Part shown: piece by piece, positions 1 through 64,000 of the stretch | Layout: every line of letters starts with the position of its first letter | Numbering within the stretch: the first letter of the stretch is position 1 | Source: Alphaproteobacteria bacterium | Lineage (GTDB): Bacteria > Pseudomonadota > Alphaproteobacteria > JAAXGF01 | Direction: 5' to 3' | DNA length: 64,000 bases | Assembly (NCBI GenBank): GCA_963555825.3 | Contig: CAUVXB020000002.1 | Location: 2,432,001-2,496,000 of the forward strand | Notes under the pieces: model-generated | Told to the model about the DNA's origin: nothing | Databases searched by the model: none | What the model saw: the letters and a program-made list of their open reading frames with translations, nothing else | Made by a program: the position numbers and the translations under genes

Positions 1-270
1 GAGCGGCGTACAAGACCAACGGCGATCCGCGGCGCCGCTGGTGTCGGCCATTTGCGCGCGTAGATGTGGAAATCGCTCGGTTCGACGGTGTAACCGGCAC
101 GCCGTACTCCTGTGATCGTCCAAGGGCCACACGGCCGCCGCGTTCATAGCGCGTCATGGCGGCATGCGGCAAGCCGCACGACGACGAGTTCGAATGTACG
201 ATCAATCGTCGCGCCGGTAAATCGCCGCGTTGACCGGCAGGGCTGGTTCGACGACCCCTCTGTCATGTAA

Positions 271-292
271 TATCACTGATCCTTGGTATAAG
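271..292. repeat. Isolated right terminal repeat of the TACCAAGGATCAGTGATA MITE family
   Basis: tatcactgatccttggtataag is identical to 22905-22926, the right end of the MITE after mobA. Confidence 0.75.
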
Positions 293-300
293 CTCGCCCG

Positions 301-1296
301 ATGACCAAGCGGTTCAGCGTTCTCGGCGCCGGCGCCTGGGGCACGGCGCTCGCTCATCGCCTCGCCGTCGCCGGCGCGGACACCACGTTGTGGGCGCGCG
401 ACGCGAGCGCCGCCGCCGCGATCAACGAGACCCACGAAAACGTCAGGCGCCTGCCCGGTGTCACGATTGACGCGCGCGTGCGCGCGACGGCCGAGATCGC
501 CGATGCGGCCGACGGCGACGCGATGCTGCTGGTCGTGCCGGCGCAGGCCGTGCGCGCGACCTGCCGCGCCTTGGCGGCAACCGGGCGCACCCTGCCGCCG
601 GTCGTGCTATGCGCCAAGGGCATCGAGGAAACCACCGGCGCCCTCATGCATCGGGTGGTGGTGGACGAAATCGCCGACGCCACCGTCGCGGTGCTGTCGG
701 GCCCGAGCTTCGCCAGCGAGCTGGCCCAGGGGCTACCGGCCGCCGTGACGCTTGCCGCGACCGACGACACGACCGCCCGGTCGATTGCCGCGCTGGTCGC
801 CTGCCCCGGCCTGCGGCCCTACACCTCGACCGACCTGGTCGGCGCCGAGATCGGCGGCGCGCTCAAGAACGTCTACGCCATCGCCTGCGGCATCGTCGAG
901 GGGCGCGGCCTGGGGGTCAACGCGCGCGCCGCGCTGATCACGCGCGGATTCGCCGAGATGCAGCGCCTCGGCCGCGCACTCGGCGCCCGGCCGGAGACGC
1001 TGGCCGGTCTCTGCGGTCTGGGCGATCTGGTGCTCAGCTGCACCAGCACCAAGTCGCGCAACTACGCCCTGGGCCACGCACTGGGCGCGGCGGCGCAAGC
1101 GCAGGAATCGCTCGATCACCCGCCGGCGCTGGTCGAGGGCGTCGCCACCGCGGCGGCGGTCACTAAACTAGGCGCCGCGCACGCGGTCGACCTGCCGATC
1201 GCCGCGGCGGTCGACGCCATCGTCCATTCGGGCGCCGCGGTCGACGCCGAGATCGAACGCCTGCTGACCCGCCCGCTACGCGCCGAGGGACCGTGA
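301..1296 (+). CDS. gpsA: NAD(P)H-dependent glycerol-3-phosphate dehydrogenase
   Basis: GAGAWGTALA Rossmann motif, LSGPSFA, GGALKNVYAIACG, GLGDLVLSC, SRNY. Confidence 0.95.
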   Translation: MTKRFSVLGAGAWGTALAHRLAVAGADTTLWARDASAAAAINETHENVRRLPGVTIDARVRATAEIADAADGDAMLLVVPAQAVRATCRALAATGRTLPPVVLCAKGIEETTGALMHRVVVDEIADATVAVLSGPSFASELAQGLPAAVTLAATDDTTARSIAALVACPGLRPYTSTDLVGAEIGGALKNVYAIACGIVEGRGLGVNARAALITRGFAEMQRLGRALGARPETLAGLCGLGDLVLSCTSTKSRNYALGHALGAAAQAQESLDHPPALVEGVATAAAVTKLGAAHAVDLPIAAAVDAIVHSGAAVDAEIERLLTRPLRAEGP

Positions 1297-1306
1297 GAAC
1301 TCCAGT

Positions 1307-2749
1307 CTAGGCGGGCTCGGCGCCCGGCACCTCGGAGCGGATGTCGCGGAACTTGCCGCTCGCGTCGCGCGGGATGTCGTCGGCGTAGGTGATCGGCAGT
1401 TCGAAGGCATAGCCGAAGCTCGCGTTGATCGAGTCCTTGAGGGCGGTCTCCTCGTTGGGCGTCAGCGGCCGCGTGACGACGAGCTTCATCTCGATGACGT
1501 CGAGCGACGTTTGGACGAGCTGAAACTGGCGCACCGGGGCGATCGCGCCGAACTCGCGGTAGAGGTCGGGGAACACCCGCTCGCCGGTCGGCCGGACGAT
1601 GAAGTTGCGCGCCTTGCCGAGGACACGCTCGAGAACGGGCAGGCCGCGACCGCATTCGCATGGTTCGCCCAAGATCGTAACGTCGGCGATGTCGGAACGG
1701 ATGAACGGCGTCGCGAAGTTGTTGAGCGAGGTCGCCACGACGCGGCCGACCTCGCCGCGCCGGCACGGCCGGTCGTTGGCGTCGAGCACTTCGACCAGCA
1801 CGTTCTCGGCCTGGACGTGCATGTTGGTCGTCACTGGGCACTGATGCGCGATCGTGCCGAATTCCTCGGCGCTGTAGTTGTCGTGTATCGGCACGCCCCA
1901 GACCGCCTCGCATCTCTCGCGCACCCAGGGGTCGAGGGTCTCGCCGTAGGTCCGCACTTCGCGAAGCTTTTCGAAGCGGATGCCGGTTTCCTCGCTGCGC
2001 TGGACGAGGCCGAGAATGACGTAGGGGTGCGACTGCAGATAGACCGGATCCTCGGCGGCGACTTTTTCGAAAATATCGTCGATCGGCAGGCGCATGTCGA
2101 TCAGCAGCCCGGGGCCAGTGTGGGTGACCGGCGCCCAGCGAATGATCTCGCCGACCGGCGTGCTGGGCCTGGGCGGCCGGAGCGAGACGTTCTTCTGACT
2201 GAGGTCGCGCTGGTGCCAGATGTGCCCGCGCATGGTCAGCGCGTTCAGCATCATGCTGGTCATGACGGTAGTGAGAAACGTGATTGGTTGGCTCGTCGAG
2301 CCCGAGGTCTTCGATGGGCTCGGCGTGCCGTGGCCGGGCGGCAGCACCTTGCTTCGCAGGTCGCGGCCGGCCGTCTGTATGTCGTCGCGCTTCAGCAGGG
2401 GTATCCGGCGAAACCGCTCGAGCGTGAGCGCGCCCGGCGCCAGGCCGGCGAATGGCCGTAGGCGCTCGCGATAGAACGGCACGTGCCGGGCAGCGTGATC
2501 GATCAGGATCTGGATCTGGTGAAGCTGGTGGGCCAGCAGTTTCTCCTCGGACCACCATTGGGTCTCCTCGAGTTGAAACTGCAGGGCGAGCGCGTAGGCT
2601 TCCTGAGTGTTTTGCAGAACTGGCCAGGCGATGCCGGCGGCGGTGCCCCGGGTCTTGTCCGGCCGCTTCGGGGCGGTCGAAGCTCTCGCTTTCCGCGGTG
2701 TCCGCGCAGCGCTTTTCGGTTTATCCGTCGGTCGTTTCTTTCGCGACAT
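1307..2749 (-). CDS. Phenylacetate-CoA ligase (PaaK)-like adenylate-forming protein
   Basis: HVPFYRER, KTSGST P-loop, YSAEEFG, ATSLNNFATPFIR; the start may lie further downstream. Confidence 0.8.
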   Translation of the reverse strand: MSRKKRPTDKPKSAARTPRKARASTAPKRPDKTRGTAAGIAWPVLQNTQEAYALALQFQLEETQWWSEEKLLAHQLHQIQILIDHAARHVPFYRERLRPFAGLAPGALTLERFRRIPLLKRDDIQTAGRDLRSKVLPPGHGTPSPSKTSGSTSQPITFLTTVMTSMMLNALTMRGHIWHQRDLSQKNVSLRPPRPSTPVGEIIRWAPVTHTGPGLLIDMRLPIDDIFEKVAAEDPVYLQSHPYVILGLVQRSEETGIRFEKLREVRTYGETLDPWVRERCEAVWGVPIHDNYSAEEFGTIAHQCPVTTNMHVQAENVLVEVLDANDRPCRRGEVGRVVATSLNNFATPFIRSDIADVTILGEPCECGRGLPVLERVLGKARNFIVRPTGERVFPDLYREFGAIAPVRQFQLVQTSLDVIEMKLVVTRPLTPNEETALKDSINASFGYAFELPITYADDIPRDASGKFRDIRSEVPGAEPA

Positions 2750-2961
2750 GACGTTGCACTTCCGCCACGGCTCCAGGGTCTTGCGCGAACCGCGCGCCCG
2801 ATCGGCCGAGGCGCGCCGAGCCCGCGGCGATATGCTATTCCTAGCCCAATCGACGGCGCGCGTCAGCCACCCGCGCGCGCCGTCGAGACCGGATGTGTCG
2901 ACCGCGGCGAGGATGCCATGGCGTCAAGCGCTCGTATCACTGGCGATCGGGTCGGCGACCC

Positions 2962-3222
2962 GTGAAGATCGAGGTCGCGTGCCACGCCGGCTACCGCGGC
3001 GACGAGACGCCCCGGCGGCTTACGCTCGGCGGCCGCGCAGTCGAGGTGGTCGAGGTGCTCGATCGCTGGCACGGCCCCGATCACCGCTATTTCAAGGTCG
3101 CGGGCGACGACGGCGCGATCTATATCCTGCGCCACGAGCCACCGAGCGGAGAGTGGCGGCTGACGCTGTATGAGCGCGGCGCCGCGGCGACGCCAACGCA
3201 ACAGGAGGACCGGGCGCCATGA
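2962..3222 (+). CDS. Small conserved hypothetical protein
   Basis: GTG start; YRGDETPRR..VLDRWHGPDHRYFKV..DG.IYILR pattern; stop overlaps the next ATG (ATGA). Confidence 0.7.
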   Translation: MKIEVACHAGYRGDETPRRLTLGGRAVEVVEVLDRWHGPDHRYFKVAGDDGAIYILRHEPPSGEWRLTLYERGAAATPTQQEDRAP

Positions 3223-3265
3223 CCGTCCTCGTTACTGGCGCCACGGGGATCGTCGGCTCGGCGGT
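3219..3265 (+). pseudogene. Degenerate duplicate of the 5' end of hpnA
   Basis: atgaccgtcctcgttactggcgccacggggatcgtcggctcggcggt (MTVLVTGATGIVGSAV) vs 5425 atgaccgtcctcgtcaccggcgcgacgggcttcgtcggcgcggcggt; preceded by an AGGAGG RBS. Confidence 0.85.
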
Positions 3266-3609
3266 CAGTCTGACGGGTAGATACGAGGCGTTCTTGACGT
3301 TATATTCAAAGAGTTGTTGTAGGCGCGGGGCGAAGCAAAATGATGATCGATTACCAACTCGAAAGAAGCGATCTTAAAGAACTATCGAAATTCGTCAGCA
3401 CGTGGGCGAGGGCAGATCGATCCAATCCACCCAGTGGTAAAATTAAACTCGAACTACCTGGGTTTTTTAGTTTTTTAATATTAGTATTATTTGCAGTTTT
3501 ACTACAATATATTTTAAGAAATCAACTCGATTTCAACTTTCAATCCTACAGTTTTATAGCAGGAGCAATTGTGGGTTGTTTTTGCATATTGGCTGTGTAA
3601 AGTACAACT

Positions 3610-5070
3610 TCAGGCGAATGACGCCTTGGAAAGATGGCATAGTGGGCGGATGCAACCGGTCGTCGCAACACGTTCAGTTTGACTGGCCTGCAAGCACTGG
3701 TCCAGAGCTTCGGCGGGAGTTCTCCATCCGAGGGTCTTGCGGGGCCGTGTATTGAGCGCGTCAGCAACAACTGCGAGTACGTCCGGACTGTGTACGCTCA
3801 GATCGGTTCCTTTCGGGAAGTACTGTCGAAGCAGTCCATTGGTGTTCTCGTTCGTTCCGCGTTGCCAAGGGCTGTGCGGTTCGCAGAAGTAGACGGGAAG
3901 GCCGGTTGCGATCCGCAGATCCGCATGCCTGGCCATCTCTGCTCCCTGGTCCCAGGTCAGCGAGCGGCGAAGCTGCGCTGGCAATGTCGTGATCGTCCGG
4001 GCGATGGCATCGCGAACCGCTTCAGCCCCATGACCGGCAAGCGCAGGCCCGTTCTTCACGCGCGGGACGGTGCCGTGGCCTTCCATTCGGGGAAGATGCA
4101 GCAGCATTGTGAACCGCGTGGTGCGTTCCACCAGAGTGCCGATCGCCGATCTGCCCAAGCCGATGATCAGGTCACCTTCCCAGTGTCCGGGTACGGCCCG
4201 ATCAGCTGCTTCCGCCGATCGTTCACTGATCATGATCTCAGGCGTGACGAAGGATTTGCCCCGCCGGCGGCTACGTGCCCGAGGCACGCGCAGTGCCCTT
4301 CCCGTGCGAAGGCAGGCGGTCAGCTCACGACGGAGTGCGCCGCGGCCCTGTACGTAGAGCGCCTGATAGATCGCCTCATGACTGATCCGCATCGCTTGAT
4401 CCTCGGGCCCGTCCCCAGGATAGTCGATCCGAAGACGGTGCGCGATCTGCTCAGGACTCCAGGCCCTGGCCCATCGCCTGTGCTGCCGCGGCCCATGCCG
4501 ACGACCGTTCCAGACGACGCGTGGCCCCTCGATCACCGTTCCATCCGGTGCCGAGATCCGACCCGCAAGCCGATCCTGCACATAGCGCCGCAGCGCCTCA
4601 TTCGTTGCCAGCTTGGCTGGCTTCGGCCTTTTGGCGGATCGATCAGCATGCCACTGCGCCGTCGTTGCTCGGTAGTCCAGGCCACCGCTTCGGGTCGCCG
4701 CGTTGCGCCGCACCTCGCGGGAGATCGTCGACGGTGCTCGCTCCAGCCGGCAAGCAATATGACGTATGCCTCTTCCCTGGGCGCGCAGAAGAGCAATCTC
4801 CTCACGTTCCTCGAAAGACAGGTAACGTCCTGACAGCGGCTTGGCCGATTGCGATAAATGTGATGGTGGCATGCCGCCCGACCTCCGGAACCACCTCGAG
4901 CCTACCGGAGGGGATACACCGGCATCTCGGGCCGCGTCCTCGCTCGAACGCCCCGTCGCAATCGCTGCCCAGAACCGAACAAGCTCCTCACGCCGTGCCG
5001 AGTCCGGTCGACCTGGCGAATGCAACTTGCTCCGTCCAGACCGATCCGACCGCCGTCTGCGTACCGTCAT
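3610..5070 (-). CDS. IS30 transposase
   Basis: GHWEGDLI, LTWDQGAEM, SPWQRGTNENTNGLLRQYFPKG. Confidence 0.95.
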   Translation of the reverse strand: MTVRRRRSDRSGRSKLHSPGRPDSARREELVRFWAAIATGRSSEDAARDAGVSPPVGSRWFRRSGGMPPSHLSQSAKPLSGRYLSFEEREEIALLRAQGRGIRHIACRLERAPSTISREVRRNAATRSGGLDYRATTAQWHADRSAKRPKPAKLATNEALRRYVQDRLAGRISAPDGTVIEGPRVVWNGRRHGPRQHRRWARAWSPEQIAHRLRIDYPGDGPEDQAMRISHEAIYQALYVQGRGALRRELTACLRTGRALRVPRARSRRRGKSFVTPEIMISERSAEAADRAVPGHWEGDLIIGLGRSAIGTLVERTTRFTMLLHLPRMEGHGTVPRVKNGPALAGHGAEAVRDAIARTITTLPAQLRRSLTWDQGAEMARHADLRIATGLPVYFCEPHSPWQRGTNENTNGLLRQYFPKGTDLSVHSPDVLAVVADALNTRPRKTLGWRTPAEALDQCLQASQTERVATTGCIRPLCHLSKASFA

Positions 5071-5116
5071 AGCAACCTCCTATGCCAGAGTGTTGCGACG
5101 ACCGATTGAACTCGCC
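3645..5116 (-). mobile_element. IS30-family insertion sequence
   Basis: Imperfect 27-bp TIRs ggcggatgcaaccggtcgtcgcaacac / ggcgagttcaatcggtcgtcgcaacac; GTG duplicated at 3642-3644 and 5117-5119. Confidence 0.9.
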
Positions 5117-5424
5117 GTGTTTTCGCCGTCACAAATGGTCATCAACGAGACCGGCATTGAAACCCGCCAAGAAAATTGTCGATCGATGTCTAATTGGCTT
5201 GGTGTGTTCTCCGTGAAGGAAGCGGAGGAGCATTTTTTTCTCATGGTGGACAACTGCGCTGGATACGTCGTGCCCAAGCGCGCCTTCGCCGACACTGCCA
5301 AACTCGAAGAATTCCGCGCGCTGCTTGCCGCCCACGTCATGCCGCCTGCCTAACCCGCATTGCAACGGCGGGCGTTCGCCGCCATAACGGACTTCATGCA
5401 TCGATCGTTTAGCGGGCATTTGTC

Positions 5425-6411
5425 ATGACCGTCCTCGTCACCGGCGCGACGGGCTTCGTCGGCGCGGCGGTGCTGCGCGCGCTGCTCGACGCCGGCCAGG
5501 CGGTGCGCGCGCTGGTCAGGGCGGGCAGCGACCGGCGCAACCTCGAAGGCCTCGATGTCGAGCCGGTCGAGGGCGAGCTCGGCGACGCGGCATCGCTGGG
5601 CCGCGCGGTGGCCGGCTGCGCGGCGCTCTACCACGTCGCCGCCGACTATCGCCTCTGGGTGCCCGAGCCGGCGGCGATCTACCGCGCCAACGTCGAGGGC
5701 ACGCGCGCGTTGATGCGCGCCGCGGCCGAGGCCGGCGTCGCGCGCATCGTCTACACCAGCAGCGTCGCCGTGCTGGGGCTTCACGCCGACGGCGCGCCGG
5801 CCGACGAGACGGTCCCGGCGACGCTCGTCGACATGATCGGCCATTACAAGCGCTCGAAGTTCCTCGCCGAGCAGGCGGTCGCCGAGATGGCCGCCGAAGG
5901 CCTGCCGGTCGTGATCGTCAACCCGTCGACGCCGATCGGCCCGCGCGACGTCAAGCCGACGCCGACCGGGCGCATGGTCGTCGAGGCGGCCGCCGGACGC
6001 ATGCCGGCCTTCGTCGACACCGGCCTCAACCTGGTGCATGTCGACGACGTCGCCGCCGGCCACCTGTTGGCCTTCGAGCATGGCGCGGTCGGCGAACGCT
6101 ACATCCTCGGCGGCCATGACATGAGCCTGCGCGACATCCTGGCCGAAATCGCGGCGATCGCCGGGCGCAAGCCGCCCAAGGTGAAGCTGCCGCACGGCCT
6201 GATCCTGCCCTTCGCCTATGCCGCCGAGGGCATCGCACGGTTGACCGGGCGCGAGCCGTTCGCCACGGTCGACGGCATCCGAATGGCGCGCAAGAAGATG
6301 TACTTCTCCTCGGCCAAGGCCCGCGCGGCGCTCGGCTACCGGCCGCGCCCGGCGCTCGAGGCGCTCAGCGACGCCGTCGCCTGGTTCCGCGCCAACGGCT
6401 ATCTCGATTAA
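5425..6411 (+). CDS. hpnA: Hopanoid-associated NAD-dependent sugar epimerase/dehydratase
   Basis: TGATGFVG, HVAADYRLW, YKRSK, GPRDVKPTPTG. Confidence 0.88.
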   Translation: MTVLVTGATGFVGAAVLRALLDAGQAVRALVRAGSDRRNLEGLDVEPVEGELGDAASLGRAVAGCAALYHVAADYRLWVPEPAAIYRANVEGTRALMRAAAEAGVARIVYTSSVAVLGLHADGAPADETVPATLVDMIGHYKRSKFLAEQAVAEMAAEGLPVVIVNPSTPIGPRDVKPTPTGRMVVEAAAGRMPAFVDTGLNLVHVDDVAAGHLLAFEHGAVGERYILGGHDMSLRDILAEIAAIAGRKPPKVKLPHGLILPFAYAAEGIARLTGREPFATVDGIRMARKKMYFSSAKARAALGYRPRPALEALSDAVAWFRANGYLD

Positions 6412-6412
6412 T

Positions 6413-6448
6413 GCGTCATCCGAATGATGTGAATCATTCGGATGACGC
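6413..6448. terminator. 16-bp perfect stem-loop after hpnA
   Basis: gcgtcatccgaatgat-gtga-atcattcggatgacgc; no U-tract. Confidence 0.5.
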
Positions 6449-6577
6449 CAGCCCGCGCCAGTCTTATTGGGACAAGCGGGGGGCCGCCGACCGTTCGGCA
6501 AGCTTTGATCCCATAAGATTGGCATGTGCGGCGATTGAGCGCAGGCCACCTGTAGGTGGCCGCCAAAAAATACTCTA
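6447..6577 (+). repeat. Structured intergenic repeat family S, long copy
   Basis: Core gccgccgaccgttcggc...gcggcgattgagcgcagg shared with 32129, 49068, 62750 and 63371. Confidence 0.9.
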
Positions 6578-6590
6578 AAAGGATTTTGGC

Positions 6591-7355
6591 ATGACCGATG
6601 CACCCACCACACAGCTCTGCCGCCACACGCTGGAGTCCATCGAGCTGCGCGGCCGCGACCTGGTCGACGGCATGGTCGGCCGCATGAACTTCACCGAAGC
6701 GCTGTTCCTTCACATCACCGGCCGCGACCCCGGGTCGGCCGAGGCCGCGATCACCGACGCGGTGCTCATCGTGCTGATGGAGCACGGTCTGACGCCGAGC
6801 GCGATCGCTGCGCGCATGGTGTATGCCAGCGCGCCCGAGGCGCTGCAGGCGGGCGTCGCCGCCGGGCTGTTGGCGGTCGGCAGTCAATTCGTCGGCACCA
6901 TGGAGTTGACCGCGAATATTCTCTCCGAGATGGTCGACGACCCGGCCGGGATCGAGGCCGCGGCCGAGCGCATAGCCAAGGCCTACCGCGCCGAACGCCG
7001 GCCGATGCCGGGCTTCGGCCACCACCTGCACAAACCCGACGACCCGCGCCCGCCCAGGCTGTTTTCCATCGCCGAGAAACACGGCATGCCGGGCCGCCAC
7101 ATCGCCGCGTTGCGCGCGCTCGGTTCCGCGGTCGACGCCGCCGCCGGCCGCCACATCACGATCAACGCGACCGGCGCGGTCGCCGCGGTGCTGATGGAGA
7201 TCGGCGTCGCGCCCGAGATCATGCGCGGCTTCGCCGTCATCTCGCGCGCCGCCGGCCTGGTCGCCCACATCGCCGAGGAGCAAGAGCGCCCCGCGGCGCG
7301 GCGGATTTGGGAGGTGGCGGAGGGGGCCGTACCCTATGCCGACGATGGGACCTGA
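6591..7355 (+). CDS. Citryl-CoA lyase / citrate synthase-fold protein
   Basis: EHGLTPS, PGFGH, NATGA, SRAAGLVAH. Confidence 0.85.
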   Translation: MTDAPTTQLCRHTLESIELRGRDLVDGMVGRMNFTEALFLHITGRDPGSAEAAITDAVLIVLMEHGLTPSAIAARMVYASAPEALQAGVAAGLLAVGSQFVGTMELTANILSEMVDDPAGIEAAAERIAKAYRAERRPMPGFGHHLHKPDDPRPPRLFSIAEKHGMPGRHIAALRALGSAVDAAAGRHITINATGAVAAVLMEIGVAPEIMRGFAVISRAAGLVAHIAEEQERPAARRIWEVAEGAVPYADDGT

Positions 7356-7362
7356 GTAAGCG

Positions 7363-8997
7363 ATGCTCGAACGACGGGAAACGTATGACGAAGTCTACGG
7401 CGCATTCCGCTGGCGCATTCCGGCGCGCTACAACATCGGCGTCGATGCCTGTGACAAGTGGGCCGGGGACGCCGACAGGCTCGCGCTGATCCACGAGGAT
7501 GAGAGCGGGCGCGTCGAGACCTTCACCTTCGCGCGACTGAAAGAGCTGTCGGACCGTTTCGCCAACGCGCTTGGCGGACTCGGCGTCGGGCGTGGCGACC
7601 GGGTCGGCATCCTCTTGGCCCAGGGGCCCGAGACGGCGATCGCCCATCTCGCGGTCTACAAGCTGGGCGCGGTCGCGATGCCGCTGTTCACCCTGTTCGG
7701 GCCCGACGCGCTGGCCTACCGGCTCGAGAACTCGGGCACCCGGGCGGTGATCGGCGACGCCGCGAGCCTCGACAAGATCGCGCCGCTGCGCGATGGGCTG
7801 CCGGCGCTCGAGACCTTGATCGCGGTCGGCGGGACGGCCGGCGCGGCCGACTTCCACGCCCTGATCGACAAGGCCGCGAGCGGCTTCACGCCGGCCGACA
7901 CCGGCGCCGACGACCCGGCGCTGATCAGCTACACCTCGGGCACCACTGGCCCACCAAAGGGGGCGCTGCACGCCCATCGCGTGCTGCTCGGCCACTTGCC
8001 CGGCATCTCGTTGCCGCATAACTTCTTCCCGCAACCGGGCGATTTGATGTGGACGCCGGCCGACTGGGCGTGGATCGGCGGGCTGATGGACGCGCTGTTG
8101 CCGGCCTGGCACTTCGGCGTGCCGGTGCTGGCGCACCGCATGGCCAAGTTCGACCCCGAGCGCGCCTTCGCGCTGATCGCCCGGCACGGCGTGCGCAACG
8201 CCTTCATGCCGCCGACCGCGCTCAAGCTGATGCGCCAGGTCGAGGGCCCGCGGGCGCGCCACGACCTCGCCATGTGCTCGATCGGCTCGGGCGGCGAGAG
8301 CCTGGGCGCCGAGCTGCTCGACTGGGGGCGCGAGACCTTCGATCTCACGATCAACGAGTTCTACGGCCAGACCGAGGTGAATCTGGTGCTCGGCAACTGC
8401 GCCGAGATCATAGCCGTGCGGCCGGGCGCCATGGGCCGGCCGATCCCGGGCCACGAGGTCGCCGTGGTCGACGAGACGGGCGCGCCCGTGGCGACCGGCG
8501 AGACCGGCCAGGTCGCGATCAAGCGACCCGATCCGGTGATGTTCCTGGAATACTGGCGCGACGCGGCGGCGACCCGGGCCAAGTTCGTCGGCGACTGGTG
8601 CCTGACCGGCGATCTGGCGCGCATCGACGGCGACGGCTATTACTGGTTCGTCGGCCGCGACGACGACATCATCACATCGTCGGGCTACCGCATCGGCCCG
8701 GCCGAGATCGAGGACTGCCTGATGAAGTACCCCGCCGTCGCCATGGCGGCGGCGATCGGCGTGCCCGACGCGGTGCGCACCGAGATCGTCAAGGCGTTCG
8801 TCGTGGTTGCGCCCGGCGCGACCGCCGACGACGACCTGGCACGCGACATCCAGGCCCATGTCAAGACACGGCTCGCCGCCCACGAATACCCACGCGAGGT
8901 CGAGTTCGTGCCCGAGATGCCGCTAACCTCGACCGGCAAGATCATGCGCCGCGTGCTGCGCGCCCGCGAGATCGAGCGCCGGTCGGGCGAGGGTTAG
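7363..8997 (+). CDS. Acyl-CoA synthetase (AMP-forming)
   Basis: YTSGTTGPPKG, EFYGQTE, TGD, GYRIGPAEIE, TSTGKI. Confidence 0.93.
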   Translation: MLERRETYDEVYGAFRWRIPARYNIGVDACDKWAGDADRLALIHEDESGRVETFTFARLKELSDRFANALGGLGVGRGDRVGILLAQGPETAIAHLAVYKLGAVAMPLFTLFGPDALAYRLENSGTRAVIGDAASLDKIAPLRDGLPALETLIAVGGTAGAADFHALIDKAASGFTPADTGADDPALISYTSGTTGPPKGALHAHRVLLGHLPGISLPHNFFPQPGDLMWTPADWAWIGGLMDALLPAWHFGVPVLAHRMAKFDPERAFALIARHGVRNAFMPPTALKLMRQVEGPRARHDLAMCSIGSGGESLGAELLDWGRETFDLTINEFYGQTEVNLVLGNCAEIIAVRPGAMGRPIPGHEVAVVDETGAPVATGETGQVAIKRPDPVMFLEYWRDAAATRAKFVGDWCLTGDLARIDGDGYYWFVGRDDDIITSSGYRIGPAEIEDCLMKYPAVAMAAAIGVPDAVRTEIVKAFVVVAPGATADDDLARDIQAHVKTRLAAHEYPREVEFVPEMPLTSTGKIMRRVLRAREIERRSGEG

Positions 8998-10112
8998 GGC
9001 CTGTTCTCGATCGCTGTGATCGTCTGACAATCCAGCGCCAGAAAAATTCGCGACATCATCCAGTAGCGCTTCAGGACGTTATCCTGGATATAGCGAATTC
9101 GCCTGGTCGAGCAGGCCGCCTTGACCTCCGCCCGCGCCTCTTGGAACTGCAACAACGTCGCGTCGGGCCAAAGATGATGCTCGATCTGGTAGTTGGTCCA
9201 GCCGTGGAGAACATCGCCGAGATCGCTGCCGCCGTTATAGTTGGCGGTCGCCAGCACCTGACGAGCATAATAATCCCGGCTGCCCGCGCCCGTATCCGCG
9301 AACATCGGAAGATCCGGCGCACAGTGGCTCGACCGTATGCAGATAAAGGTTTGAGCGCTATGGATCAGCTCGGCAAGCACCAGCGTTACGGCCACGTTGG
9401 TCGCAGCAGCCGGGCCGAAGGGCAGAAAAAGCAGCGTCGGCACGACAAAGCGGTAGGCCACATAAGGCAGATAGCGGCGCACCAAGAGCGCCCTGACATC
9501 GCGGTCCGCGATATCAAGAATGTCGCCGAGCTTGAACTCGTATGGCTGGAAACGCTTGTCGCCGCGCCGAAGCCGCAGCCATTCCTGTTCCATATAGGGC
9601 GCGTAATAGCTGAATTTCCAAGTCATTGTGAAGAAGGCCAGAACCAGATAGCGGACCGGCAGCCAAAGGTGCCTGAAGTGATCGGGGTTCATGAGATCGG
9701 CGTCGTTCGCGTCCTGGGTATTGGGGTGGTGCAGACGGTTGTGTAGGTGAAGCCACGCACCGTGCGTCCACCACTCGGGCCAGTCGATAAAGCGCCGCCA
9801 ACCGCGAGCAAAACATTTCGATGTGTATCGCTCAGGGATACCCTCGATGCGGTCGTACGCGCCATGGCCTATGTGGTGGCCGATGGTAAACCGGACGATC
9901 ATTCCCTGGGCAATCAGGAACGCGCTGAGTGGATTCGGGAAAATCCATGCGGTCGAAAAGCCCAGAACCGTGGCCAGGCGCCCGATCCACTCGATTTTTC
10001 TCAGGTGACGAAAGCTTCTTTGGCTCACATCGCGGCGAATTCTGGCGCCAATGCTACGAATATCGGCTGCGAAGCCAGACGCATCAACCACGAAAACGGC
10101 GTCGACTGTCAT
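8994..10112 (-). CDS. Fatty acid desaturase
   Basis: His boxes HHIGH, HNRLHH, QIEHH; lower GC than the flanks. Confidence 0.88.
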   Translation of the reverse strand: MTVDAVFVVDASGFAADIRSIGARIRRDVSQRSFRHLRKIEWIGRLATVLGFSTAWIFPNPLSAFLIAQGMIVRFTIGHHIGHGAYDRIEGIPERYTSKCFARGWRRFIDWPEWWTHGAWLHLHNRLHHPNTQDANDADLMNPDHFRHLWLPVRYLVLAFFTMTWKFSYYAPYMEQEWLRLRRGDKRFQPYEFKLGDILDIADRDVRALLVRRYLPYVAYRFVVPTLLFLPFGPAAATNVAVTLVLAELIHSAQTFICIRSSHCAPDLPMFADTGAGSRDYYARQVLATANYNGGSDLGDVLHGWTNYQIEHHLWPDATLLQFQEARAEVKAACSTRRIRYIQDNVLKRYWMMSRIFLALDCQTITAIENRP

Positions 10113-10503
10113 GCGAAACCCTCGATTGCTGATTTCCGACTCTCGTACCTTTAGATTACCGAAGATTGTAGATCAAAGCGTGCTCCTCGTCCATTTTCGA
10201 ACCATGATGTCTCGGGTCGGCGGATGCCGGCGGTTCGCTTACGCGCCATTTTCGACGCGGCCATGGCGCGTCGAGCGGCGGCCACTGCCAACGACCCGGC
10301 GTGCGCGAGGGGCCGATGCTGCAGGAACGAGTCGGCCGACGGCAGATCCGCATTCGGCAAGCTGCGCATCTTTGTCGAGGTCGTCGCGCGCTCCGATGAT
10401 CTTGATAACGTCTTCGGTCACGACGTCGACCGGGGACCCGAATACGCCAGCGCGAACTGCCCGGCGGGGCGCTAGATCGCCCTGCGCGCGGCGCTCACTA
10501 GCG

Positions 10504-12606
10504 TCACGCGCCGCCGCCGTTCTTCTTGTCGGGCGGGACTTGAGCATCGCCATCGTCGCCTTGCTCGCGCTGCGCTTTTTCGAACATGTCGCGCGCCAGC
10601 TGCTGCTCGCGCTCGCGCAGGTCGTCGTCGGTCGTGCGCGGCAGCGGGCGGGGCCGCGCCGCCATCGGCGCCGGCTGGTCGAACTGGACCTCGATGCGGC
10701 AGTCGTCGCACATCTTGATGCGGTCGAGCGCGTCGGGGTCGCCCTGGAACATCGAATGATCGGCGAGCTTCTCGACCGTCCGCTCGATCGAGGCGCGCAC
10801 GCCGAACGGCTTGCCGCAGCGCACGCAGGCGAACGGCTCCTCGTCGTTGAGCACCGCCGCGTCGCGCGCGGCGGCGGTGAAGTTGAAGCGCGGCTCGAGC
10901 GTGATCACCGACTCGGGGCAGGTGTTGCGGCACAACCCGCACTGCACGCAGGCCTCCTCGCGGAAGCTGACCATCGGCCGGTCGGGGTTGTCGCCCAGCG
11001 CGCCGGTCGGGCAGGCGCCGATGCACGATAGGCACAGCGTGCAACCCTCGGTGTCGACCACGACGGCGCCGAACGGCGCGCCTTGCGGCAGCGGCAGGAG
11101 GTCGACCGGCGCCGGCGCGTGGCCGTGCAGATGGGCGAGCGCCATCATGGTGATCGTGCGTTTGCCGCCCATCGGAAGGAAGTTTCCTGCTTCCGGGGGA
11201 TCTATCTGTTCGAGACCGTAAAGCGCGGCGCACAGGGCATCGGGATCGGCGACGTCGATCAGCGCCACGCGGCCGGCGCCGTAGCCGAGCCCGCTCAACG
11301 CCGTCTCGGCGAGTTCGATCTGGCCCTCGAGCGCCGGCAGGTGGTCGCGATTGGCCGGCCCGACGAGGACGCGCAGCGCGGCCGCGCCATAGGCCAGCGC
11401 GGCGGCGAAGACGTCGAAGCCGAGCTGGGTCGCCTGGTTGAGCGCGAAGGGCACGACGCGCGCCGGCAGGCCGCCGCCGTGACGCGCTGCCATGTCGATC
11501 ATCTCGGCGCCGAATTCGGTGTCGTGGAACAGCAGCACGGGCGCCACGCCGCCGGCCTCGCGGTAAACGCCCAACAGCGTACGCAGGCGCTGGAACACCG
11601 CGTCGCCGGCCGGCATCGCATAGCTCGCCGCCCCTGTCGGGCAGACGCTGGCGCAGGAACCGCAGCCGGCGCAGATAAAGGCATCGATCTGGACATGATC
11701 GCCGGCCGAGGTGATCGCCGAGGTCGGGCAGACGTCGAGGCAGCGCGTGCAGCCGGTCTGCGCGCTGCGCGAATGGGCGCAGATCTCGGCGTTGTAATCG
11801 ACGTAGATCGGCTTGTCGAAGATGCCGACCATGCCGACCATGTTGTAGAGCGCCTTTTGGACCAGCGCCGGGTTGCCCGGATCGGGGTTGAAATAACCAT
11901 CGCGCTTGTCGGGTGCCGGAAACAGCGCGGGACCGCCGGTCAGATCGAGGATCAGGTCACAGCGCGAGTTGGCGCCGTTCTGCGCCGGCTCGAAGGCGAG
12001 CGCGTCGCGCGACGACGGCTTGGGCGCGGCATAATCGTCGACCACCAGCTCGAAGGCGCCAAGGTGGCCGCGCGCCGCCGAAATCGTGCCCTTGAACACC
12101 GGCACGTCCATCGAGCGTGGCGGCAGCACCGCCTCTGGGGCGCTCAACAGCACGGTGACGTCGAGCCGCCCGGCGAGCTGCTTGGCCGCCTCGATCGCGG
12201 TCTCGTCGGTGCCATAGACCAGCGCGACGCCTTCCGATTCCATGCTCACCGCCGGCGTCGCGGCGATCTCGAGAGAGGCCTCGGCCAGCAGCGCGGCGAT
12301 CTTCGCCGTGGCGTTCTTGGCCTCGTCCGACCAGCCGGCGGTCTCGCGGATGTTGACGAAGTCGACCGCGGCCCGCGGGTTGCTGTCGTCGGCCACCTCG
12401 GCGAACAGCGGCGCCTCCTGGGTGCAGGCGACGAGCAACGGTTCATCGCCGAGGACGGCGCGCTGGAATTCGCCGAGCTGCTTGCGGCAGAGCTGGGTGT
12501 GGACGGTCGGCGCAGCACCGCCGAGCGCCTTGGCGATGGCCGTGGCGTCGAGCGGCATCGAGCCCTCGCAATCGCAAATCATGAGCGTCTTGATCTTGGT
12601 GTCCAT
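10504..12606 (-). CDS. Multi-[4Fe-4S] protein of FDH clusters
   Basis: Several CxxCxxCxxxCP motifs; NIRETAGWS. Confidence 0.88.
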
Positions 12607-12818
12607 GGCTTCCTTCGCCCCCCTGGGACCGCGCGGACCGGCCGACGCGGCCCCCGCTTATAGCCGCTGAGCGGTTCGTTATCGACCGGGAATCGCCCCC
12701 CCGCCGCCGCGGCCCGGCTGTTACCCCTTGTCCCCAGCGATCTTATGGGCGATATTTGGGGCAAGGCGTGCTAAGGACAAGCGTCGTGGAGGACGAAACA
12801 ATTACCGCGCACACCGAA

Positions 12819-13808
12819 ATGATTGATCCGTTCGGCCGGCCGATTTCCTATCTCAGGGTTTCGGTGACCGACCGTTGCGACTTCCGCTGCGTCTACTGCA
12901 TGTCCGAGGACATGACCTTCCTGCCCAAGGCCGACCTGCTGACGCTCGAGGAACTCGACCGGCTGTGCAGCGCCTTCATCGGCCTCGGCGTGCGCAAGAT
13001 CCGGCTGACCGGCGGCGAGCCGCTGGTGCGGCGCAACCTGATGTGGCTCGTCGAGAGCCTGGGGCGCCACCTCGAGAGCGGCGCGCTCGACGAGCTGACG
13101 CTGACCACCAACGGCAGCCAACTGGCGCGCTTCGCCGACCAACTCTATGGCGCTGGCGTGCGCCGCGTGAACGTCTCGCTCGATACGCTGGATGCCGACA
13201 AGTTCCGCGCCATCACCCGCTGGGGCCGCTTCGATCAGGTCATGGGCGGCATCGCCGCGGGCCAGGCCGCCGGCCTCAAAATCAAGATCAACACGGTCGC
13301 GCTCAAGGGCGTCAACGAGGACGAACTCGACACCCTGGTTTCGTGGTGCGGCGCCGAGGGTCACGACCTGACGCTGATCGAGACCATGCCGATGGGCGAC
13401 ATCGATGGCGACCGGACCGAACAGTACCTGCCGCTCTCGGTGGTCCGCGCGCGCCTGCAGGAACGCTGGACGCTGACCGACATCGATTACAAAACCGGCG
13501 GCCCGGCGCGCTACACGGCGGTCGGCGAGACCGGCCAGCGGCTCGGCTTCATCACGCCGCTGACCCATAATTTCTGCGAATCGTGCAACCGCGTGCGGCT
13601 GACCTGCACCGGCATGCTCTACATGTGCCTTGGCCAGGACGACTCGGCCGACCTGCGCGCGCCGCTGCGCGCCAGCGAATCGGACGACGCGCTGATCGAC
13701 GCCATCCACGAGGCGATCGGCCGCAAACCCAAGGGCCACGACTTCATCATCGACCGCCGCCACGACCGCCCCGCCGTCGCGCGCCACATGAGCGTCACCG
13801 GCGGCTGA
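12819..13808 (+). CDS. moaA: GTP 3',8-cyclase (molybdopterin biosynthesis)
   Basis: [29 protein letters not shown]-terminal GG. Confidence 0.96.
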
Positions 13809-13949
13809 ACGACGGGCGCGCGGCGCCATGTATATCCGCTACATCACCTACGGCGGCAGATAGACGCGGACGATCGGCCCGCGACCCTCTGGGCGCGATG
13901 GCGCGCAACTGTTATATCTGCGCCGGACATCGGCGAAGGAGTGCCTGCG

Positions 13950-14568
13950 ATGCCACGCGCGACAGCCCGCGTCGACGACGCCGCGACGATCACCGGGGCA
14001 GTGCTCGAATTCTGGTTCGAGCGCGATATCGCGCCCGGCTATTGCGAGGTCCGGCCGGTGTGGTTCGAGAGCACGCCGGAATTCGACGCCGAGATCGCCG
14101 AGCAATTCGTGTCGACCTTACGAGCAGGCAGCGGCCGGCGCGCTCGATTACATGGCCGGCGCGGCCGAGAGCTGCCTCGCGCTGACCATCGTGCTCGATC
14201 AGTTCCCGCGCTGCATGTTCCGCGGCGACGCGCGGACCTACGCGACCGACGACAAGGTGCTGGCGCTCGCCAAACGGGCCATCGCGTGCGGCTTCGATGC
14301 GGCGCTGACGCCGCTGCAACGCTGGTTCCTCTACATGCCGTTCCAGCACGTCGAGGACCGTGCCGACCAACGCCGCTCGGTCGAATTGTTCGAGAGCCTG
14401 GGCGCCGACGCGGTGCACCGCTTCGTCATCGGCGCGGCGCGCAGCCACCGCGACGTCGTCGAGCGTTTCGGGCGCTTTCCGCATCGCAATGATATTCTGG
14501 GCCGCGTAACGACCGCTGAGGAGGCGGCGTTCCTGACCAGTCCGGGGGGGCGTTTTTGGCTCGCATGA
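13950..14568 (+). pseudogene. DUF924 family protein, frameshifted near 14118
   Basis: VLEFWF..WF..FDAEI in one frame; LDQFPR, YMPFQH, RFGRFPHRN in another. Confidence 0.8.
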
Positions 14569-15412
14569 CCGAGGTTGACACGACGACGCGGCGCAAGGAC
14601 TGGGAAAGGTCGGCCACCGCCTGGGACGCCTGGTTCGACGTCATCGAACGCGCCACCCAACCGGTCAGCCAGCGCATGGTTGAGATGGCAGGCATCGGCC
14701 CCGGCAGTCGGGTGCTCGACTCGCCACCGGGACCGGCGAGCCGGCGGTGACCGCGGCGCGCCGGATCGCGCCCGACGGCCACGTCGTCGCGACCGACATC
14801 AGCCCGTCGATGATCGCCGGCGCCGAACGGCGTGCCGAGAATCTTGGCGTCGCCAACATCACCTTCCGCGCCGTCGCCGCCGAGGCGCTCGACGAACCGC
14901 CGGCGAGCTTCGATGCGGCGCTATGCCGCTGGGGCCTGATGTTTATGCCCGACATCGACGGCGCGCTCCGGCACATGAAAGACCTGATCCGCGACGGCGG
15001 CCGGTTCGTCGCCGCGGCCTGGGCCGAGCCATCGGACGTTCCCGCACTGAGCATCGATCGCCGCGTGCTTGTACCCTATTTCGACGGCGGCCACTTCGCC
15101 CATGGCTTTGACTACTTGAACGCGTTCCGTTTCGCCACGCCGGGCCTGCTCGAAGAGGTTCTTGCGGCCGCTGGATTCGGCGACGTCGCCTGCGAGCGCG
15201 TCACCGTTGTCTACGAGTTTCCGTCGGCAGCCGATTTCGTCCGCTTCCGGCGTGAAGTCTCAAGGATCGGCGCCGACATGGCCGAACGTCACCCGGCAGT
15301 CGTGGTCGAGGCAGCCTGGGACGCCGTGGCGGAAGCCGCCAGAGCGTACGCCGACACCGAGGGACGCATCCGAATGGAGAACGCGGCCCTTTGCGCTGTT
15401 GGCAGTCGCTGA
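14565..15412 (+). pseudogene. Class I SAM methyltransferase, frameshifted near 14720
   Basis: VLD|(L)ATGTGEP motif I is broken by a 1-nt deletion; FDAALCRWGLMF downstream. Confidence 0.8.
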
Positions 15413-15449
15413 GAGTGCCATCCCAAGCACCAAGGGAGGTCACACACCG

Positions 15450-16199
15450 ATGAGTGAATTCGAGGGCAGGACGGCGGTCATCACGGGCGCGAGCCGCGGC
15501 ATCGGCCGCGACATCGCGCTCGGCCTGGGCGCGGCGGGCGCCAATGTCGTGGTCAATTATGTGGCGTCCGGCGAGGCTGCGGCGGCGGTCGCCGATGAAA
15601 TCCACGCGGCGGGCGGAGACGCGATCCCGTACCAGGCCGACGTCTCGCAATTCGCCGACGTCGCGCGCATGATGGCCGCCGCGCTGGACGCCTTCGGCAG
15701 GATCGACATCCTGGTCAACAACGCCGGCATCAACGCGGACGGACCGCTGCTCGAGCTCGCCGAGGCCGACTGGGACGCCGTCGTCGGCGTCAATCTCAAG
15801 GGCGCCTTCCTCTGCACCCAAGCCGCCGGCCGCGCGATGACCGCGGCCGGGCGCGGCCACATCGTCAACATCTCGGCGTTCACCGGGATCGATGCGCGCC
15901 AGGGCGCCGCCAACTACTGCGTCTCGAAGGCGGGCCTCAACATGCTGACCCGATGCGCGGCGCTCGAGCTCGCGCCCGCCGTTCGCGTCAACGGCCTGGC
16001 GCTCGGCTTCATCCGCAGCACGCTCGTCGAGGACGTGTTCAGCGCGAAACAGATCGCCGCCGTCGTCGACCAGACGCCGCTGGCGCGCTTGGGCGAATTC
16101 GAGGAGGTAACCGCGGCCGTCAAGTTCCTCGCCTCCGACGCATCGTCGTTCATCACCGGCCAGACGATCGTCATCGACGGCGGCCGGATCATGCGCTAG
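15450..16199 (+). CDS. SDR oxidoreductase (FabG-like)
   Basis: TGASRGIG, NNAG, YCVSK. Confidence 0.92.
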   Translation: MSEFEGRTAVITGASRGIGRDIALGLGAAGANVVVNYVASGEAAAAVADEIHAAGGDAIPYQADVSQFADVARMMAAALDAFGRIDILVNNAGINADGPLLELAEADWDAVVGVNLKGAFLCTQAAGRAMTAAGRGHIVNISAFTGIDARQGAANYCVSKAGLNMLTRCAALELAPAVRVNGLALGFIRSTLVEDVFSAKQIAAVVDQTPLARLGEFEEVTAAVKFLASDASSFITGQTIVIDGGRIMR

Positions 16200-16226
16200 C
16201 CCGGCCTAACAGGAACGGATGGAACC

Positions 16227-17231
16227 ATGACGACCGACCAACAGGCGGCGCCGAGCCGCGCGCCGATCGACCGGCACCTGAACGCCATGTACCCGGCAGT
16301 GGCGATGCTGGCGACGGTTCGGCTCGACGTCTTCACGCCGCTCGCCGACGGCCCGATGGACGCCGATCGGCTCGGCCGGGCGCTCGATCTCGGGGCCGAC
16401 AAGCTCTAACCGTTGCTCTACGCGCTGGTCATCGCCGAGCTGCTCACCGTCGCGGACGGCCGGTTCGCCAACACGGCGGCCGCCGATCATTATCTGGTGC
16501 GCGGCCGACCGGGCTATATCGGCGGCGGCCGGCGATTGCAGACCGACATCTGGCACACCGACCTCCGCACCGCCGAGACGATCCTGAGCGGCGCGCCCAA
16601 CGCCAGACTCGACTTTGCCGGCGTATCCGAGGCCGAACTGATGGACTTCTTCCGCGCCGAGCACGGCGGCGCGTTGGCCGAGGGCCGCGCGCTCGCCGAG
16701 GCGCTCGATCTCTGCCGGCACGACCGCCTGCTCGACGTTGCCGGTGGCTCGGGCGGGCTCGCGATCGGCGCCTGCGAGGCCTGCCCAAGTTTGCGCGCGA
16801 CCGTCGCCGACCTGCCTGCCGTCGTGCCGCTGACGCGGCGTTTCATTGCCGAGGCCGGCCTGGCCGAGCGGATCGACGCGCACGCCACCGACCTAATCGC
16901 GGATCCACCGGACGGCAGCTACGACATCGCCGTGCTGCGCAACTTCATCCAGGTCATTTCGCGCGACCAGGCGCGCCGGGCGTTGCGTCACATCGGCCAG
17001 GCGCTGGCGCCGGGCGGCGAAATCTGCATCGCGGGCTGGGTGCTCGACGATTCGGGCCTCGCGCCGCTCGAGATCGCGACCTCGAACTACGCCTTCCTCA
17101 ACGTCTACGACGAGGGCCGCGCCTATACCGAGGCCGAGCACCGCGACTGGCTCGCCGCGGCCGGATTCACCGACGTCGAACGCCACCTCGTCGCCGGCGG
17201 CAAGAGCCTGGTGACCGCGCGCAAGGCGTGA
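16227..17231 (+). pseudogene. O-methyltransferase family 2 with in-frame TAA at 16407-16409
   Basis: Dimerisation domain continues in frame into LLDVAGGSG, DLPAV. Confidence 0.8.
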
Positions 17232-17249
17232 GCCAGATCGGCGACCGCT

Positions 17250-17271
17250 GGTCGTGTCTCAGTTTGAAATT
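17250..17271. repeat. Left terminal inverted repeat of accessory module (pairs with 21080-21101)
   Basis: ggtcgtgtctcagtttgaaatt; its reverse complement matches aatttcaaaccgaggcactatc at 18/22. Confidence 0.7.
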
Positions 17272-17310
17272 CAGTCGAAACAACGCCCGGAACGTCGGCT
17301 GTTCAGCGGA

Positions 17311-17386
17311 TCATGTCTGCGTTGCACGCGACAGCAGACCTTGGCGCGCGGTCATCGGCACAGCCGCTTTTGACCCGGAGCGGACT
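17311..17386 (+). repeat. Hairpin array type L
   Basis: atgtctgc..gcagac and ccgcttttgacccggagcgg stems; homologous to 50014-50088. Confidence 0.8.
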
Positions 17387-17697
17387 TTCATGGTGTTGGA
17401 CGCCAAGTCGATGCCATCAAACAAATTTCGAGCACGATGGGGAGTTTTTCCGTCACCTGCTGGTGTTGTCATCGATCGCCTCTCGCTCTATCATCGTCGG
17501 TAACCAGGAGGAATCATTCCGACTATCCTGGATAAATTTCCGCGTCGGGATAGGTCAGAGCATCGACCAGATTTTCCGAGTGGGCAATCAATTCCGTTGT
17601 GGACAGTGTGTATCGTCCCGGACCTTTGGGCTCGGCCCGCCGGTGGTGTGCTGGTGGCCGCCGGTGTGACTGGCATCGGCTAACGTAGGGGGCTCAC

Positions 17698-18267
17698 ATG
17701 AACAAGCTTTTGACCATGATTTCCGCCGTGGCGCTACTCACGGCCATCGCGGGTTCGGCATACGCCGACCAACATGAAAAGACCGTTTTCATCACGAGTT
17801 CGACCTTCAAGGGCAACCTAGGCGGGCTCGCGGGAGCCGACGACAAGTGCCAGGCGGAGGCGGACGGCCCGGCATCAATCGTTCCTTCCGGCACTTACTT
17901 GGCTTGGCTATCCGATGGAACCGACAGCCCCGATACCCGCTTCACCAAGTCTGCCCATCCTTACATGCTGCCCGATGGAACGAAGATCGCCGAAAATTAT
18001 ACCGATCTAACGGACGTATCCATCCTACACGCAATCACCATCGACTCCACCGGCAAAGCCCTCGGGCAACAACCGTTCTGGACGGGCACAAAGGCCGATG
18101 GCACAACCGCGCCACTATCCGTGACATGCACCGGGTGGAAGGACCCTTTACCTTATCATCATGGAATGCACGGGCAGACAAATAGGACGAACTCATCCTG
18201 GTCCACAATGCACTCTAACGATTCGTGCCGCAACAGATCCGCCCCTTTACTGTGCTTCCAGCAATAA
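17698..18267 (+). CDS. Secreted DUF1554/endostatin-like (C-type lectin fold) protein
   Basis: Signal peptide; VFITS..F.GNLGGLAGADDKCQ, YLAWLS, WTGT, terminal LLCFQQ. Confidence 0.7.
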   Translation: MNKLLTMISAVALLTAIAGSAYADQHEKTVFITSSTFKGNLGGLAGADDKCQAEADGPASIVPSGTYLAWLSDGTDSPDTRFTKSAHPYMLPDGTKIAENYTDLTDVSILHAITIDSTGKALGQQPFWTGTKADGTTAPLSVTCTGWKDPLPYHHGMHGQTNRTNSSWSTMHSNDSCRNRSAPLLCFQQ

Positions 18268-18688
18268 GGGACGGTCGCTTCCGGGATTTTTCCATACGCA
18301 GTGAGCCCGGCACCTCGTTGACCGCCTTGACCGCTTTCCTCAGCCGTCAGCGCGTCGACGCGAGCGCCAGGATGTCGTCCATGAATCTGTTGTAGAACAG
18401 GCCGGACCTCGCCATCCGCTGACACCGCGCTAACTTCTCCTATTGGCTATGTGTGGACGGCCCCGATTTGGCAAGGGTTGTTTTGACGGTCATGCAAGTT
18501 GGTCGGGTGCGGCTATGTGTTCGGCCCGTTTGCGCGATACGACGATCGCTGGCCCTAATGCGATCCGCGGATCGGGTCCCAGTTATAAGCACGAGCTCAG
18601 TGGCTCCGTAGCCAAGACGGGTTTCTCCGATCCCCGGTGTTCGACCGGTCTTGCATTACCTCACGATCACCCTGCCAAAAGGGTTTAA

Positions 18689-19863
18689 TACCAGTGAGCC
18701 TATGAAATCGCCTTCATGATCCATGGATAGGCGCAGAGGGTTCGCATACGATCCGGTTCTGCGATGAGGTCGATCCATGCTTGGCAACAGGCGTCGATGA
18801 TGGCCTCGGTGTCGTCGAGGACGCGGAGCGATAGGAAGCGTTCGCGTAGGTAGAGCCAAACCCGCTCGACGGGGTTGAGTTCGGGACTGTAAGGCGGCAA
18901 CAGCGCCAAGGTGACGTTGTCGGGGACGGTGAGGGCGCGCTCGTCGTGCCAACCGGCGCCGTCGCACATCATGACGGCGTGCGCATCCTGGTCCAGGGTA
19001 TCGGCGAAGTGTGCGAGAAACAGGTCCATGACCTTGGCGTTGACGCTCGGCATCACCAGGGTGACGTCGTCGCCGGTGTCCGGGCGCACGGCGGAGAAGA
19101 TGTAGGCCCACTGGTAGCCGATTTGACGCGTCCCGGGGGCACGCTCGCCCCTGCGCCACCACCGGTGACACACCCGGCCCTTGTTGCCGACGCGCGCTTC
19201 ATCCTGAAACCACAGCTGTAGGCGCTTGTCGGGATGCGCCGCGGCGGTCGCCTTCAGGATGTCGCGAAGCCCCCTTTTTTGAAGCGCTCCTGCGCTTCGG
19301 CGTCCCTTCGCGGGTGGCTCGGGCGCGCCTTCTGGCGGGAAAATCCCATCCGCCGTAGAACCCGGGTCATGCTCGAGGGGTGGTAGGTCTTGGCGAAGCG
19401 CTCCTCCAGCCAGCGGCACAGATCGGCCCGGGTCCAGGCGCAAACCCCGTCGCGCTCAGGCTCCGGCCCGGCGATGATGACCGCCGCCAGCGCCGCTTCC
19501 TCGTCTGCCGTCAGCCGCCGCGGCGAGTAGCCCTTTGGACGGTCGTGAAGCCCCTCCAATCCCTTTGCATTGTAACGAACAACCGCGTCGCGAAGCGTTT
19601 GGCGATCCATCCCCGCAAGCCGCGCGGCATCAGCCCGGGGCATCTCCTCCAAAGCATTCGCGATCCCATAGGCCCGCGCCGCCGCTCGACCGTACGATTC
19701 CACGCGAGCCCAGCGCCGAAGCTCCAAAGGCGTCAAATCATCCCGTATCTTGAGTGCTGATCCCATGACATCCCCCACATCTGGTGGGAGACCATAGAAT
19801 CACAATCCGCCATCATCCGCCATCAATGAATATCCCGAGAGTCAATTCAGGCGCTCACTGGTA
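18689..19863 (-). mobile_element. IS630-family element, copy 1
   Basis: TIRs taccagtgagc/gctcactggta; flanked by TAA direct repeat. Confidence 0.92.
18700..19766 (-). CDS. IS630 transposase (orfA HTH + orfB DDE, programmed -1 frameshift)
   Basis: AAAAAAG slippery site at about 19274-19280; WFQDEAR, CDGAGWH, LPPYSPELNPVE. Confidence 0.9.
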
Positions 19864-19876
19864 TAAGACGTCTGCC

Positions 19877-20908
19877 TCAAGCGGCGGTGACCGCTGGCTG
19901 ACGGTAGGTTCCACCATTGGCGAGCAGCGCCCAGGCGGTTCGTGCGTTCTTGTTGGCCAGCGCCACGGCGGCGAGCTTGGTCGGTTTGCGCGCCACGAGA
20001 TCGCCCAGCCAAGGCCGTTTGGCGAAGTTCGTTCTTCGCCCGTGGCGTATCACCGTCATGGCGCCGGCGACGAGCAGCCATCGCAGGTAGTGGTCGCCCG
20101 CCTTTGAGATGCGCCCGAGCCGCTGCTTGCCGCCGGTCGATATCTGTCTGGGCACCAGACCGATCCAAGCCGCCAGTTCACGCCCCGATCTGAACACCGA
20201 AGGGTCGGCGATCGAGGCCGCCAGCGCACTCGCCGTGAGCGGTCCGATGCCGGGAATGGTCGCCAGACGTTGGCTGACCTGGTTCGCCCGATGCCAGGCA
20301 TGAATGCGCTGCTCGGTGATGGTGATCTCGCGCTCCAGCGACAGCAACTGCCGCGCCAGTCCTTCCAGGCATGTTCGTGCCAATGGCGGGATGCGTTCAT
20401 CGCCCTCATCAGCGATGACCGCGAGGAGTTCCTTCACCTGCGGCAGCCCGACCCGGGCGACGACCCCGAACTCCGCCATGTGCGCGCGGATCGCGTTGAC
20501 CAGCATGGTCCGCTGCCGAACCAGGAGTTCGCGCGTCCGGTGGTCCATCAACACGCTCTGCTGCGCGGCCGTCTTGACCGCCACGAAACGCATCGATGGC
20601 CGCGTTACCGCTTCGCAGATCGCTTCGGCATCCGCCGCGTCGTTCTTGTTGCGCTTGACGTAGGGCTTCACGTAAGCCGCCGGCATGATGCGCACCTCAT
20701 GGCCAAGCGCCCCGAGTTCCCGCGCCCAATGGTGCGACGTCGCGCAGGCCTCGATACCGACCAGACAAGCCGGCTGCTTGCTGAAGAACGGCACAACCTG
20801 GCGGCGCCTCAGTTGCCGGCGGATCACGGTCTCGCCTGAGACATCGACCCCGTGAACCTGGAAAACGTTCTTCGCAAGATCAAGTCCGATCGTGTTAACC
20901 TCGGTCAT
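19877..20908 (-). CDS. IS110/IS1111 transposase (DEDD recombinase)
   Basis: IGLDLAK, GIEAC, KNDAADA, IPGIG, STGGKQRLGRISK. Confidence 0.95.
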   Translation of the reverse strand: MTEVNTIGLDLAKNVFQVHGVDVSGETVIRRQLRRRQVVPFFSKQPACLVGIEACATSHHWARELGALGHEVRIMPAAYVKPYVKRNKNDAADAEAICEAVTRPSMRFVAVKTAAQQSVLMDHRTRELLVRQRTMLVNAIRAHMAEFGVVARVGLPQVKELLAVIADEGDERIPPLARTCLEGLARQLLSLEREITITEQRIHAWHRANQVSQRLATIPGIGPLTASALAASIADPSVFRSGRELAAWIGLVPRQISTGGKQRLGRISKAGDHYLRWLLVAGAMTVIRHGRRTNFAKRPWLGDLVARKPTKLAAVALANKNARTAWALLANGGTYRQPAVTAA

Positions 20909-20989
20909 AGGACGGCTCCTTTGTAAGTGATCAGCCAACAGCTACCACTTCTGGCACCTAGATGCCGCGTGGGGCCGTCCACCCCATTA

Positions 20990-21101
20990 CACCTGGACTC
21001 GATGGCTGCACCGGAACGATGACCGCTTTCGGACGATCGGCCGACATACCAGTCCGCTTCGTGCTTTCGAGCCACGTCAAATTTCAAACCGAGGCACTAT
21101 C
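20990..21101 (+). repeat. Hairpin array type R (second part; first part 18433-18449) plus right terminal IR
   Basis: The rebuilt site aligns without gaps to 52156-52247; the tail gtgctttcgagccacgtc matches about 53709-53727. Confidence 0.85.
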
Positions 21102-21143
21102 CGCGCGCTTGGCCTGGCGGCGATTTCGCGCCATATTGGCGTC

Positions 21144-22025
21144 ATGGGCGATTATCTGCTGAAACCCGATCCGGCCGATCCCCGGCTGACCAACCGGGTC
21201 ACCGGGCGCGACCACGAAGGCAACGAGGTCGAGACCTCGGTCGTCGTCGAGCGGCCGCTGACGCTCTATCTCAACGGCCAGGAGATCGTCACCATGATGA
21301 CGATCGGCGACTTTCCCGGCTATCTGGCGGTCGGCTATCTGCTGAACCAGAACATGCTGCACGCCGACGACAAGATCACCGCGATCGACCACGACGACGA
21401 GATCGACACCGTCGTCGTGCGCACCAAGCGCAAGACCGACTACGAGAAGAAGCTCAAGAAGAAGACGCTGACCTCGGGTTGCGCCCAGGGCACCGTGTTC
21501 GGCGACGTCATGGAGCGCTTCGAGGCGATCGAGTTAGACCCGAACGCCATCGTGCGCACCTCGTGGATCTACGCTCTCGCGAAGCGGATCAACACCACCG
21601 AGAGCCTCTACCTCGCGGCCGGCGCGATCCACGGCTGCGTCTTGTGCGAGGAGGACCGGCCGCTGATCTACATGGAGGACGTCGGCCGCCACAACGCGAT
21701 CGACAAGATCGCCGGCTACATGTTCCTCGAGGGGATATCGCCCAAGGGCAAGCTGTTCTACACGACCGGCCGGCTGACCTCGGAGATGGTGCTCAAGACG
21801 GTGCAGATGGAGATCCCCATCCTGATGTCGCGTTCGGGCTTCACCGCCTGGGGCGTCGAGCTGGCGCGCGAGGCGAATCTCACGCTGATCGGCCGCGCCA
21901 AGGGCAAGCGCTTCATCGCGCTCGCCGGCGACGACCGCATCGTCTACGACGCCGACACCGCCAAGGCGTGGGACGAGCCCGCCGCCATCCAGCGCAAGGC
22001 GAGCCGCGCCGACGATGCCGCGTGA
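21144..22025 (+). CDS. fdhD: Formate dehydrogenase accessory sulfurtransferase
   Basis: [33 protein letters not shown]. Confidence 0.93.
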
Positions 22026-22677
22026 GGCGAACGCCGGCGTCGCCGGCGTGCTCTTGGCTGGCGGGCTGTCGCGGCGCATGGGCGGCGGCGACAAGGCGCT
22101 GCTAGCGCTCGGTGGCGAGACCATCCTGGCGCGCGTCATCGCAAGGACCAAACCGCAGGTCGCCACGTTGGCGCTCAACGCCAACGGCGACCCGGCGCGC
22201 TTCGCGGGTTTCGGCCTGCCGGTGGTCGCCGACGTGGTGGAAGGTTTCGCCGGCCCGCTCGCCGGCGTGCTGACCGGCCTCGAATGGGCCGCCGAACACG
22301 CGCCCGATTGCGCCTGGCTGGCGAGCTTCGCGACCGACGCGCCGTTCCTGCCTGCCGACCTGGTCACGGGCCTCGTGACCGCCGTGACACGCGATGGCGC
22401 CGACATGGCCTGCGCGATGAGCGCCGGGCGCCACCACCCGGTGTTCGGCCTGTGGCCGGTGCGCCTCGCGGCCGAGCTGCGCCACGCCCTGGTCGACGAA
22501 GAGGTCCGCAAGGTCGACGTCTGGACCGCGCGCTACCGCCTGGCGGTCGCCGAATTTGCTTGCCAGCCGGTCGATCCGTTCTTCAACGCCAACCGCCCCG
22601 ACGACCTGGTCGAGGCCGAGGCGCTGCTCGCGCGCCTTGCCAAGTCGGGGGCCGCGCCAAATACCAAGGATCAGTGA
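22015..22677 (+). CDS. mobA: Molybdenum cofactor guanylyltransferase
   Basis: [28 protein letters not shown]; last codons come from the MITE. Confidence 0.93.
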
Positions 22678-22922
22678 TAAAGGCCCCTAGAGACGGCTTG
22701 CCGTGGTTCTCGGCTAGGCGCACCCGTCGCGGCGATGCAGCGCATCGCAAGGCGGGTGCAACAACGTCCGAGAGCCTCGGGAAGCCGCCCTTCGGGTCGC
22801 GGCCGCTTATCGCCGGAGGGCGTCAGGCAGCCTAGCCGATGCGCTGCATCGCCCGCGGCTCCCTTCCTACCCGGCGAAAAGCGGACGCGATCTTTAGGGG
22901 CCTTTATCACTGATCCTTGGTA
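22662..22922. mobile_element. Palindromic MITE (about 260 bp)
   Basis: TIR taccaaggatcagtgataaaggccccta / taggggcctttatcactgatccttggta; inner IR gcgatgcagcgcatcg / cgatgcgctgcatcgc. Confidence 0.85.
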
Positions 22923-22967
22923 TAAGTCTTTAGCCGCGAGGCTGCAAAAGGGAGGCGCGCATCCGCC

Positions 22968-23567
22968 GTGACGCAGACGGTGCATTCGAGCTCGGAGACG
23001 ATGTCGCTCGGCGTCGTCATCGAGCGCCGCGACAGCGACCACCGCTGGCAGACGCACAGCTGGCGCGCGGTCGGCGTGATCGCGGGCGCGCCGGCGATAG
23101 AGACGCCCAGGCTGATGCGCGAGGCCGACGGCGTCGCGCAATACCACGCGGCGACGCTAGACATCGCGCTCCATCGCACCGACACCCAGGGCTACAAACA
23201 CAACATCAGAAACGAAACCATCCCCAAGATCTTCGTCGTGCTGCGCTCGGACGAGGACGGCGACGACGACGAGGAGGACGCGCTGGAGACCGACGGGGGC
23301 GAGGCGATGCCGCGGCCCTTCTTCGTCACCGCCTGCCCCTTCGAGGCCTCGGTCTATCTCGACACCACCGCGGGTGGCGAGGTCGTCGAGCCGGTGCCGA
23401 TGCCCGACAGCGTGATCGCCTGGGTCGAAGCCTTCGTCACCAAGCACCACGTCGACGAACCATTCGTTAAGAAGAAGAAAAAGCGCTGGTTCAAGCTCCA
23501 GGAAGACGCCCACGCGCAGATGCGCGGGCCCGGCAGCGGTCCGCGCGGTAGGCGGCGCCAGGGCTGA
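22968..23567 (+). CDS. DUF3305 family protein
   Basis: LGVVIERR..RW..W, LHRTDTQGY, VEPVPMP, FVKKK; usual FDH-cluster position. Confidence 0.8.
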   Translation: MTQTVHSSSETMSLGVVIERRDSDHRWQTHSWRAVGVIAGAPAIETPRLMREADGVAQYHAATLDIALHRTDTQGYKHNIRNETIPKIFVVLRSDEDGDDDEEDALETDGGEAMPRPFFVTACPFEASVYLDTTAGGEVVEPVPMPDSVIAWVEAFVTKHHVDEPFVKKKKKRWFKLQEDAHAQMRGPGSGPRGRRRQG

Positions 23568-23569
23568 CG

Positions 23570-24235
23570 ATGACTGGCTGGGACGACGAGACTGGCCGGG
23601 ACGACGAAACATTCCTCGACCGCTGGTCGCGGCGCAAGCGCAGCGGCGGCGCCGCGCCGGTCGTCGCGCCGCCAGCAACCGAGATCGTCACCGCGACGGC
23701 GGCCGAAGCGCCGGTCGCTGCCGAGCGCCGGCGCGGCCCACCGCTGCCACACGCCGCGCGACTGCCGCGGGAAACGCCGGCCGACGAGGCGGCGCCGGCG
23801 ACCGACGAACCGGTTGCCGAGCTGCCCGACATCGATAGCCTCGACAAGGATTCCGACTACACCGCGTTCATGCGCGACGGCGTGCCCGAACACTTGCGCC
23901 GCCAAGCGCTGCGTAAGCTGTGGCTGGCGAGCCCGGTCCATTCGATCATCGACGGGCTCGACGATTACGACGATGACTTCACGCTGCAGTTCACCGACGC
24001 CGTGACCAAGAACGTCAAGTCATCGTTCCGGGTCGGCAAGGGCTTCGCCCCCGACGACGAGGCGATCGAAAAGGCCGAGGACGCGGTGGCGGATGCCGAG
24101 GCCGACGAGGCAACCGATGACGCGGCCGATGACGACGCGGAAACGCCGGCCGACGACCGGCGGCGGACCCCGGAACCCCTTGCCGAGGCAGGCGATGCGG
24201 CGGGCGACGTCGACGATCCCGACGCCACCGGCTGA
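23570..24235 (+). CDS. DUF3306 family protein
   Basis: FLDRWSRRK, LPDIDSL, ALRKLW, DGLDDYDDDF. Confidence 0.85.
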   Translation: MTGWDDETGRDDETFLDRWSRRKRSGGAAPVVAPPATEIVTATAAEAPVAAERRRGPPLPHAARLPRETPADEAAPATDEPVAELPDIDSLDKDSDYTAFMRDGVPEHLRRQALRKLWLASPVHSIIDGLDDYDDDFTLQFTDAVTKNVKSSFRVGKGFAPDDEAIEKAEDAVADAEADEATDDAADDDAETPADDRRRTPEPLAEAGDAAGDVDDPDATG

Positions 24236-24416
24236 CCGGCCGACGCCAGGGCACCGAATACGCCCGATTTCACGGCCTTTTTGAATTGACGCCAGGCGCT
24301 ATTTGCGCGATCATAGGGCCGTCGATGAGATCGAACGAAAAACCCTTTCAAATTTAGGGGTTAGCGAAGAGACGACAGTCTTGAAAAATCGCGCGTTCGG
24401 CAGGAGGGAGAGGGGT

Positions 24417-25025
24417 TTGACCCAGGACCAAGGCGACTCGGGAGGGATCGCCGAAGAAGAAACACTCAGGGCGGAGATGTATGCCCTGCTCGGTTGGCTG
24501 TTGAAGGCGCCGCCGAGCACCGAGGATCTGCGGCGCGCCGCCGCGCTTGGCGGCGACGACAGCGAACTCGGACGCGCCATCTCGGCGCTCGCGGCGACCG
24601 CCCGGGCGAGCACCTCCGAAGCCATCGACGAAGAATTTCAGACCCTGTTCATCGGCCTCGGCCGGGGCGCGCTTCTGCCTTACGGCTCGTACTACATGTC
24701 GGGCTTCCTGAACGAGAAGCCGCTGGCCAACCTGCGCATCGACATGGACGCGCTGGGCATCGGCCGCGCCGACGACATCGCCGAGACAGAGGATCATATC
24801 GCCGCGCTGTGCGACATGATGGCGGGCCTGATCACTGGCGCCTTCGGCGCGCCCGCCGAGCTGGCCGCCCAGCAGCGCTTCTTCGACGCCCACATCGCGC
24901 CGTGGGCGCCGACGTTCTTCGAGGATTTGGAAGCGGCCGCCTCGGCCGCGTTTTACATGCCGGTCGGCGCGATCGGCCGAGCGTTCATGCGGATCGAGGC
25001 ACAGGCGTTTCAGATGGCGGCCTAG
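24417..25025 (+). CDS. TorD/DmsD family Tat/molybdoenzyme chaperone
   Basis: LFIGLGRG..LPYGSYY.SGFL, ETEDHIA, FFDAHIAPW; TTG start after GGAGAGG. Confidence 0.88.
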   Translation: MTQDQGDSGGIAEEETLRAEMYALLGWLLKAPPSTEDLRRAAALGGDDSELGRAISALAATARASTSEAIDEEFQTLFIGLGRGALLPYGSYYMSGFLNEKPLANLRIDMDALGIGRADDIAETEDHIAALCDMMAGLITGAFGAPAELAAQQRFFDAHIAPWAPTFFEDLEAAASAAFYMPVGAIGRAFMRIEAQAFQMAA

Positions 25026-25095
25026 CGCCGGGGCTCGGCGAGCCCCCTAGGCGAGTTTCGCCGATGGAGTGTTTGCCACACGGAAGGGTGAGCAG

Positions 25096-25302
25096 ATGAA
25101 ACAAGGAAAAGACATCAAGTCACCGGAGCGCCGGTCCTTCATCAAGAAGGCCGGGCTCGGCGCCGGCGCCGTCGGGGCGGTTGCATTAGGCCTGCCCGAA
25201 ACGACGGCAGCAGCCGATCTCGGAACCGGCAAGACGGGCGGCAGCGGGTACCGCGAGACGGATCACGTCAAGCGGTACTACGAAATCGCCAGATCGTCAT
25301 AA
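25096..25302 (+). CDS. Small Tat-motif protein preceding FDH alpha
   Basis: ERRSFIK; GYRETDHVKRYY. Confidence 0.85.
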   Translation: MKQGKDIKSPERRSFIKKAGLGAGAVGAVALGLPETTAAADLGTGKTGGSGYRETDHVKRYYEIARSS

Positions 25303-25337
25303 GGTGAGGTTTCAACCCAAGATATAGGGAGAGGTCT

Positions 25338-28208
25338 ATGCTCACGAAACGGAGCAACGGGGTTGCAAATGGCCCCCGTTTGACCAAAGCGTTTGCTGGC
25401 GTCGTCGGCGGCGCCGTGGACCGCAGAACCTTTCTCAAGCGATCGGGTCTCACGGTCGGCGGCATCGCCGCCGCGTCGGGGCTCTCGCTCGGGATGGTCA
25501 AGAAGGCAGAGGCCCAATCGGCCGACGCCGGGGCGGTATCGATCGTCAAGACGATCTGCCCGTTCTGCGCCGTCGGCTGCACCATCGACGCCGAAGTCGT
25601 GGGAGGCGCCTGGATCGGTCAGGAGCCGTCCTGGGACAGCCCGTTCAACGCGGGCGCCTACTGCGCCAAGGGCGCGGCGGCCCGCGAGCTGGTGCTCGGC
25701 GAGCGCCGCCTGAAATACCCGATGAAGCTCGAGGGCGGCAAGTGGAAGCGGATCAGCTGGGACGACGCGATCGACCAGATCGGCGACCAGATGCTCGAGA
25801 TTCGCGAGAAGTCGGGCCCCGATTCGGTCTACTGGCTCGGTTCCGCCAAGCACAACAACGAACAGGCGTATCTGTTCCGCAAATTGTATGCGTTCTGGGG
25901 CTCCAACAACGGTGACCACCAGGCGCGTATCTGTCACTCGACCACGGTCGCCGGTGTCGCCAACACCTGGGGCTACGGCGCGATGACGAACAGCATGAAC
26001 GACATCCAGAACAGCCGGTCGATCTTCCTGATCGGCGGCAACCCGGCGGAAGCCCACCCGGTGTCGTTGCTGCACATCCTCAAGGCCAAGGAGCGGAACA
26101 ACGCGCCCTTGATCGTCCTCGAACCGCGCTTCACGCGCACCGCGGCGCATGCCGACGAGTTCGTGCGCTTGCGGCCGGGCACCGACATGGCCGTCATCTG
26201 GGGCGTTCTCTGGCATCTGTTCGAGAACGGCTGGGAGGACAAGGAGTTCATCCGCCAGCGCGCCTGGGGCATGGACCGCGTCCGGGCCGAGGTCGCCAAG
26301 TGGGCGCCCGAGGAGGTCGAACGCGTTTCCGGCGTGCCGGGCTCGCAGCTCCGCCGCGTCGCGCGGACGATGGCCAACAACCGTCCGGGCACGGTGATCT
26401 GGTGCATGGGCATCACCCAGCACACGATCGGCAACAACAACACCCGCGCGTTGTGCATCCTGCAGCTCGCGCTCGGCAACATGGGCGTCGCCGGCGGCGG
26501 CACGAACATCTTCCGCGGCCACGACAATGTCCAGGGCGCCACCGACATGTGCGTGCTGTGCCACTCGCTGCCCGGCTACTACGGCCTAAAGGTCGGCTCG
26601 TGGAAGCACTGGTGCCGCGTGTGGGACGTCGATTACGAGTGGATGCTCGGGCGGTTCGCCAGCAAGGATCTGATGTCCGCCGCCGGCTTCCCGGTGTCGC
26701 GCTGGATCGACGGTGTTCTCGAAGCCAAGGAGGACATCGACCAGCCCGATAACCTGCGCGCCATGGTGTACTGGGGCCACGCGCCGAACTCGCAAAGCCG
26801 CGGGCCGGATATGAAGTTGGCGATGGAGAAACTCGACCTCCTCGTCGTCATCGATCCGTACCCGACGACCAGCGCGGTCATGCACGACAGGACGGACGGC
26901 GTTTACCTGCTTCCGGCCACCAGCCAGTTCGAGACCTATGGCTCGGTGACCGCGTCCAACCGGAACCTGCAGTGGCGTGAGAAAGTGGTCGAGCCGATCT
27001 TCGAATCGAAGCCCGATCACGAGATCATGTACCTGTTCGCCAAGAAGTTCGGCATGGCCGATCAGATGTTCAAGAACATCAAGATCAACGACAACGAGCC
27101 TCTGATCGAGGACATCACGCGCGAGTACAACGGCGGCATGTGGACGATCGGCTACACCGGCCAGTCGCCCGAGCGCTTGCGGGCGCACATGGCGAACCAG
27201 TCCACCTTCGACAAGGTTACGTTGCAGGCGATTGGCGGCCCGGTCGACGGCGAGTACTACGGTCTGCCGTGGCCGTGCTGGGGCACACCCGAGCTCAAGC
27301 ATCCGGGCACGCCCATTCTGTACGACACGTCTAAGCCGGTGGCCGAGGGCGGTCTTTGTTTCCGAGCCCGATTCGGGGTCGAGCGCGATGGCGAGAACTT
27401 GCTCGCCGAGGGCTCGTATCCGGTCGGCTCGGAGATCAAGGACGGTTATCCGCAGTTCACCATGGCGATGCTCAAGGAGCTCGGCTGGGACGGTGACCTC
27501 ACCGATGCCGAGCGTCAAGCGATCGAGAAGGTCGCCGGCGACAAGACGAACTGGAAGACCGACCTTTCGGGCGGCATCCAGCGCGTCGCCATCAAGCATG
27601 GCTGCGCGCCGTTCGGCAACGCCAAGGCGCGCTGCTTCGTGTGGAACTTCCCCGACCCGATACCGGTGCATCGCGAGCCGCTGCGCACGCCGCGGCCCGA
27701 CCTGGTGGTGGATTATCCGACCTACGCCGACACCAGGAAGCACCGCCTGCCGCTGCTGTACAAGAGCATCCAGGATAAGGATGAGTCGAAGGAGTACCCG
27801 CTCATCGTCTCGACGGGACGTATCGTCGAGTACGAAGGCGGCGGCGACGAGACCCGCTCGAACCACTGGTTGGCAGAGCTCCAACAGGAGATGTACTGCG
27901 AGATCAACGCGTTCGACGCCAACAACGCGGGCATCCGCGATGGCGCCGACATGTGGCTCGAGACGCCGGACGGTGCAAGGCTTAAACTCAAGGCCCTGCA
28001 CACCAACCGTGTCGGTCGCGGCGTGGTCTGGATGTGTTTCAGCTGGGCCGGGCATTGGGAAGGCGAGAGCCGCAGGGACAAGTACCCCGAAGGGACGGAC
28101 CCGTTCGTCCTTGGCGAAGCGGCCAACACCGCGATGACCTACGGTTACGATTCGGTCACGCAGATGCAGGAGACCAAGGTCTCGCTGTGCCGCGTCAAAT
28201 CGGCGTAA
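25338..28208 (+). CDS. fdhA: Periplasmic formate dehydrogenase alpha subunit (Cys ligand)
   Basis: Tat DRRTFLK, CPFCAVGC..C, ARICHS, RGHDNVQG; no in-frame TGA. Confidence 0.94.
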   Translation: MLTKRSNGVANGPRLTKAFAGVVGGAVDRRTFLKRSGLTVGGIAAASGLSLGMVKKAEAQSADAGAVSIVKTICPFCAVGCTIDAEVVGGAWIGQEPSWDSPFNAGAYCAKGAAARELVLGERRLKYPMKLEGGKWKRISWDDAIDQIGDQMLEIREKSGPDSVYWLGSAKHNNEQAYLFRKLYAFWGSNNGDHQARICHSTTVAGVANTWGYGAMTNSMNDIQNSRSIFLIGGNPAEAHPVSLLHILKAKERNNAPLIVLEPRFTRTAAHADEFVRLRPGTDMAVIWGVLWHLFENGWEDKEFIRQRAWGMDRVRAEVAKWAPEEVERVSGVPGSQLRRVARTMANNRPGTVIWCMGITQHTIGNNNTRALCILQLALGNMGVAGGGTNIFRGHDNVQGATDMCVLCHSLPGYYGLKVGSWKHWCRVWDVDYEWMLGRFASKDLMSAAGFPVSRWIDGVLEAKEDIDQPDNLRAMVYWGHAPNSQSRGPDMKLAMEKLDLLVVIDPYPTTSAVMHDRTDGVYLLPATSQFETYGSVTASNRNLQWREKVVEPIFESKPDHEIMYLFAKKFGMADQMFKNIKINDNEPLIEDITREYNGGMWTIGYTGQSPERLRAHMANQSTFDKVTLQAIGGPVDGEYYGLPWPCWGTPELKHPGTPILYDTSKPVAEGGLCFRARFGVERDGENLLAEGSYPVGSEIKDGYPQFTMAMLKELGWDGDLTDAERQAIEKVAGDKTNWKTDLSGGIQRVAIKHGCAPFGNAKARCFVWNFPDPIPVHREPLRTPRPDLVVDYPTYADTRKHRLPLLYKSIQDKDESKEYPLIVSTGRIVEYEGGGDETRSNHWLAELQQEMYCEINAFDANNAGIRDGADMWLETPDGARLKLKALHTNRVGRGVVWMCFSWAGHWEGESRRDKYPEGTDPFVLGEAANTAMTYGYDSVTQMQETKVSLCRVKSA

Positions 28209-28220
28209 GGAGGTATTATC

Positions 28221-28817
28221 ATGGCACGAATGAAGTTCCTGTGTGACGCCGAACGCTGCATCGAGTGCAACGCCTGCGTTACCGCCTGTAAGAACGAGCA
28301 CGAGGTGCCGTGGGGCATCAACCGGCGTCGCGTCGTTACGCTCAACGACGGTTCGCCGGGTGAGCGCTCCATCTCGGTCGCCTGCATGCACTGCTCCGAC
28401 GCGCCGTGCATTGCCGTCTGTCCGGTCGACTGCATCTACCAGACCGAAGACGGCATCGTTCTGCATTCGAAGGACCTGTGCATCGGTTGCGGCTATTGCT
28501 TCTACGCATGCCCCTTCGGGGCGCCGCAGTATCCCCAGTCGGGGAACTACGGCAGCCGCGGCAAGATGGACAAGTGCACCTTCTGTGCGGGCGGTCCGGA
28601 GGATGACCACTCGGACGCGGAGTTCCAGAAATACGGACGCAACCGTATCGCCGAGGGCAAGTTGCCATTGTGTGCCGAGATGTGCGCGACCCGCGCCCTG
28701 CTCGGCGGCGACGGCGACATCGTCTCGAACATCTATCGCGAACGCGTCGTCGGTCGCGGTTTCGGTTCGGGCGCCTGGGGCTGGGGCACCGCGTATCAGC
28801 TCAAGGCCGGCAGCTAG
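28221..28817 (+). CDS. fdhB: Formate dehydrogenase Fe-S beta subunit
   Basis: CIECNACVTAC, CMHC..CIAVCP, CIGCGYCFYACP, KCTFC. Confidence 0.93.
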   Translation: MARMKFLCDAERCIECNACVTACKNEHEVPWGINRRRVVTLNDGSPGERSISVACMHCSDAPCIAVCPVDCIYQTEDGIVLHSKDLCIGCGYCFYACPFGAPQYPQSGNYGSRGKMDKCTFCAGGPEDDHSDAEFQKYGRNRIAEGKLPLCAEMCATRALLGGDGDIVSNIYRERVVGRGFGSGAWGWGTAYQLKAGS

Positions 28818-28836
28818 TCCGGTCTGATCGCGACAG

Positions 28837-28867
28837 CGGCAGGGACGACGTTCCGTCGTCCCTGCCG
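28837..28867. terminator. 14-bp stem-loop after fdhB
   Basis: cggcagggacgacg-ttc-cgtcgtccctgccg. Confidence 0.5.
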
Positions 28868-28969
28868 TCGGTCGCCAGTATGTGGCCGTAGCATCCTTCG
28901 TGCCGCGTCCGCAAAGGGGTGATCGCTGATTGTGTTGCGGGCGTCACGCAAAGTGCGGACATTCTAAGT

Positions 28970-29170
28970 ATGCTTATATTGAGAATCATCGCGGCGGCGC
29001 TGGCGGTTCTTCTGGTCGGCGTGATATTCGTCGCGCCGAGCACACCGCGGGGCGACGCGGGACCCGTGCTGATGTACGAGAAGGGCGTCTACCTCGGCAA
29101 GCCCGATACCGCGCCCTCTGACGAGACGCGCGATATGATACGTTCGCGCACCAATGCGCAGAAACCGTGA
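28970..29170 (+). CDS. Small exported/membrane-anchored protein in FDH operon
   Basis: N-terminal hydrophobic helix; YEKGVYLGKPD. Confidence 0.65.
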   Translation: MLILRIIAAALAVLLVGVIFVAPSTPRGDAGPVLMYEKGVYLGKPDTAPSDETRDMIRSRTNAQKP

Positions 29171-29241
29171 TTGGCCGGCCCTGAAACGGTCGCGTCGACC
29201 GGTCGGCATGGACCAAACCACAGTCGGACGAGGTCGGTAGG

Positions 29242-30429
29242 ATGAAATTGCAGTGGTCGAAATGGCGCCACGCGCTGGCGATGCTCGGACTGGCGATAGC
29301 GCTCGCCAGCGGCACGCTCGCATCGTCCGACGCCGCCTGGGCGCAGCAGGTGCCCACCTTGGCGCCGCAGGGCGGCGTGACGGGCACGGCGCCCGCCATG
29401 CCCGAGAGCGCGCAGGACAGCCTCGCGCCGCAGGGTCTCGACAGCGATTCCGATATCTGGCGCGATATCCGTAACGGCATTCAGGGCGGCGTCTCGATCC
29501 AGGACATCGCGGCCGGGCGGATGGTGCAGTCCGAGGGCGACAATTGGCGCAACATCCGCAACGGCCCGCTGGTCGACTACGGTTGGAAACTGCTCGCCGC
29601 GACGATCGCTTTGCTCGCCATCTTCTTCGCCGTACGCGGCCGCATCCGCATCGACGACGGGCCGGCCGGCACGACGATCGAGCGGTTCAACGGCCTGGAA
29701 CGCTTCGCCCACTGGCTGACCGCGGGCAGCTTCATCGTGCTCGCGCTGACCGGCCTCTACATGCTCTACGGGCGCTATCTCTTCGCCATGGATGCGGCGG
29801 GCGACGCCGGCAACTTCTCGGCCGGCCATCAGGCCTTCGCCTCGATCGCGTATTACGGCAAGCTGGTGCACAACTTCATCGGCTTCTCCTTCGCGGCCGG
29901 CGTCGTGCTGACCTTCGTCATCTGGGTCAGGCACAATTTCCCCAACAAGCACGACGTCGTCTGGCTGGCCAAGGCCGGCGGCATGCTGTCCAAGGGCGTC
30001 CACCCGCCGGCGGCGAAGTTCAACGCCGGGCAGAAAATCCTGTTCTGGATCGTTGTCTTGGGCGGCGCATCGATCGTCTGGTCGGGCGTCGCGCTGATCT
30101 TCCCGTACCAGATCACGCCGTTCGCCGAGACCTTCGCGTTGATGAACATTTTCGGCTTCGACCTGCCGACCCAGCTCACGCCGCTGCAGGAGATGCAGAT
30201 CTCGGCGGTCTGGCACGCCGCGGTCGCGCTGATCCTGATCGCCGTCATCCTCGCCCATATCTACATCGGCACGCTGGGCATGGAAGGCGCTTACGACGCC
30301 ATGGGCTCGGGCCAGGTCGACAAAAACTGGGCGCGCGAACACCACAGCGTTTGGGCTGCCGAGCACGACGGCACGGCGCCGCCGGACGGCGGTGACGACC
30401 CGGGCGACGCGCCGCAGCCCGCGGAATAG
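29242..30429 (+). CDS. fdhC: Formate dehydrogenase gamma subunit (cytochrome b)
   Basis: ERFAHW, KLVHN, KFNAGQK, WH..AHIYIG. Confidence 0.92.
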   Translation: MKLQWSKWRHALAMLGLAIALASGTLASSDAAWAQQVPTLAPQGGVTGTAPAMPESAQDSLAPQGLDSDSDIWRDIRNGIQGGVSIQDIAAGRMVQSEGDNWRNIRNGPLVDYGWKLLAATIALLAIFFAVRGRIRIDDGPAGTTIERFNGLERFAHWLTAGSFIVLALTGLYMLYGRYLFAMDAAGDAGNFSAGHQAFASIAYYGKLVHNFIGFSFAAGVVLTFVIWVRHNFPNKHDVVWLAKAGGMLSKGVHPPAAKFNAGQKILFWIVVLGGASIVWSGVALIFPYQITPFAETFALMNIFGFDLPTQLTPLQEMQISAVWHAAVALILIAVILAHIYIGTLGMEGAYDAMGSGQVDKNWAREHHSVWAAEHDGTAPPDGGDDPGDAPQPAE

Positions 30430-30445
30430 ATCGAGGCCCGCGAGA

Positions 30446-30817
30446 ATGCGCATGCCGATCCTGCTCGCGGCGCTTGCGGTTTGCGCGCTCGCCGCGTTCG
30501 CCCAGCCGGCCGCGGCGGCCATGAGCGCCGAGGCGGTCGGCGAGGCGATCGCCGCGCTCTACGGTGTCGAGGTGCAGCGCGTCGTGCCGGCCGAGGGCGA
30601 CGAAGGCGGCGCCGCCTACCGCGTGACCTTCATGAATCCGGGCGGCGACTTCAACGAGGCCTTCCAGGTCAATTCGATCCTGGTCGACGCCGAGACCGGC
30701 GCGCCGATCGTCCAGTTCCGCCACCTGCCGAGCGGCTACCGGAATTCGGACGCGGCGACATACGACACCAGCCGGCAGGGGCTCGACGTGCTCAGCGCGG
30801 GCGCCGTGCGCCGTTAG
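30446..30817 (+). CDS. Secreted PepSY-like hypothetical protein
   Basis: Signal peptide; YGVEV..Y.V...ILVDAETG. Confidence 0.65.
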   Translation: MRMPILLAALAVCALAAFAQPAAAAMSAEAVGEAIAALYGVEVQRVVPAEGDEGGAAYRVTFMNPGGDFNEAFQVNSILVDAETGAPIVQFRHLPSGYRNSDAATYDTSRQGLDVLSAGAVRR

Positions 30818-30821
30818 CGGC

Positions 30822-32123
30822 ATGAAGCGCTTGGTGCTCGGCGTCGCCTTGGCGATCACGCTGGCCGGCGACGCGTCGGCCGAGATGGCCGGCCACGGCG
30901 GCATGGTGCGCGCGCTCGGCATCTCGCCCGACGGCGGCACCGTGATCACCGGCAGCTTCGACTACACCGCCCGGCTGTGGGATTTCGTCGAGCAGAACGA
31001 GATCGCCTCGCTCGACGAGCACGGCGGTCCGGTCAACGCGGTCGTGTTCCTGCCCGACGGCAGGCAGGCGTTGAGCGCGAGCGACGACCGCACGGTCATT
31101 CTGTGGGACGTCGCCCGGCGGGAACCGATCCGCAGCTTCAACGGCCACGCCGCCAAGATCATGGCGCTCGCCGTCTCGCGCGACGGGCGGCTGGTCGCGA
31201 CGGGCGGCTGGGACGGCACGCTCAGGCTGTGGCGGCTCGACGACGGCCGCGAGATCCGCGTCATCAAGCAGATCAGCAACATCAACGCCGTCGCCTTCGG
31301 CGCCGACGGCGAGACCATTCTGACGGGCGCTCACGACGGCATGCTCCGGGTCTGGCGCGTGGCGACCGGCGAGCTGCTCACCACGCTGAGCGGCCATGGC
31401 TGGGGCGTCACTCAGATCACGGTATCACCGGACGGCCGCCGGGCGCTGTCGTCGAGCACCGACGAGAGTCTCCGGCTGTGGGATCTCGAGAGCTTCGAGC
31501 AGATCCGCCAGATGGCCGGCCACGACGGACCGATCTACGGCGTCGTCTTCGCGCCCGACGGCGAAACCGCGCTGTCGGGCGGCCGCGACGGCTTGCTGAT
31601 CCAGTGGGACCTCGAAACTGGCAACGCGATCAGGAAGATCAAGGCCCACGACGCGCCGGTCTGGGCGGTCGCGGTGACGCCCGACGGCCGCTTCGGCGTC
31701 ACCGCGAGCTCGGACGAGCGGGTACGCGTTTGGCATCTGGCGACGGGCGATCAAATCGGCATCGCCGACGAGGGCGCGAGCGAGCCCAAGCCCTGGCTGA
31801 CCAGCGACCATCCAGGCGCCAAGGTCTACCGCAAATGCGCCATGTGCCACTCGCTGGTGGTCGACGGGCCGCGGCGCTCGGGGCCCTATTTCGCCGGCCT
31901 GTTCGGGCGCCGCGCCGGCTCGGTGCCGGGCTACAAATACTCCTCGGCGCTCGACGGCGCCGACTTCGTGTGGGACGAGACGACGCTGCGCGCCCTGTTC
32001 GACCAGGGTCCCGACGTCTTCCTGCCGGGCACCAAGATGCCGCTGCAGCGCATCCCCGACGACGCACAGCTCACCGCGCTGATCGACTTCATGCGCGAGG
32101 TCACGGGCCGGTCGGCCGAATAG
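30822..32123 (+). CDS. WD40-repeat / cytochrome c fusion protein
   Basis: Signal peptide, about 7 GH...WD repeats, CAMCH haem motif, PGTKMP. Confidence 0.9.
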   Translation: MKRLVLGVALAITLAGDASAEMAGHGGMVRALGISPDGGTVITGSFDYTARLWDFVEQNEIASLDEHGGPVNAVVFLPDGRQALSASDDRTVILWDVARREPIRSFNGHAAKIMALAVSRDGRLVATGGWDGTLRLWRLDDGREIRVIKQISNINAVAFGADGETILTGAHDGMLRVWRVATGELLTTLSGHGWGVTQITVSPDGRRALSSSTDESLRLWDLESFEQIRQMAGHDGPIYGVVFAPDGETALSGGRDGLLIQWDLETGNAIRKIKAHDAPVWAVAVTPDGRFGVTASSDERVRVWHLATGDQIGIADEGASEPKPWLTSDHPGAKVYRKCAMCHSLVVDGPRRSGPYFAGLFGRRAGSVPGYKYSSALDGADFVWDETTLRALFDQGPDVFLPGTKMPLQRIPDDAQLTALIDFMREVTGRSAE

Positions 32124-32128
32124 GCTGC

Positions 32129-32256
32129 TAGAGTATTTTGCGGTCACCTAACGGTGACCTGCGCTCAATCTCCGCGCATGCCAATCTTATGGGATCAAAG
32201 CTGGCCGAACGGTCGGCGGCCCCCCTCCTGTCCCAATAAGACTGGCGCGGGCTGGC
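32129..32256 (-). repeat. Structured repeat family S, long copy (inverted)
   Basis: Reverse complement homologous to 6447-6577. Confidence 0.9.
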
Positions 32257-32290
32257 ATTTTCCACCCAGGAAGAAGACGCCGCCCGATGC

Positions 32291-32419
32291 CTAGTAGAGG
32301 CGCACGCTGTCGGACGCGGTGAACTGCTCGTCCGAGCCGGGATTGATATTGGTCATCAAGACGCCGGCGCCGATGGCGATCGCGATGGCGGCGGCAAAAC
32401 CGAGCATCATGGCCTTCAT
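32291..32419 (-). CDS. 42-aa membrane peptide (not in the ORF track)
   Basis: MKAMMLGFAAAIAIAIGAGVLMTNINPGSDEQFTASDSVRLY; GGGG upstream as RBS. Confidence 0.6.
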   Translation of the reverse strand: MKAMMLGFAAAIAIAIGAGVLMTNINPGSDEQFTASDSVRLY

Positions 32420-32523
32420 GTCACAGCCCCCATGGGCAATCGGTTGACGCGTCGAGACGGCATTCTACCGCCCGGCGGGTTCCAGGTGAAGCGTCTTGGT
32501 TGGCCGCCGCGTCATACCAAACA

Positions 32524-33570
32524 TCAATCACCCGCGCCGGCGGCGCGCAGCAGCTCGACGATGCCGCTCTCGCCAACCATCGCCGCCGCCTTGATCGCGG
32601 TCCAGCCGTCGTCGGCCCGCGCGCCAGGCTCGGCGCCGGCGCCGAGCAACACCTCGACGACCGAGCGCGCCCCCCGGTTGGCGGCGAGCATCAGAGCGGT
32701 GTTGCCGTTGACTGCGTTGCGCGCGTTGACCTCGGCGCCGCCCTCGAGCAGCGTGACGATCGTCCCCAGATGCCCGACGCGCGCGGCCAGCATGAGCGGC
32801 GTGTTGCCGTCGATGCCAGCGGCCTCGAGCCCGCCGCCGCCCTTGACCAGCGCACGGACGGTTGCGGTGTCGCCTTCCGCGGCGGCCCAGGCGAGCGCGC
32901 TGCGCCCCTTGGCATCGCGGGCGTCGATCTCGGGATCGTAAGCGAGCAGCACGCGCACGCCCTCGGTGAAGCCGACCTGGGCGGCGAGCATGAGCGGCGG
33001 TGTGCCGTCGGCAAGCGCGAGGTCGGCGTCGGCGCCGACGCCGAGCAGTTCGGCGACCATGTAGATGTCGCGCGCCCGCGTTGCCGCCAGCAACGCCGTC
33101 ATGCCGTCGCCCGCGCGCGCATCGGCGTCGGCGCCGGCACCGATCAACAAACGCAACACGGCCAGGCCACCCCGGCGAAAGGCCGCGGTGATCAGCGCCG
33201 TGTTGCCGTTTTCGGCGGCGTGGCCGACATCGGCGCCGGCGACGATCAACGCCTCGGCCACCCGCGACCAGTGGCCAGCGGCCGCGTTGATCAGCGCGGT
33301 CTTGCCGGCGGCATCGACGGCGTCGAACGCCGCGCCGCGGACGATCAACAACAGGACGACGCCGAGCTGCCCCGCCTCCGCGGCGATCATCAGCGGCGTC
33401 TCGCCGCGCTCGGCATCGCGCGCCTCGAGGTCGGCGCCGCGCTCGATCAGATCCTCGGCGAGCGCCGTGTCGCCGTCGCGCGCCGCCGCGATCAACAGGT
33501 CCTCGAGCTGACCCGCTTGCGCCCCGACGGGCGCCGCGAGGATGAACAGCACGGCGAGCCGCGCGGCCAT
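32524..33570 (-). CDS. Secreted ankyrin-repeat protein
   Basis: Signal peptide; many G.T(P/A)L..AA..G repeats. Confidence 0.9.
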   Translation of the reverse strand: MAARLAVLFILAAPVGAQAGQLEDLLIAAARDGDTALAEDLIERGADLEARDAERGETPLMIAAEAGQLGVVLLLIVRGAAFDAVDAAGKTALINAAAGHWSRVAEALIVAGADVGHAAENGNTALITAAFRRGGLAVLRLLIGAGADADARAGDGMTALLAATRARDIYMVAELLGVGADADLALADGTPPLMLAAQVGFTEGVRVLLAYDPEIDARDAKGRSALAWAAAEGDTATVRALVKGGGGLEAAGIDGNTPLMLAARVGHLGTIVTLLEGGAEVNARNAVNGNTALMLAANRGARSVVEVLLGAGAEPGARADDGWTAIKAAAMVGESGIVELLRAAGAGD

Positions 33571-33756
33571 CTTGGCGGCCCCCGATCCCGGTCGATATGC
33601 CGTCGATGCGAACATGGTTGCGCGCGAGGCTATCACGCCGCCCGGCGTGGGTGTAGGGGGCCGTCGCTTCGCGCCCCGCCATGGTGACGCCACCAGCGAC
33701 CTGCTACCATCACGGTGACCGGCGCGCGCGCCGCACGAAAATGGACCCGTTTCACG

Positions 33757-34767
33757 ATGCCCGATTTCTGGCGCGATTCCGGCTATCACCTGCTGGCGCG
33801 GCGCGACGACGGCAAGCTCGCCGTCACCGACGACTTCCTGCGCGCCTACATCACGCGGCCCGAGCTGGCGCCGGTCGACGAATCCTGCGACGCCGAGCGC
33901 GCGCTGCACGCCGCGCTGGTCAACAATCCGCGCGAGGCGGTCTCGGCCGAGCGCCTGGCCGCGCTTGCCGATCCGGACGCGCGCGAGAACTATGTCGTGG
34001 TGCTCGATTTCCGCGACCGCCTGGTCGCCGCCGGCGTCGTCGAGGACTGCTATCTGGGGCTCTTCATGGCGGCGCGCATCGACATACCGCCGCTGTTCAT
34101 CGACCAACTGGTGCACGCTGCGTTGCGCGGTCTGCTCGACGGCGCCGAGCCGCTGCGGGTACGCGCCGGCGAGCTGTTGTTCCGGCCGCAGATCGTCACG
34201 CTGCACGAGGGCGCGGTGCTCGCCGCCGACCAGGAGGTCGTCGAGATGTACGCCGCGACCGGCGGCTTCGGCGACCTCGGCCGGCTGCTCGCCCAGGCGC
34301 AGACGCCATCGCGCATGGTCGAGCTCGACGTGCTCGACCCGGACGACGCCGCGGTCTACTGGGACCGCGAGGCGCGCCACGACACGGTCATCGACCTGAC
34401 GACGGGCCGCGCCGGGCTCGACGCGCTGGCCCGCGTGCTCGAGGCCTGGATCGACCATTTCACCGGCGCCCGTGTGCGCATCGCGCCGGTCGCCTCGATC
34501 ACCGACGAGCGCTGGGTCTGGCACATCGGCCTCGACGCCGAGGCGACGCTGATGCTCAACGACCTCTACAACGGCGTCCCGCTCGACGAGGCGCGGCGCG
34601 AGCGGCTGCTCGGCCTGTTCCGCCTCGAATTCGACGATCCCTCGCTGATGCGTGCCGACATCGCCGGCCGCTCGGTCTACCTGGGCATGGCGATGACCGA
34701 GGACAAACTCCTGCGCCTCAAGCCGCAGAACCTGCTGGTCAACCTGCCCCTCGCCGCGCCCGCCTGA
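33757..34767 (+). CDS. DUF6352-like protein
   Basis: MPDFW..SGYHLL, RPELAP, IGLDAE, LKPQNLLVNLP. Confidence 0.72.
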   Translation: MPDFWRDSGYHLLARRDDGKLAVTDDFLRAYITRPELAPVDESCDAERALHAALVNNPREAVSAERLAALADPDARENYVVVLDFRDRLVAAGVVEDCYLGLFMAARIDIPPLFIDQLVHAALRGLLDGAEPLRVRAGELLFRPQIVTLHEGAVLAADQEVVEMYAATGGFGDLGRLLAQAQTPSRMVELDVLDPDDAAVYWDREARHDTVIDLTTGRAGLDALARVLEAWIDHFTGARVRIAPVASITDERWVWHIGLDAEATLMLNDLYNGVPLDEARRERLLGLFRLEFDDPSLMRADIAGRSVYLGMAMTEDKLLRLKPQNLLVNLPLAAPA

Positions 34768-34808
34768 CCAGTTCCTCAAGGCATCGAACCATGCGAAACG
34801 GTGTCTGA

Positions 34809-35983
34809 TACCAGTGAGCCTATGAAATCACCTTCATGATCCATGGATAGGCGCAGAGGGTTCGCATACGATCCGGTTCTGCGATGAGGTCGATCCATGC
34901 TTGGCAACAGGCGTCGATGATGGCCTCGGTGTCGTCGAGGACGCGGAGCGATAGGAAGCGTTCGCGTAGGTAGAGCCAAACCCGCTCGACGGGGTTGAGT
35001 TCGGGACTGTAAGGCGGCAACAGCGCCAAGGTGACGTTGTCGGGGACGGTGAGGGCGCGCTCGTCGTGCCAACCGGCGCCGTCGCACATCATGACGGCGT
35101 GCGCATCCTGGTCCAGGGTATCGGCGAAGTGTGCGAGAAACAGGTCCATGACCTTGGCGTTGACGCTCGGCATCACCAGGGTGACGTCGTCGCCGGTGTC
35201 CGGGCGCACGGCGGAGAAGATGTAGGCCCACTGGTAGCCGATTTGACGCGTCCCGGGGGCACGCTCGCCCCTGCGCCACCACCGGTGACACACCCGGCCC
35301 TTGTTGCCGACGCGCGCTTCATCCTGAAACCACAGCTGTAGGCGCTTGTCGGGATGCGCCGCGGCGGTCGCCTTCAGGATGTCGCGAAGCCCCCTTTTTT
35401 GAAGCGCTCCTGCGCTTCGGCGTCCCTTCGCGGGTGGCTCGGGCGCGCCTTCTGGCGGGAAAATCCCATCCGCCGTAGAACCCGGGTCATGCTCGAGGGG
35501 TGGTAGGTCTTGGCGAAGCGCTCCTCCAGCCAGCGGCACAGATCGGCCCGGGTCCAGGCGCAAACCCCGTCGCGCTCAGGCTCCGGCCCGGCGATGATGA
35601 CCGCCGCCAGCGCCGCTTCCTCGTCTGCCGTCAGCCGCCGCGGCGAGTAGCCCTTTGGACGGTCGTGAAGCCCCTCCAATCCCTTTGCATTGTAACGAAC
35701 AACCGCGTCGCGAAGCGTTTGGCGATCCATCCCCGCAAGCCGCGCGGCATCAGCCCGGGGCATCTCCTCCAAAGCATTCGCGATCCCATAGGCCCGCGCC
35801 GCCGCTCGACCGTACGATTCCACGCGAGCCCAGCGCCGAAGCTCCAAAGGCGTCAAATCATCCCGTATCTTGAGTGCTGATCCCATGACATCCCCCACAT
35901 CTGGTGGGAGACCATAGAATCACAATCCGCCATCATCCGCCATCAATGAATATCCCGAGAGTCAATTCAGGCGCTCACTGGTA
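34809..35983 (-). mobile_element. IS630-family element, copy 2
   Basis: Near-identical to copy 1 (one visible change, KAIS/KVIS); flanked by TGA direct repeat. Confidence 0.92.
34820..35886 (-). CDS. IS630 transposase (frameshift-joined)
   Basis: Same motifs as 18700-19766. Confidence 0.9.
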
Positions 35984-36150
35984 TGACACCGTTTTTGGCA
36001 CCGTTTTTCCAGGATTTCCGAACATCTCCGGATTTCCGAACATCTAAGGTGCATTTAAGGTGTCAGACACCTTTTCTCCTGCCGTTTTGCACAAAGACAG
36101 CCATAACGGTGTCTGACACCATTACGGTTTGGCACCAATACGGTTTGATG
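35984..36150. repeat. REP-like cluster of GGTGTC(A/T)GACACC palindromes plus a short direct repeat
   Basis: ggtgtcagacacc 36059-36071, ggtgtctgacacc 36108-36120, a third copy split by IS630; ggatttccgaacatct occurs twice. Confidence 0.7.
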
Positions 36151-36187
36151 CGCGGCGAGGCTCGGCGGCCGCGACTCATACCAAGGC

Positions 36188-36667
36188 TCAGGTGTCGTCC
36201 TCGACGACGTCCCAGATCTTGGCGTGCTGGGTGGCGCGCGACGGCGTGATGACGCTGAAGCGTTCGACGATGCCACGCTCGCCCAGCTCGCGCTCGACGG
36301 CGAGCAGCGTGTGGAGCTTGTGCTCGGCGATGCTGACGGCGAAGGCGACCTCGTCGCGCGCCGCGGGCAGCGCGGCCTCGAGGTCGGGCGCGCCATAGTC
36401 GGTGATGAAGTGGAGCGCCAGGCGCTGGATGACGTCGGCGTGGTCCGCCTCGTCGATCTCTGCGACCTCGACCAGCGTCGACCGGCCGAAGCTGGTGGTG
36501 CCGAGGAAGCCGTTGGCGAAGGCCTGGCGCCGTTTGCCGGTGAGCGCGGCCGGATCGGCGTGCGCGAAGGCGAAGGCGCCGGTCACCGCCCACTCGCCGG
36601 GCGCAGCGGCGCGTTCGAAGATGTGCGTGTCGGATTGGTCGAGGCGGATCACCCGCGGCAGCCGCAT
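36188..36667 (-). CDS. DUF6505-like protein
   Basis: RVIRLD.SD..IF..AA.PGEWAV.GAF.F, GFLG..SFGRST. Confidence 0.72.
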   Translation of the reverse strand: MRLPRVIRLDQSDTHIFERAAAPGEWAVTGAFAFAHADPAALTGKRRQAFANGFLGTTSFGRSTLVEVAEIDEADHADVIQRLALHFITDYGAPDLEAALPAARDEVAFAVSIAEHKLHTLLAVERELGERGIVERFSVITPSRATQHAKIWDVVEDDT

Positions 36668-36684
36668 GACGAACGCCGCGCCGC

Positions 36685-37320
36685 TCAGCCACCGAGCCTG
36701 AACGAGTTGGCGATCACCATCAGGTGGCGCAGGCGGCGCTCGTTCATGGTCTCGATCTCGGTGTAGAACCAGCGGTCCTCGATCCGCTGCAGGCGCAGCA
36801 CATGGTACTGGCGCACCGGCCCGACGTTGTAGACGCAGTAGAGCTCGTGGAAGCCGCCGCTCGCGTTGTAGCCGACGTGCGGCGCGTCGCAGAACGACAG
36901 CGGCAGTTCGGCGAGCGCGGTGATGCCCTTGAACAGCTCGGGGATGATCTTGCGCAGCGCGTCGAAGGCCGGGTCGCCGAACGGGCTGTCCGGGCTGTCG
37001 AGCAGCGCCTCGGCGCGGTCCATGTCGCCGAGGTTGCCGGTGAGCCGCGCCTTGAGCCAGTCGGCCGGGTCGTCGACCGCGCCGACGACCTCGCGCAGAT
37101 GAATTGCCGAGAGGTGCGAGAACGGCCCATCGACCGGCCGGATGGTGCGCAGATAACGCCATTCGCCGGTCGTCGAGGCGTTGGGCTCGAAGACGTCCTT
37201 GAAACCCTCGGGGACCTCGAACTCCTGGGCCTGGGCGGCACCGCCGGCGAGGCAGATGCCGACAACGGCGGCCGCCAATACGGCGCTCAGGCGGTGCGTG
37301 GTACGAAGCTGTGTGCTCAT
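36685..37320 (-). CDS. Secreted hypothetical protein
   Basis: Signal peptide ending AQA; host-like codon usage. Confidence 0.7.
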   Translation of the reverse strand: MSTQLRTTHRLSAVLAAAVVGICLAGGAAQAQEFEVPEGFKDVFEPNASTTGEWRYLRTIRPVDGPFSHLSAIHLREVVGAVDDPADWLKARLTGNLGDMDRAEALLDSPDSPFGDPAFDALRKIIPELFKGITALAELPLSFCDAPHVGYNASGGFHELYCVYNVGPVRQYHVLRLQRIEDRWFYTEIETMNERRLRHLMVIANSFRLGG

Positions 37321-37510
37321 GGAAGACCTGTCCTTGGCCGCGAACGGCCGCTTGGTTGGTCGCGCGATCCGGCCCCCCTCGCCAACTCGTTCACCATTGA
37401 ACGCCCTATCATGCCACAGGGAACGGCACCCTGATCAACGAAAATCCGACGACCGGGGTGGTTCCGGGCTACGCTGCCGGCCTACATCGCGTCCACCGCC
37501 CAGGCCAACC

Positions 37511-39165
37511 ATGAGCAGCGACGAGCGGCCGAACGCCGACGACACCGACCGCCAGGCGACGTTTCAGGAGGCCCAGCGGCACCACCTTGCCGGGCGATGG
37601 GACGCCGCGGCGCGCCTTTACGGCGATATTCTCGCGACATCGCCAGGCAACCCCGAAGTCCTGCAACTGCTCGGCGTCGTCGAGCTGCAGCGCGGCAACG
37701 CCGAGGTCGGCGTACGCCTGATCGAACAGGCCATCGCCCAGGTGCCGGACCACGCCGACGCGCATTTCAACCTGGGCGTCGCGCATCGCCAACGGGACGG
37801 CCACGCCAAGGCCGCCGACGCCTATCGCCGGGCGATCGCGGCGCGGCCCGAATTCGCCGAGGCGCACGGCGAACTGGCGCTGGTGCTGCACGCCCAAGGC
37901 CGGCTCGACGAGGCCGAGGCCGCCGCGCGGCGCGCCATCGCGCTCGATCTGGGCCTTGCGCTGGCGCACAACGCCTTGGGCATCGTGCTGCGCGACCAGG
38001 GCGCGGGCGAAGCGGCGATGGCTTCGTTTCGCGTGTCCCTGGCGCACGAGCCCCGCTTCGCCGAGGCGCACAACAACCTGGGCGTCGCGTTGCGCGACCG
38101 GGGCGATCACGCCGCCGCCGACGCCTATCGCCAGGCGCTCGCGCTCAAGCCCGATTTCGCCGAGGCCCACAACAATCTGGGCAACGCGCTGCAGGAACTG
38201 GGCCAGTCGGAGAAAGCTATCGCCACGCTGCGCGCGGCGCTAGGCGTCTCGCCCGACTATGCGACGGCGCACCACAACTTAGGCATAGCGCTGCTGCTCG
38301 TCGGCCAATTCGAAGAGGGCTGGGACGAATATGAATGGCGCTGGCGGGTCGAGAGCTTCGCCGCCGACCGCGCGCGCTTCCGCCAGCCCGTCTGGTCGGG
38401 CGCGCCGCTCGATGGCGAGACGGTGCTGGTCCACTCAGAGCAGGGCCTGGGCGACACGCTGCAGTTCATCCGCTATGTGCCGCACGTCGCCGCCGCCGGC
38501 GGCCGGGTCGTCGTCGAGTGCGAGCGCGGGCTCGCCCGGCTGCTTGCCGCGGTCGACGGCGTCGAGCGGATCGTCCTGAAGGGCACACCGCTGCCCAAAC
38601 ACGCGCTGCGTATGCCGTTGCTGAGCCTGCCCCGCATCGCCGGCACGACGCTCGCCAGCATGCCCGCCGAGGTGCCCTATCTCGCGGCGCCCGAAGGCGC
38701 GCGAAGACCGCTGCTCGCGCCCGCCGACGGCCGGCGGCGCGTCGGCATCGTCTGGGCCGGCAACCCGAAGCACGGCAAGGACCGCGCCCGCTCCTGCCCG
38801 CTCGGCCATTTCGCGGCGCTCGCCAGACGCGACGACATCGCGCTCTACAGCCTTCAGGTCGGCGCGCAGGCCGCCGAGCTTGGGTCCCTCGATGCGCCGA
38901 TCCGCGGACCTCGCGCCGGGGCTGACCGACTTCGCCGACACCGCCGCCGCGCTCGATGCGCTCGACCTGGTGAGCGCCGGCGCAGCCGGTCTGGACGCTG
39001 CATCCCGTGGCGCCAGACTGACGCTGGATGCTGGAACGCGACGACAGCCCCTGGTACCCGACCATGCGCCTGTTCCGCCAAGAGCGCCGAGGCGACTGGG
39101 CGGGCGTCTTCGCGCGCGTCGAGGCGGCGCTGAACGGCTTGCATCGGAACGGTGTTGTCCGTTAA
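37511..39165 (+). pseudogene. TPR + glycosyltransferase-9-like protein with damaged C-terminus
   Basis: TPRs (AEAHNNLG), EQGLGDTLQF, VGIVWAGNP; frameshift about 38905, apparent loss of the VDT..AHLAGA segment, TGA in D(W)RW before SPWYPTMRLFRQ. Confidence 0.8.
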
Positions 39166-39206
39166 ACGGGACCCGATCACGGGCAACCACGGGCCAAGAC
39201 CTCAAG

Positions 39207-40034
39207 ATGACCGAGCCGCTTCTGAAAGACATCGCCGAGGACGACATCGCCGCCTATCGGCGCGACGGTGCGTTTTGCCTGCGCGGGCATTTCGACAACC
39301 GCTGGCTGGCCAGGCTCGCAAAGGGGGTCGACGACAACATCGCCCAGCCCGGGCCGGTCGCCACCGAGCACCGGCTCGACGACGGCGCCGGGCGCTTCTT
39401 CGAAGACTATTGCAACTGGCGGCGCATCGCCGAGTACCGCGATTTCGTGCTGACCTCGCCGGCCGCGCGCATCGCCGCGGCGTTCATGGGCTCGGAGACC
39501 GTGCAGATATTCCACGAGCACGTTCTGGTCAAGGAGCCGGGCACGACCAAGAAGACGCCGTGGCACCACGACATGCCGTACTACTGCGTTCAGGGCAGCC
39601 AGGTCATCAGCCTGTGGATGCCGCTCGATCCGGTGCCGCGCGCCGTGTGCCCGGAATTCGTCGCCGGCTCGCACCTCTGGGGCAAGCTCTTCTATCCGCG
39701 CAAGTTCGACGACGGCGCCGACTACGACTACGCGGGCGGCGGTTTCGAGACGATGCCCGACATCGACGCCAACCGCGGCGACTACAAAATCCTGTCGTGG
39801 GGCCTCGAGCCCGGCGACGCCATCCTGTTCCACTATTTGACGGTGCACGGCGCGCCGGGCAATCCGGGCGCCGGTCGCCGGCGCGCCTTCTCGAGCCGCT
39901 GGCTGGGCGACGACGCGCGCTTCGCCGAGCGGCCGGGGACCACCTCGCCGCCCTTCCCCGGCATCGGCCAGGCCGACGGCGAGCGTCTGCGCGAGGATTG
40001 GTTCCCGACCGTCTTGAGGCGCGCGGAAGGCTAA
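39207..40034 (+). CDS. Phytanoyl-CoA dioxygenase family Fe(II)/2OG enzyme
   Basis: TPWHHD, GSHLW, TVHGA, RRAFS. Confidence 0.9.
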   Translation: MTEPLLKDIAEDDIAAYRRDGAFCLRGHFDNRWLARLAKGVDDNIAQPGPVATEHRLDDGAGRFFEDYCNWRRIAEYRDFVLTSPAARIAAAFMGSETVQIFHEHVLVKEPGTTKKTPWHHDMPYYCVQGSQVISLWMPLDPVPRAVCPEFVAGSHLWGKLFYPRKFDDGADYDYAGGGFETMPDIDANRGDYKILSWGLEPGDAILFHYLTVHGAPGNPGAGRRRAFSSRWLGDDARFAERPGTTSPPFPGIGQADGERLREDWFPTVLRRAEG

Positions 40035-40055
40035 ACTACCGAGGAGTGGCCCGCG

Positions 40056-42173
40056 CTACTTCGGCGGCTTCTTGCCCTTGTTGCCGCCATTGCCGCCGCC
40101 ACCATTGCCGCCGCCGCCGTCGCCGCTACCACCACCGCCCTTGCTGGCGGTGGTGCCCTCGGCGGTGTTGCTGCGCGCTACGTTGCCGGCGCCGTCGACC
40201 GCGTCGACAACGTAGCTGTACGTCGTGCCGCTGGCCAGGCCAGTATGGTTGTAGCTCATCGAGGTCGTCGTCGCGAGCAACGTGCCGCCGCTGTACATCG
40301 CGTAGTGGTCGAGGCCGACGCCAGCGTCCTGCGACGCGGTCCAGCTCAGAGAGGCGCGGTTCTTGCGTGTCAGCACGGCGCTCAGCACCGGCGCATCGGG
40401 CGGGCTGCCGTCGACCATGTAGCTGGCCAGCGACGTCGTGCTGTCGGCCGCGTCGTAGGCCTCGGCCGAGACGCCGTAGGTGCCGTCCTGCGCACCGTTG
40501 GCGTTCACCGTGAAGCTCAGCGTGACGGCCGCGCCGGGCGCCAGCGCGCCCGTGTTGTCCATCGAGGGACCGGACAACAGCGGGACATCGGCGTCCATGG
40601 CGACTTCGAAGGCGCGGGCGTCGCACACCGAGGTGTCGCGGTTGGTGACCGTGACGTTGAAGTCGTCCGAGCCGTCCGGCGCCGAGGCCGCGATGGCCGG
40701 GCTGATGTTGATCGACGGCGCCGCGGTCAGGCATTCGACGTTGAAGTCGACGCGCACGTCGACCGTGCCGTCACCGTTATCGGCGAGCTGGGTGATGGTG
40801 ATCTCGTTCGCCGCGTCGACGAACTCGAGCGTCGCGCCGCTGCCCGAGCCGTCGTCGTAGAGCGAGCGGATGAACAGCGTGCGGTTATAGCCCGAGCCGC
40901 GGTAGCGGTGGATGTTGACGCCGCGCGTATAGGTGCTCGACAGGCTGCCGTAGCTGCCGACCGGTTCGCGCACCGAAAGATAGTAGTAATCGCTCGAATC
41001 GGGTTTGGCGATGCGCAGCGCGCGCGGCCCTGCGGCCAGTCCGAAATCCTCTTCCACCGGATAGAGCGTGAAATCGCCGGTCGCCGAGACGTCGACGATG
41101 GTGTTGTCGGTCGCGTCGAACCAGTTCATCTGCTGGGTGTGCGGCGCGTTGAAGACGTGCCAGGCGCGCGACAGGCCCATCGGGTCCGAATAGTCGCCGT
41201 ATTCCGAATCGACCGTGCCGTCGTTGCCGGGATCGGTCGAGGCATGCGCCATGCTGAGGTTGTGGCCGAGCTCGTGGGCGTAGACCATGCCCGACTCGCC
41301 CTCGGCGAGCCACGACCGGCAGAAGCCCGATTTGTATGAGTCGTTGCGGTTGCAGCCGACGTTGGCGACGCCGGCCCAGGTGCAGGCCTGGTCGTTGTAG
41401 CGCGGCACGACATAGACGCGATGGTCGTAGAGCGAGAGGTCGATATTCGCCGCGTCGGCCGCGGCATCGGCCTTGTAGGCCCAGTCATAGTAGTCGCAGA
41501 CGTTGCTCGGCGCGTCGATCTGGAATGGCCCGAAGACGTCGGCTGCGCCGTCGCCGTCGGTGTCGGGGACGAAAGTCATCTGGCCGTAGGAGCTGGTCTG
41601 GTAGAGCTGATCGACGTTCTGCGAGCCGGTGTACATCTGGCCGGTGATCGACGCGATGGTGTAGCGCGCCGAGGCGAAGGCGTCGGTCAGGTCGATCATC
41701 AAAACCAGCGCGCGGCGCTCGGTCAGCGCCGCCGCGTCGGCGCCCGCGTCGGCCTCGGTCGAGGCCCCGCCCATCGCCGCGATCGTCTCGTGCACCTCGA
41801 TGGCGCGGCCGCGCGCGTTGCCGCGCACCGTCAGCACGTCGCCCGAGAGCAGCCCCTTGGGCGCCGCGCGGGCGAACGTGAGATCGAACTGTTTGCCGCT
41901 CGCCGCGTCATGCAGGACATAGCGGTACGACGATCGGCCGCGCGCATAGTCGTCGATGTGCAGCACGTCGACCTCGCCGGTGACCTCGATCGGCGCGCCG
42001 GACCCGGCCTCCTGTGCAGCGGCCCGGTCGATCGCGAGGCCGAACGCGAGGACGGCGGACATCGCCGCGGCGACGCCCCACCGGACGAGCCGTGCCGGAT
42101 CGGTCAGCCTGGCGGTCTTGCCGGGGGTCTCTTGCCGGGAAGCGGAATCGCTCTTGCCAGTCGGTTTGGTCAT
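40056..42173 (-). CDS. Secreted zinc metallopeptidase (M11 gametolysin-like) with FN3 domain
   Basis: HELGHNLSMAH, EYGDYSDPMG; C-terminal LSWTAS..Y..TTYSY; Gly-rich tail. Confidence 0.78.
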   Translation of the reverse strand: MTKPTGKSDSASRQETPGKTARLTDPARLVRWGVAAAMSAVLAFGLAIDRAAAQEAGSGAPIEVTGEVDVLHIDDYARGRSSYRYVLHDAASGKQFDLTFARAAPKGLLSGDVLTVRGNARGRAIEVHETIAAMGGASTEADAGADAAALTERRALVLMIDLTDAFASARYTIASITGQMYTGSQNVDQLYQTSSYGQMTFVPDTDGDGAADVFGPFQIDAPSNVCDYYDWAYKADAAADAANIDLSLYDHRVYVVPRYNDQACTWAGVANVGCNRNDSYKSGFCRSWLAEGESGMVYAHELGHNLSMAHASTDPGNDGTVDSEYGDYSDPMGLSRAWHVFNAPHTQQMNWFDATDNTIVDVSATGDFTLYPVEEDFGLAAGPRALRIAKPDSSDYYYLSVREPVGSYGSLSSTYTRGVNIHRYRGSGYNRTLFIRSLYDDGSGSGATLEFVDAANEITITQLADNGDGTVDVRVDFNVECLTAAPSINISPAIAASAPDGSDDFNVTVTNRDTSVCDARAFEVAMDADVPLLSGPSMDNTGALAPGAAVTLSFTVNANGAQDGTYGVSAEAYDAADSTTSLASYMVDGSPPDAPVLSAVLTRKNRASLSWTASQDAGVGLDHYAMYSGGTLLATTTSMSYNHTGLASGTTYSYVVDAVDGAGNVARSNTAEGTTASKGGGGSGDGGGGNGGGGNGGNKGKKPPK

Positions 42174-42290
42174 AATACCCACCTCTTGAAATTGCCTTCG
42201 AGCCGGTGCGCCGCCCGCCCACAACAGGTAGCCTCCACCCATATAATTCAACGTTAGTCTACGTCGAATGTTGCCGCGCGCGCAGTGATT

Positions 42291-42314
42291 GTCATCACCC
42301 GATCGGGTGATGAC
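42291..42314. promoter_or_regulatory. Perfect 24-bp palindrome in divergent intergenic region
   Basis: gtcatcacccgatcgggtgatgac equals its own reverse complement; function unknown. Confidence 0.4.
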
Positions 42315-42392
42315 TCGGGAAAGAGGTTGCCATCGCGGCGGCGTGGCTCAAGAATCGGACCGACAGCGCGACTGCGCGAACGGGAGGCGACG

Positions 42393-43436
42393 ATGGAGCT
42401 GCCGAGCCATTACGATCCGGCCAACGCGGCCGACTGGGCCTACGGCCCCGACCAACGGGCCCTCTTCGAGGCCGCGCGCGCCTGGCGCGCCGAGCACGGC
42501 ATCGCGCCGGCGGCCGACGACCGCGTGACGGTCGAGCTCGTCGTCATCGACGCGCAGCGCGACTTCTGCTTTCCGCAAGGCAGCCTCTACGTCGGCGGAC
42601 GCAGTGGCAGCGGCGCGCTCGACGACAACGACCGCATGGCCCGGCTGATCTACCGCAACCTCGGGCGCATTACCTCGATCACGCCGACCATGGACACGCA
42701 TTATCCATTGCAGATCTTCTTCGCCTCGTTCTGGCTCGACCGCGACGACCGGCCGGCCCAGCCACACACGACCATCGCGCTCGACGACGTGCAGTCGGGC
42801 GCCTGGCGGCCGCATCCCGACCTGGTCGACAGCTTGAGCCTGCCCGACGACGACTGGCTTCTCAAGCAGTGCCAGCACTACTGCGCCGAGCTCGAGCGTG
42901 CCGGCAAGTACCAGCTCTACATCTGGCCCGAGCATTGCCTGCTGGGCAGCGCCGGCCACATGCTGGCCGGCGTGGTGCACGAGGCGCGGCTGTTCCACGC
43001 CTACGCGCGCGCGGCCGAAGACCGCGTCGAGATCAAGGGCGACCACCCGCTGACCGAGAACTATTCGGTGTTCAACCCGGAAGTCCTGACGCGCTGGGAC
43101 GGCCAGGGGAACCTAGCCGAGAAGCGCACTGACTTCCTCGACAAGCTGTTGGCGCGCGACGCCATCGTCTTCGTCGGCGAGGCCGGCTCGCACTGCGTCA
43201 AGTCGTCGATCGACGACTTCCTCGACGAGATCCGCGCGCGCGACGAGCGCCTGGCCGCGAAGTGCTACGTCGTCACCGATTGCACTTCCGCCGTCACCGT
43301 GCCCGACGGCGCGGGTGGCTTCGTCGCCGACTTCACGCCGTTCATGGAGGAAGCGTTCGAACGCTACGCCGCCGCCGGCATGCACCTGGTCACGTCGGAG
43401 GTCGACATGCGCGACTGGCCGGGCATGCCGGCTTGA
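42393..43436 (+). CDS. Nicotinamidase-like cysteine hydrolase
   Basis: IDAQRDFC, DTH, WPEHC, GEAGSHCV. Confidence 0.85.
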   Translation: MELPSHYDPANAADWAYGPDQRALFEAARAWRAEHGIAPAADDRVTVELVVIDAQRDFCFPQGSLYVGGRSGSGALDDNDRMARLIYRNLGRITSITPTMDTHYPLQIFFASFWLDRDDRPAQPHTTIALDDVQSGAWRPHPDLVDSLSLPDDDWLLKQCQHYCAELERAGKYQLYIWPEHCLLGSAGHMLAGVVHEARLFHAYARAAEDRVEIKGDHPLTENYSVFNPEVLTRWDGQGNLAEKRTDFLDKLLARDAIVFVGEAGSHCVKSSIDDFLDEIRARDERLAAKCYVVTDCTSAVTVPDGAGGFVADFTPFMEEAFERYAAAGMHLVTSEVDMRDWPGMPA

Positions 43437-43455
43437 GCGCCGGGATGTCGCCCGG

Positions 43456-45513
43456 ATGAAGAGCCTGTGGCGCGACGCCGATGCCGAGGCGATGGTCGCC
43501 CGCTATGCCGACGACGGCGTCGGCCGCGACGTGGCGCTGCGCGTCTACACGACGCGGCTGCTGGGCGGCGAGCCCCGGCTGGTGCTGCACGGCGGCGGCA
43601 ACACCTCGGTCAAGACGCGCCTCCCCGACCCGATGGGCGGCGAGGCCGAAGTCATGTGCGTCAAGGGCTCGGGCTGGGACATGGCGTCGATCGAGCCGGC
43701 CGGCCTGCCCGCCGTACGCCTGGCGCCGTTGCGTGAACTGCGCGCGTTCGAGACGCTCTCCGACGAGGAGATGGTCAACCTGCAGCGCCTCAATCTGCTC
43801 GACTCGGGCGCGCCCAACCCGTCCGTCGAGACGCTGCTGCACGCCTTCCTGCCACACAAGTTCGTCGACCACAGCCACGCCACCGCCGTGCTCGCGATTA
43901 CCGACCAGGCCGACGGCGTCGAGCGCTGCGCCGCGCTCTACGGCGAACGCATGGCACTGGTGCCCTACATCATGCCCGGCTTTCCGCTCGCCAAGGCGGT
44001 CGCCGACATCCACGACGCCCGACCCGGTATCGAGGGGCTGGTGCTGCTCAAGCACGGCGTCTTTACCATGGGCGAGAGCGCCCAAGAGGCCTATGAGCGA
44101 ATGATCGAACAGGTCAGTCGGGCGGAGGACTACATCAAGCGCAACCGCACCGCCAAACCGGTGCCGGCCGCCCTGCCCGAGCGCCTGTTGCCGGCCGCCG
44201 AGGTCGCGCCGGTTCTGCGCGGGCTGACCGCGCTGGCGCTCGATGAAGCCGAGGGCGAGTACCGCAAGTTCGTCTTCGCGTTGCGCGACGGCGAGAGGGT
44301 GCGCGCTTACGTCGATGGCGCCGAGCTGCACCGCTATGCGCAGGTCGGCGTGGTCACGCCCGACCACGCCATCCGCACCAAACACATGCCCTTGATCGTG
44401 CCGCCGGCCGACGCCGACATGGCGGACGCCTTCCGCGACGGCGCCAAGGCGGCGATCGACAACTACGTCGCTGCTTACCAGGCCTATTTCGAGCGCAATA
44501 ATGCGACGGCCGCGTCGCCCAAGACCGCGCTCGACGCGATGCCGCGCGTGGTTCTGGTGCCGGGACTGGGCCTGTTCGGATTGGGGGCTTCAGCCCGAGC
44601 GGCCACGGTCGCCGCCGACGTCGCCGAGAACGCCATCGAGGTGATCGGCCAAGCCGAGGCGATCGGCCGCTTCGAATCGATCTCGGAGGCCGAGATGTTC
44701 GCGGTCGAGTACTGGTCGCTCGAGCAGGCCAAGCTGGGCACGGCCGCCGAGCCGCCGCTGGCGCGCCAGATCGTCGTGGTCACCGGCGGCGCATCCGGCA
44801 TCGGCGCGGCGACCGCCGCGGCCTTCGCGGCCGAGGGCGCCGAAGTCGCGGTACTCGACCGCGACGCCGAGGGCGCCGAGGCGACGGCGAAGCGCTTTGG
44901 CGGTCTGGCACTCGCCTGCGACGTTACCGACGCGCGCCAGGTCGACGCCGCGTTCGACGTTATTTGCGAAACCTACGGCGGCGTCGACATCGTCGTGTCC
45001 AACGCCGGCGCGGCGTGGCAGGGGCGCATCGGCGAGGTCGACGACGCGGTGTTGCGCGCAAGCTTCGAGCTCAACTTCTTCGCCCACCAGAGCGTCGCCA
45101 AGGCCGCCGTGCGCGTCATGCGCGTCCAGGGCACCGGCGGCGTGCTGCTGTTCAACGCGTCGAAGCAGGCGCTCAACCCGGGTCCCGACTTCGGCCCCTA
45201 CGGATTGCCCAAGGCGGCGACACTGGCGCTCGCCCGGCAATACGCCATCGACTACGGCTCGTGCGGCATCCGCGCAAACGCGGTCAACGCCGACCGCGTG
45301 CGCACCGGGCTCTACGCCGACGGCGTGCTCGAGCAACGCGCCGCGGCGCGCGGCCTCTCGGTCGCCGATTACCTGGCCGGCGCCAACTTGCTGAAGCGCG
45401 AGGTCACGGTCGCCGACGTCGCCGCCGCCTTCGTCTCGCTCGCCAAGGCACGCAAGACGACCGGCGCGGTGCACACCGTCGACGGCGGCAACATCGCCGC
45501 CGCGCCGCGCTGA
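43456..45513 (+). CDS. Bifunctional class II aldolase / short-chain dehydrogenase
   Basis: HGGGNTSVK, PSVETLLH, EYWSLEQAKL, TGGASGIG, YGLPK. Confidence 0.9.
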   Translation: MKSLWRDADAEAMVARYADDGVGRDVALRVYTTRLLGGEPRLVLHGGGNTSVKTRLPDPMGGEAEVMCVKGSGWDMASIEPAGLPAVRLAPLRELRAFETLSDEEMVNLQRLNLLDSGAPNPSVETLLHAFLPHKFVDHSHATAVLAITDQADGVERCAALYGERMALVPYIMPGFPLAKAVADIHDARPGIEGLVLLKHGVFTMGESAQEAYERMIEQVSRAEDYIKRNRTAKPVPAALPERLLPAAEVAPVLRGLTALALDEAEGEYRKFVFALRDGERVRAYVDGAELHRYAQVGVVTPDHAIRTKHMPLIVPPADADMADAFRDGAKAAIDNYVAAYQAYFERNNATAASPKTALDAMPRVVLVPGLGLFGLGASARAATVAADVAENAIEVIGQAEAIGRFESISEAEMFAVEYWSLEQAKLGTAAEPPLARQIVVVTGGASGIGAATAAAFAAEGAEVAVLDRDAEGAEATAKRFGGLALACDVTDARQVDAAFDVICETYGGVDIVVSNAGAAWQGRIGEVDDAVLRASFELNFFAHQSVAKAAVRVMRVQGTGGVLLFNASKQALNPGPDFGPYGLPKAATLALARQYAIDYGSCGIRANAVNADRVRTGLYADGVLEQRAAARGLSVADYLAGANLLKREVTVADVAAAFVSLAKARKTTGAVHTVDGGNIAAAPR

Positions 45514-45553
45514 GCGACTTTTCCGGCACCCGCGAACCGGCTAGGATAGCGCC

Positions 45554-46144
45554 ATGGCCGGACACCACCACGATCAGCCCGAAGCGGACGTCGTCCTGCG
45601 TGTCAAGGCGATCGAGCAGCTTTTTACCGAGAAGGGGCTGGTCGACCCGGCGGCGCTCGACGCGCTGGTCGATCTCTACGAGAACCGCATCGGGCCGCGA
45701 AACGGCGCGCGCGTCGTCGCCCGCGCCTGGACCGATGCCGACTACAAGGCGCGGCTGATGGCGGACGCGAGCGCTGCGATCGTCGAGTGCGGCTATTCGG
45801 GCATTCAGGGCGAGGACATGGTGGTCGTCGAGAACACTCGCCAAACCCACAACGTCGTCGTCTGCACGCTGTGCTCGTGCTACCCCTGGCCGGTGCTGGG
45901 GTTGCCGCCGGTCTGGTACAAGTCCGCCGCCTACCGCGCCCGCGTGGTGCGCGAACCGCGCGGCGTCTTGCGCGAGTTCGGCCTCGCGATCGGCGACGAC
46001 GTCGAGGTCCGGGTCTGGGATTCGAGCGCCGAGGTGCGCTATCTGGTGCTGCCGATGCGGCCCGACGGCACCGAGGGGCTGAGCGAGGATGCGCTCGCTG
46101 ACATCGTCACGCGCGACGGCATGATCGGCGTCGCGGCGGTCTGA
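45554..46144 (+). CDS. nthA: Co-type nitrile hydratase alpha subunit
   Basis: VCTLCSCYP metal-binding motif, WYKS..YR.R. Confidence 0.93.
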
Positions 46145-46145
46145 C

Positions 46146-46460
46146 ATGGACGGCATCCACGATTTGGGCGGCATGCACGGTTTCGGCGCGATCAGCCGCG
46201 CGGTCGACGAGCCGGTCTTCCACGCCGAATGGGAGCGCCGCGTCTTCGCCCTCGACCTGCTGGTCGAGGCCTTCGTCGAGGGCGCCAACATCGACGCCTT
46301 CCGCCACGCGATCGAGCGGCTCGAGCCGGCGACCTATCTCGGCGTGAGCTATTACGAGAAATGGGCGCACGCGCTCGAGACGCTGCTCGTCGACGCCGGC
46401 GTGGTGACGCTCGAAGAAATCGCCGAACGCGTCGCCGCGCTCGAGGAAGGCGGCGGCTGA
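46146..46460 (+). CDS. nthB: Nitrile hydratase beta subunit, N-terminal half
   Basis: MDGIHDLGGMHGFG, FHAEWERR, RHAIER, SYYEKW. Confidence 0.88.
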   Translation: MDGIHDLGGMHGFGAISRAVDEPVFHAEWERRVFALDLLVEAFVEGANIDAFRHAIERLEPATYLGVSYYEKWAHALETLLVDAGVVTLEEIAERVAALEEGGG

Positions 46461-48732
46461 TGGACGCGCTTCCCGCCGCCGCGGTCAAGGCGATCGTCAT
46501 GGAGGGCGGCAGCGCCAGGCGTGATGTCGCCGACGCCGCGGCGCGCTTCAAGCCGGGCGACGCCGTGGTCGCGCGCAACATCCACCCAGCGGGTCACACG
46601 CGGCTGCCGCGCTACGCGCGCGGCAAGCGGGGATTTGGTGCGCCAGGCGAACTGGCAGAAGGTAGGGGGTGCAAGTCCCCCGGAACGAAGGAGTAACCGA
46701 ACCACGTTTCTCCGCGAGCCGTGCGTTGGCTCCCGTGAGGGGGCAGGCGAAGCGTCGGTAGCGGCATGGATGGGCAGGGCTATTGAGCACCGTAAAAGCG
46801 ATGGTCCGGGGTGCCGAGGCTTTCAGATCGGTCGAAGGCAATATCGCAGGCGTCGTTTTGGTGAGATGTCGGCGAGCCCCGCGGTGTCAGAGAACCCATG
46901 CACGTTCGCACGCCTTCTGTTGGGACCCTGGGAGGTCTTCAAACTGCCCCGGTTGTCGTAAAGGGGCCGCGTAGGGAATGGAGAAAACCGAAGCCTATGA
47001 TGAACGGTTTGAAGAAGTCGGATGAGGCCGTACGACCTGTGAGGGCGGCGAACAAGGGAGCGCGAGCTTCTGCGGAGTCGCCGGAGGAAAGGGCCTCAAC
47101 CAAGGGGAAGCCGGATTGCCAAAGCACGCGCCGAACCCAGTGTCGGGTAAGCGTGCCACAGGCGGCGGCCCGGATACGGAAAGCTGCAGAGAGAAACCCG
47201 AAGGAACGTCTCACTGCGCTCTTCCACCACATTACGCCGGACGCGCTCGGTGCGGCCTACTTCGCATTGAAGAAGGACGCAGCAGCCGGTGTCGACGGCG
47301 TTACGTGGGACATGTACGGCGAGGGTCTGGATGAGCGCCTGCTCGACCTGCACCGGCGCCTGCACAGAGGGGGAGCGTACCGGGCGCCGCCGGTTCGGCG
47401 GGTAGAGATACCCAAGCCGGACGGGGGGACACGACCGCTCGGGATCGCGGCGCTGGAGGACAAGGTCGTCCAGAAGGCGGTTGTGGATGTGATCCTGACA
47501 CCGATCTACGAGGTGGTGTTTCTTGGCTTCAGCTACGGGTTCCGACCGGGGCGGGGGGCGCACGATGCGCTCGATGCCCTGGCCTTCGGGATAGAACGGC
47601 GCAAGGTCAGCTGGATAGTCGATGCAGACCTCCGGGCGTACTTCGACACGATCCCGCGGGATTGGTTGATCACGTTCCTAGAGCACCGCATCGGAGACAG
47701 GCGGGTCATCCGTCTGATCCGGAAATGGCTGAACGCCGGCGTCATAGAGAGTGGGTCATGGGCAGATACGGGTATGGGCACGCCGCAGGGGGCAATAGTC
47801 TCCCCCGTCTTGGCGAACGTGTTCCTGCATTACGTGCTCGACTTGTGGTTCCACAAGAAATGGCGCCCGAACGTCCCGGATGGCGAAGCGATCATCGTCC
47901 GTTACGCTGACGATATCGTTGTCGGGTTCCAACACAAGCGGGATGCGGAGCGGTACCTCCGCGACGTTCGGGAGAGGCTGGCCCGGTTCGGTCTCAGCCT
48001 CCACCAGGACAAGACCCGCCTCGTGGAGTTTGGCCGGTTCGCGGATTTGAACCGGCGCCAGCGCGGGGTGGGCAAGCCGGAGACATTCGACTTTCTGGGC
48101 CTCACGCACTATTGCACGACGACCCTGAGAGGACGCTTTCGGCTTGGTCGCAAACCGGTTGCCAAACGGGTCAACAGGACCCTGGCGCGCATCGACGAGG
48201 TGCTTCGCAAGCGCTGGCACCACGACATCTGGGAAGTTGGTAGGTGGCTGGGGCGAGTCTGCAATGGCTGGCTCAACTACTTTGCCGTCCCAGGGTCAGG
48301 CCGGTCCATCCGTGCGTTCCTCCGCAGGCTGCAACGCCGGTGGATGCGGGCGCTACGCCGCCGGTCCCAGCGAGCCCGATTTAGTTGGAAGCGACTGGAG
48401 CGCATGACCGAAATCCTGTGGCCACGCGCCTCCATCCGCCACCCATGGCCGGACCAGCGGTTTGCCGTCAAGCACCCGAGGTAGGAGCCGGATGGTTCAA
48501 CGACCACGTCCGGATCTGCGCGGGGGGTGCGCAGCAATGCGCATTCCTACCGTAACTCGACCGGGTCCACGGCGTCTTCGTCTTCCCCGACACCAACGCC
48601 ATGGGCGGCGGAGAGCAGCCGCACACGCTTTATTCGGTGTGTTTCACGGGCGAGGTGCTGTGGGGCGCCGACGGGCACGCGCGCGACCGCTGCTACATCG
48701 ACCTCTGGGACCGCTACCTCGACCCGGCATGA
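46460..48732 (+). CDS. Nitrile hydratase beta C-terminal SH3 half; exons 46460-46637 and 48557-48732
   Basis: Spliced frame reads [30 protein letters not shown]...YSVCF..LWG..IDLWDRYL. Confidence 0.88.
46638..48556 (+). mobile_element. Group II intron (En-minus, probably bacterial class E)
   Basis: 5' GTGCG, 3' AAC, domain V gagccggatg..cacgtccggatc, domain VI with bulged A; removal restores the host frame. Confidence 0.92.
46997..48484 (+). CDS. ltrA: Group II intron reverse transcriptase/maturase
   Basis: IPKPDG..RPLGI, SYGFRPGR, GTPQG, RYADD, FDFLG, GWLNYF; no HNH domain; start uncertain. Confidence 0.93.
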   Translation: MMNGLKKSDEAVRPVRAANKGARASAESPEERASTKGKPDCQSTRRTQCRVSVPQAAARIRKAAERNPKERLTALFHHITPDALGAAYFALKKDAAAGVDGVTWDMYGEGLDERLLDLHRRLHRGGAYRAPPVRRVEIPKPDGGTRPLGIAALEDKVVQKAVVDVILTPIYEVVFLGFSYGFRPGRGAHDALDALAFGIERRKVSWIVDADLRAYFDTIPRDWLITFLEHRIGDRRVIRLIRKWLNAGVIESGSWADTGMGTPQGAIVSPVLANVFLHYVLDLWFHKKWRPNVPDGEAIIVRYADDIVVGFQHKRDAERYLRDVRERLARFGLSLHQDKTRLVEFGRFADLNRRQRGVGKPETFDFLGLTHYCTTTLRGRFRLGRKPVAKRVNRTLARIDEVLRKRWHHDIWEVGRWLGRVCNGWLNYFAVPGSGRSIRAFLRRLQRRWMRALRRRSQRARFSWKRLERMTEILWPRASIRHPWPDQRFAVKHPR

Positions 48733-49070
48733 GCGCCGCGCCGCCGACCACCGGCGACACCCCCGTCTTCGCCGAACCTTGGCAGGCGCGCGCCTTCGCG
48801 GTCGTCGTCAAGCTCTGTCAGGACGGCCACGCCGAGTGGGACGTATTCCAGCGCCGCCTGATCGCCGAGATCGGCGCGGCCGACGCGGCGGGCGACGACA
48901 CGACCGGTTACTACGAGCACTGGCTGGCCGCCTGCGAGCGGCTGCTCGTCGAGCGCGGCCTGGCGGCGCCCGGCGACCTCGCCCGGCGCAAGGCCGCCGT
49001 CGCCGCCAGCCGTCCGCCGCCGACCCGCGCCGTCGCCAACCCGGTCGTCATCGACCCCGCGCGGCGCTAG
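48729..49070 (+). CDS. Nitrile hydratase accessory protein
   Basis: PVFAEPWQARAFA, YYEHWLAA.ERL; ATGA-coupled to the SH3 gene. Confidence 0.85.
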   Translation: MSAAPPTTGDTPVFAEPWQARAFAVVVKLCQDGHAEWDVFQRRLIAEIGAADAAGDDTTGYYEHWLAACERLLVERGLAAPGDLARRKAAVAASRPPPTRAVANPVVIDPARR

Positions 49071-49197
49071 ATTATTGTGCAACCGACCGGAGTGGATCGG
49101 CATCTACCAGCCTGCGACCGCAGGCCGCCGACCGTTCGGCGAGAGCAAGCGCGGCGATTGAGCGCAGGTCAGCAAAGCTGACCGTACAAAAAGCTCA
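49068..49197 (+). repeat. Structured repeat family S, short copy filling the gap between convergent stop codons
   Basis: ctaccagcctgcgaccgcaggccgccgaccgttcggc..gcgcggcgattgagcgcaggtcagcaaagctgacc. Confidence 0.85.
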
Positions 49198-49941
49198 CGC
49201 CTCGGTCATGAAGTCCTTGAACTGTTCGGCCAGCGCGGCGGCCGAGGCGGCGATCAGGCGTTCGCCGTGCTCGGGGCGGGCGAGCGAGGAATCGGCGCCC
49301 ATACGGCCGTCTGGATAGCGCCGGCGAAAGTCTTGCGCGCCGTAGATTGGCCCGTCGGGCGGCAGCTTGGGGTCGAGCTCGGCCTGCTTGATCGAGCCGG
49401 GGTAGGCGAACTGCGTGACCGAGACCTCGGACGGCGTCGCGTGGCTGCCCTCGGCGCCGGCGTAGAGTTCCCTCGAAATCGCCTGGACTTCCCTGTTGGC
49501 CCACCAGTTGACCAGCCGACAGCGCACGCTGGGCGCGTTGGCGCCTGCGCGTTCGCCGAGCACGGCGTAGGTCTCGAAGAAGGCGGCGTTGATCGTCGCG
49601 ATGTTGCCGCCGTGGCCGTTGAAGAACAGCACGCGCTCGAAACCGTGGCGCGCCAGCGAGACGACGTAATCCGAAATGACCGAGATCAGCGTAGTCGGCC
49701 GGTAGGTGATGGTGCCGGAGAACGCCATGTGGTGCTCGGCCATGCCGACCGAGATGGTCGGCGCGACAAGCACGTCCTCGGCGTCGCCCATGCGCTGGGC
49801 GATGATCTCGGGGCACAGCGCGTCGGTGCCCAGGAGGCCCATCGGCCCGTGCTGTTCGGTCGAGCCGATCGGCACGATGATGCCCTTCGAGCGTTCGAGA
49901 TAAGCGTCGATCTCCTGCCAGGTACGATGCTGCAACTGCAT
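49195..49941 (-). CDS. Creatininase family amidohydrolase
   Basis: [22 protein letters not shown]. Confidence 0.92.
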   Translation of the reverse strand: MQLQHRTWQEIDAYLERSKGIIVPIGSTEQHGPMGLLGTDALCPEIIAQRMGDAEDVLVAPTISVGMAEHHMAFSGTITYRPTTLISVISDYVVSLARHGFERVLFFNGHGGNIATINAAFFETYAVLGERAGANAPSVRCRLVNWWANREVQAISRELYAGAEGSHATPSEVSVTQFAYPGSIKQAELDPKLPPDGPIYGAQDFRRRYPDGRMGADSSLARPEHGERLIAASAAALAEQFKDFMTEA

Positions 49942-50013
49942 GTTCCGCGTCCTCCCCGCGTGGCCGATTGAGGCGCAGAGCCTAGCCCGGTTCGCGCGGT
50001 GGGGATAGGCGCG

Positions 50014-50088
50014 TCATGTCTGCCTTGCGCCCGAAAGCAGACATCGGGTTACGGCCAACGGTAAAGCCGCTTTTGACCCGAAGCGGCC
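50014..50088 (+). repeat. Hairpin array type L
   Basis: atgtctgccttgcgcccgaaagcagacat...gccgcttttgacccgaagcggc; homologous to 17311-17386. Confidence 0.8.
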
Positions 50089-50274
50089 CAAAGGTTGGAT
50101 TGAGGAGCGGCGGCTGGAATCGACCCCCAACGGACTCACGCATGAGCTTCCTTAAAGCGGACATTCGACTCGCTTCGTCGCAGCTTGGAGGCATCCAACA
50201 CTGACAGCTGAGTCGGCCCCGATTTCCTTGGACACAGAATTGGCTTAATCGAAGTGTCCAAGGAGGACCGGAAC

Positions 50275-50685
50275 ATGACCGACAATTTTGAGAACAAAGT
50301 TGCTGTTGATGGGCCTGTGGTAAACGAGGGCGAGCTTGGCTCGTCCACGTTTTCCCCGGGCCAGGTTTCGCCGGCAGGCCCGCTGGGACTTGGCCAGCGG
50401 TGGACGGTGACGCGCAAGCGTGAGGTTGCCCTGCGGCTTTTGCGTGGCGAGCCGGTGGAACTTTTGTCGCGGCAGTTGGGCGTGGAGATTTTCCGGCTCG
50501 AGCAGTGGCGTGAGAAGGCGATCGCCGGGATCGATGCCTCGCTCAAGGAACGCAAGGGCGATCCGGTGAAGGCGGAACTGGACATCGCCATGAAGCGGAT
50601 CGGGGAGTTGATCATGCAGGTGGAACTGCTGGAGGCCAAGACGGAGACGTCCGGCCCTTTGGGGCGGCGGAGGTCGCGGCGATGA
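50275..50685 (+). CDS. IS3-family OrfA (HTH)
   Basis: RWTVTRKREVALRLLRGE..LSRQLGV; start uncertain. Confidence 0.75.
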   Translation: MTDNFENKVAVDGPVVNEGELGSSTFSPGQVSPAGPLGLGQRWTVTRKREVALRLLRGEPVELLSRQLGVEIFRLEQWREKAIAGIDASLKERKGDPVKAELDIAMKRIGELIMQVELLEAKTETSGPLGRRRSRR

Positions 50686-51593
50686 GTGCCGCCACCTCTC
50701 CCGGCACGGGTTTGGCCTACGGCCTCCAGCGGGTCTGTGCGGCCTGGGGTTTTGCCCGTTCCTCGTTCTACGCCATGAAATCCCGGCAGCAGGCCACCGC
50801 TGAGCGCCCACCAGCAAAGCGCCGGGGACCGAAGCCCTCGATCTCGGACGAGGCTCTGCTGGTGGCCATCGAGGCCGACCTGGAGGCATCCCCCTGGGAG
50901 GGCGAGGGACACCGCAAGGTCTGGGCTCGGCTTCGGGTCTGTCGTGGCATCCGTGTTTCCCGCAAGCGGGGGCTCCGGGTGATGCGCGAGAACAACCTGC
51001 TCTCGCCCCATCGCTGCCGCCGCCGTGGCGGAAATCCCCATGTCGGTGAGATCATCACCCATGCCCCCAACCTCATGTGGGGCACGGACGGCGTTCGGGT
51101 GTTCACGGTGGACGACGGCTGGGGCTGGATATTCACCGCCATCGAGCATTGGAACGCCGAGTGCGTCGGCTGGCATGTGTGCAAGCGAGGCGACCGCTTC
51201 GCCGCCCTTCAGCCGATCTCCATGGGGCTTGCGAGGCTGTATGCCTCGACCTCCGCCGGTGCGGCGCGGGGGCTGGCCTTGCGGATGGATCACGGCTCCC
51301 AGTATCTGTCGGACCACTTCACCAACCAGATCAAGTTCTGGGGCATCCAGCCGTCCTACGCCTTCGTCGAACAGCCCCAGACCAACGGCGTCGCCGAGAG
51401 GTTCAATCGCACGCTCAAGGAACAGATCATCCATGGCCGCATCTACCGCAACATCGCGGAGCTGCGGAACGCCGTCCGCGGGTTCGTCGAACAGTACAAT
51501 GCCCAGTGGATCGTGGAGAAGAACGGCTACCTGAGCCCCGCTCAAGCTCGTCAGGCGTGGCACACCGCGATGTCACTCAGGCCCGCCGCATGA
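50682..51593 (+). CDS. IS3-family OrfB integrase-core transposase
   Basis: PNLMWGTD, DHGSQY, NGVAERFNRTLKE. Confidence 0.9.
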   Translation: MSAATSPGTGLAYGLQRVCAAWGFARSSFYAMKSRQQATAERPPAKRRGPKPSISDEALLVAIEADLEASPWEGEGHRKVWARLRVCRGIRVSRKRGLRVMRENNLLSPHRCRRRGGNPHVGEIITHAPNLMWGTDGVRVFTVDDGWGWIFTAIEHWNAECVGWHVCKRGDRFAALQPISMGLARLYASTSAGAARGLALRMDHGSQYLSDHFTNQIKFWGIQPSYAFVEQPQTNGVAERFNRTLKEQIIHGRIYRNIAELRNAVRGFVEQYNAQWIVEKNGYLSPAQARQAWHTAMSLRPAA

Positions 51594-51628
51594 GACAAAC
51601 TTGTGTCCAAGGAACCGGGTGCGATACA

Positions 51629-52038
51629 TCTCAAGTTCTTTGTACAGTAGTGTGTGGACGGCGGGCGCCATAGCGTCCACATCGAGTGATGTAGCCAAGT
51701 GGAGCCATACACTTTACTCCGGTAACTTTTTGGAAGCGACATCGCTCGAAAAGATGTTAATTTTCAAGAGCAAACGAATTGGACAAGGTAGAGTCCCGAT
51801 GGGGATGGGGGTATGGGAACTGTCAGTTGAAGATGAAGTGGCATGGGGTCATGGTAGTTTGTTAGGTCACTTTGTTTCAGCGATGTTCTATTTACCTAAG
51901 TTTGATCTCAGTATCGCGTATTCCTCCAGCGGAGAAGATGTATCTAAGCAGTCAGCTCCCGGCAGTTACTTGGTGAGAGCGTATCTCGATAGTCGGCCCG
52001 GAAACACTCCGCCGTGTCTTGATCCCGCAGATGAGTGA
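51629..52038 (+). pseudogene. 3' remnant of a serine hydrolase (beta-lactamase-like) gene truncated by IS3
   Basis: TAGAIASTSSDVAKW..LY.G, GMGV, WGHG; low GC; no 5' part on the other side of the IS. Confidence 0.65.
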
Positions 52039-52155
52039 TTCGGCGCGTATTTGCATGGCAAGTTGAGTGTCTGCTCTGAAGAGCTACCATCGATGAGGAG
52101 CGGCAGGTTATGGCCGATTCCGGTCCGTTCAAAATCGTCGGCTGGATGTCGGATG

Positions 52156-52247
52156 ACTTCTCCTCTTGGCTAAAAGCCGACCAAATAGCTGCACCAGAAC
52201 GACGGCCGCTTTCAGGCGACAAGCCGACATGCGAGTCCGCTTGGTGC
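52156..52247 (+). repeat. Hairpin array type R (intact)
   Basis: Gapless homologue of the site split by IS1111. Confidence 0.85.
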
Positions 52248-52459
52248 GATCCGGGACGCCCTCCATCGTCCCGCCCGGCCGGATCGCGCCCAGACGATCG
52301 CGTGAAGCCCCGACCGAAGGAACATCCAGTCCGGATCGCCGGCGGCCGATCGACGTCATCCCGGACCGGACAGGGGTTGACCTGCTGGCAACGACGCCGC
52401 TGTTGTGGTGTGATCGATCGTTGACCAAGATCGACGCGCAACTCTCCGGCGGGCGGTCC

Positions 52460-53668
52460 ATGGAAAACTATCTCAATTCACTGTTGAGCGGGCCGGTGCC
52501 CAGGGAATTGTCATTCCCACCCGAGGAATATGCCGCTCGACTGGCGCGGGTGCGCGAAAAGATGGCGGCGAGCGAGATCGATGTGCTGCTCGTGCACAGC
52601 GCCGTCGATCTTTGTTACCTGACGGGCTATCAGACTCTGTGGCCGGACGCCTATGCCTGCCTCATCGTGCCGCTAGCCGAGCCGCCTTTCATGCAGGTCG
52701 GCGAGATCGAAGCGTCATGCGCGGTGCTGCACGGAGAAATTCAGGATCTTGTGCTGTTTGATTGGGTTGGTGCAGATGCGGTGCCAGGCCAGCTCGCCGA
52801 GCTGCTGGCCGACCGGGGGTTTGCACGGAGCCGGATCGGCGTGCAAGCCGGCCGCATCGAAATGGGCAGTCGTGGTCCCCTCGACGCCAAGCTGTTGGAC
52901 ACCTTGCGCGCGAAACTGGACGATGCGCGTTTCGTGGATGCCACGCTGTTGCTGTTCGATGTGCGGGTCACGAAATCACCTGCCGAACTCGAGCGGATGC
53001 GCGCGGCAGCAAGAATCACCACGGCCGGAATGCGTGCCGCTGTCGACGCCATCGAGCCGGGAAAAACCGAGAACGACGTCGCCGCCTTGGCCGCCAAGGT
53101 CATGATCGAGCGGGGATCAGAGTTCTTCTCGATCGATCCAATCGTCAATGCCGGACACCGTACCGGCTATTTCCACACGACCTTCAAACGCCACCCGATT
53201 TCCGCCGGTGATCCGGTACAGCTTGAATTCGGCGGTTGTTTCCACCGCTACACGGCACCCCTGATGCGGACCGTATTGACCGGCCAACCGAGCGACCTTC
53301 AGCAACGCATGATCGATACCCAGCTCGCGGCTCTTGAAACGCTCTACGGCGCCGTTCGCGCCGGCCGCAGCACACGAGACGTTGCGCATGAGGTTGATGC
53401 TGTGATCGGTTCACTAGATCGCGAAATCTTTCGGTCCGGCCATTTCGGCTATTCGATCGGGCTGGGATTTCCGCCGACCTGGACCGATGGTCCGGCCTAC
53501 CTCTCCGATACAAGGGATTTGGAACTTGCTGTCGGCATGACATTCCACACGCCATTCGCCTGGCGTATCTCCAAGCAATTCGTAATCGGCACGAGCGAAT
53601 CCATTGCCGTCGGCGAAACGGGCTGCGAAATCCTCACCAGCGAAGAGCGTGAGGTTGTCGTCAAGTGA
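52460..53668 (+). CDS. M24 family hydrolase (creatinase / ectoine hydrolase DoeA-like)
   Basis: EEYAARL, YLTGY, KSPAEL, RYTAPLMRT, GYSIGLGFPPTW. Confidence 0.85.
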   Translation: MENYLNSLLSGPVPRELSFPPEEYAARLARVREKMAASEIDVLLVHSAVDLCYLTGYQTLWPDAYACLIVPLAEPPFMQVGEIEASCAVLHGEIQDLVLFDWVGADAVPGQLAELLADRGFARSRIGVQAGRIEMGSRGPLDAKLLDTLRAKLDDARFVDATLLLFDVRVTKSPAELERMRAAARITTAGMRAAVDAIEPGKTENDVAALAAKVMIERGSEFFSIDPIVNAGHRTGYFHTTFKRHPISAGDPVQLEFGGCFHRYTAPLMRTVLTGQPSDLQQRMIDTQLAALETLYGAVRAGRSTRDVAHEVDAVIGSLDREIFRSGHFGYSIGLGFPPTWTDGPAYLSDTRDLELAVGMTFHTPFAWRISKQFVIGTSESIAVGETGCEILTSEEREVVVK

Positions 53669-53750
53669 ACGAGCGTTCGGATGACAAGCCGAAGTACGAG
53701 ACCGCTTAGTGCTTTCAAGCCACGTCGAATCGGGAGCCGCGACACGCCCA
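53667..53750 (+). repeat. Partial hairpin array type R with degenerate module end
   Basis: ttcggatgacaagccga..gaccgcttagtgctttcaagccacgtc is homologous to about 21028-21078. Confidence 0.65.
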
Positions 53751-53751
53751 A

Positions 53752-53909
53752 GCGCGCCGCCCCACTGAATCGCACACCGGAGATATCGTAAATTCCCAGC
53801 CAAATGATCGACCAGTCCGGAGACGCGCGCCCATGCTCTATGTCATCTCCTGCACCGACAAGCCGGACCACGGCCATGTGCGGCGGGAAAACCGCCCCGC
53901 GCATCTCGA
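53752..53909 (+). pseudogene. Degenerate duplicate of yciI upstream region and first ~26 codons
   Basis: atgctctatgtcatctcctgcaccgacaagccggaccacggc is identical to 62468 onward; upstream about 80 nt also similar. Confidence 0.88.
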
Positions 53910-53937
53910 TAAGCTAAATGGGTTGTTTGACGCGAGC

Positions 53938-54744
53938 CTATGCTTCGGGCTTCCGCCCCCAAGCAGCGACGACGGCCATGTCGGCGAACCGGAATGAGGG
54001 GTCGTTGAATGCCTGAATTTGCTTCTCGAAGTCGGCCTCCGGAATGCCGGCGCCGCGGAGAAATTCATCATCCTGAAACGACCTGAGCAGCGTTTCCCAA
54101 TATCTTCCGATGTCGCCACCGCCCTCCCGGACCCAGTTTTTTTCTTCGTGGTCGAAGTCGCTCAATTCCAATCGCTTCACGAGAGCCGGAAGCTTGCGGC
54201 CGATCAACGGATCGAGTTGCAGCGAAGCGACATAAAATGCCAATTCCTTGCGAAAAGTCGCGTCGAAGACCGCAGAGAGGGCATGGTCATGATCGACGGC
54301 GGCAAAATTGGCGTAGTCGCCATCCTCGACGAGCAGCCAACCGCCGGGCTTGATCGCGGCAACCATTTTCGCGAGAGCGCGTTCGGGGCTGGATACATGC
54401 ATCAATAGAAAGCGCGCGTGGACGAGGTCGTAGTTGTCGGCCTCGATTTCGTCTTCGAGGATGTCCAGCTGGCGAATTTCTACGTTCGGCAGGTCGAGAG
54501 CGCGGAGAAACCGTGTATCCATGTCGGCCGCCACCACGGTACCCTTCGCGCCGACCCGCTCGGCCATCCAACGGGCCACCGAGCCGCCCCCGGCACCAAC
54601 CTCCAGGCAACGCCAACCTTCAGAAATACCGAGCCGCGTAAGCCACGAAATCGTCGCCGGATCATTGAGGCTTTCCAGGATGTCGAGACGCCCGCGTTCC
54701 GGTTCGAACGCGACATCCGCCAGCGCATACCCGTCGCTCGTCAT
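53938..54744 (-). CDS. Class I SAM-dependent methyltransferase
   Basis: CLEVGAGGG, YDLVHARFLL, KPGGWL. Confidence 0.88.
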   Translation of the reverse strand: MTSDGYALADVAFEPERGRLDILESLNDPATISWLTRLGISEGWRCLEVGAGGGSVARWMAERVGAKGTVVAADMDTRFLRALDLPNVEIRQLDILEDEIEADNYDLVHARFLLMHVSSPERALAKMVAAIKPGGWLLVEDGDYANFAAVDHDHALSAVFDATFRKELAFYVASLQLDPLIGRKLPALVKRLELSDFDHEEKNWVREGGGDIGRYWETLLRSFQDDEFLRGAGIPEADFEKQIQAFNDPSFRFADMAVVAAWGRKPEA

Positions 54745-54812
54745 CGGTTTCTCCTGCCTCGATCCAAAAATAGACAACCGGCCTATTCACACCGCCAGCC
54801 CTGCCTTGCGAA

Positions 54813-54930
54813 ACGCGACCACGACGTCCTCGGCATCGCCCACGCGTCGCGCGATGACCTCGGGGCATAGCGCGCCTGTGCCGATCAGGCCCATCGGCCC
54901 GTGCTGTTCGGTCGAGCCGATCGGCACGAC
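54813..54930 (-). pseudogene. Degenerate duplicate of the N-terminal part of the creatininase gene
   Basis: ggcccatcggcccgtgctgttcggtcgagccgatcggcacga is identical to 49836-49877 ([13 protein letters not shown]). Confidence 0.88.
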
Positions 54931-55040
54931 GAGCTATCATCGGGTGACACAACCCATATATCGCGACATGCGCTACCGTTGGCAGCGCTACCGGGACCAA
55001 CTCGCGCCAGTCGTGTAACCGGCCAGCATGAACCGGTTGG

Positions 55041-56099
55041 TCAAGCGAACTCCGTTCTGAGAATTCGCGCCGCGGCAACCTCGACCTTCAGCTTCTCGTA
55101 AACCTCGTCCATGTCGACCGGGGCTCCGGATCCGGGCGAGAAGCCGCAATCCGGGTTGAGGGTAATCCGCTCGACGGCGATGCGCCGCGTCGCCGCTTTG
55201 ATCCGCTCGACGACCTCGTCGATGTCATCGACCCTGCCCGGGGTCACATCGACGCAACCGAGGCCGACTTCCAGATCCTCCCGAAGCGCCTCCAAGACAC
55301 CGAACTCGCCCGCCCCGGGGGTCGTGAACTCCATGGTCAGATGGTGCACCTTCAGCCGGTTAAGCTGGCCTATGATGGGCTCGTAGCCGCCGGTATGGCG
55401 GCGCTCTCCGCGCGCCCGGGCGCCGGCGCGCCGGCACAGGTGCAAGGCCAGATGGACGTCCTCGATGCCGTCGATCATCTGGTTGACCATGTCGACGGCG
55501 AAGTCGGCCGCCTGGTCGGGGTCCTCGTATTGGGCGCGAACGTCCGGATCGACGAACAGACAAAGATGCGGGTCGTCCACCTGGATGATATCGGCGCCGG
55601 CGTCCCGAATCAGTTCGACCTCGCGCCGCAGGATGGGGACGCAAGCCGCGACGAATGCCTCGCGGGTGGGATAGGCCGCCGCCGATTTTTCGGCATCCCA
55701 CAACCGCTCACCCAAAAGAGCGGGGGCAGGCAGGGTTGCCTTCACCTTGCGATCGGTAATGCCGCGCAGGAAACGGATCTCCTCGGCGATGAAACCGGGG
55801 GCCCTGGGCTCCAGGCGGCCGGTCACCACGGTTTGGGTTCGACCGTCGGGAAAGCGGCCGATCTCGAAGCCATGGGCGAGCTCGGCGATCACCCCGATAT
55901 AGGATGCGCGCCGCCACTCCCCGTCCGTGACCACGTCCAATCCGGCCCGTTCCTGAAGCGCGACAACGTAGCGCACGGCCGCGTCCATGCGCTGCCTCGT
56001 GGCTTCGGGATCCGTATCGCCTTGGTCCGCGACGAGGTCGCGCACGAAGTCGGAACGCGGCATCGAGCCGACGACCGAGGCGGGAAAGAGGAGGGTCAT
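55041..56099 (-). CDS. Cobalamin-independent methionine synthase II family protein (MetE catalytic-domain type)
   Basis: VGSMPR, TDGEWRR, IIQVDDP, HLC, NPDCGF. Confidence 0.87.
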   Translation of the reverse strand: MTLLFPASVVGSMPRSDFVRDLVADQGDTDPEATRQRMDAAVRYVVALQERAGLDVVTDGEWRRASYIGVIAELAHGFEIGRFPDGRTQTVVTGRLEPRAPGFIAEEIRFLRGITDRKVKATLPAPALLGERLWDAEKSAAAYPTREAFVAACVPILRREVELIRDAGADIIQVDDPHLCLFVDPDVRAQYEDPDQAADFAVDMVNQMIDGIEDVHLALHLCRRAGARARGERRHTGGYEPIIGQLNRLKVHHLTMEFTTPGAGEFGVLEALREDLEVGLGCVDVTPGRVDDIDEVVERIKAATRRIAVERITLNPDCGFSPGSGAPVDMDEVYEKLKVEVAAARILRTEFA

Positions 56100-56666
56100 T
56101 GCGGCGGCCTCCAGAATCGGTTCGCCAGCTCGAGGTCCTGATGTGTGTCGATCTCGCGGTAATGGCCATGGGTATCGACGTGGCTGATGGCGACCCCGTT
56201 TTCGATCATCTCGTCGAACAGATGGATCATCATGGCATCCTCGAAGATGCGCCCCTCGCGGAACTCCCGGCCCGAAAAGCGCTCCCGGCAACGGTGATAA
56301 TGCTCGCGAAGCAACCGCGCCCCGTCGGTCGAGAACTTCGCCACGCCGACGAACTCGCCGTAGGCGTCGGCAGCATCGATGGTCCGGCTCACTTTCCTGA
56401 CCAGGCCGTCCTTCACGGTCAGCTTCTCGGCGTCGCTGGGCGGATGCTGCGAGCGATACTGGTAGTGCGACACCCAGTCCGTGTCAGTCCCAAGGGCGAT
56501 GTCCGCCGTCGCGTCGACGAGGTCACGGATTAACTGGGGCGTGTAGAGGATATCGCAGTAGGAGGTGATGAATGACCGGTCCATCAAGTCCTCCGCATAC
56601 ATCAGCGGTAAGCGTTCGTTCAGGCCGTGGAATCAGCGCGGGCGTTTCCATTCGCCCCGGCCGATT

Positions 56667-57549
56667 TTAGCGATTGAGGGTGCGTTTCCAATCCCGTCGC
56701 AGGGGCCGGAGCCAGACATTCTTTTTAGGCTTGTCGGACTGCCTGTCCCGGTCGTAGCGCCCGCGCCCCTGGGTGGTCCCGACGCGGGTCCAGCCGGAGG
56801 CCTTGTAAACGGCGCCGGTGTAGCGCGGGGTCTCGACGAAGGTCTCGATGAGCACGGGCGTGGTGTTGTAGCGCTCGGTCCAGTCATCGGGCAGGCGCCG
56901 GCGGATGATGGCCAGGATGTGCGAACCCAGGTTGGGGATATTGATCCAGGGCAGGATCAGGAATCTCGGGTTGTCGACCACGAAGGGAAGGTTCTTCTCG
57001 CGCAGTCTGCCGTGTCCATCCGATGAAGTTGTCGCGCGGGGCGAGCTTCCACGCGGCGGTGGAGAAGCCGAGCATGGCGAGCGGCCAGCCGTCGCGGTCG
57101 TGGACGGCGTAGCGCATCTGGGCGCCGACCAGGGTCTTGTATCCGAGATAGTGGTAGCGGGCGACGAACTCGTTCCAGAGCTTGCTCTCCCGGGTGCCGC
57201 GCACGACGGGGCGCAGGTCGAGCGGACGGACCTCGTCGAGGGTCGTCGGGGCCGGGAACAGCGGCGCTTCGGTGTCCGGTCCGAAGACGATCGGCCCGGG
57301 CCGGTTCTGCCGTCCCTGCGGCGCCGGCAGGGCGATCAGGCCGTCCCTGTGCATGGCCAGCATGGCGACCCTGGCCATCATGTCCTTGAGGCCGCCGTCG
57401 GGCTTGAACCAGCCGATGCGCCGGCAGAACTCCTTCGACAGCATATGGCGGTTCAACGGCGGCGGCCCGGCGATCAGCGCGCGCAGCAGCGCCATTTCCC
57501 CGGCGGTGAAGTCGCGGCCGTAATAACGGCACTCGATCGCGCCGGTCAC
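56667..57549 (-). pseudogene. DUF4338 (DruA-like) protein, frameshift near 57005
   Basis: YYGRDFT, LWNEFVARYHYLGY, RDNFIGW | NPRFLILPW, ETFVE, YKASGW..GTTQGRGR; GTG start overlaps the tnpC stop. Confidence 0.75.
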
Positions 57550-60185
57550 GCCGGCGCCATGAGTTCGCGCCTGCGCTCCTCGCTCATCGACCATGGCAGC
57601 CACGGCGACAGGTCGTCCGGTGGTTTGCGATCGTTCTCCGCGCACGCTGCGAGCCACGTGTCCAGCCAGCTCAGGATGTCGATGCCATTCATCGAGAGCG
57701 TGCCCACCACCGAGTACATGATCGCCGTGAACCTGGCGCCGTCCTCGCTGTCGGAACCGAACGACAGCCGTCGCCCTATGGCCGGACCTCGTAACAATCT
57801 TTCGGCGCGATTGTTATCCAGAGGCACCTGCGGGCGGTCGACGAACACGCTCAGCCCTTCGCGATGATTCAGCAGCGAGCGCAGCGCCCTGCCCTGGCGC
57901 GCCTGGTCCGGCAGGCCGACCAACTCCCGGGCGGCCTCCGCGAACAGGCCGTCGAGCGCCGCCTTCAACGCGCCCTGCGCCGCGTCGAACGCTGGCGTCT
58001 GGCGCTTGATCACGGGGTCGTAATGAGCCAACCTCGCCTCGTTCAGGCGGTAGATCGACGCGATCCGCTCGATCCATCCCTGGCACCAGTCCGTCAGTCT
58101 CACCTGGCCGGCCGCGCACTCGACAAAATCGCGGCGCATATGGGACCAACAGAATGCAAGGGTCACTTTGCCCTCGCGAAGGCGAGCGAGTCGCTTGTAG
58201 GCGCTATAGCGATCGCAGACGATGACCGTGTCGAGGAGAGCGTCGCCGAACAGCTTCTGCGCCGCCTCGGCGCTGCGCGAGGGGTCGATATGGAAAGAGA
58301 CCGCGTCATTGCTGACCGAGACCCACAGCCAGGCGCGGCTCGAGCGGTCTTCCCCGCGAAGTTCCTGGACGCGCCAGCTGGTCTCGTCGGCATGGCGCAG
58401 CGCCGCCTTGTTCTGGTGCGCAAGGATCGCCTCGGCCAGCGGCTCGAGCAGCGGCACGAACCGCTTCAGGCTGTCGGCCAGCGTCCCCGGCGAGACCGTC
58501 AGCCCTTGGGCGGACATCCACGCGGCAACGCGGTGCACGGGGCGGAAGCAGGCACAGTGCTCGAACAGGAAGCGTGCCCAGAAGCTGGTCCCGTAGAGCG
58601 TCCTGGGGAACAGCCGCGGCACCGGGGGCGCCGACACTTCCATGGGCGACGACGCGCACTCGCAGGTCCGGCGCCAGCGCGGACGGCGGATCACGCGCTT
58701 GTAGGCCTTGACCTCGATCTCGACGAGGGTGGATTCCTCGGCGCCGTTCGGCGCATAGGGCTGCCCGCACCGGCCGCAGACGCACGCATCCGGCGGCGGG
58801 TTGTGCTCTTCGGTGCGCTCATCGAGCCCGGGCCGCTGGGTGCGGCCGTGGCCGGGCGCGCCGCGCTGCTGGCCGCGCTTGTGTTCCGAGCCCGGCTTGT
58901 CCTGCTGCTCGCTCTTGCGGCCGTAGAGCGCCCTCGACAGCACCGCCCCGGTCGCACGAAGCCTCTCAAGCTGGACTTCCAGCGTCTCGATCCGGTTCCG
59001 CGACGTCTTCGCGCCCTTGCGCAGGCGGGCGTTCTCCCGGGACAGCGACTTGATCGTAGCCTTCTGGCGCCGCGACCTTCGCAGAGCCCTGCGGAGATCG
59101 GCGTCTGCAACGGACAGCGACTTCGACAACGTCTTCCTGACCGCTCGAAGCCCGGCAAGCTCGGCCTCGAGTGCCTTCCTGATCGCGCGAAGCTTGGCAG
59201 GCTGAACCTCCAGCGCCGCTTTCCGGGTCTCCAACTTCCGCATGGTCCTGCGCAGACGGCCGTTGTCCTTGCGCAGCGCCTCGATCGTCGTCTTCTGGCG
59301 CCGCGATCGCCTCAACGCCGCGCGCAGTTGAGCAGCCTCGTCGGACGGCAGCTTCGACAGCGTCGCCCCGGCCGCCCGAAGCTTGGCGAGCCGGGCCTTC
59401 AACTTCTCCTTACCGGCTTTGGACACCTCCAGGGCATGGCGCAGCCAGAAAACCTCGTCGGACAGCGACCGGGCGCGGGCCTCGGCGTCGCCCAGTATCC
59501 TCACCTCCCGGTGGAGCCGAAGGGACTCGCTGGACAGCTTCTTCGCGGTCTCCCTGATGCGCTCCGTCCTCTCCTTCTCCTGGTCGAGGCGCGTGTTCAG
59601 CCGGGCGTTCTCCTTGTCCCGCCGGACCACCTCCTTGTCGAGCCGGCGGAGTTCCGTGCGAAGCGACCTGACGGTCTCCTTCTGGTCCGGGGAAGGCTCC
59701 AGGACGGTGCGCCGCCGGGGCGGAGCAGGCCACGGCCCGGTCGCGCCCTCACGGGCCTTCGATGCCGCCAGGGCCTTGCGCAGCCGGGCGTTCTCCTTGC
59801 GCAGCGCCCCGGCCGTATCGAAGGCCGACGCGATGCCGGCTTCAGAAAGGAGCGTCTCCAGGCGCGCCACTTCCGCCTGCAAGGACGGCACGTCCCTTGC
59901 CGTGCGGCGGGCTTCCTTCGTCTCTTCGACGGCCTCACTCAGCCTGCGCCGGCAGGCCTTGAACCGAGACTTCCACGAACCGCCATCGCTGCGGGCGGCC
60001 ACTTCCGCCCAGCGCAGCTCTTCCGCGCGCGCTTCGGCCGCGTCCGCCCGCGCCCGTTCCCGCTCACACTGTGACCGCCAGTCGCGCGGCGCGTGCTCCG
60101 GCGCCGACACGGGGGACAACCGGACCCCGCCATTACCCTCGACCAGCGTCAGGTTGGTGCCAAAATCCTCGTCCAGAACCACCAT
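57546..60185 (-). CDS. tnpC: IS66 transposase with long N-terminal coiled coil
   Basis: LYGRKSEQ, CxxC zinc finger, HADETSW, CDRYSAY, CWSHMRRDF, DNNRAER; start uncertain. Confidence 0.9.
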   Translation of the reverse strand: MVVLDEDFGTNLTLVEGNGGVRLSPVSAPEHAPRDWRSQCERERARADAAEARAEELRWAEVAARSDGGSWKSRFKACRRRLSEAVEETKEARRTARDVPSLQAEVARLETLLSEAGIASAFDTAGALRKENARLRKALAASKAREGATGPWPAPPRRRTVLEPSPDQKETVRSLRTELRRLDKEVVRRDKENARLNTRLDQEKERTERIRETAKKLSSESLRLHREVRILGDAEARARSLSDEVFWLRHALEVSKAGKEKLKARLAKLRAAGATLSKLPSDEAAQLRAALRRSRRQKTTIEALRKDNGRLRRTMRKLETRKAALEVQPAKLRAIRKALEAELAGLRAVRKTLSKSLSVADADLRRALRRSRRQKATIKSLSRENARLRKGAKTSRNRIETLEVQLERLRATGAVLSRALYGRKSEQQDKPGSEHKRGQQRGAPGHGRTQRPGLDERTEEHNPPPDACVCGRCGQPYAPNGAEESTLVEIEVKAYKRVIRRPRWRRTCECASSPMEVSAPPVPRLFPRTLYGTSFWARFLFEHCACFRPVHRVAAWMSAQGLTVSPGTLADSLKRFVPLLEPLAEAILAHQNKAALRHADETSWRVQELRGEDRSSRAWLWVSVSNDAVSFHIDPSRSAEAAQKLFGDALLDTVIVCDRYSAYKRLARLREGKVTLAFCWSHMRRDFVECAAGQVRLTDWCQGWIERIASIYRLNEARLAHYDPVIKRQTPAFDAAQGALKAALDGLFAEAARELVGLPDQARQGRALRSLLNHREGLSVFVDRPQVPLDNNRAERLLRGPAIGRRLSFGSDSEDGARFTAIMYSVVGTLSMNGIDILSWLDTWLAACAENDRKPPDDLSPWLPWSMSEERRRELMAPA

Positions 60186-60683
60186 GCGCACGACGATAGC
60201 GCATGGCAAATCGCGTTACCAGCAGAAAGACAGCACCTTGTGGGGCCTCGCCTCAACGTGGGAGATGCGCTTGACGGGACCCATTCCACGGCCTGAACGA
60301 ACGCTTACCATCAGCGAGACCAGGATATTGTTGTTCGCCCAATCCCCGTTGCGGCGAAAGGTGAATTGGGGATAGGTCTCGCGCACCACGTGCCCGTTGA
60401 AACCCTCGATGAAGCAGACGTCGTCGATCCCGGCGCCGGCGAAGGCCTCGAGGATCCAGTCCAGAATACGCTTGCCTTGAATTTCGGTGAAGCTCTTATG
60501 CGAGTCGTCGGTGAGCGGGCGGAGACGTTGGCCGCGGCCGGCGCCTATGATGATGGCCCGCATTCTCGGCTATCCGTTTGCCTCGGCTTTTTGCACGATG
60601 CGCAGTCTAAATGTCGATAGGAACATTGTCACGGCTGGAGTCCGGCTACCGGCCGCGCTGTAACCCATCCCCCTAACGAAGGT

Positions 60684-62133
60684 GGAGATGTCCCGGTCGA
60701 TGTTGAAAAGTTGAGGTAGGTGTCGCTCTCCTGGAGCCGTTAGGCTCCGGGTGCTGCAAACCCAAGAGGGAGAACGACACCATGGGAAAGAATATCCGTA
60801 GTTCCAGTAGCCCGCAAGCCCTTGCCACCTCGTTTCCTATGCCGCCGCTGGCAGACGCGATGGACGCAGTCCGTCTCAGCGTGGATCGGTTCTGTCTCCT
60901 GGCCGGGGTCGAGGCCTTGGCCGAGATGATGGAGGAGGACGCCACGACCGTGTGCGGGGCCCGACATCGTCGCCATGGGAACCGTCGGGGTTATCGCTGG
61001 GGCCATACGCAGAGCGAGATCGGCTACCACGGCGGCCGCGTGAAAGTGCAGCGGCCACGGGTTCGCGACCATGCTGGCAAGGAGGTGGGTTTGGAGAGCT
61101 GGCAGGTGCTGCGCGACGGCAACCTGTTGCTCGAGTGGGCGCTCAACCTGATGGTCCTGAACGTGTCGACCCGCAAGTACCACCGCGCGGTCCGTCTGCC
61201 CGAGGGCGACCTGGCGAAAGCGCGTGGCGACGGCACCTCGAAGTCGGCCGTTTCCCGGCGCTTTGTGGCGCTGTCGCGCAAGAAGATGAAGGCCTGGCTC
61301 GCCTCGGACCTCTCGGAGCTCGACCTGCTGGTCATCCAGATCGACGGTCTGCATGTCGGCGACCATGTCTTGGTGGCGGCGATCGGCGTCGATGGCAACG
61401 GCGACAAGCATGTCCTGGCCGTGGTCGAGGGGGCGACGGAGAACACTGTCGTCGTCCAGGCCTTGCTCGACAATCTCCTCGCCAGGGGGCTCGATCCGAC
61501 GCTGCCCCGGCTGTTCATCGTCGATGGCGCGAAGGCGCTCAGCAAAGCGATCCGCAACACCTTCGGTGTGGCCGCCGCCATCCAGCGCTGCCAGGTCCAC
61601 AAGGGCCGTAACATCATCGAGCGCCTGCCCCTGCATTTGCATGCGAGCGTCAAGAAGGCGCTCCGTCAGGCCTGGGACCAGGACGACGCAGACAAGGCCG
61701 AACGGCTGCTGCGCAACCTGGCCCGGCGTCTGGAGCATGAGGAACCGGGCGTCTCGGGCAGCATCCTGGAGGGGCTGGACGAGATCCTCACCGTCATCCG
61801 CCTCGGCCTGCCGCACGAACTCCGGCGCTCGCTTGCCTGCACCAACATCATCGAGAACGCGCTCGGCACGGTGCGTCAGGTCACCCGCAACGTCAAACGC
61901 TGGAGGAACGCCGAGATGGCGCTCAGATGGACCGCCGCCGGCTTGCTGGAGGCCCAGAAGACCTTCCGTCGCCTCAAGGCCTATCGTCAGCTGCCCATAC
62001 TCCGAAACGCTCTCCAGGAGCACTTGAGAAAGGCTCACGCCGACAGTGCCATTGAAACCATCATGAAGGCAGCATAGCCTCATCAACCAGCGATGTCTGC
62101 CCCACGAATTTCAACAGCGATAGGGACATCGCC
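60684..62133 (+). mobile_element. IS256-family element
   Basis: TIRs ggagatgtccc / gggacatcgcc; 8-bp TSD acgaaggt (60676-60683, 62134-62141). Confidence 0.9.
60782..62077 (+). CDS. IS256 (Mutator-like) transposase
   Basis: IQIDG, FIVDG.K.L, QRCQVHK.RN, TNIIE. Confidence 0.92.
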   Translation: MGKNIRSSSSPQALATSFPMPPLADAMDAVRLSVDRFCLLAGVEALAEMMEEDATTVCGARHRRHGNRRGYRWGHTQSEIGYHGGRVKVQRPRVRDHAGKEVGLESWQVLRDGNLLLEWALNLMVLNVSTRKYHRAVRLPEGDLAKARGDGTSKSAVSRRFVALSRKKMKAWLASDLSELDLLVIQIDGLHVGDHVLVAAIGVDGNGDKHVLAVVEGATENTVVVQALLDNLLARGLDPTLPRLFIVDGAKALSKAIRNTFGVAAAIQRCQVHKGRNIIERLPLHLHASVKKALRQAWDQDDADKAERLLRNLARRLEHEEPGVSGSILEGLDEILTVIRLGLPHELRRSLACTNIIENALGTVRQVTRNVKRWRNAEMALRWTAAGLLEAQKTFRRLKAYRQLPILRNALQEHLRKAHADSAIETIMKAA

Positions 62134-62280
62134 ACGAAGGTGGCAAACTCACCACGCGTCACCGCTTAATTTTCGAGCGCGATCGATGCAGCGCAACGTC
62201 AAACGGTTACGATGCGTGGCACTTCGAAGGCAGACCGACCTGAGATAATTGAATTCGGCTGGCGCCAGCGCGGCAACTCA

Positions 62281-62370
62281 ATGTCTCCTCACTGGCTATT
62301 CGCGGACCTAATGGCCGCGCCTATCGAATGACCGCTTTCGGGCGGTAAGCTGACCCACGAAATCGCTTCC
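62281..62370 (+). repeat. Hairpin array type R (diverged)
   Basis: tctcctcactggcta..gac..atggc.gc.cc..cgaatgaccgctttcgggcggtaagctgac resembles 52156 and the rebuilt IS1111 site. Confidence 0.65.
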
Positions 62371-62467
62371 TATTTTCCGAAACGCGCCGCGCCGCCCCGC
62401 TGGATCGCGCGCGGGCGATCGCGTAGAGTCCCGGCCCAAGAACCAACCAGCCCGGAGACGCGCCACC

Positions 62468-62752
62468 ATGCTCTATGTCATCTCCTGCACCGACAAGCCG
62501 GACCACGGCGCGGTGCGGCAGGAAAACCGCCCCGCGCATCTCGACTATCTCAAGGGGAAAGGCGCCACGCTGCGCCTCGCCGGGTCCTATACCGCCGACG
62601 ACGGCGAGGCCGTTTTGGGCAGCCTGATCGTCGTCGACGTCGCCGACCGCGCGGCCGCCGAGGCAATCGCCGCGGGCGACCCTTACGCCAATGCCGGGCT
62701 GTTCGAGAGCGTCGAGATCCGCGCTTTCCGCTGCGCCATTGGCGAGCTTTAG
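62468..62752 (+). CDS. yciI: YciI family protein
   Basis: DKP...R...RPAHLDYL, GSLIV, DPY..AGLF. Confidence 0.9.
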   Translation: MLYVISCTDKPDHGAVRQENRPAHLDYLKGKGATLRLAGSYTADDGEAVLGSLIVVDVADRAAAEAIAAGDPYANAGLFESVEIRAFRCAIGEL

Positions 62753-62885
62753 GGTTTTGTGCGGTCGGTCGCGCTCGGTCGAAATCTACCAGCCCGCGAC
62801 TGCGGGCCGCCGACCGTTCGGCGGAAGCAAGCGCGGCGATTGAGCGCAGGTCATCTTTACGCGTAAAGATGACCGGACGAAACAA
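62750..62885 (+). repeat. Structured repeat family S, short copy
   Basis: Homologous to 49068-49197; begins at the yciI TAG stop. Confidence 0.85.
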
Positions 62886-62899
62886 GACGGAGGCGAGCG

Positions 62900-63313
62900 A
62901 TGGCGTATTGGCTGATGAAATCGGAGCCGAACGAGTATTCCTGGGACGACCTGGTCGCCGAGAAGCGCGACTACTGGGACGGCGTGCGCAACTACCAGGC
63001 GTCGAACAACATGAAGGCCATGAAGAAGGGCGACAAGGCGTTCTTCTACCACTCGGTCAAGGCGCGCGAGATCGTCGGCATCATGAAGGTCGTCAAGGAA
63101 TACTACCCCGACCACACCGACCCGACGGGCCGCTTCGGCATGGTCGACGTGGCGCCGGTCAGGCCGTTCAAGACGCCGGTCAACCTGACCCAGATCAAGG
63201 CCGACCCGCGTTTCGCCGATATCTCGCTGGTGCGCCAGTCGCGCCTCTCGGTGCTGCCACTGAGCGCGGCGCATTGGAAGGCGCTGTGCAAGATGGGCGG
63301 CACCAAGCCGTAA
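62900..63313 (+). CDS. EVE domain protein
   Basis: YWLMKSEP, WDGVRNYQA, FFYHS, RLSV. Confidence 0.93.
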   Translation: MAYWLMKSEPNEYSWDDLVAEKRDYWDGVRNYQASNNMKAMKKGDKAFFYHSVKAREIVGIMKVVKEYYPDHTDPTGRFGMVDVAPVRPFKTPVNLTQIKADPRFADISLVRQSRLSVLPLSAAHWKALCKMGGTKP

Positions 63314-63370
63314 CGACCGGGCGCTGCGTCCACATCCCTCGCGTCAGCGACATTGTAGTGCTGGATTAAA

Positions 63371-63503
63371 CCAGCCTGCGCCAGTCTTAATGGGACAAGA
63401 GGGGGGCCGCCGACCGTTCGGCCAGCTTTGATTCCATAAGATTGGCATGCGCGGCGATTGAGCGCAGGTCATCTTTGACGCGCGTAAAGATGACCGCACA
63501 AAG
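63371..63503 (+). repeat. Structured repeat family S, long copy
   Basis: Homologous to 6447-6577. Confidence 0.9.
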
Positions 63504-63521
63504 GATTAGCGACGCGCGCCT

Positions 63522-64000
63522 CTATTCCGCCAGCCAGACTGGGTTTGACCAGGCGCGGCGGCCGCGGCTGTCGCGCACGGTGACGCGGAAGAAGCTGTCC
63601 TCGAAGCGCTTCAGCGGCAGGCGGCCTTCGGTCATTTCGTGGCCCTTGACGAACTTGGTGCGCGAGCCGCGGCCCTGAACGGTGATCACCGCGGCGGGCG
63701 AGCAGGCGACGACGATCTCGTCGCTCTCGATGCGGACGTCGTGGATCTCGGGGCCCTGGCTCGAGTAATAGCGGCCGGCCTTGAGCGATGCGAGGATCAG
63801 GTCGGGATCGAGCCGCTCGGCCTGGACATGGATCCAGCCGCCGAAGGCGTCGTGGGTCAGGCGGTGGGCGTCGTCGGTGGCGAAGGCCGAGAGCCGCCGG
63901 CCCTCGTTCAACAGGATGTCGCACATGACCCAGCCGTCGCCCCGGTCGTTCTCGATGTGGGAGCCGTGGTTGTAGACCTCGATGGCGTGGGCGCAGTCGA
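63522..64000 (-). CDS. PHP-like (CehA/McbA family) metallohydrolase, 5' end outside the window
   Basis: AIEVYNHG, ATDDAH, YSSQGP, AWSNPVW. Confidence 0.78.
   Translation of the reverse strand, partial: DCAHAIEVYNHGSHIENDRGDGWVMCDILLNEGRRLSAFATDDAHRLTHDAFGGWIHVQAERLDPDLILASLKAGRYYSSQGPEIHDVRIESDEIVVACSPAAVITVQGRGSRTKFVKGHEMTEGRLPLKRFEDSFFRVTVRDSRGRRAWSNPVWLAE

Follow-up and report, generated by a model that had tools for sequence, protein, structure and literature searches.

A transposase-less cargo unit with IS1-family ends in an alphaproteobacterial genome, most probably a copy of a mobile insertion cassette family

Transporter insertion sequences (tIS) are insertion sequences (ISs) that bring passenger genes along; they are known from the IS1 and IS1595 families (PMC3129680, PMC7986276, PMC9330008). 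Mobile insertion cassettes (MICs), derivatives of passenger-carrying ISs, are a kind already named in the first of these (PMC3129680). They place IS-type terminal inverted repeats around one or more passenger genes, lack a transposase, are accompanied by a target duplication and are mobilised in trans by the transposase of the cognate IS. One example is MIC231 of Bacillus cereus, an IS231-derived MIC. IS1-family ends follow the consensus GGnnnTG, and the family produces target duplications of 8-9 bp. Members of the Tn3 family have ends of about 38 bp and 5-bp duplications. Tn3-derived inverted-repeat miniature elements form mosaic non-autonomous transposons and can carry DNA between transposon-type ends (PMC4133298). 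Integron gene cassettes are small, often contain one gene, carry diverse and often foreign cargo and encode no mobility gene. The attC site at their 3' end is an imperfect palindrome folding into a conserved hairpin, and they are lined up in arrays beside attI/intI, where insertion makes no target duplication. IS200/IS605-type elements and REP/RAYT systems have subterminal hairpins and neither terminal inverted repeats nor a target duplication.

The locus described here occupies positions 17250..21101 of a window of 64,000 nucleotides, the whole stretch of DNA that was analysed, from an alphaproteobacterial genome. A sequence-only reading had presented it as an undescribed, integron-like gene-capture module. 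The unit is no new gene-capture system but a mobile element of a known kind; it very probably belongs to a family of non-autonomous transposons with cargo, namely mobile insertion cassettes derived from passenger-carrying ISs of the IS1 family. It shares the anatomy of MICs, and mobilisation by a cognate transposase is proposed for it as well. Unlike MIC231, it has IS1-family and not IS4-family ends, and it differs from MICs in having long (~135 bp), constant ends with cargo varying over dozens of copies, and no cognate autonomous element in the genome. Like the tIS of this group, it has passenger DNA enclosed by the same terminal repeat and an 8-bp duplication outside it, but the ~294-aa transposase is missing and the subterminal sequences are unlike those of any autonomous copy seen. 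It is non-autonomous like the Tn3-derived elements, whereas its inverted repeat is a 22-bp IS1-type repeat and its duplications are of 8 bp. Integron cassettes differ from it: neither an attC structure nor an array nor attI/intI was seen at the locus, and the unit has terminal inverted repeats, 8-bp duplications and a cargo that lies in both orientations across the family. Membership of the IS200/IS605-type or REP/RAYT groups was ruled out by the terminal repeats, the duplications and the absence of hairpins.

The unit sits alone in the intergenic spacer that separates an O-methyltransferase gene from fdhD, and positions 17250 and 21101 are genuine element ends. The 22-bp terminal inverted repeat (IR) claimed by the sequence-only reading was verified at 17250-17271 (GGTCGTGTCTCAGTTTGAAATT) and 21080-21101 (AATTTCAAACCGAGGCACTATC), with 18/22 positions matching; in a repeat search the complementarity extends over 26 nt (81%). 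The termini read GGTCGTG... and ...CACTATC, and outside them lie the left (cgaccgct, 17242..17249) and right (cgcgcgct, 21102..21109) copies of an 8-bp target-site duplication, which match at 6/8 positions. The L end module (17250..17385, plus strand), a member of a repeat family in nhmmer searches, consists of the IR followed by ~115 bp of lineage-specific subterminal sequence. It is succeeded by a spacer (17386..17697, plus strand) with a promoter-like site at 17466-17494, which is at chance level (1 found against 0.7 expected), and an ORF at 17313-17669 had no Pfam or PHROG match. Downstream of the cargo gene, a further stretch (18268..18443, plus strand) combines spacer and the inner R end module, the R part covering ~18425-18443 and possibly reaching 18449. 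An IS110-family insertion separates it from the outer R end module (20989..21101, plus strand, same nhmmer approach). In alignment, uninterrupted R copies read ...TGTCTCCT..TGGCTA directly joined to CNCCCGGACTC..., and in the window cttctcctatTGGCTA occupies 18434-18449, with cacctggactc from 20990. The subterminal sequence GCGGTCATCG occurs at both 17348 and 21017.

The cargo gene (17698..18267, plus strand) encodes a 189-aa secreted protein of the DUF1554 family (Pfam PF07588, 5.8e-11), with a signal-peptide-like N-terminal start read from the translation. It also has weak NCBIfam matches, far under the cut-off, to the Leptospira endostatin-like Len families (LenF/LenAB type). The lower GC content noted earlier also held: GC is 0.563 in the ORF, whereas the genome has 0.653 and the left flanking gene 0.709; across five short units, cargo GC ranges from 0.52 to 0.61 against the same genomic value. 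Once the IS insertions are set aside, DUF1554 is the sole domain match, and domain and tblastn searches found no transposase or integrase belonging to the unit, in agreement with the earlier claim that it has none of its own.

The sequence-only reading had counted two ISs, whose removal leaves a unit of about 1.3 kb, and both were identified. The first belongs to the RNA-guided IS110 family, which has DEDD transposases, no long terminal IRs and a sequence-specific target, and lies within R at 18444..20988 on the minus strand. Its transposase gene (19877-20938, minus strand) scores 336.8 bits with NCBIfam NF033542, whose cut-off is 140, and matches Pfam PF01548 and PF02371. The element has subterminal 12-bp inverted repeats (18453-18464 and 20971-20982), and its 3' non-coding region comprises 18444-18690 and 19862-19876. 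The second, of the IS630 family (18691..19861, minus strand; Pfam DDE_3, PF13358, and HTH_33/32/29/28), is nested in that non-coding region, with a TA duplication (18689-90 and 19862-63) and inverted ends; its two ORFs (19254-19778 and 18700-19443) overlap. Removal of both leaves 1307 bp (17250-18443 plus 20989-21101), ordered as a ~135-bp L end, the DUF1554 gene and a ~135-bp R end. The genome holds 67 near-full-length copies of the IS630-family element, all at least 96.9% identical, and five copies of the IS110-family element at 96-98% identity. Three of these five occupy the same position in an R module. At this locus the RNA-guided element uses the repeat module as a landing site. Some relatives in the IS110 family target attC sites.

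The unit belongs to a dispersed family. The nhmmer profiles matched the genome 31 times for L and 24 times for R, and the two modules bracket unrelated cargo in at least 12 places in the genome, in three units of relatives and also on metagenome contigs. In this genome, the L/R pair keeps a constant orientation around cargo that includes AA_synth, RidA/L-PSP, a TPR/Sel1 protein, a glyoxalase plus Zn-ADH, GFA, an alpha/beta hydrolase and an adenylate cyclase-AAA-TPR protein, among others. The units of relatives carry an alpha/beta hydrolase, a DACNV protein and GFA, and the metagenome contigs carry molybdopterin oxidoreductases, a four-gene ABC transporter, a lipoprotein and others. The cargo may point either way relative to L, and alignment showed that the flanking sequence is different at each copy. 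Among 15 units examined for target duplications, three have perfect 8-bp copies (cgcccgtg at C2 205900, cggcacgg at C2 1073400 and cgccgcgg at L030), one matches at 7/8 and four, including the window copy, at 6/8; in the remainder the duplications are poor or not scorable, and several units have no clear duplication. The modules are old: median pairwise identity is 0.71 for L and 0.73 for R, and individual values span 49-100%. Many copies are truncated or interrupted by ISs. The 135-bp ends can still be recognised in other genera and in another family, with up to 89% identity. A whole-genome search with the 22-bp IR, allowing up to 5 mismatches, gave 28 sites, of which 26 lie at L or R ends; the other two are the R terminus of the unit starting at C1 649254 and a remnant of another IS1-like lineage. 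The sequence-only reading is partly supported: this is a non-autonomous unit with a foreign gene, terminal IRs and no transposase, in a family that carries unrelated genes, and it would be acted on in trans.

The sequence-only reading had itself named a match to a known IS end as evidence against its proposal, and such a match was found: the terminal repeat, GGT(A/C)GTGTCTC(A/G)GTTTGAAATT, is also what terminates single-ORF elements of the IS1 family. An exact 18-nt pattern of the IR occurs at at least 120 loci across phyla, and among the matches listed a ~294-aa transposase is present in 45 of 120 loci. An inverted IR pair is found in 46 of these 120 listed loci, with a perfect 8-bp duplication in 27 of the 46 and a 7/8 duplication in 9. 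Also among the matches listed, 19 of the 46 pairs surround a transposase of nearly full length, and their size of 2.1-4.8 kb means that they carry passengers. Another three contain transposase fragments, and 24 contain none (79-2584 bp). Single-ORF IS1-family elements with this IR form a very large group; they include passenger genes, and MITE and transposase-less derivatives exist. The transposase matches Pfam PF03400 at 23-34 bits against a cut-off of 24.1, covering part of the model, and its best NCBIfam model, NF033558, gives 67-76 bits, under the cut-off of 100; the sources and RefSeq annotate it as 'IS1 family transposase', and the group probably corresponds to the 'ISMhu11' single-ORF subgroup of IS1 in ISfinder. 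An element on an Acidiphilium multivorum plasmid measures 2634 bp, has IRs with 1-2 mismatches and an 8/8 duplication (aagccgag), and contains the transposase and four further ORFs. The window IR matches this element and the transposase-bearing loci L031, L051, L076 and L079, and the IR of a sister copy at C1 380892 equals those of the autonomous L051 and L079 letter for letter over 22 nt. In four autonomous copies inspected, the transposase ORF ends ...ISN-stop within one IR.

No IS1-like transposase was found in this genome, either by tblastn with four queries (best E 0.29) or by a second search of the genome (0 matches), and neither the genome nor the 10 transposase loci of relatives contain an autonomous element with the lineage-specific 135-bp L/R subterminal sequence. 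In metagenomes, a 25-nt L pattern had no match, while an 18-nt pattern yielded 50 loci, of which 29 have a true L, 7 show L and R as a complete pair and 1 as a partial pair; the transposase is in none of the 50. Among the 120 IR-selected loci listed, one has L/R-type ends, and that locus is without a transposase. Beyond the IR, L and R showed no similarity to autonomous ends apart from a weak nhmmer match (E 3e-4) that falls on the non-transposase end of L079, and tblastn and frame translations gave nothing convincing as a remnant of a transposase or small accessory ORF in either module. Across 40 other genomes, mostly incomplete assemblies, L occurs in 7 and the transposase in 7 (G003, G007, G008, G018, G023 and G029, with a fragment in G004); both occur in G004, G007 and G029 alone, two of which hold fragments only. 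A comparison with empty sites in relatives, which the sequence-only reading had envisaged, gave none: the flanking methyltransferase is present in 1 of 12 other genomes of the host's taxonomic family, where fdhD is not adjacent, and an order-level search added no genomes. A literature search by words, not by sequence, found no description of this L/R family.

As no autonomous element with the L/R subterminal sequences was found, the partner is deduced solely from the 22-bp IR and from how long the duplication is. An IS1-family DDE transposase, supplied in trans, would bind both 22-bp repeats, excise or copy the unit and integrate it elsewhere, duplicating 8 bp of the target, which would have brought the DUF1554 gene between the O-methyltransferase gene and fdhD. 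Later, the RNA-guided IS110-family element would have entered its preferred site inside R; the IS630-family element lies in its 3' non-coding region. Given that the genome has no cognate transposase, that the L/R copies have diverged (median ~0.7) and that the ends and duplication have decayed, the unit reads as a fossil mobile insertion cassette.

A bolder alternative, possible although improbable, is that L/R units form an obligately non-autonomous lineage that parasitises IS1-family passenger elements through the shared 22-bp repeat alone, with the long constant ends acting as portable homology by which recombination would swap cargo from unit to unit. This reading draws on the failure to find a master copy in the genome, the 10 transposase loci of relatives or the 50 metagenome loci.

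It is very unlikely that L-cargo-R units are still mobile here through a resident non-cognate transposase, for example of the IS1595 family. This family is the closest to IS1 and produces 8-bp duplications, a length that would fit, and tblastn and Pfam PF12762 reveal at least 10 diverged IS1595-family transposase lineages in the genome. Yet no resident transposase is flanked by any of the 28 genomic IR sites found with up to 5 mismatches, the duplications have decayed, and the 49-100% identity of L/R copies (median 0.71) stands against at least 97% for active ISs. A screen for a native transposase covered 16 loci of this genome with paired units and unpaired L copies, whose ORFs of at least 120 aa (164 of 192 listed) were searched against Pfam. 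The candidates were of the IS110, IS630, IS1595, IS30, ISLre2/UPF0236, IS256 and IS3 types, and none shares the IR. Two of them were tested by tblastn and proved to be independent high-copy ISs, the ISLre2-type with about 35 full, identical copies and the IS1595-type with about 8 full copies at 99.7-100% identity plus partial ones.

An equally slim chance attaches to L and R being modules retained by the host under selection, such as promoters, insulators or sources of small RNAs, with an IS origin that is merely historical. The constancy of the ends around variable cargo, and their recognisability across genera and in another family, would suit such a role; against it, they give no structure signal and no Rfam family, the sole promoter-like site lies outside L at chance level, the cargo occurs in both orientations relative to L, and truncated or IS-interrupted copies are frequent. 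The IS1-derived cassette remains the preferred reading.

The tandem GC-rich hairpin arrays that had been described at both ends, and treated as working parts, were not confirmed on analysis. L and R fold no better than shuffled sequences (z -0.21 and +0.33, respectively), and RNAalifold, run with 20 copies of L and 13 of R, gave -4.2 and -3.3 kcal/mol, the covariation term being favourable in neither. A repeat search found no local inverted repeat in L and just one 11-nt palindrome in R, neither showed the short inverted repeats that characterise attC, and Rfam at E up to 1 returned a single chance-level snoRNA hit and no family. The supposed GTCCGCTT/AGCGGAC motif has one arm in R and the other in L: R contains a single GTCCGC (21052) and L a single GCGGAC (17380), so the pair belongs to a long imperfect inverted symmetry between the ends. 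The structured-looking stretch 3' of the cargo gene (18444-18690) is part of the IS110-family element's 3' non-coding region and does not belong to the unit. A recombinase-driven cassette system, in which end hairpins would serve as attC-like recombination sites for a tyrosine recombinase or an HUH nuclease, is hardly credible: diverse, lower-GC cargo, the lack of an internal transposase and the targeting of R by an IS110-family element would suit it, but there is no fold signal, covariation or Rfam match in L/R, the units are solitary between unrelated genes and not in arrays, with cargo in either orientation, the IR is an IS1-family end, and terminal IRs with 8-bp duplications are marks of DDE transposition and not of site-specific or single-strand recombination.

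An apparent new "gene-cassette module" thus resolves as a transposase-less derivative of a passenger-carrying IS of the IS1 family, and the current understanding of transposition is unchanged. The work supplies an annotation rule that genome pipelines lack, namely that GGTAGTGTCTCAGTTTGAAATT together with an 8-bp duplication marks such units. The family is unusually rich, with dozens of copies whose 135-bp ends stay constant around unrelated cargo, in one case a whole four-gene transporter operon, and is therefore a good natural case for studying how cargo enters between IS ends. If the units do form an obligately non-autonomous lineage, a little-sampled alphaproteobacterial order would possess a transposon-borne, exchangeable gene pool with a role like that of integron cassettes.

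The transposase-less element at 17250-21101 occupies the spacer between an O-methyltransferase gene (16413-17231; PF00891) and fdhD (21144-22025; PF02634). Its ends carry, exactly as a sequence-only reading of the window had stated, a 22-bp inverted repeat (IR) with 18 of 22 positions paired; a repeat search returned a 26-nt pair of 81% complementarity. Subtracting the two nested insertion sequences (ISs) leaves 1307 bp, in agreement with the unit of about 1.3 kb proposed earlier. This residue comprises a left end module, L (17250-17385), a spacer, a gene for a 189-aa secreted DUF1554 protein (17698-18267; PF07588, 5.8e-11), and a right end module, R, split by an IS110-family insertion into about 18425-18449 and 20989-21101. 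The cargo gene has a GC content of 0.563, below both the genome (0.653) and the left neighbour gene (0.709).

Both ends belong to a dispersed family. By blastn, both 17250-17385 and 20988-21103 have many further copies in the genome, and a search with iterated nhmmer profiles, as the earlier reading had recommended, recovered 31 L and 24 R matches, paired in constant orientation at spacings of 0.75 kb to 12 kb, with different sequence outside the terminal repeats at each copy. Pfam assignments showed unrelated genes between the paired modules: an AA_synth protein, a RidA/L-PSP protein, a TPR/Sel1 protein (526 aa), a glyoxalase with a zinc alcohol dehydrogenase, GFA proteins, an alpha/beta hydrolase, and an adenylate cyclase-AAA-TPR protein (1142 aa), while the longest pairs hold several genes and later IS insertions. 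The cargo occurs in both orientations, and its GC content is 0.52-0.61 in five short units. L was present in 8 of the 41 genomes searched as relatives, the window's own counted, namely in 5 of 12 other genomes of the same family and in 2 outside the family but within the class, at no more than 89% identity; complete units in relatives carry an alpha/beta hydrolase, a DACNV-domain protein, or a GFA protein. Among 50 pattern-selected metagenome loci, 29 contained a true L, with seven complete L-R pairs and one partial pair, and their cargo includes molybdopterin oxidoreductases, a four-gene amino-acid ABC transporter, a lipoprotein, and a cyclase-TPR-rhodanese protein.

Decayed sister units occur elsewhere in the window as partial modules without terminal repeats, one of L (50006-50088) and three of R (52179-52251, 53666-53749, and 62297-62377), surrounding an IS3-type insertion (50254-51593) and a creatinase/M24 peptidase gene (52166-53668). 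On contig C2, of which the window is 2432001-2496000, an IS110-family relative is followed at 2722974-2723184 by an R module that is joined to an L lacking its first ~26 nt, the junction falling in a CGAAAC stretch common to both; this arrangement is present twice, the inverted duplicate lying at C2 3616534-3616744.

The sequence-only reading had interpreted the element as an undescribed, integron-like gene-cassette system with tandem GC-rich hairpin arrays on both sides of the cargo. The arrays find no support: L and R folded no better than dinucleotide shuffles (z = -0.21 and +0.33, respectively), RNAalifold gave weak consensus folds lacking favourable covariation across 20 L and 13 R copies, and a repeat search found short inverted repeats to be nearly absent from either module. 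The supposed hairpin motif occurs once per end, as GTCCGC in R (21052) and as its complement GCGGAC in L (17380), and falls within an extended, imperfect inverted symmetry that relates the two ends; an R copy was weakly matched in reverse by the L profile. The structured-looking DNA right of the cargo gene (18444-18690) is IS110-family sequence, which recurs with every occurrence of the window's IS110-family IS and its relatives. With the exception of the hairpins, the earlier observation was largely right.

The claim of a novel integron-like system fails because the ends of the unit match a known IS family: the IR is the end of IS1-family elements, a match to a known IS end that the earlier reading had itself named as grounds for refutation. 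In ISfinder, a single-ORF subgroup of IS1 (ISMhu11) comprises elements of 0.9-4.6 kb with passenger genes; IS1 ends read GGnnnTG, and duplications measure 8-9 bp. Scanning one genome per species for the exact 18-nt core of the repeat yielded at least 120 loci, some single matches among which may be due to chance, in Alphaproteobacteria, Gammaproteobacteria, Bacteroidota, Acidobacteriota, Nitrospinota, and others. Among the 120 loci listed, 45 encode a protein of ~294 aa (tblastn) and 46 have an inverted repeat pair, flanked by a perfect 8-bp duplication in 27 cases and by a 7/8 duplication in nine. Nineteen of these 46 pairs enclose a near-full-length copy of the protein within 2.1-4.8 kb, far more than a 0.9-kb gene needs, and three enclose only fragments of it; the other 24, spanning 79-2584 bp, lack it and are MITEs and transposase-less cargo units.

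The ~294-aa protein combines an N-terminal HTH with a DDE_Tnp_IS1 match (PF03400). Its best NCBIfam model is NF033558, 'IS1 family transposase' (67-76 bits, under the cut-off of 100), the public name also borne by its close relatives (8000 candidates scored, all at E 1e-20 or better) and, in RefSeq, by proteins on Acidiphilium, Hoeflea, and Mesorhizobium plasmids. In four autonomous elements read closely, the transposase ORF ends in ISN-stop, and the TGA codon falls within one terminal repeat. The element on the Acidiphilium multivorum plasmid NZ_CP041717.1 measures 2634 bp, has repeats 2 and 1 positions off the motif, is flanked on both sides by aagccgag, and carries four further ORFs beside the transposase. 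Passengers of autonomous copies include IrrE/M78-HTH proteins, SDH-type proteases, and a DNA methylase-HNH protein; those of transposase-less copies are a SocA/Panacea protein or an IrrE-type pair. At the end away from the transposase, autonomous elements have, immediately within the repeat, a small ORF (about 75-83 aa), observed in three transposase-bearing loci of the scan (L079, 6098-6343, minus strand; L051, non-transposase end; L031, 170-421, plus strand). It begins with MPxGPxGxKRPAD in two elements, is 37% identical between L079 and L031, matches no Pfam family, and is possibly an accessory gene of this IS group.

Target duplications were scored in 15 units, with GGT(A/C)GTG...CAC(T/G)A(C/T)C taken to be the termini. 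Three have perfect 8-bp direct repeats (cgcccgtg, cggcacgg, and cgccgcgg), one a 7/8 match, and four a 6/8 match, the window copy (cgaccgct/cgcgcgct) among them; in the remainder the duplication is poor or unscorable owing to a rearranged end or blurring indels.

No transposase of this group was found in the window's genome, either by a genome search or by tblastn with four queries (best E 0.29). Allowing up to five mismatches, the 22-bp repeat has 28 sites there, none of which borders a transposase gene: 26 coincide with L or R ends, another forms the R terminus of a unit starting at 649254 on contig C1, and the last is part of a remnant of a different lineage. That remnant, IS1-like (C2 3299023-3300986), holds small-ORF pieces split by an ISLre2-type insertion, and its end, GTAGTGGGTCAGTTTGAATTTC, is identical to the IR that an autonomous copy has in the relative G018. 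The transposase occurs in 7 of 40 other genomes, among them G007, which has a full-length copy as well as L/R units. Beyond the repeat, L and R do not align with autonomous-element ends, and no remnant of a transposase or small conserved ORF is detectable within them. Their 135-bp subterminal sequences, which are lineage-specific, were found in only 1 of the 120 IR-selected loci listed, without a transposase, and at none of 10 transposase loci of relatives; the tie to the IS1-family enzyme therefore derives from the 22-bp repeat that both have, together with the 8-bp duplication.

The two nested ISs are probably later arrivals of active elements in the unit. The IS630-family element (18691-19861), which is bordered by TA left and right and has inverted ends as well as DDE_3 and HTH ORFs, has 67 near-full-length genome copies, all at least 96.9% identical. 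It sits within the IS110-family element (about 18444-20988), whose transposase (19877-20938, minus strand) matches NF033542, 'IS110 family RNA-guided transposase' (NCBIfam, 336.8 bits). Of five genome copies of the latter (96-98% identity), three lie at the identical R-module position, between TGGCTA and CACC(C/T)GGACTC, and hold the IS630 element at one shared internal position (window 18444-20988; C2 525391-530213 and 1067013-1069557); two outside R modules lack it (C2 1013037-1014402 and 1017027-1018394). The two nested elements seem to have moved together as a single unit, despite the insertion in the 3' non-coding region. Head-to-tail arrays of ~134-bp units (C1 169586-170282; C2 2097731-2099656 and 1402804-1403231) adjoin IS110-family copies that share 77% identity with the IS in the window. 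The units correspond to the 3' non-coding region of the latter IS (18449-18581 onward), and the arrays look like its multiplied, possibly guide-RNA-encoding, non-coding end. The IS load of the genome is very heavy: besides the IS630-family copies, an ISLre2/UPF0236-type IS has about 35 full copies, all identical, and one IS1595-type IS about eight full copies, and there are many diverged IS1595 lineages and several IS110 lineages.

In the IS literature (PMC3129680, PMC7986276, and PMC9330008), passenger-carrying elements with a transposase are termed transporter ISs, and elements without one mobile insertion cassettes or MITEs. Elements sharing this repeat divide accordingly: transposase-bearing copies are transporter ISs, whereas transposase-less ones are mobile insertion cassettes or MITEs. 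The earlier reading appears right in its broad view of the unit as non-autonomous, cargo-bearing, and acted on in trans. The lack of an enzyme, the median pairwise identities of 0.71 (L) and 0.73 (R), the 18/22 IR, and the 6/8 duplication together mark the unit in the window as an old, immobile relic.

Follow-up and report, generated by a model that had tools for sequence, protein, structure and literature searches.

How does a mobile element come to lie exactly inside one copy of a chromosomal repeat, and could its site be chosen by an RNA that such elements encode? This question is raised by a locus in an alphaproteobacterial genome, which we analyzed within a contiguous stretch of 64,000 nucleotides (the window). 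A previous sequence-only reading had proposed that an IS1111 element is inserted precisely into an array of hairpin-forming repeats, which would be abundant and conserved enough to serve as a programmed target. Our analysis very probably places here an RNA-guided element of the IS1111 family, inserted at a single TA within a dispersed repeat (designated R) and interrupted later by an IS630-family element (table 1).

Table 1. Features of the locus and of the related repeat copies in the window
Feature	Position	Strand	Description
Left (5') edge of interrupted R	18433..18449	+	ACTTCTCCTATTGGCTA; core TA at 18448-18449; 16/17 identical to 52156-52172
IS1111-family element	18450-20989	-	
Right end of IS1111-family element	18450..18689	-	3' non-coding region, subterminal IR, 3-nt extension at 18450-18452
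Predicted guide segment 2 (loop 2, 3' side)	18513..18520	-	ACACATAG; same as right IS end + core + first flank base
Predicted guide segment 4 (loop 2, 5' side)	18556..18562	-	CGCATTA; reverse complement of core + left-IS-end bases (TAATG)
Predicted guide segment 3 (loop 1, 3' side)	18583..18590	-	GCTTATAA; reads as left target flank + core
Predicted guide segment 1 (loop 1, 5' side)	18609..18617	-	TCTTGGCTA; reverse complement of core TA + right target flank
Nested IS630-family element	18690..19866	-	Pfam and NCBIfam NF033545; 1177 bases
Transposase gene of IS1111-family element	19877..20908	-	343 aa from ATG at 20908
Left end of IS1111-family element	20909..20989	-	IR at 20971-20982, 7-nt extension at 20983-20989
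Right part of interrupted R	20990..21110	+	55/75 identical to 52173-52247; HMM E = 5.1e-19
Intact R copy (empty site)	52156..52247	+	CTCTTGGC-TA-AAAGCC; single TA
Third, unoccupied, more diverged R copy	62282..62373	+	55/92 identical; HMM E = 1.2e-14

An IS1111-Family Element Interrupted by an IS630-Family Element

IS1111 transposases are approximately 330–350 amino acids long and carry a GL-P----S(t)G motif, and the inverted repeats (IRs) of these elements are subterminal, with extensions of 7 and 3 nt (available text of PMC11187229). Such IRs are 11–13 bp long, and the extensions measure 7 bp on the left and 3 bp on the right. A 12-bp IR (GTGGACGGCCCC) at 18453–18464 and its reverse complement at 20971–20982 form a perfect pair, lying 3 nt from the right end (18450) and 7 nt from the left end (20989), the last two bases of which (20988–20989) are the core TA. 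The transposase matched both characteristic Pfam domains (DEDD N-terminal domain PF01548, 1.1e-12; C-terminal domain PF02371, 1.4e-27) and reached 336.8 bits (cut-off, 140) with the NCBIfam model NF033542 for "IS110 family RNA-guided transposase". The string GLVPRQISTG in its translation corresponds to the family motif. A ribosome-binding site (AAAGGAG) precedes the ATG, and the longest open reading frame starts with a TTG at 20938. Thus, the domains, the length and motif of the transposase, the IRs, the long downstream non-coding region and the oriented insertion all place the element in the IS1111 family, which belongs to the "IS110" group of ISfinder, in agreement with the sequence-only reading, which had also located the IRs correctly.

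This insertion sequence is unnamed. It is present in the genome in five copies (family A), including the one in the window, which are at least 96% identical and 1361–1363 bp long where intact. Between the transposase stop codon and the right end, the intact siblings have a non-coding region of approximately 250 nt, and the right end of the window element is 90–96% identical to that of its four siblings. Relatives found on plasmids, with 65–68% identity, are annotated merely as "IS110 family transposase".

Inside the IS1111-type element we found an IS630-family element that the first reading had overlooked. Its terminal repeats (TACCAGTGAGC) are located at 18689–18699 and 19853–19863, and its transposase is split over two frames, one containing the HTH domains (19254–19778) and the other the DDE_3 domain (18700–19443). 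The genome contains 65 full-length copies with approximately 99.9% identity. In the window copy, this insert parts the transposase gene from the putative RNA gene described below; it would have arrived later than its host element, at a TA located 10 nt past the transposase stop codon.

Insertion at a Single TA within a Dispersed Repeat

When the sequences that flank the IS1111-type element are joined (18433–18449 to 20990–21064), they align without gaps to the intact repeat at 52156–52247 with 71 of 92 positions identical (73/98 when extended to 98 columns). By comparison, the background identity over all 92-nt windows on both strands of the 64-kb window is 24.3 +/- 4.2 positions; no unrelated window scores above 44, and the third R copy at 62282 scores 55. 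The TA occurs both in the flank (18448–18449) and at the end of the element (20988–20989), and only once in the intact repeat. The gapless join and the precise insertion with a common TA, both claimed in the sequence-only reading, are thus borne out. The element would have entered R at the single TA of TCTTGGC-TA-nACCC, at the 5' edge of the repeat, without duplication or loss, the target having the TA core in common with the joined ends of the IS. In public sequence runs, DNA contigs of X1 and X9 span both junctions of the window copy. Neither the empty site (18449 joined to 20990) nor the circle junction (20989 joined back to 18450) was found in any contig of four public runs, contigs being known to drop rare variants.

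R is approximately 120–135 nt long. An HMM search gave 16 hits in the 6.04 Mb of the genome, three of them within the window, and the other copies match up to approximately query position 116–125. The right part of the interrupted copy ends approximately 35 nt upstream of the start of fdhD (21144), which places the insertion in the intergenic region, approximately 155 nt upstream of this gene.

We considered R as a strong hairpin or structured RNA and rejected this (single-sequence fold z = -0.84; consensus fold of the unoccupied copies, -4.5 to -6.3 kcal/mol). Tandem Repeats Finder and a repeat finder detected no tandem or clustered array in either flank of the site, and the intact R copy had no match in Rfam. 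The "hairpin array" of the sequence-only reading is therefore better described as a dispersed repeat that has neither a significant fold nor a tandem arrangement. Nor was its description as abundant supported; R is a low-copy repeat (approximately 16 copies per 6-Mb genome).

Target Sites of the Sibling Copies

All five family A copies abut GGCTA in one common orientation. R lies across the junction, at the identical position, in only three of them, whereas the other two have just GGCTA plus loosely similar sequence. The specificity is thus for a motif of approximately 14 nt at the 5' edge of R rather than for R itself. Hence, of the idea that homologous copies share their target, the GGCTA part stood and the R part held for three of the five copies. 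A relative from a different genus (G004), with 88% identity, has the guide TCTTGGCTA as well and borders on ACTTCCCCTTTTGGCTA, which is the R-type edge again.

Beyond GGCTA or CATGGCTA, the five copies show no relationship in their left flanks; their right flanks are approximately 80–86% alike within R and unrelated farther out. The three copies with R at the same position and unrelated sequence beyond it are therefore independent insertions. Alternatively, the similarity of flanks could be the product of segmental duplication of the IS together with its flank, or R could be the end of a longer element. The R copies beside family C elements at C2:2722970 and C2:3616748 are identical and have identical flanks, indicating that duplicated loci do occur in this genome. 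However, besides the unrelated outer flanks of family A, eleven R copies have no adjoining IS1111-type end, two IS copies have no R, and the 7/3-nt extension rule puts the ends of the element exactly at the break in R. We regard such an origin as extremely improbable.

A Downstream Non-coding Region with Four Predicted Guide Segments

The non-coding region keeps a two-loop fold across 19 related regions. The fold consists of 32 pairs in 8 helices, with 91.8% of the cells paired and compensatory changes in 15 of the 32 pairs; none of 500 shuffles reached as high a value, and slid controls were paired at 23–49%. The alignment excluded partial regions (L015, L017, L025, and L026) as well as loci that are duplicates (L022, L030, L027, and L033). 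Rfam searches at E <= 1 with the non-coding region and the nested element gave no match except for a chance snoRNA hit, and at gathering thresholds the group II intron was the only family detected in the whole window.

Alignment of the regions of families A, B, B', and C revealed four hypervariable segments within a conserved scaffold, each of which matches the flanks or ends of its own family. These segments fall within the two internal loops, loop 1 holding segments 1 and 3 and loop 2 holding segments 4 and 2; the loop-1 module spans approximately 68 alignment columns and both loops approximately 136. The sequence-only reading had suggested looking for guide segments that match the sequence around TTGGCTA, and segment 1 provides such complementarity, matching the flank of the window copy (TAGCCAATA) at 8 of 9 positions. 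With guide complementarity present and GGCTA shared among the sites, its proposal of a programmed target has not been contradicted.

We propose that the region of approximately 250 nt downstream of the transposase gene encodes an RNA of the seekRNA/bridge type with two internal loops. In loop 1, segment 1 is complementary to the top strand of the core and right flank, and segment 3, being identical to the left flank plus core, would have the bottom strand as its pairing partner. Loop 2 bears the corresponding pair of segments, which are directed at the element's own left and right ends. To judge from its sequence, segment 4 is probably a donor guide, although a weaker one with only 5–7 pairs: its pairing comprises five Watson-Crick pairs in family A and 7/7 positions, with one G-U pair, in family B and in an element of another genome (G003). 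The 8-mer of segment 2 recurs at the real junction (18447–18454), and all 19 aligned elements repeat in segment 2 the C/T variant that their right end carries (ACACA or ATACA).

In IS1111 seekRNAs, the match to the top strand lies 5' of the match to the bottom strand, and the two overlap at the core (available text of PMC11187229). The same order is observed here, segment 1 (top match) lying 5' of segment 3 (bottom match) with an overlap at TA. By analogy with ISEc11, ISPa11, and ISKpn4, as far as these are described in the available text of PMC11187229, the RNA would be made, bind the transposase and direct strand exchange. Contigs from the RNA libraries X15 and X19 cover a non-coding region of the sibling type, in which the two sides of the IS630 site are joined, and are silent on transcription and on the window locus.

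Covariation of Guides and Flanks

We compared segments and flanks among three sibling families of the genome plus elements from nine other genomes, using permutation tests that handle related elements as independent. Segment 1 agreed with its own right flank at 6.36 of 9 positions on average, compared with 4.01 for cross pairs (28 pairs; 0/20000 permutations as high), a result that includes two rows mis-anchored by the pattern (B_C1_2235 and L016), which were retained and count against guidance. When each of the 15 guide classes contributed a single pair and the core was excluded, the corresponding values were 4.87/7 and 2.95 (0/20000). A similar relationship was observed between segment 3 and the left flank (3.56/6 for own pairs and 2.11 for cross pairs; 18 pairs, 0/20000). 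Family B copies fit the predicted right flank poorly, at 3, 4, 4, 5, and 7 of 9 positions.

Genome-wide prediction of sites from the 14-nt guide pair was also attempted and was rejected as a predictor, as the real sites rank high but not at the top. Actual sites score 9–10 of 14 with the best sibling guide pair, whereas approximately 40–76 other TA sites score 10 and 3–5 reach at least 11. The intact R at 52156 scores 11/14 with the guide pair of the window copy and is among the five TA sites in the genome with at least 11. These ranks imply that the assumed limits of the guides are approximate, and that the guides as delimited only partly explain the choice of site.

That the insertion sites are not the best guide matches of the genome might suggest that the protein reads the shape of DNA, such as a hairpin at the 5' edge of R, or that the sites reflect chance, the matches in the non-coding region being incidental. 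Some R copies do have an imperfect palindrome near TGGCTA, for example, GTCCGGGTA-TGGCTCC-ACCCGGAC at C1:381960. However, it is absent from the R copy of the window element and from the copy at 52156, the fold of R is not significant, and across the 15 guide classes, which come from 10 genomes, the variable segments shift with the flanks on an unchanging scaffold. This explanation appears very unlikely, and targeting guided by RNA remains our preferred reading.

The Left Guide of the Window Copy

One exception to the guide match is segment 3 of the window copy. It reads GCTTATAA, differing at 5 of 10 positions from the GGGTTTAG of its four siblings, and is one base from the GCTTATGA of family B. 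As a left guide (GCTTA-TA) it fits its own flank at 1/6 positions and the site of the sibling at C2:1013043-1014403 at 5/6, whereas the segment of the siblings (GGGTT-TA type) fits the window site at 3/6. Over 14 positions, the window site agrees with the main sibling guide pair at 9 and with its own pair at 7, and the 1013043 site agrees with the window-type pair at 10 and with its own at 7.

These scores, which favor swapped guides at both sites, suggest that the window copy, even if it is an RNA-guided element, may owe its position to an RNA other than the one it encodes today: either the seekRNA of a sibling acted in trans on the circle of this copy, or the left guide was replaced afterwards, possibly by recombination with a family-B-like element. 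Both processes have precedents, as the non-coding region is reported to act in trans and natural reprogramming to occur (available text of PMC11187229). On the other hand, there are only five copies, the 3/6 match is close to the cross-pair mean of 2.11, and tolerance of mismatches on the left side would account for the guide data equally well, the order of events being unreadable from the sequence. We consider the chances of such a displaced origin to be about even.

Comparison with Known Systems

For the IS1111 family, such a mechanism has been described before, as has a target of this type, namely a chromosomal repeat. According to the available text of PMC11187229, ISPa11 of Pseudomonas aeruginosa is likewise an IS1111-type element with subterminal IRs and a seekRNA from the downstream non-coding region; its insertions share a single orientation and lie in a short chromosomal repeat (REP), and the segment matching the top strand lies 5' of the one matching the bottom strand. 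The two systems are likened by description, and the target of ISPa11 is an abundant REP, whereas here it is the edge of a low-copy repeat of approximately 120–135 nt with 16 copies per genome. ISEc11 has the same architecture, with a short seekRNA of 82 nt and a long form of 154 nt, for which the counterparts here are the loop-1 module (approximately 68 alignment columns) and both loops together (approximately 136); its target is the short linear sequence GTGAAAATACTG, it inserts without target duplication, and cargo inside the element is tolerated (available text of PMC11187229). Here, in contrast, the "cargo" is natural, namely the nested IS630-family element that separates the transposase gene from the putative RNA gene.

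The core of IS621, a member of the IS110 family, is CT, whereas that of family A is TA, and subterminal IRs are present in the element studied here. The bridge RNA of IS621 similarly has a target and a donor internal loop, each guiding both strands of one DNA partner; as far as the available text of PMC13604230 describes it, further differences are that the putative RNA gene here is downstream rather than upstream of the transposase gene and that the order of the strand matches is reversed.

ISPpu9 of Pseudomonas putida KT2440, an IS110-group element, is also inserted in repetitive extragenic palindromes and has a small-RNA gene downstream of its transposase gene, with modular partial copies elsewhere (available text of PMC12288879). 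That small RNA is described in the same text as dispensable for transposition, whereas the downstream RNA here bears predicted guides that match the target. The partial copies also differ: instead of dispersed modules, perfect tandem arrays of right-end fragments are found elsewhere in this genome. The units of these arrays restart right after the guide-encoded motifs "right end + core" and "left target + core".

Implications

A tentative extension, which we rate as possible but doubtful, is that the IS1111-type families A, B, B', and C constitute a guild with interchangeable, rapidly reshuffled guide RNAs acting in trans, in which the guide-coding DNA also serves as a pseudo-substrate of the recombinase and yields tandem arrays. 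If so, copies would often lie at sites set by the guides of a sibling, the use of pseudo-substrates would account for the tandem right-end arrays, and the window copy, with its swapped left guide and IS630 wedge, would be one snapshot of this process.

For annotation, the locus is a warning that the 7- and 3-nt extensions belong to the element and that an interval of this kind may comprise two nested insertion sequences, as it does here. More generally, the locus offers a clear natural case of an IS1111 element with RNA-guided targeting. As several related elements within one genome differ in their guides and keep the scaffold, guide and target can be compared without experiments, and this natural "reprogramming series" may be of use to those who engineer seekRNA/bridge recombinases.

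Precise Insertion of an IS1111-Type Element

In the interval 18433-21070, an IS110/IS1111-type element is flanked on both sides by halves of R, a dispersed repeat with an intact copy at 52156-52247. Its transposase matched Pfam PF01548 and PF02371 and scored 336.8 bits against NCBIfam NF033542 (IS110 family RNA-guided transposase). Joining position 18449 to 20990 gave a gapless alignment to 52156-52247 with 71 identities in 92 nt (16/17 on the left and 55/75 on the right), or 73/98 over 98 columns. For comparison, the mean over all 92-nt windows in the 64 kb, counting both strands, was 24.3 identities (sd 4.2), and the best unrelated one scored 44. The copies of a perfect 12-bp inverted repeat, GTGGACGGCCCC, are set back from the element's ends, by 3 nt at 18450 and by 7 nt at 20989. 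Intact R has a single TA at the break point; the occupied site has one TA in the left flank and another as the final two bases of the element. The sequence-only reading was therefore correct about the precise insertion, the distances of the inverted repeats, and the shared TA core. It overlooked a complete IS630-family element nested within, which has 65 full-length copies of ~99.9% identity in the host genome (6.04 Mb, two contigs, C1 and C2). In this genome the window corresponds to C2:2432001-2496000.

Coordinates of the element, its neighbors, and related loci (bare numbers are window positions)
Feature	Location	Strand	Remarks
IS110/IS1111-type element	18450-20989		Transposase on minus strand
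IS1111-type transposase	19877-20908	minus	343 aa from ATG; AAAGGAG just before
Nested complete IS630-family element	18690-19866		DDE_3 and HTH domains, two frames; matches NF033545
DUF1554 gene	17698-18267		One neighbor of the IS locus
fdhD	21144-22025		Other neighbor of the IS locus
R copies in the window	20987, 52167, 62293		nhmmer; 3 of the genome's 16
Intact family A copy	C2:1013043-1014403		1361 bp
Intact family A copy	C2:1017033-1018395		1363 bp
IS630-bearing family A copies	Window copy; C2:525397-530214; C2:1067012-1069551
IS630 junctions in family A	18688-18690/19864-19868; C2:525636/526812; C2:1068139/1069313
Right-end fragment array L059	297-888 (C1:169300-170400)
Right-end fragment array L060	65-1999 (C2:2097600-2099900)
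Right-end fragment array L061	204-474 (C2:1402600-1404200)
Right-end fragment array L062	230-421 (C1:2233500-2234900)

The Target Repeat

Iterated nhmmer searches found 16 copies of R genome-wide (12 after the first round). They are dispersed, ~120-135 nt long, and end near ...GTCAAATTTCAAACCGAGACAC. No tandem or clustered arrangement of R was found at the insertion site, the R fold was not significant (z = -0.84), and the consensus fold was weak. The site had been described as an abundant hairpin array; neither "abundant" nor "hairpin array" fits a low-copy, dispersed repeat. In some copies the 5' edge forms an imperfect palindrome around TGGCTA; this palindrome is absent from the interrupted copy in the window and from the copy at 52156.

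Among 41 genomes (the host and 40 relatives), R matches at E <= 0.01 were detected in nine. Convincing matches were present in G007 (seven, the best 87% over 114 nt), G002 (five), G004 (two), and G006 (two); four other genomes had only 19-30-nt matches close to the threshold. R predates this genome. Its 5' edge in the relatives' genera is also (T/C)GGCTA.

Sibling Copies and Families

The window element belongs to family A, five copies of at least 96% identity in the host genome (blastn). Sibling families in the same genome are B (79% amino-acid identity, six copies), B' (77%), and C (55%, five copies). Alignment of the flanks revealed GGCTA next to all five family A copies, in constant orientation. 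On the opposite side, three of them abut R at an identical position, and these are separate insertions since the sequence beyond is unrelated; the remaining two share GGCTA in different surroundings. The homologous copies thus do not sit in unrelated targets. Overall, an IS1111-type end adjoins 5 of the 16 R copies (family A contributes three; the two of family C are one duplicated locus).

IS630 is found in three of the five family A copies at the identical TA, 10 nt past the IS1111-type stop codon. Its orientation is reversed in C2:1067012-1069551, so at least two of these insertions are independent. In family A, the stretch separating the transposase and guide RNA genes is an IS630 hot spot. 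Flanks of the 65 full IS630 copies have a palindromic preference, roughly GGTCT-TNA/TNA-GAC.

Several other arrangements were observed. Locus L004 (C2:524031-530214) has a single R copy with two IS1111-type elements in it, arranged tail to tail with only TGGCTA between them; the family B element is inserted at the TG and the family A element, in the opposite orientation, at the TA. Family C copies C2:2722970 and C2:3616748 are flanked identically on either side, which indicates a duplicated locus. At the left end the flank is an R copy in inverted orientation; it does not fit the family C left guide (1/6), suggesting a rearrangement between copies. Two chimeras, C2:1504952-1506302 (B'-like 5' part and B-type noncoding region, in a B'-type target) and L032 in relative G001 (B'-type segment 1 and C-type 3' half), point to recombination among sibling elements. 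A MITE-like element at 22661-22923 (start ATACCAAGGATCAGTGATAAAG) has 58-nt inverted-repeat arms, 78% complementary and 147 nt apart; similar sequence flanks one family B copy on C1. Rfam RF02005 identifies group II intron domains D1-D4 at 46672-46896 (163.7 bits).

Guide Segments and RNA Fold

According to PMC11187229, the subterminal repeats of IS1111 elements are 11-13 bp long, with extensions of 7 and 3 bp, and a noncoding region lies downstream. That region yields a seekRNA whose match to the top strand is located 5' of its match to the bottom strand, with overlap in the target. This RNA acts in trans and is required for excision and insertion alike.

When the noncoding regions of the four families (A, B, B', C) were aligned, four hypervariable segments stood out against a conserved scaffold. 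Guide complementarity, which had been predicted, was found: segment 1 is the reverse complement of the core and right flank. In the window, the guide (18513-18520) and the real junction (18447-18454) share the 8-mer ACACATAG. Segment 2 echoes the right-end variant (ACACA or ATACA) in 19/19 elements. Segment 4 is the weakest of the four (5-7 pairs).

Hypervariable segments of the noncoding region, written in transposase orientation
Segment	A	B	B'	C	Correspondence
1	TCTTGGCTA (two copies TCATGGCTA)	CTATAGCCA	TTTGGGTCA	ACCAATGTC and variants	Reverse complement of core + right flank
2	ACACA-TA-G	ACACA-TG-G		ACACAA-GA-C	Copy of right IS end + core + 1-3 flank bases
3	GGGTTTAG (window copy GCTTATAA)	GCTTATGA		TAAGCAGAT	Reads as left flank + core
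4	CGCATTA	CGCATTA		ACCATCA	Reverse complement of core + left IS end start

Folding of 19 noncoding regions (alignment A1) with RNAalifold gave a conserved two-loop structure of 32 pairs in 8 helices, with 91.8% of cells paired and compensatory changes in 15 pairs. None of 500 shuffles was as high, and slid controls were 23-49% paired. Segments 1 and 3 form the sides of the predicted first internal loop, and segments 4 and 2 those of the second. This predicted fold has the target-loop/donor-loop layout of bridge RNAs, as described in PMC13604230, and the strand order of the guides is that reported for IS1111 seekRNAs.

Perfect tandem arrays of right-end fragments, mostly 100% identical, were seen downstream of family B copies, with periods of 24, 26, 28, 40, 66, 94, 134, 138, and 296 nt. 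All units end in ...CCGTCCACACA+TG and restart directly past an internal TG: the 66-nt unit past the guide-encoded ACACA-TG (segment 2), the 138-nt unit past GCTTA-TG (segment 3). This pattern suggests that guide-coding DNA may serve as a pseudo-substrate.

Covariation of Guides and Flanks

Element matches were detected in 16 of the 41 genomes, and the relatives' elements were added to the guide/flank comparison. On average, segment 1 matched its own right flank at 6.36/9 positions and those of cross pairs at 4.01 (28 pairs, including two mis-anchored rows that count against the match; 0/20000 permutations as high). For segment 3 and the left flank, the averages were 3.56/6 and 2.11 (18 pairs; 0/20000). 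These permutation figures are overstated because relatives were treated as independent; the safer test uses one segment 1 pair per guide class (15 classes) with the core excluded, and gave 4.87/7 versus 2.95 (0/20000). Individual right-flank matches reached 9/9 in G018 and 8/9 in G003 and G004. The G004 element is 88% identical to family A, also has the guide TCTTGGCTA, and its flank ACTTCCCCTTTTGGCTA is an R-type edge.

Four public sequencing runs were examined, as contigs only. Both junctions of the window copy were bridged by DNA contigs from two studies (X1 records 1 and 8; X9 records 26 and 31). Neither the empty-site joint nor the circle joint was seen in these contigs, and an IS630-less form with sibling letters was present in all four runs.

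Guides That Fit Other Sites

Some observations do not fit a simple correspondence. Segment 3 of the window copy (GCTTA-TA) matches its own left flank (AGGTG-TA) at 1/6 and the site of copy 1013043 at 5/6; against the siblings' GGGTT-TA, the window site scores 3/6. Scored over 14 positions, the main sibling guide pair reaches 9 at the window site and the window copy's own pair 7; at the 1013043 site, the window-type pair reaches 10 and the resident copy's own pair 7. Family C has a comparable cross-fit, and the window-type segment 3 differs from that of family B by one base. Either sibling RNAs may act in trans, or guides may have been exchanged by recombination after insertion. Family B copies fit the predicted right flank poorly and the left flank well. 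Among genome-wide TA sites, real sites score 9-10 of 14, 40-76 others reach 10, and 3-5 reach at least 11; the unoccupied R at 52172 scores 11/14 for the window-type pair.

Judged by these sequence features, the window element is an unnamed IS1111 family member with a predicted seekRNA/bridge-type guide, located at the edge of a low-copy repeat. This kind of system is already known from ISPa11 (in REPs), ISKpn4 (in attC sites), and ISEc11.

Follow-up and report, generated by a model that had tools for sequence, protein, structure and literature searches.

Repeats between creatininase and yciI genes of an alphaproteobacterium resemble the targets of a gene-cassette exchange system that appears to be undescribed

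Gene order and repeat copies

The window analyzed here is a 64,000-nt stretch of contig CAUVXB020000002.1 (Alphaproteobacteria bacterium), in which the genes between creatininase and yciI are punctuated by repeats. The question raised by this locus is whether these genes were collected one after another as cassettes, as proposed in the initial annotation, or arrived in another way. The repeats resemble the targets of a system for swapping gene cassettes that appears to be undescribed; the locus itself is a decayed, stacked example, useful as a pointer to this family of sites.

The repeats, the gene order, the orientation and the three ISs (IS3-family, IS66 and IS256) at positions 50014–62370 are real (Table 1), and the order of cargo genes between creatininase and yciI, with the NTP transferase in two halves, was found as annotated. 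Alignment of 50014–50086 with 17311–17383 showed 79% identity over 73 nt (E 2e-10); identity was 81% between 52185–52247 and 21002–21064, 79% between 53673–53730 and 21025–21082, and 69% between 52159–52335 and 62284–62456. All aligned copies in the window, named here by side (L or R) and position in kb, have the same orientation, with local-alignment z scores of 8–30 against shuffles, which confirms both the repeats and the orientation shared with the copies at 17–21 kb.

Among the GTDB matches listed, creatininase and yciI are adjacent in L001, L002, L003 and L007, with array-free spacers of 425, 318, 174 and 130 bp, respectively. Since the two genes adjoin in at least four relatives, the 12.3 kb between them is an insertion. 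Its ends fall within ~15 nt of the outer arrays, in agreement with cassette-like behavior of the repeats. Close relatives of the creatininase and YciI proteins share 87–94% of their residues. No relative with >70% identity was found among the GTDB matches listed, and the cargo genes of the window were present in none of the 80 listed GTDB loci, except for one 34% M24 homologue. The segment from creatininase to yciI is flanked by REP-like direct repeats 81% identical to each other (49068–49171 and 62750–62853). The only match at the Rfam gathering level in the window was a group II intron domain (46672–46896).

Table 1. Features of the insertion between creatininase and yciI and of the sister module in the window
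Feature	Position	Strand	Comment
Sister module, left end	17252..17387	+	18-bp terminal inverted repeat; b and c dyads
Sister module, right end	18433..21100	+	a dyad, b dyad, end segment, inverted repeat
Creatininase, host gene, left anchor of insertion site	49195..49941	-	Pfam PF02633; divergent from neighbouring yciI in relatives
L50 (L)	50016..50090	+	b dyad 50016-50044 (7-bp spacer); c dyad 50063-50090 (spacer TGACCC)
Extra c-like dyad	50110..50137	+	47 bp beyond c of L50; matrix score 12.7; weak, itself a seed
IS3-family element	50214..51630 (ends approximate)	+	No clean target duplication; adjoining cargo gene lacks its 5' part
Serine hydrolase (beta-lactamase fold), 3' remnant	51643..52038	+	PF00144, E 5e-5; GC3 0.48
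R52	52100..52250	+	a dyad 52156-52183 (spacer TGGCTA), b dyad 52202-52230, end segment; c missing
yciI promoter copy 1	52271..52335	+	78% to resident copy
M24 / ectoine-hydrolase-like (DoeA-like) gene	52460..53668	+	c site missing on left, a site on right
R53	53667..53752	+	Decayed b dyad; long end segment common to R21
yciI promoter copy 2 and yciI 5' fragment	53753..53922	+	84% overall to 62388-62557
SAM methyltransferase	53938..54744	-	Between yciI fragment and creatininase fragment
Internal creatininase fragment, codons ~21-60	54814..54932	-	87% (nt) to resident gene
MetE-like gene (cobalamin-independent synthase domain)	55041..56099	-	
NTP transferase, two halves	56096..60563	-	Interrupted by IS66 element
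IS66 element inside NTP transferase	56608-60308		8-bp target duplication; DruA-like passenger ORF aboard
IS256-family element	60686..62133	+	9-10-bp target duplication
R62	62282..62373	+	a dyad (spacer TGGCTA), b dyad 62328-62356; c missing
Resident yciI promoter and yciI, right anchor	62385..62752	+	

A tripartite site

L and R had been annotated as separate repeats; both turned out to be pieces of a single ~119-bp site composed of three dyads, a (11-6-11), b (11-7-11) and c (11-6-11), each ~46 bp apart. In total, 24 a, 23 c and 29 b units were collected, and their spacing is fixed. The a and c dyads, which were sorted by spacer, are inverted relatives with different and nearly fixed 6-bp spacers (TGGCMC and TGACCC). 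The outer arms correlate with the b arms at r 0.86–0.92 and the inner arms at 0.57–0.74 (permutation p<1/2000). Because the cargo-facing arms match the b arms and the linker-facing arms differ, the sites alternate as X/Y ... Y/X. Misregistered or ambiguous units were removed (47 to 45 six-bp units) before the tests of end linkage, synteny breaks and complementarity.

The sites are degenerate, with a mean column identity of 51%. Pair matches numbered 88 (both strands counted) versus 1 in shuffled 624 kb, and 3 versus 0 in 351 kb that contributed no units to the matrices; the shuffles, an approximation, were made by permuting 2-nt chunks. The 80 listed GTDB loci (1.25 Mb) gave two weak pair matches versus 0, and none was seen in L082, L084, L093, L095 and L098; almost all paired sites are from Bradyrhizobium plasmids and this window.

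The 50–62 kb region contains one L and three R ends. The a dyad is missing from L50, R52 has an extra a-like dyad at 52100, and the spacer TGGCTA is identical in all three a sites of the window. The copy at 53667, annotated as a partial R plus a degenerate module end, retains only a decayed b dyad and the end segment (site-matrix score -4.6, profile E 5e-6). Since the window sites served as matrix seeds, their matrix scores are not independent. In the matrix scan, no c site scored ahead of the M24 gene or in the interval from the methyltransferase to the MetE-like gene, and no a site scored ahead of the 53667 copy. In the sister module, the a dyad is split at its spacer by an IS110/IS1111 element, which itself contains IS630; no transposase matching the 18-bp terminal repeat was found alongside it in two plasmid loci.

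The description of the repeats as hairpins did not hold. RNAalifold yielded 0 consensus pairs across 23 aligned sites, and no excess complementarity was detected within the dyads (p 0.88, 0.26 and 0.79). A single long attC-like hairpin was rejected on the fold and covariation tests. The one contrary sign, covariation of the inner arms within elements (5.26 vs 4.21 pairs, p 0.008, n=19, not independent), leaves some chance of a long fold across the site.

Host DNA within the region

A copy of the yciI promoter follows each of the three R ends, and this repetition of host DNA inside the region was missed in the initial annotation. The ~65-nt tail 3' of each R, considered as a possible part of the repeat, was rejected as such, being the native yciI promoter; in both L003 and L005, the native spacer aligns with the resident promoter copy. 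The yciI 5' fragment spans 53833–53922, with an ATG at 53833. In the creatininase fragment, three residues agree with orthologues and not with the resident gene. Across the host gene fragments, 14 of 25 changes are at third codon positions (p 0.016), an excess that is also expected after an old in-place duplication. Apart from one c-to-a cassette, the only clean one in the 50–62 kb region, with the serine-hydrolase remnant as its cargo, the region consists of stacked right-junction copies containing three yciI promoters and the diverged yciI and creatininase fragments. At 3219–5425, foreign DNA and a comparable diverged 5' fragment occur without any site.

Exchange at the same site in Bradyrhizobium plasmids

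The same tripartite site punctuates genes in Bradyrhizobium plasmids, and multi-cassette arrays with complete internal a-b-c units are found in L083 and L099. Comparison of L083 with L086–L089 revealed a cargo swap, both ends of which lie 0 nt from the spacer edge, at the c and a spacers. When the breakpoint came to light, the left site of this swap had already been picked up in a BLAST search with L50 of the window; the right site was recognised only afterwards. Among 18 distinct synteny breaks, one was an independent clean swap, 16 were unrelated to the sites, and one more was IS110-linked and 2 nt off on one side. In addition, linker homology between unrelated plasmids extends from the a spacer to the c spacer (94% over 99 nt and 89% over 89 nt). 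The spacer-exact swap and the spacer-bounded homology fit tyrosine-recombinase exchange of the kind seen in Acinetobacter dif modules, but the sites have neither XerCD arms nor attC features.

The 196-nt L50 and R52 stretches gave no match with the plasmids in BLAST at E 0.01; the plasmid leads came only from short BLAST queries at E 10, and for one Bradyrhizobium query 225 of 226 matches were chance phage-tail matches. A second set of related plasmids was sought and none was found. Annotations covering 150 kb of a Bradyrhizobium plasmid and 50 kb of pNGR234a list no recombinase beside the arrays.

Candidate recombinase

Among possible enzymes, the likeliest candidate is an IntI-related recombinase that IS91-type elements (labelled ISMno24 in record annotation) encode together with a Y2 transposase and that would act in trans. 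The left end of the IS91-type element lies at a half-site in 7 of 10 loci (p<0.05; register set by eye), three loci having no half-site, and the rejoined empty site was significant in two of the four loci in which both ends were found; linkage of this kind is not proof of catalysis. The R-K-H-R-H-Y motifs of the recombinase are intact, its nearest solved relatives are XerD, XerA and IntI4, and a profile gap indicates that it has no IntI insertion. IS91 recombinases have been reported as the closest homologues of IntI, within an integron-like recombinase subgroup (10.1101/542381). The left end begins with a GAAC-like tetranucleotide, which lies outside the spacer at a distance of 2 nt and precedes a short palindrome. 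No tyrosine recombinase was detected in the scan of 70 window ORFs or by tblastn of the whole window, and neither a recombinase nor a Y2 gene occurs in the window or in any of the 80 listed GTDB loci. The IS91-type element could also be parasitizing the sites, as seems to be the case for IS1111. In the literature searched, nothing ties IS91-type recombinase elements to a cassette site.

Proposed origin of the locus and alternative explanations

We somewhat favor an explanation in two layers, namely, a-b-c sites of the tyrosine-recombinase type and, at this locus, stacking by unresolved crossovers. The repeats would be double-stranded tyrosine-recombinase-type sites in a fixed three-dyad unit, with each cargo bounded by a c site on one side and the following a site on the other; crossovers within the spacers, c with c and a with a, would add, remove or replace cargo, and the b dyad is a probable accessory binding site. 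One platform (b-c ... a-b) may have been inserted where the creatininase and yciI promoters diverge. Growth to 12.3 kb would then have come from single crossovers left unresolved, either at the a site or through RecA, with DNA that had this locus and different cargo; these would have stacked three junctions of R plus yciI promoter, and deletions and the three ISs may later have eroded the stack. The spacer common to the three a sites of the window, the third-position changes of the fragments and the orthologue-like residues of the creatininase fragment speak for this stacking.

In the initial annotation, every cargo of the 50–62 kb region was thought to have entered successively as a gene-plus-site cassette, in integron fashion. 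The cassette-like behavior of the sites is supported, as seen in the complete a-b-c arrays of L083 and L099 and in the swap with breakpoints at spacers; moreover, the sites all have the same orientation, and a x a integration of circles would yield one L and several R. The addition of each cargo here as a cassette is not supported: the internal sites are of the terminal type (a-b, no c), and after each of them comes DNA of the host yciI promoter, which would remain uncopied if a cassette were simply inserted; fragments of host genes are found within the region, and the M24 and methyltransferase genes lack flanking c and a sites. Because only the serine-hydrolase segment lies between c and a and the rest is stacked right junctions, strict serial addition is only partly supported, and we regard it as quite improbable. 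It is rather unlikely that the Y2 transposase, and not a tyrosine recombinase, cuts at the sites in a rolling-circle (IS91/HUH) manner, since both swap ends are at spacer edges of 11-6-11 dyads, no hairpin is conserved, the cargo modules have no oriIS/terIS-like ends and the window has no Y2 gene. The tetranucleotide and palindrome at the IS91-type left end are consistent with such cutting, and one-ended transposition, which mobilises neighbouring DNA (PMC13181058) and has been proposed as a tandem-repeat builder in a sphingomonad (PMC5737581), would carry adjacent host DNA and explain the variable length of the yciI-side copies.

Passive repeats (decayed IS/MITE ends or protein-binding sites), with cargo arriving by other routes and the stack formed by old in-place duplication, for example, between the flanking REP-like repeats, are very improbable: debris would not be expected to show fixed 46-bp spacing, conserved spacers, a spacer-exact swap or spacer-bounded homology, although the degeneracy of the sites, the position of the REP-like repeats and the site-free fragment at 3219–5425 agree with this explanation. 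Even with active sites, the stack may well be a product of in-place duplication. The apparently uncultured host and the repeated host segments might suggest an assembly artefact, a chimera of strains; this is extremely improbable, since the copies are 68–87% identical and not near-identical, the ISs have proper target duplications, and the junctions are away from shared identical sequence.

Returning to the two-layer explanation, its broadest form is a tentative one that we consider possible, if short of an even chance: in addition to integrons and dif modules, bacteria would have a third gene-cassette system, with tripartite double-stranded sites, two non-interchangeable spacers that permit natural cassette exchange, a sister group of integron integrases borne by IS91 elements and acting in trans, a frequency high enough for ISs of its own to target the sites, and the role of integrons in Alphaproteobacteria. 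The absence of integrons from this class was termed extremely puzzling in the IntegronFinder paper (PMC4889954). If true, a widespread site-specific cassette system would be a testable answer to this absence and would account for the small-gene arrays that recur in Bradyrhizobium plasmids. The IS91-borne recombinases nearest to IntI would thereby gain a function, which bears on integron origins, and such a system could provide a recombinase with two natural non-interchangeable sites.

Comparison with known systems

The literature searched (main texts, mostly outside subscription journals) contains no description of these sites. Like REP sequences and CGTC- and GTAG-tagged palindromes, they are intergenic and contain dyads. 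REPs are tagged 20–40-bp stems, whereas the units described here are ~119-bp, three-dyad recombination junctions without stem covariation; CGTC occurs 5' of L50 and not of L17. REP-type palindromes are reported as abundant in Alphaproteobacteria (PMC3733652). IS91-family elements with an upstream tyrosine recombinase (ISMno24 type) have ends in register with the sites in the 7 of 10 loci noted above, but the window contains none. The res sites of serine resolvases have three dyads in ~120 bp; here, in contrast, the crossovers are at the two outer subsites with 6-bp spacers, and no resolvase gene is found alongside.

Integrons and CALIN share with this system arrays of accessory genes punctuated by ~120-bp repeats in a single orientation and, as concerns the candidate enzyme, membership in the integron-like recombinase subgroup. 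Unlike them, the arrays have no attC core order (RYYYAAC then GTTRRRY in 0 of 6 window arrays, both strands), no conserved fold and no intI, in line with the expectation of the initial annotation, and crossovers occur at two different subsites. Integrons were reported in 0 of 243 alphaproteobacterial genomes surveyed (PMC4889954).

The dif modules of Acinetobacter (pdif or xrs cassettes, XerCD; features as given in PMC13141974 and 10.1101/2022.12.17.520857) show several of the same features: 11-6-11 sites of alternating inverse polarity flank gene modules (C/D ... D/C in pdif, which X/Y ... Y/X would parallel), there are two module types (short linker and cargo), the enzyme acts in trans, and specialised ISs target the sites. 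Single modules are replaced with each side keeping its spacer, as in the one Bradyrhizobium-plasmid event. In contrast to dif modules, the arms are unlike XerD (3.5–4.1/11) and only loosely like XerC (4.4–5.4/11), as scored against the pdif arms tabulated in PMC13141974; the spacers are nearly fixed, and the linker carries a central 11-7-11 dyad at a fixed distance.

Locus and gene order

According to comparison with related loci, the content of the interval between the creatininase gene and yciI is an insertion. The scan of GTDB genomes gave at least 80 loci, none above 70% identity among the matches listed, and yciI lay near creatininase in nine of the best 80. The two genes were directly adjacent and divergent in four of those loci, with spacers of 130–425 bp in which no array was found; a single gene separated them in a fifth. 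Homology to the relatives' spacers stops ~15 nt before the left array (L50) and restarts ~12 nt after the last right-type array (R62). The best matches to the creatininase and YciI of the window belong to uncultured Alphaproteobacteria, and close relatives were seen as proteins. Since gpsA lies 48 kb from creatininase here and 40 bp to 3.5 kb from it in three comparison loci (L001, L003, L032), the entire window may be an expanded hotspot.

The gene order of the initial annotation was borne out by Pfam and NCBIfam, and its three insertion sequences (ISs) are all present, namely, IS66, which interrupts the NTP transferase gene (8-bp target duplication), IS256 (9–10 bp), and an IS3-family element without a clean target duplication. 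The IS66 transposase has a long coiled-coil N-terminal extension, and the element carries a DruA-like passenger ORF. The G+C content of the window is 66%; the GC3 of the cargo genes (0.48–0.83) lies below that of seven host genes (0.86–0.94), consistent with acquired DNA. To the left of creatininase, a group II intron appears to split a nitrile hydratase beta-subunit gene.

Features of the creatininase–yciI region, its surroundings and the repeat site (window positions unless a locus is named)
Feature	Position	Description
gpsA–creatininase	1296-49195	
Creatininase gene	49195-49941 (-)	
yciI	62385-62752 (+)	
L50; sister left end L17	50014-50086; 17311-17383	b-c
R52, R53 (decayed, with b dyad and end segment left), R62 (self-BLAST matches)	52185, 53673, 62284	a-b
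Sister right end R21	21002	a-b
Dyad a		11-6-11, spacer TGGCCC or TGGCAC
Dyad b	45-46 bp after a	11-7-11
Dyad c	46-47 bp after b	11-6-11, spacer TGACCC
IS66 element	56608-60308	
DruA-like ORF	56884-57657	
Group II intron	46229-48730	RT 46898-48484; Rfam D1-D4-6 46672-46896
REP/MITE-like repeats	6440-6551, 32129-32256, 49102-49171, 62784-62853, 63363-63474	
IS630 copies	18669-19864, 34788-35984	99% identical
18-bp terminal inverted repeat	17252-17271, 21080-21099; L044:10047, L081:33356, L108:6001, L109:6001	
Epimerase fragment to transposase	3219-5425	
Recombinase-element left ends	L092:32174-32699, L105:3828-4351	same plasmid, 99% identical
Recurrent cargo	L083:20104-24299, L099:19982-34161	Bradyrhizobium plasmids

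Structure of the repeat site

The arrays and their common orientation were recovered by self-BLAST, which paired L50 with the left end of the sister module at 17–21 kb, and the three right-type arrays with each other and with its right end, all on the same strand. A symmetric 10-n-10 motif, picked by eye, had six matches in the window, all inside arrays, versus 1.3 in shuffles; the Rfam search of the arrays gave no match. With short BLAST queries, the same motifs were located downstream of small genes in Bradyrhizobium plasmids, and iterated matrices resolved a single unit of ~119 bp with dyads a, b and c. Pair matches, with both strands counted, numbered 88, versus one in 624 kb of shuffled DNA, the scores of the window sites not being independent because these sites seeded the matrices; the 351 kb outside matrix training gave three versus none. 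In all, 19 complete units were gathered. Cargo-facing arms resemble b arms and linker-facing arms do not (p<1/2000), and the a and c dyads are inverted relatives.

The hairpins of the initial annotation were not recovered: no consensus fold was predicted, and within a dyad the complementarity of the two arms did not exceed that of shuffled arms. Covariation of the inner arms (p 0.008, in a sample that is not independent) is the sole sign favouring a fold.

A second, REP/MITE-like repeat family was noted; two copies form 81% direct repeats on either side of creatininase–yciI, and the L002 spacer contains a sequence similar by eye.

Signs of exchange at the sites and a candidate recombinase

Eight related plasmid stretches contain a cargo swap, in which ABC-binding-protein genes (L083, L085) stand against amidase, DUF302 and TetR genes (L086–L089). 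Identity between the two versions reaches to the final base of the c spacer and starts again with base 1 of the a spacer. Among 18 distinct synteny breaks, one was a spacer-exact swap, one was IS110-linked and 2 nt off a spacer, and 16 were ordinary IS insertions or deletions off-site. In unrelated plasmids (two of the loci chosen by linker match), the common sequence is limited to the linker, from the a spacer to the c spacer. Genes for ABC substrate-binding proteins and for adenylate cyclases turn up repeatedly as cargo flanked by complete sites.

A full a-b-c unit in the locus L096 lies just upstream of two genes, the first for a tyrosine recombinase of 308 aa and the second for an IS91-type transposase. 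Judged from sequence, this recombinase is a candidate enzyme for the sites. Its catalytic motifs are intact, and the nearest solved structures are XerD, XerA and IntI4; IS91 recombinases, without the IntI insertion, are reported to be the closest homologues of IntI (10.1101/542381). Members of the family are found in 239 plasmid records; eight drawn from 60 of these, with L096 and another copy in L100 added, gave ten loci for site analysis. In 7/10, a site spacer lies 2 nt from the left end of the element (p<0.05, with the register chosen by eye). For four loci both ends were located, and the rejoined site was significant in two of these. The element could equally be a parasite of a-b-c sites, which would explain the linkage, and no family member was found in the window or in the best 80 GTDB loci. 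The evidence for the sites outside Bradyrhizobium and the window organism consists of half-sites next to recombinase elements in five other genera. Two left ends on one plasmid both start at an a spacer.

At R21 in the window, and also in L096 and L099, ends of related IS110/IS1111 elements adjoin the a spacer. A duplicated IS of 1.6 kb, presumably IS1182-like, begins at a c spacer. One of two IS630 copies lies within an IS110/IS1111 element. An 18-bp terminal inverted repeat, also present in four other genomes, bounds the 17–21 kb module and could be the means by which the platform moves; no matching transposase gene was found next to it in two plasmid loci.

Origin of the 12-kb region

Behind each R end lie ~65 nt that are copies of one sequence (68–78% pairwise identity) and align with the native yciI promoter of relatives. 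One copy extends into yciI for 90 nt; a creatininase fragment of 119 nt sits behind the methyltransferase gene. Third codon positions hold 14/25 differences in both fragments together (p 0.016). At three residues the creatininase fragment sides with the orthologues P0001 and P0002 against the resident gene, the overall agreement being 34/39, 33/39 and 32/39, respectively. This comparison leans towards donor alleles; old duplication in place is a possible source as well.

P0190, a metagenomic protein, joins an unrelated N-terminus to a shortened YciI that shares 94% identity with the one in the window, and suggests broken yciI copies in relatives. Elsewhere in the window, a diverged epimerase 5' fragment, low-GC DNA and an HTH_38/rve transposase (presumably IS30-like) precede the intact epimerase gene, in the same order of fragment, foreign DNA and intact gene but without a/b/c sites.

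Serial cassette accumulation, as initially proposed, has partial support. L50 to R52 is the single clean c-to-a cassette in the region; the expected c and a positions around other cargo are at background score. The region has one L end and three R ends, each followed by a yciI promoter, and R52 and R62 share an a spacer, which, with the internal yciI and creatininase fragments, fits unresolved single crossovers. DNA bearing the same locus would enter by such crossovers and build a stack. According to the model put forward for dif modules (PMC13141974; 10.1101/2022.12.17.520857), replacement of a single module starts with a cointegrate made at one pair of spacers and ends with its resolution at the second pair. 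If that resolution failed here, stacked junctions would be left. RecA-driven or repeat-driven duplication is a possible origin of the same stack. The full model, in which a tyrosine recombinase acts on a-b-c sites and unresolved crossovers stacked a locus that then eroded, seems to us reasonably likely. The initial observation stands, and its interpretation in part.

Comparison with known systems

The a-b-c units are probably an undescribed cassette-exchange site family, of which the window locus is a stacked, decaying example; no description was found in the literature searched. The ISs at a and c spacers parallel IS1111 at attC, a target of that element, and IS1202 at pdif. Targeting of pdif by IS1202 is described in work on dif modules (PMC13141974; 10.1101/2022.12.17.520857). 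The arrays were negative in each integron test run. The arms were negative in the XerC/XerD test, but in its working the a-b-c system is like dif modules.
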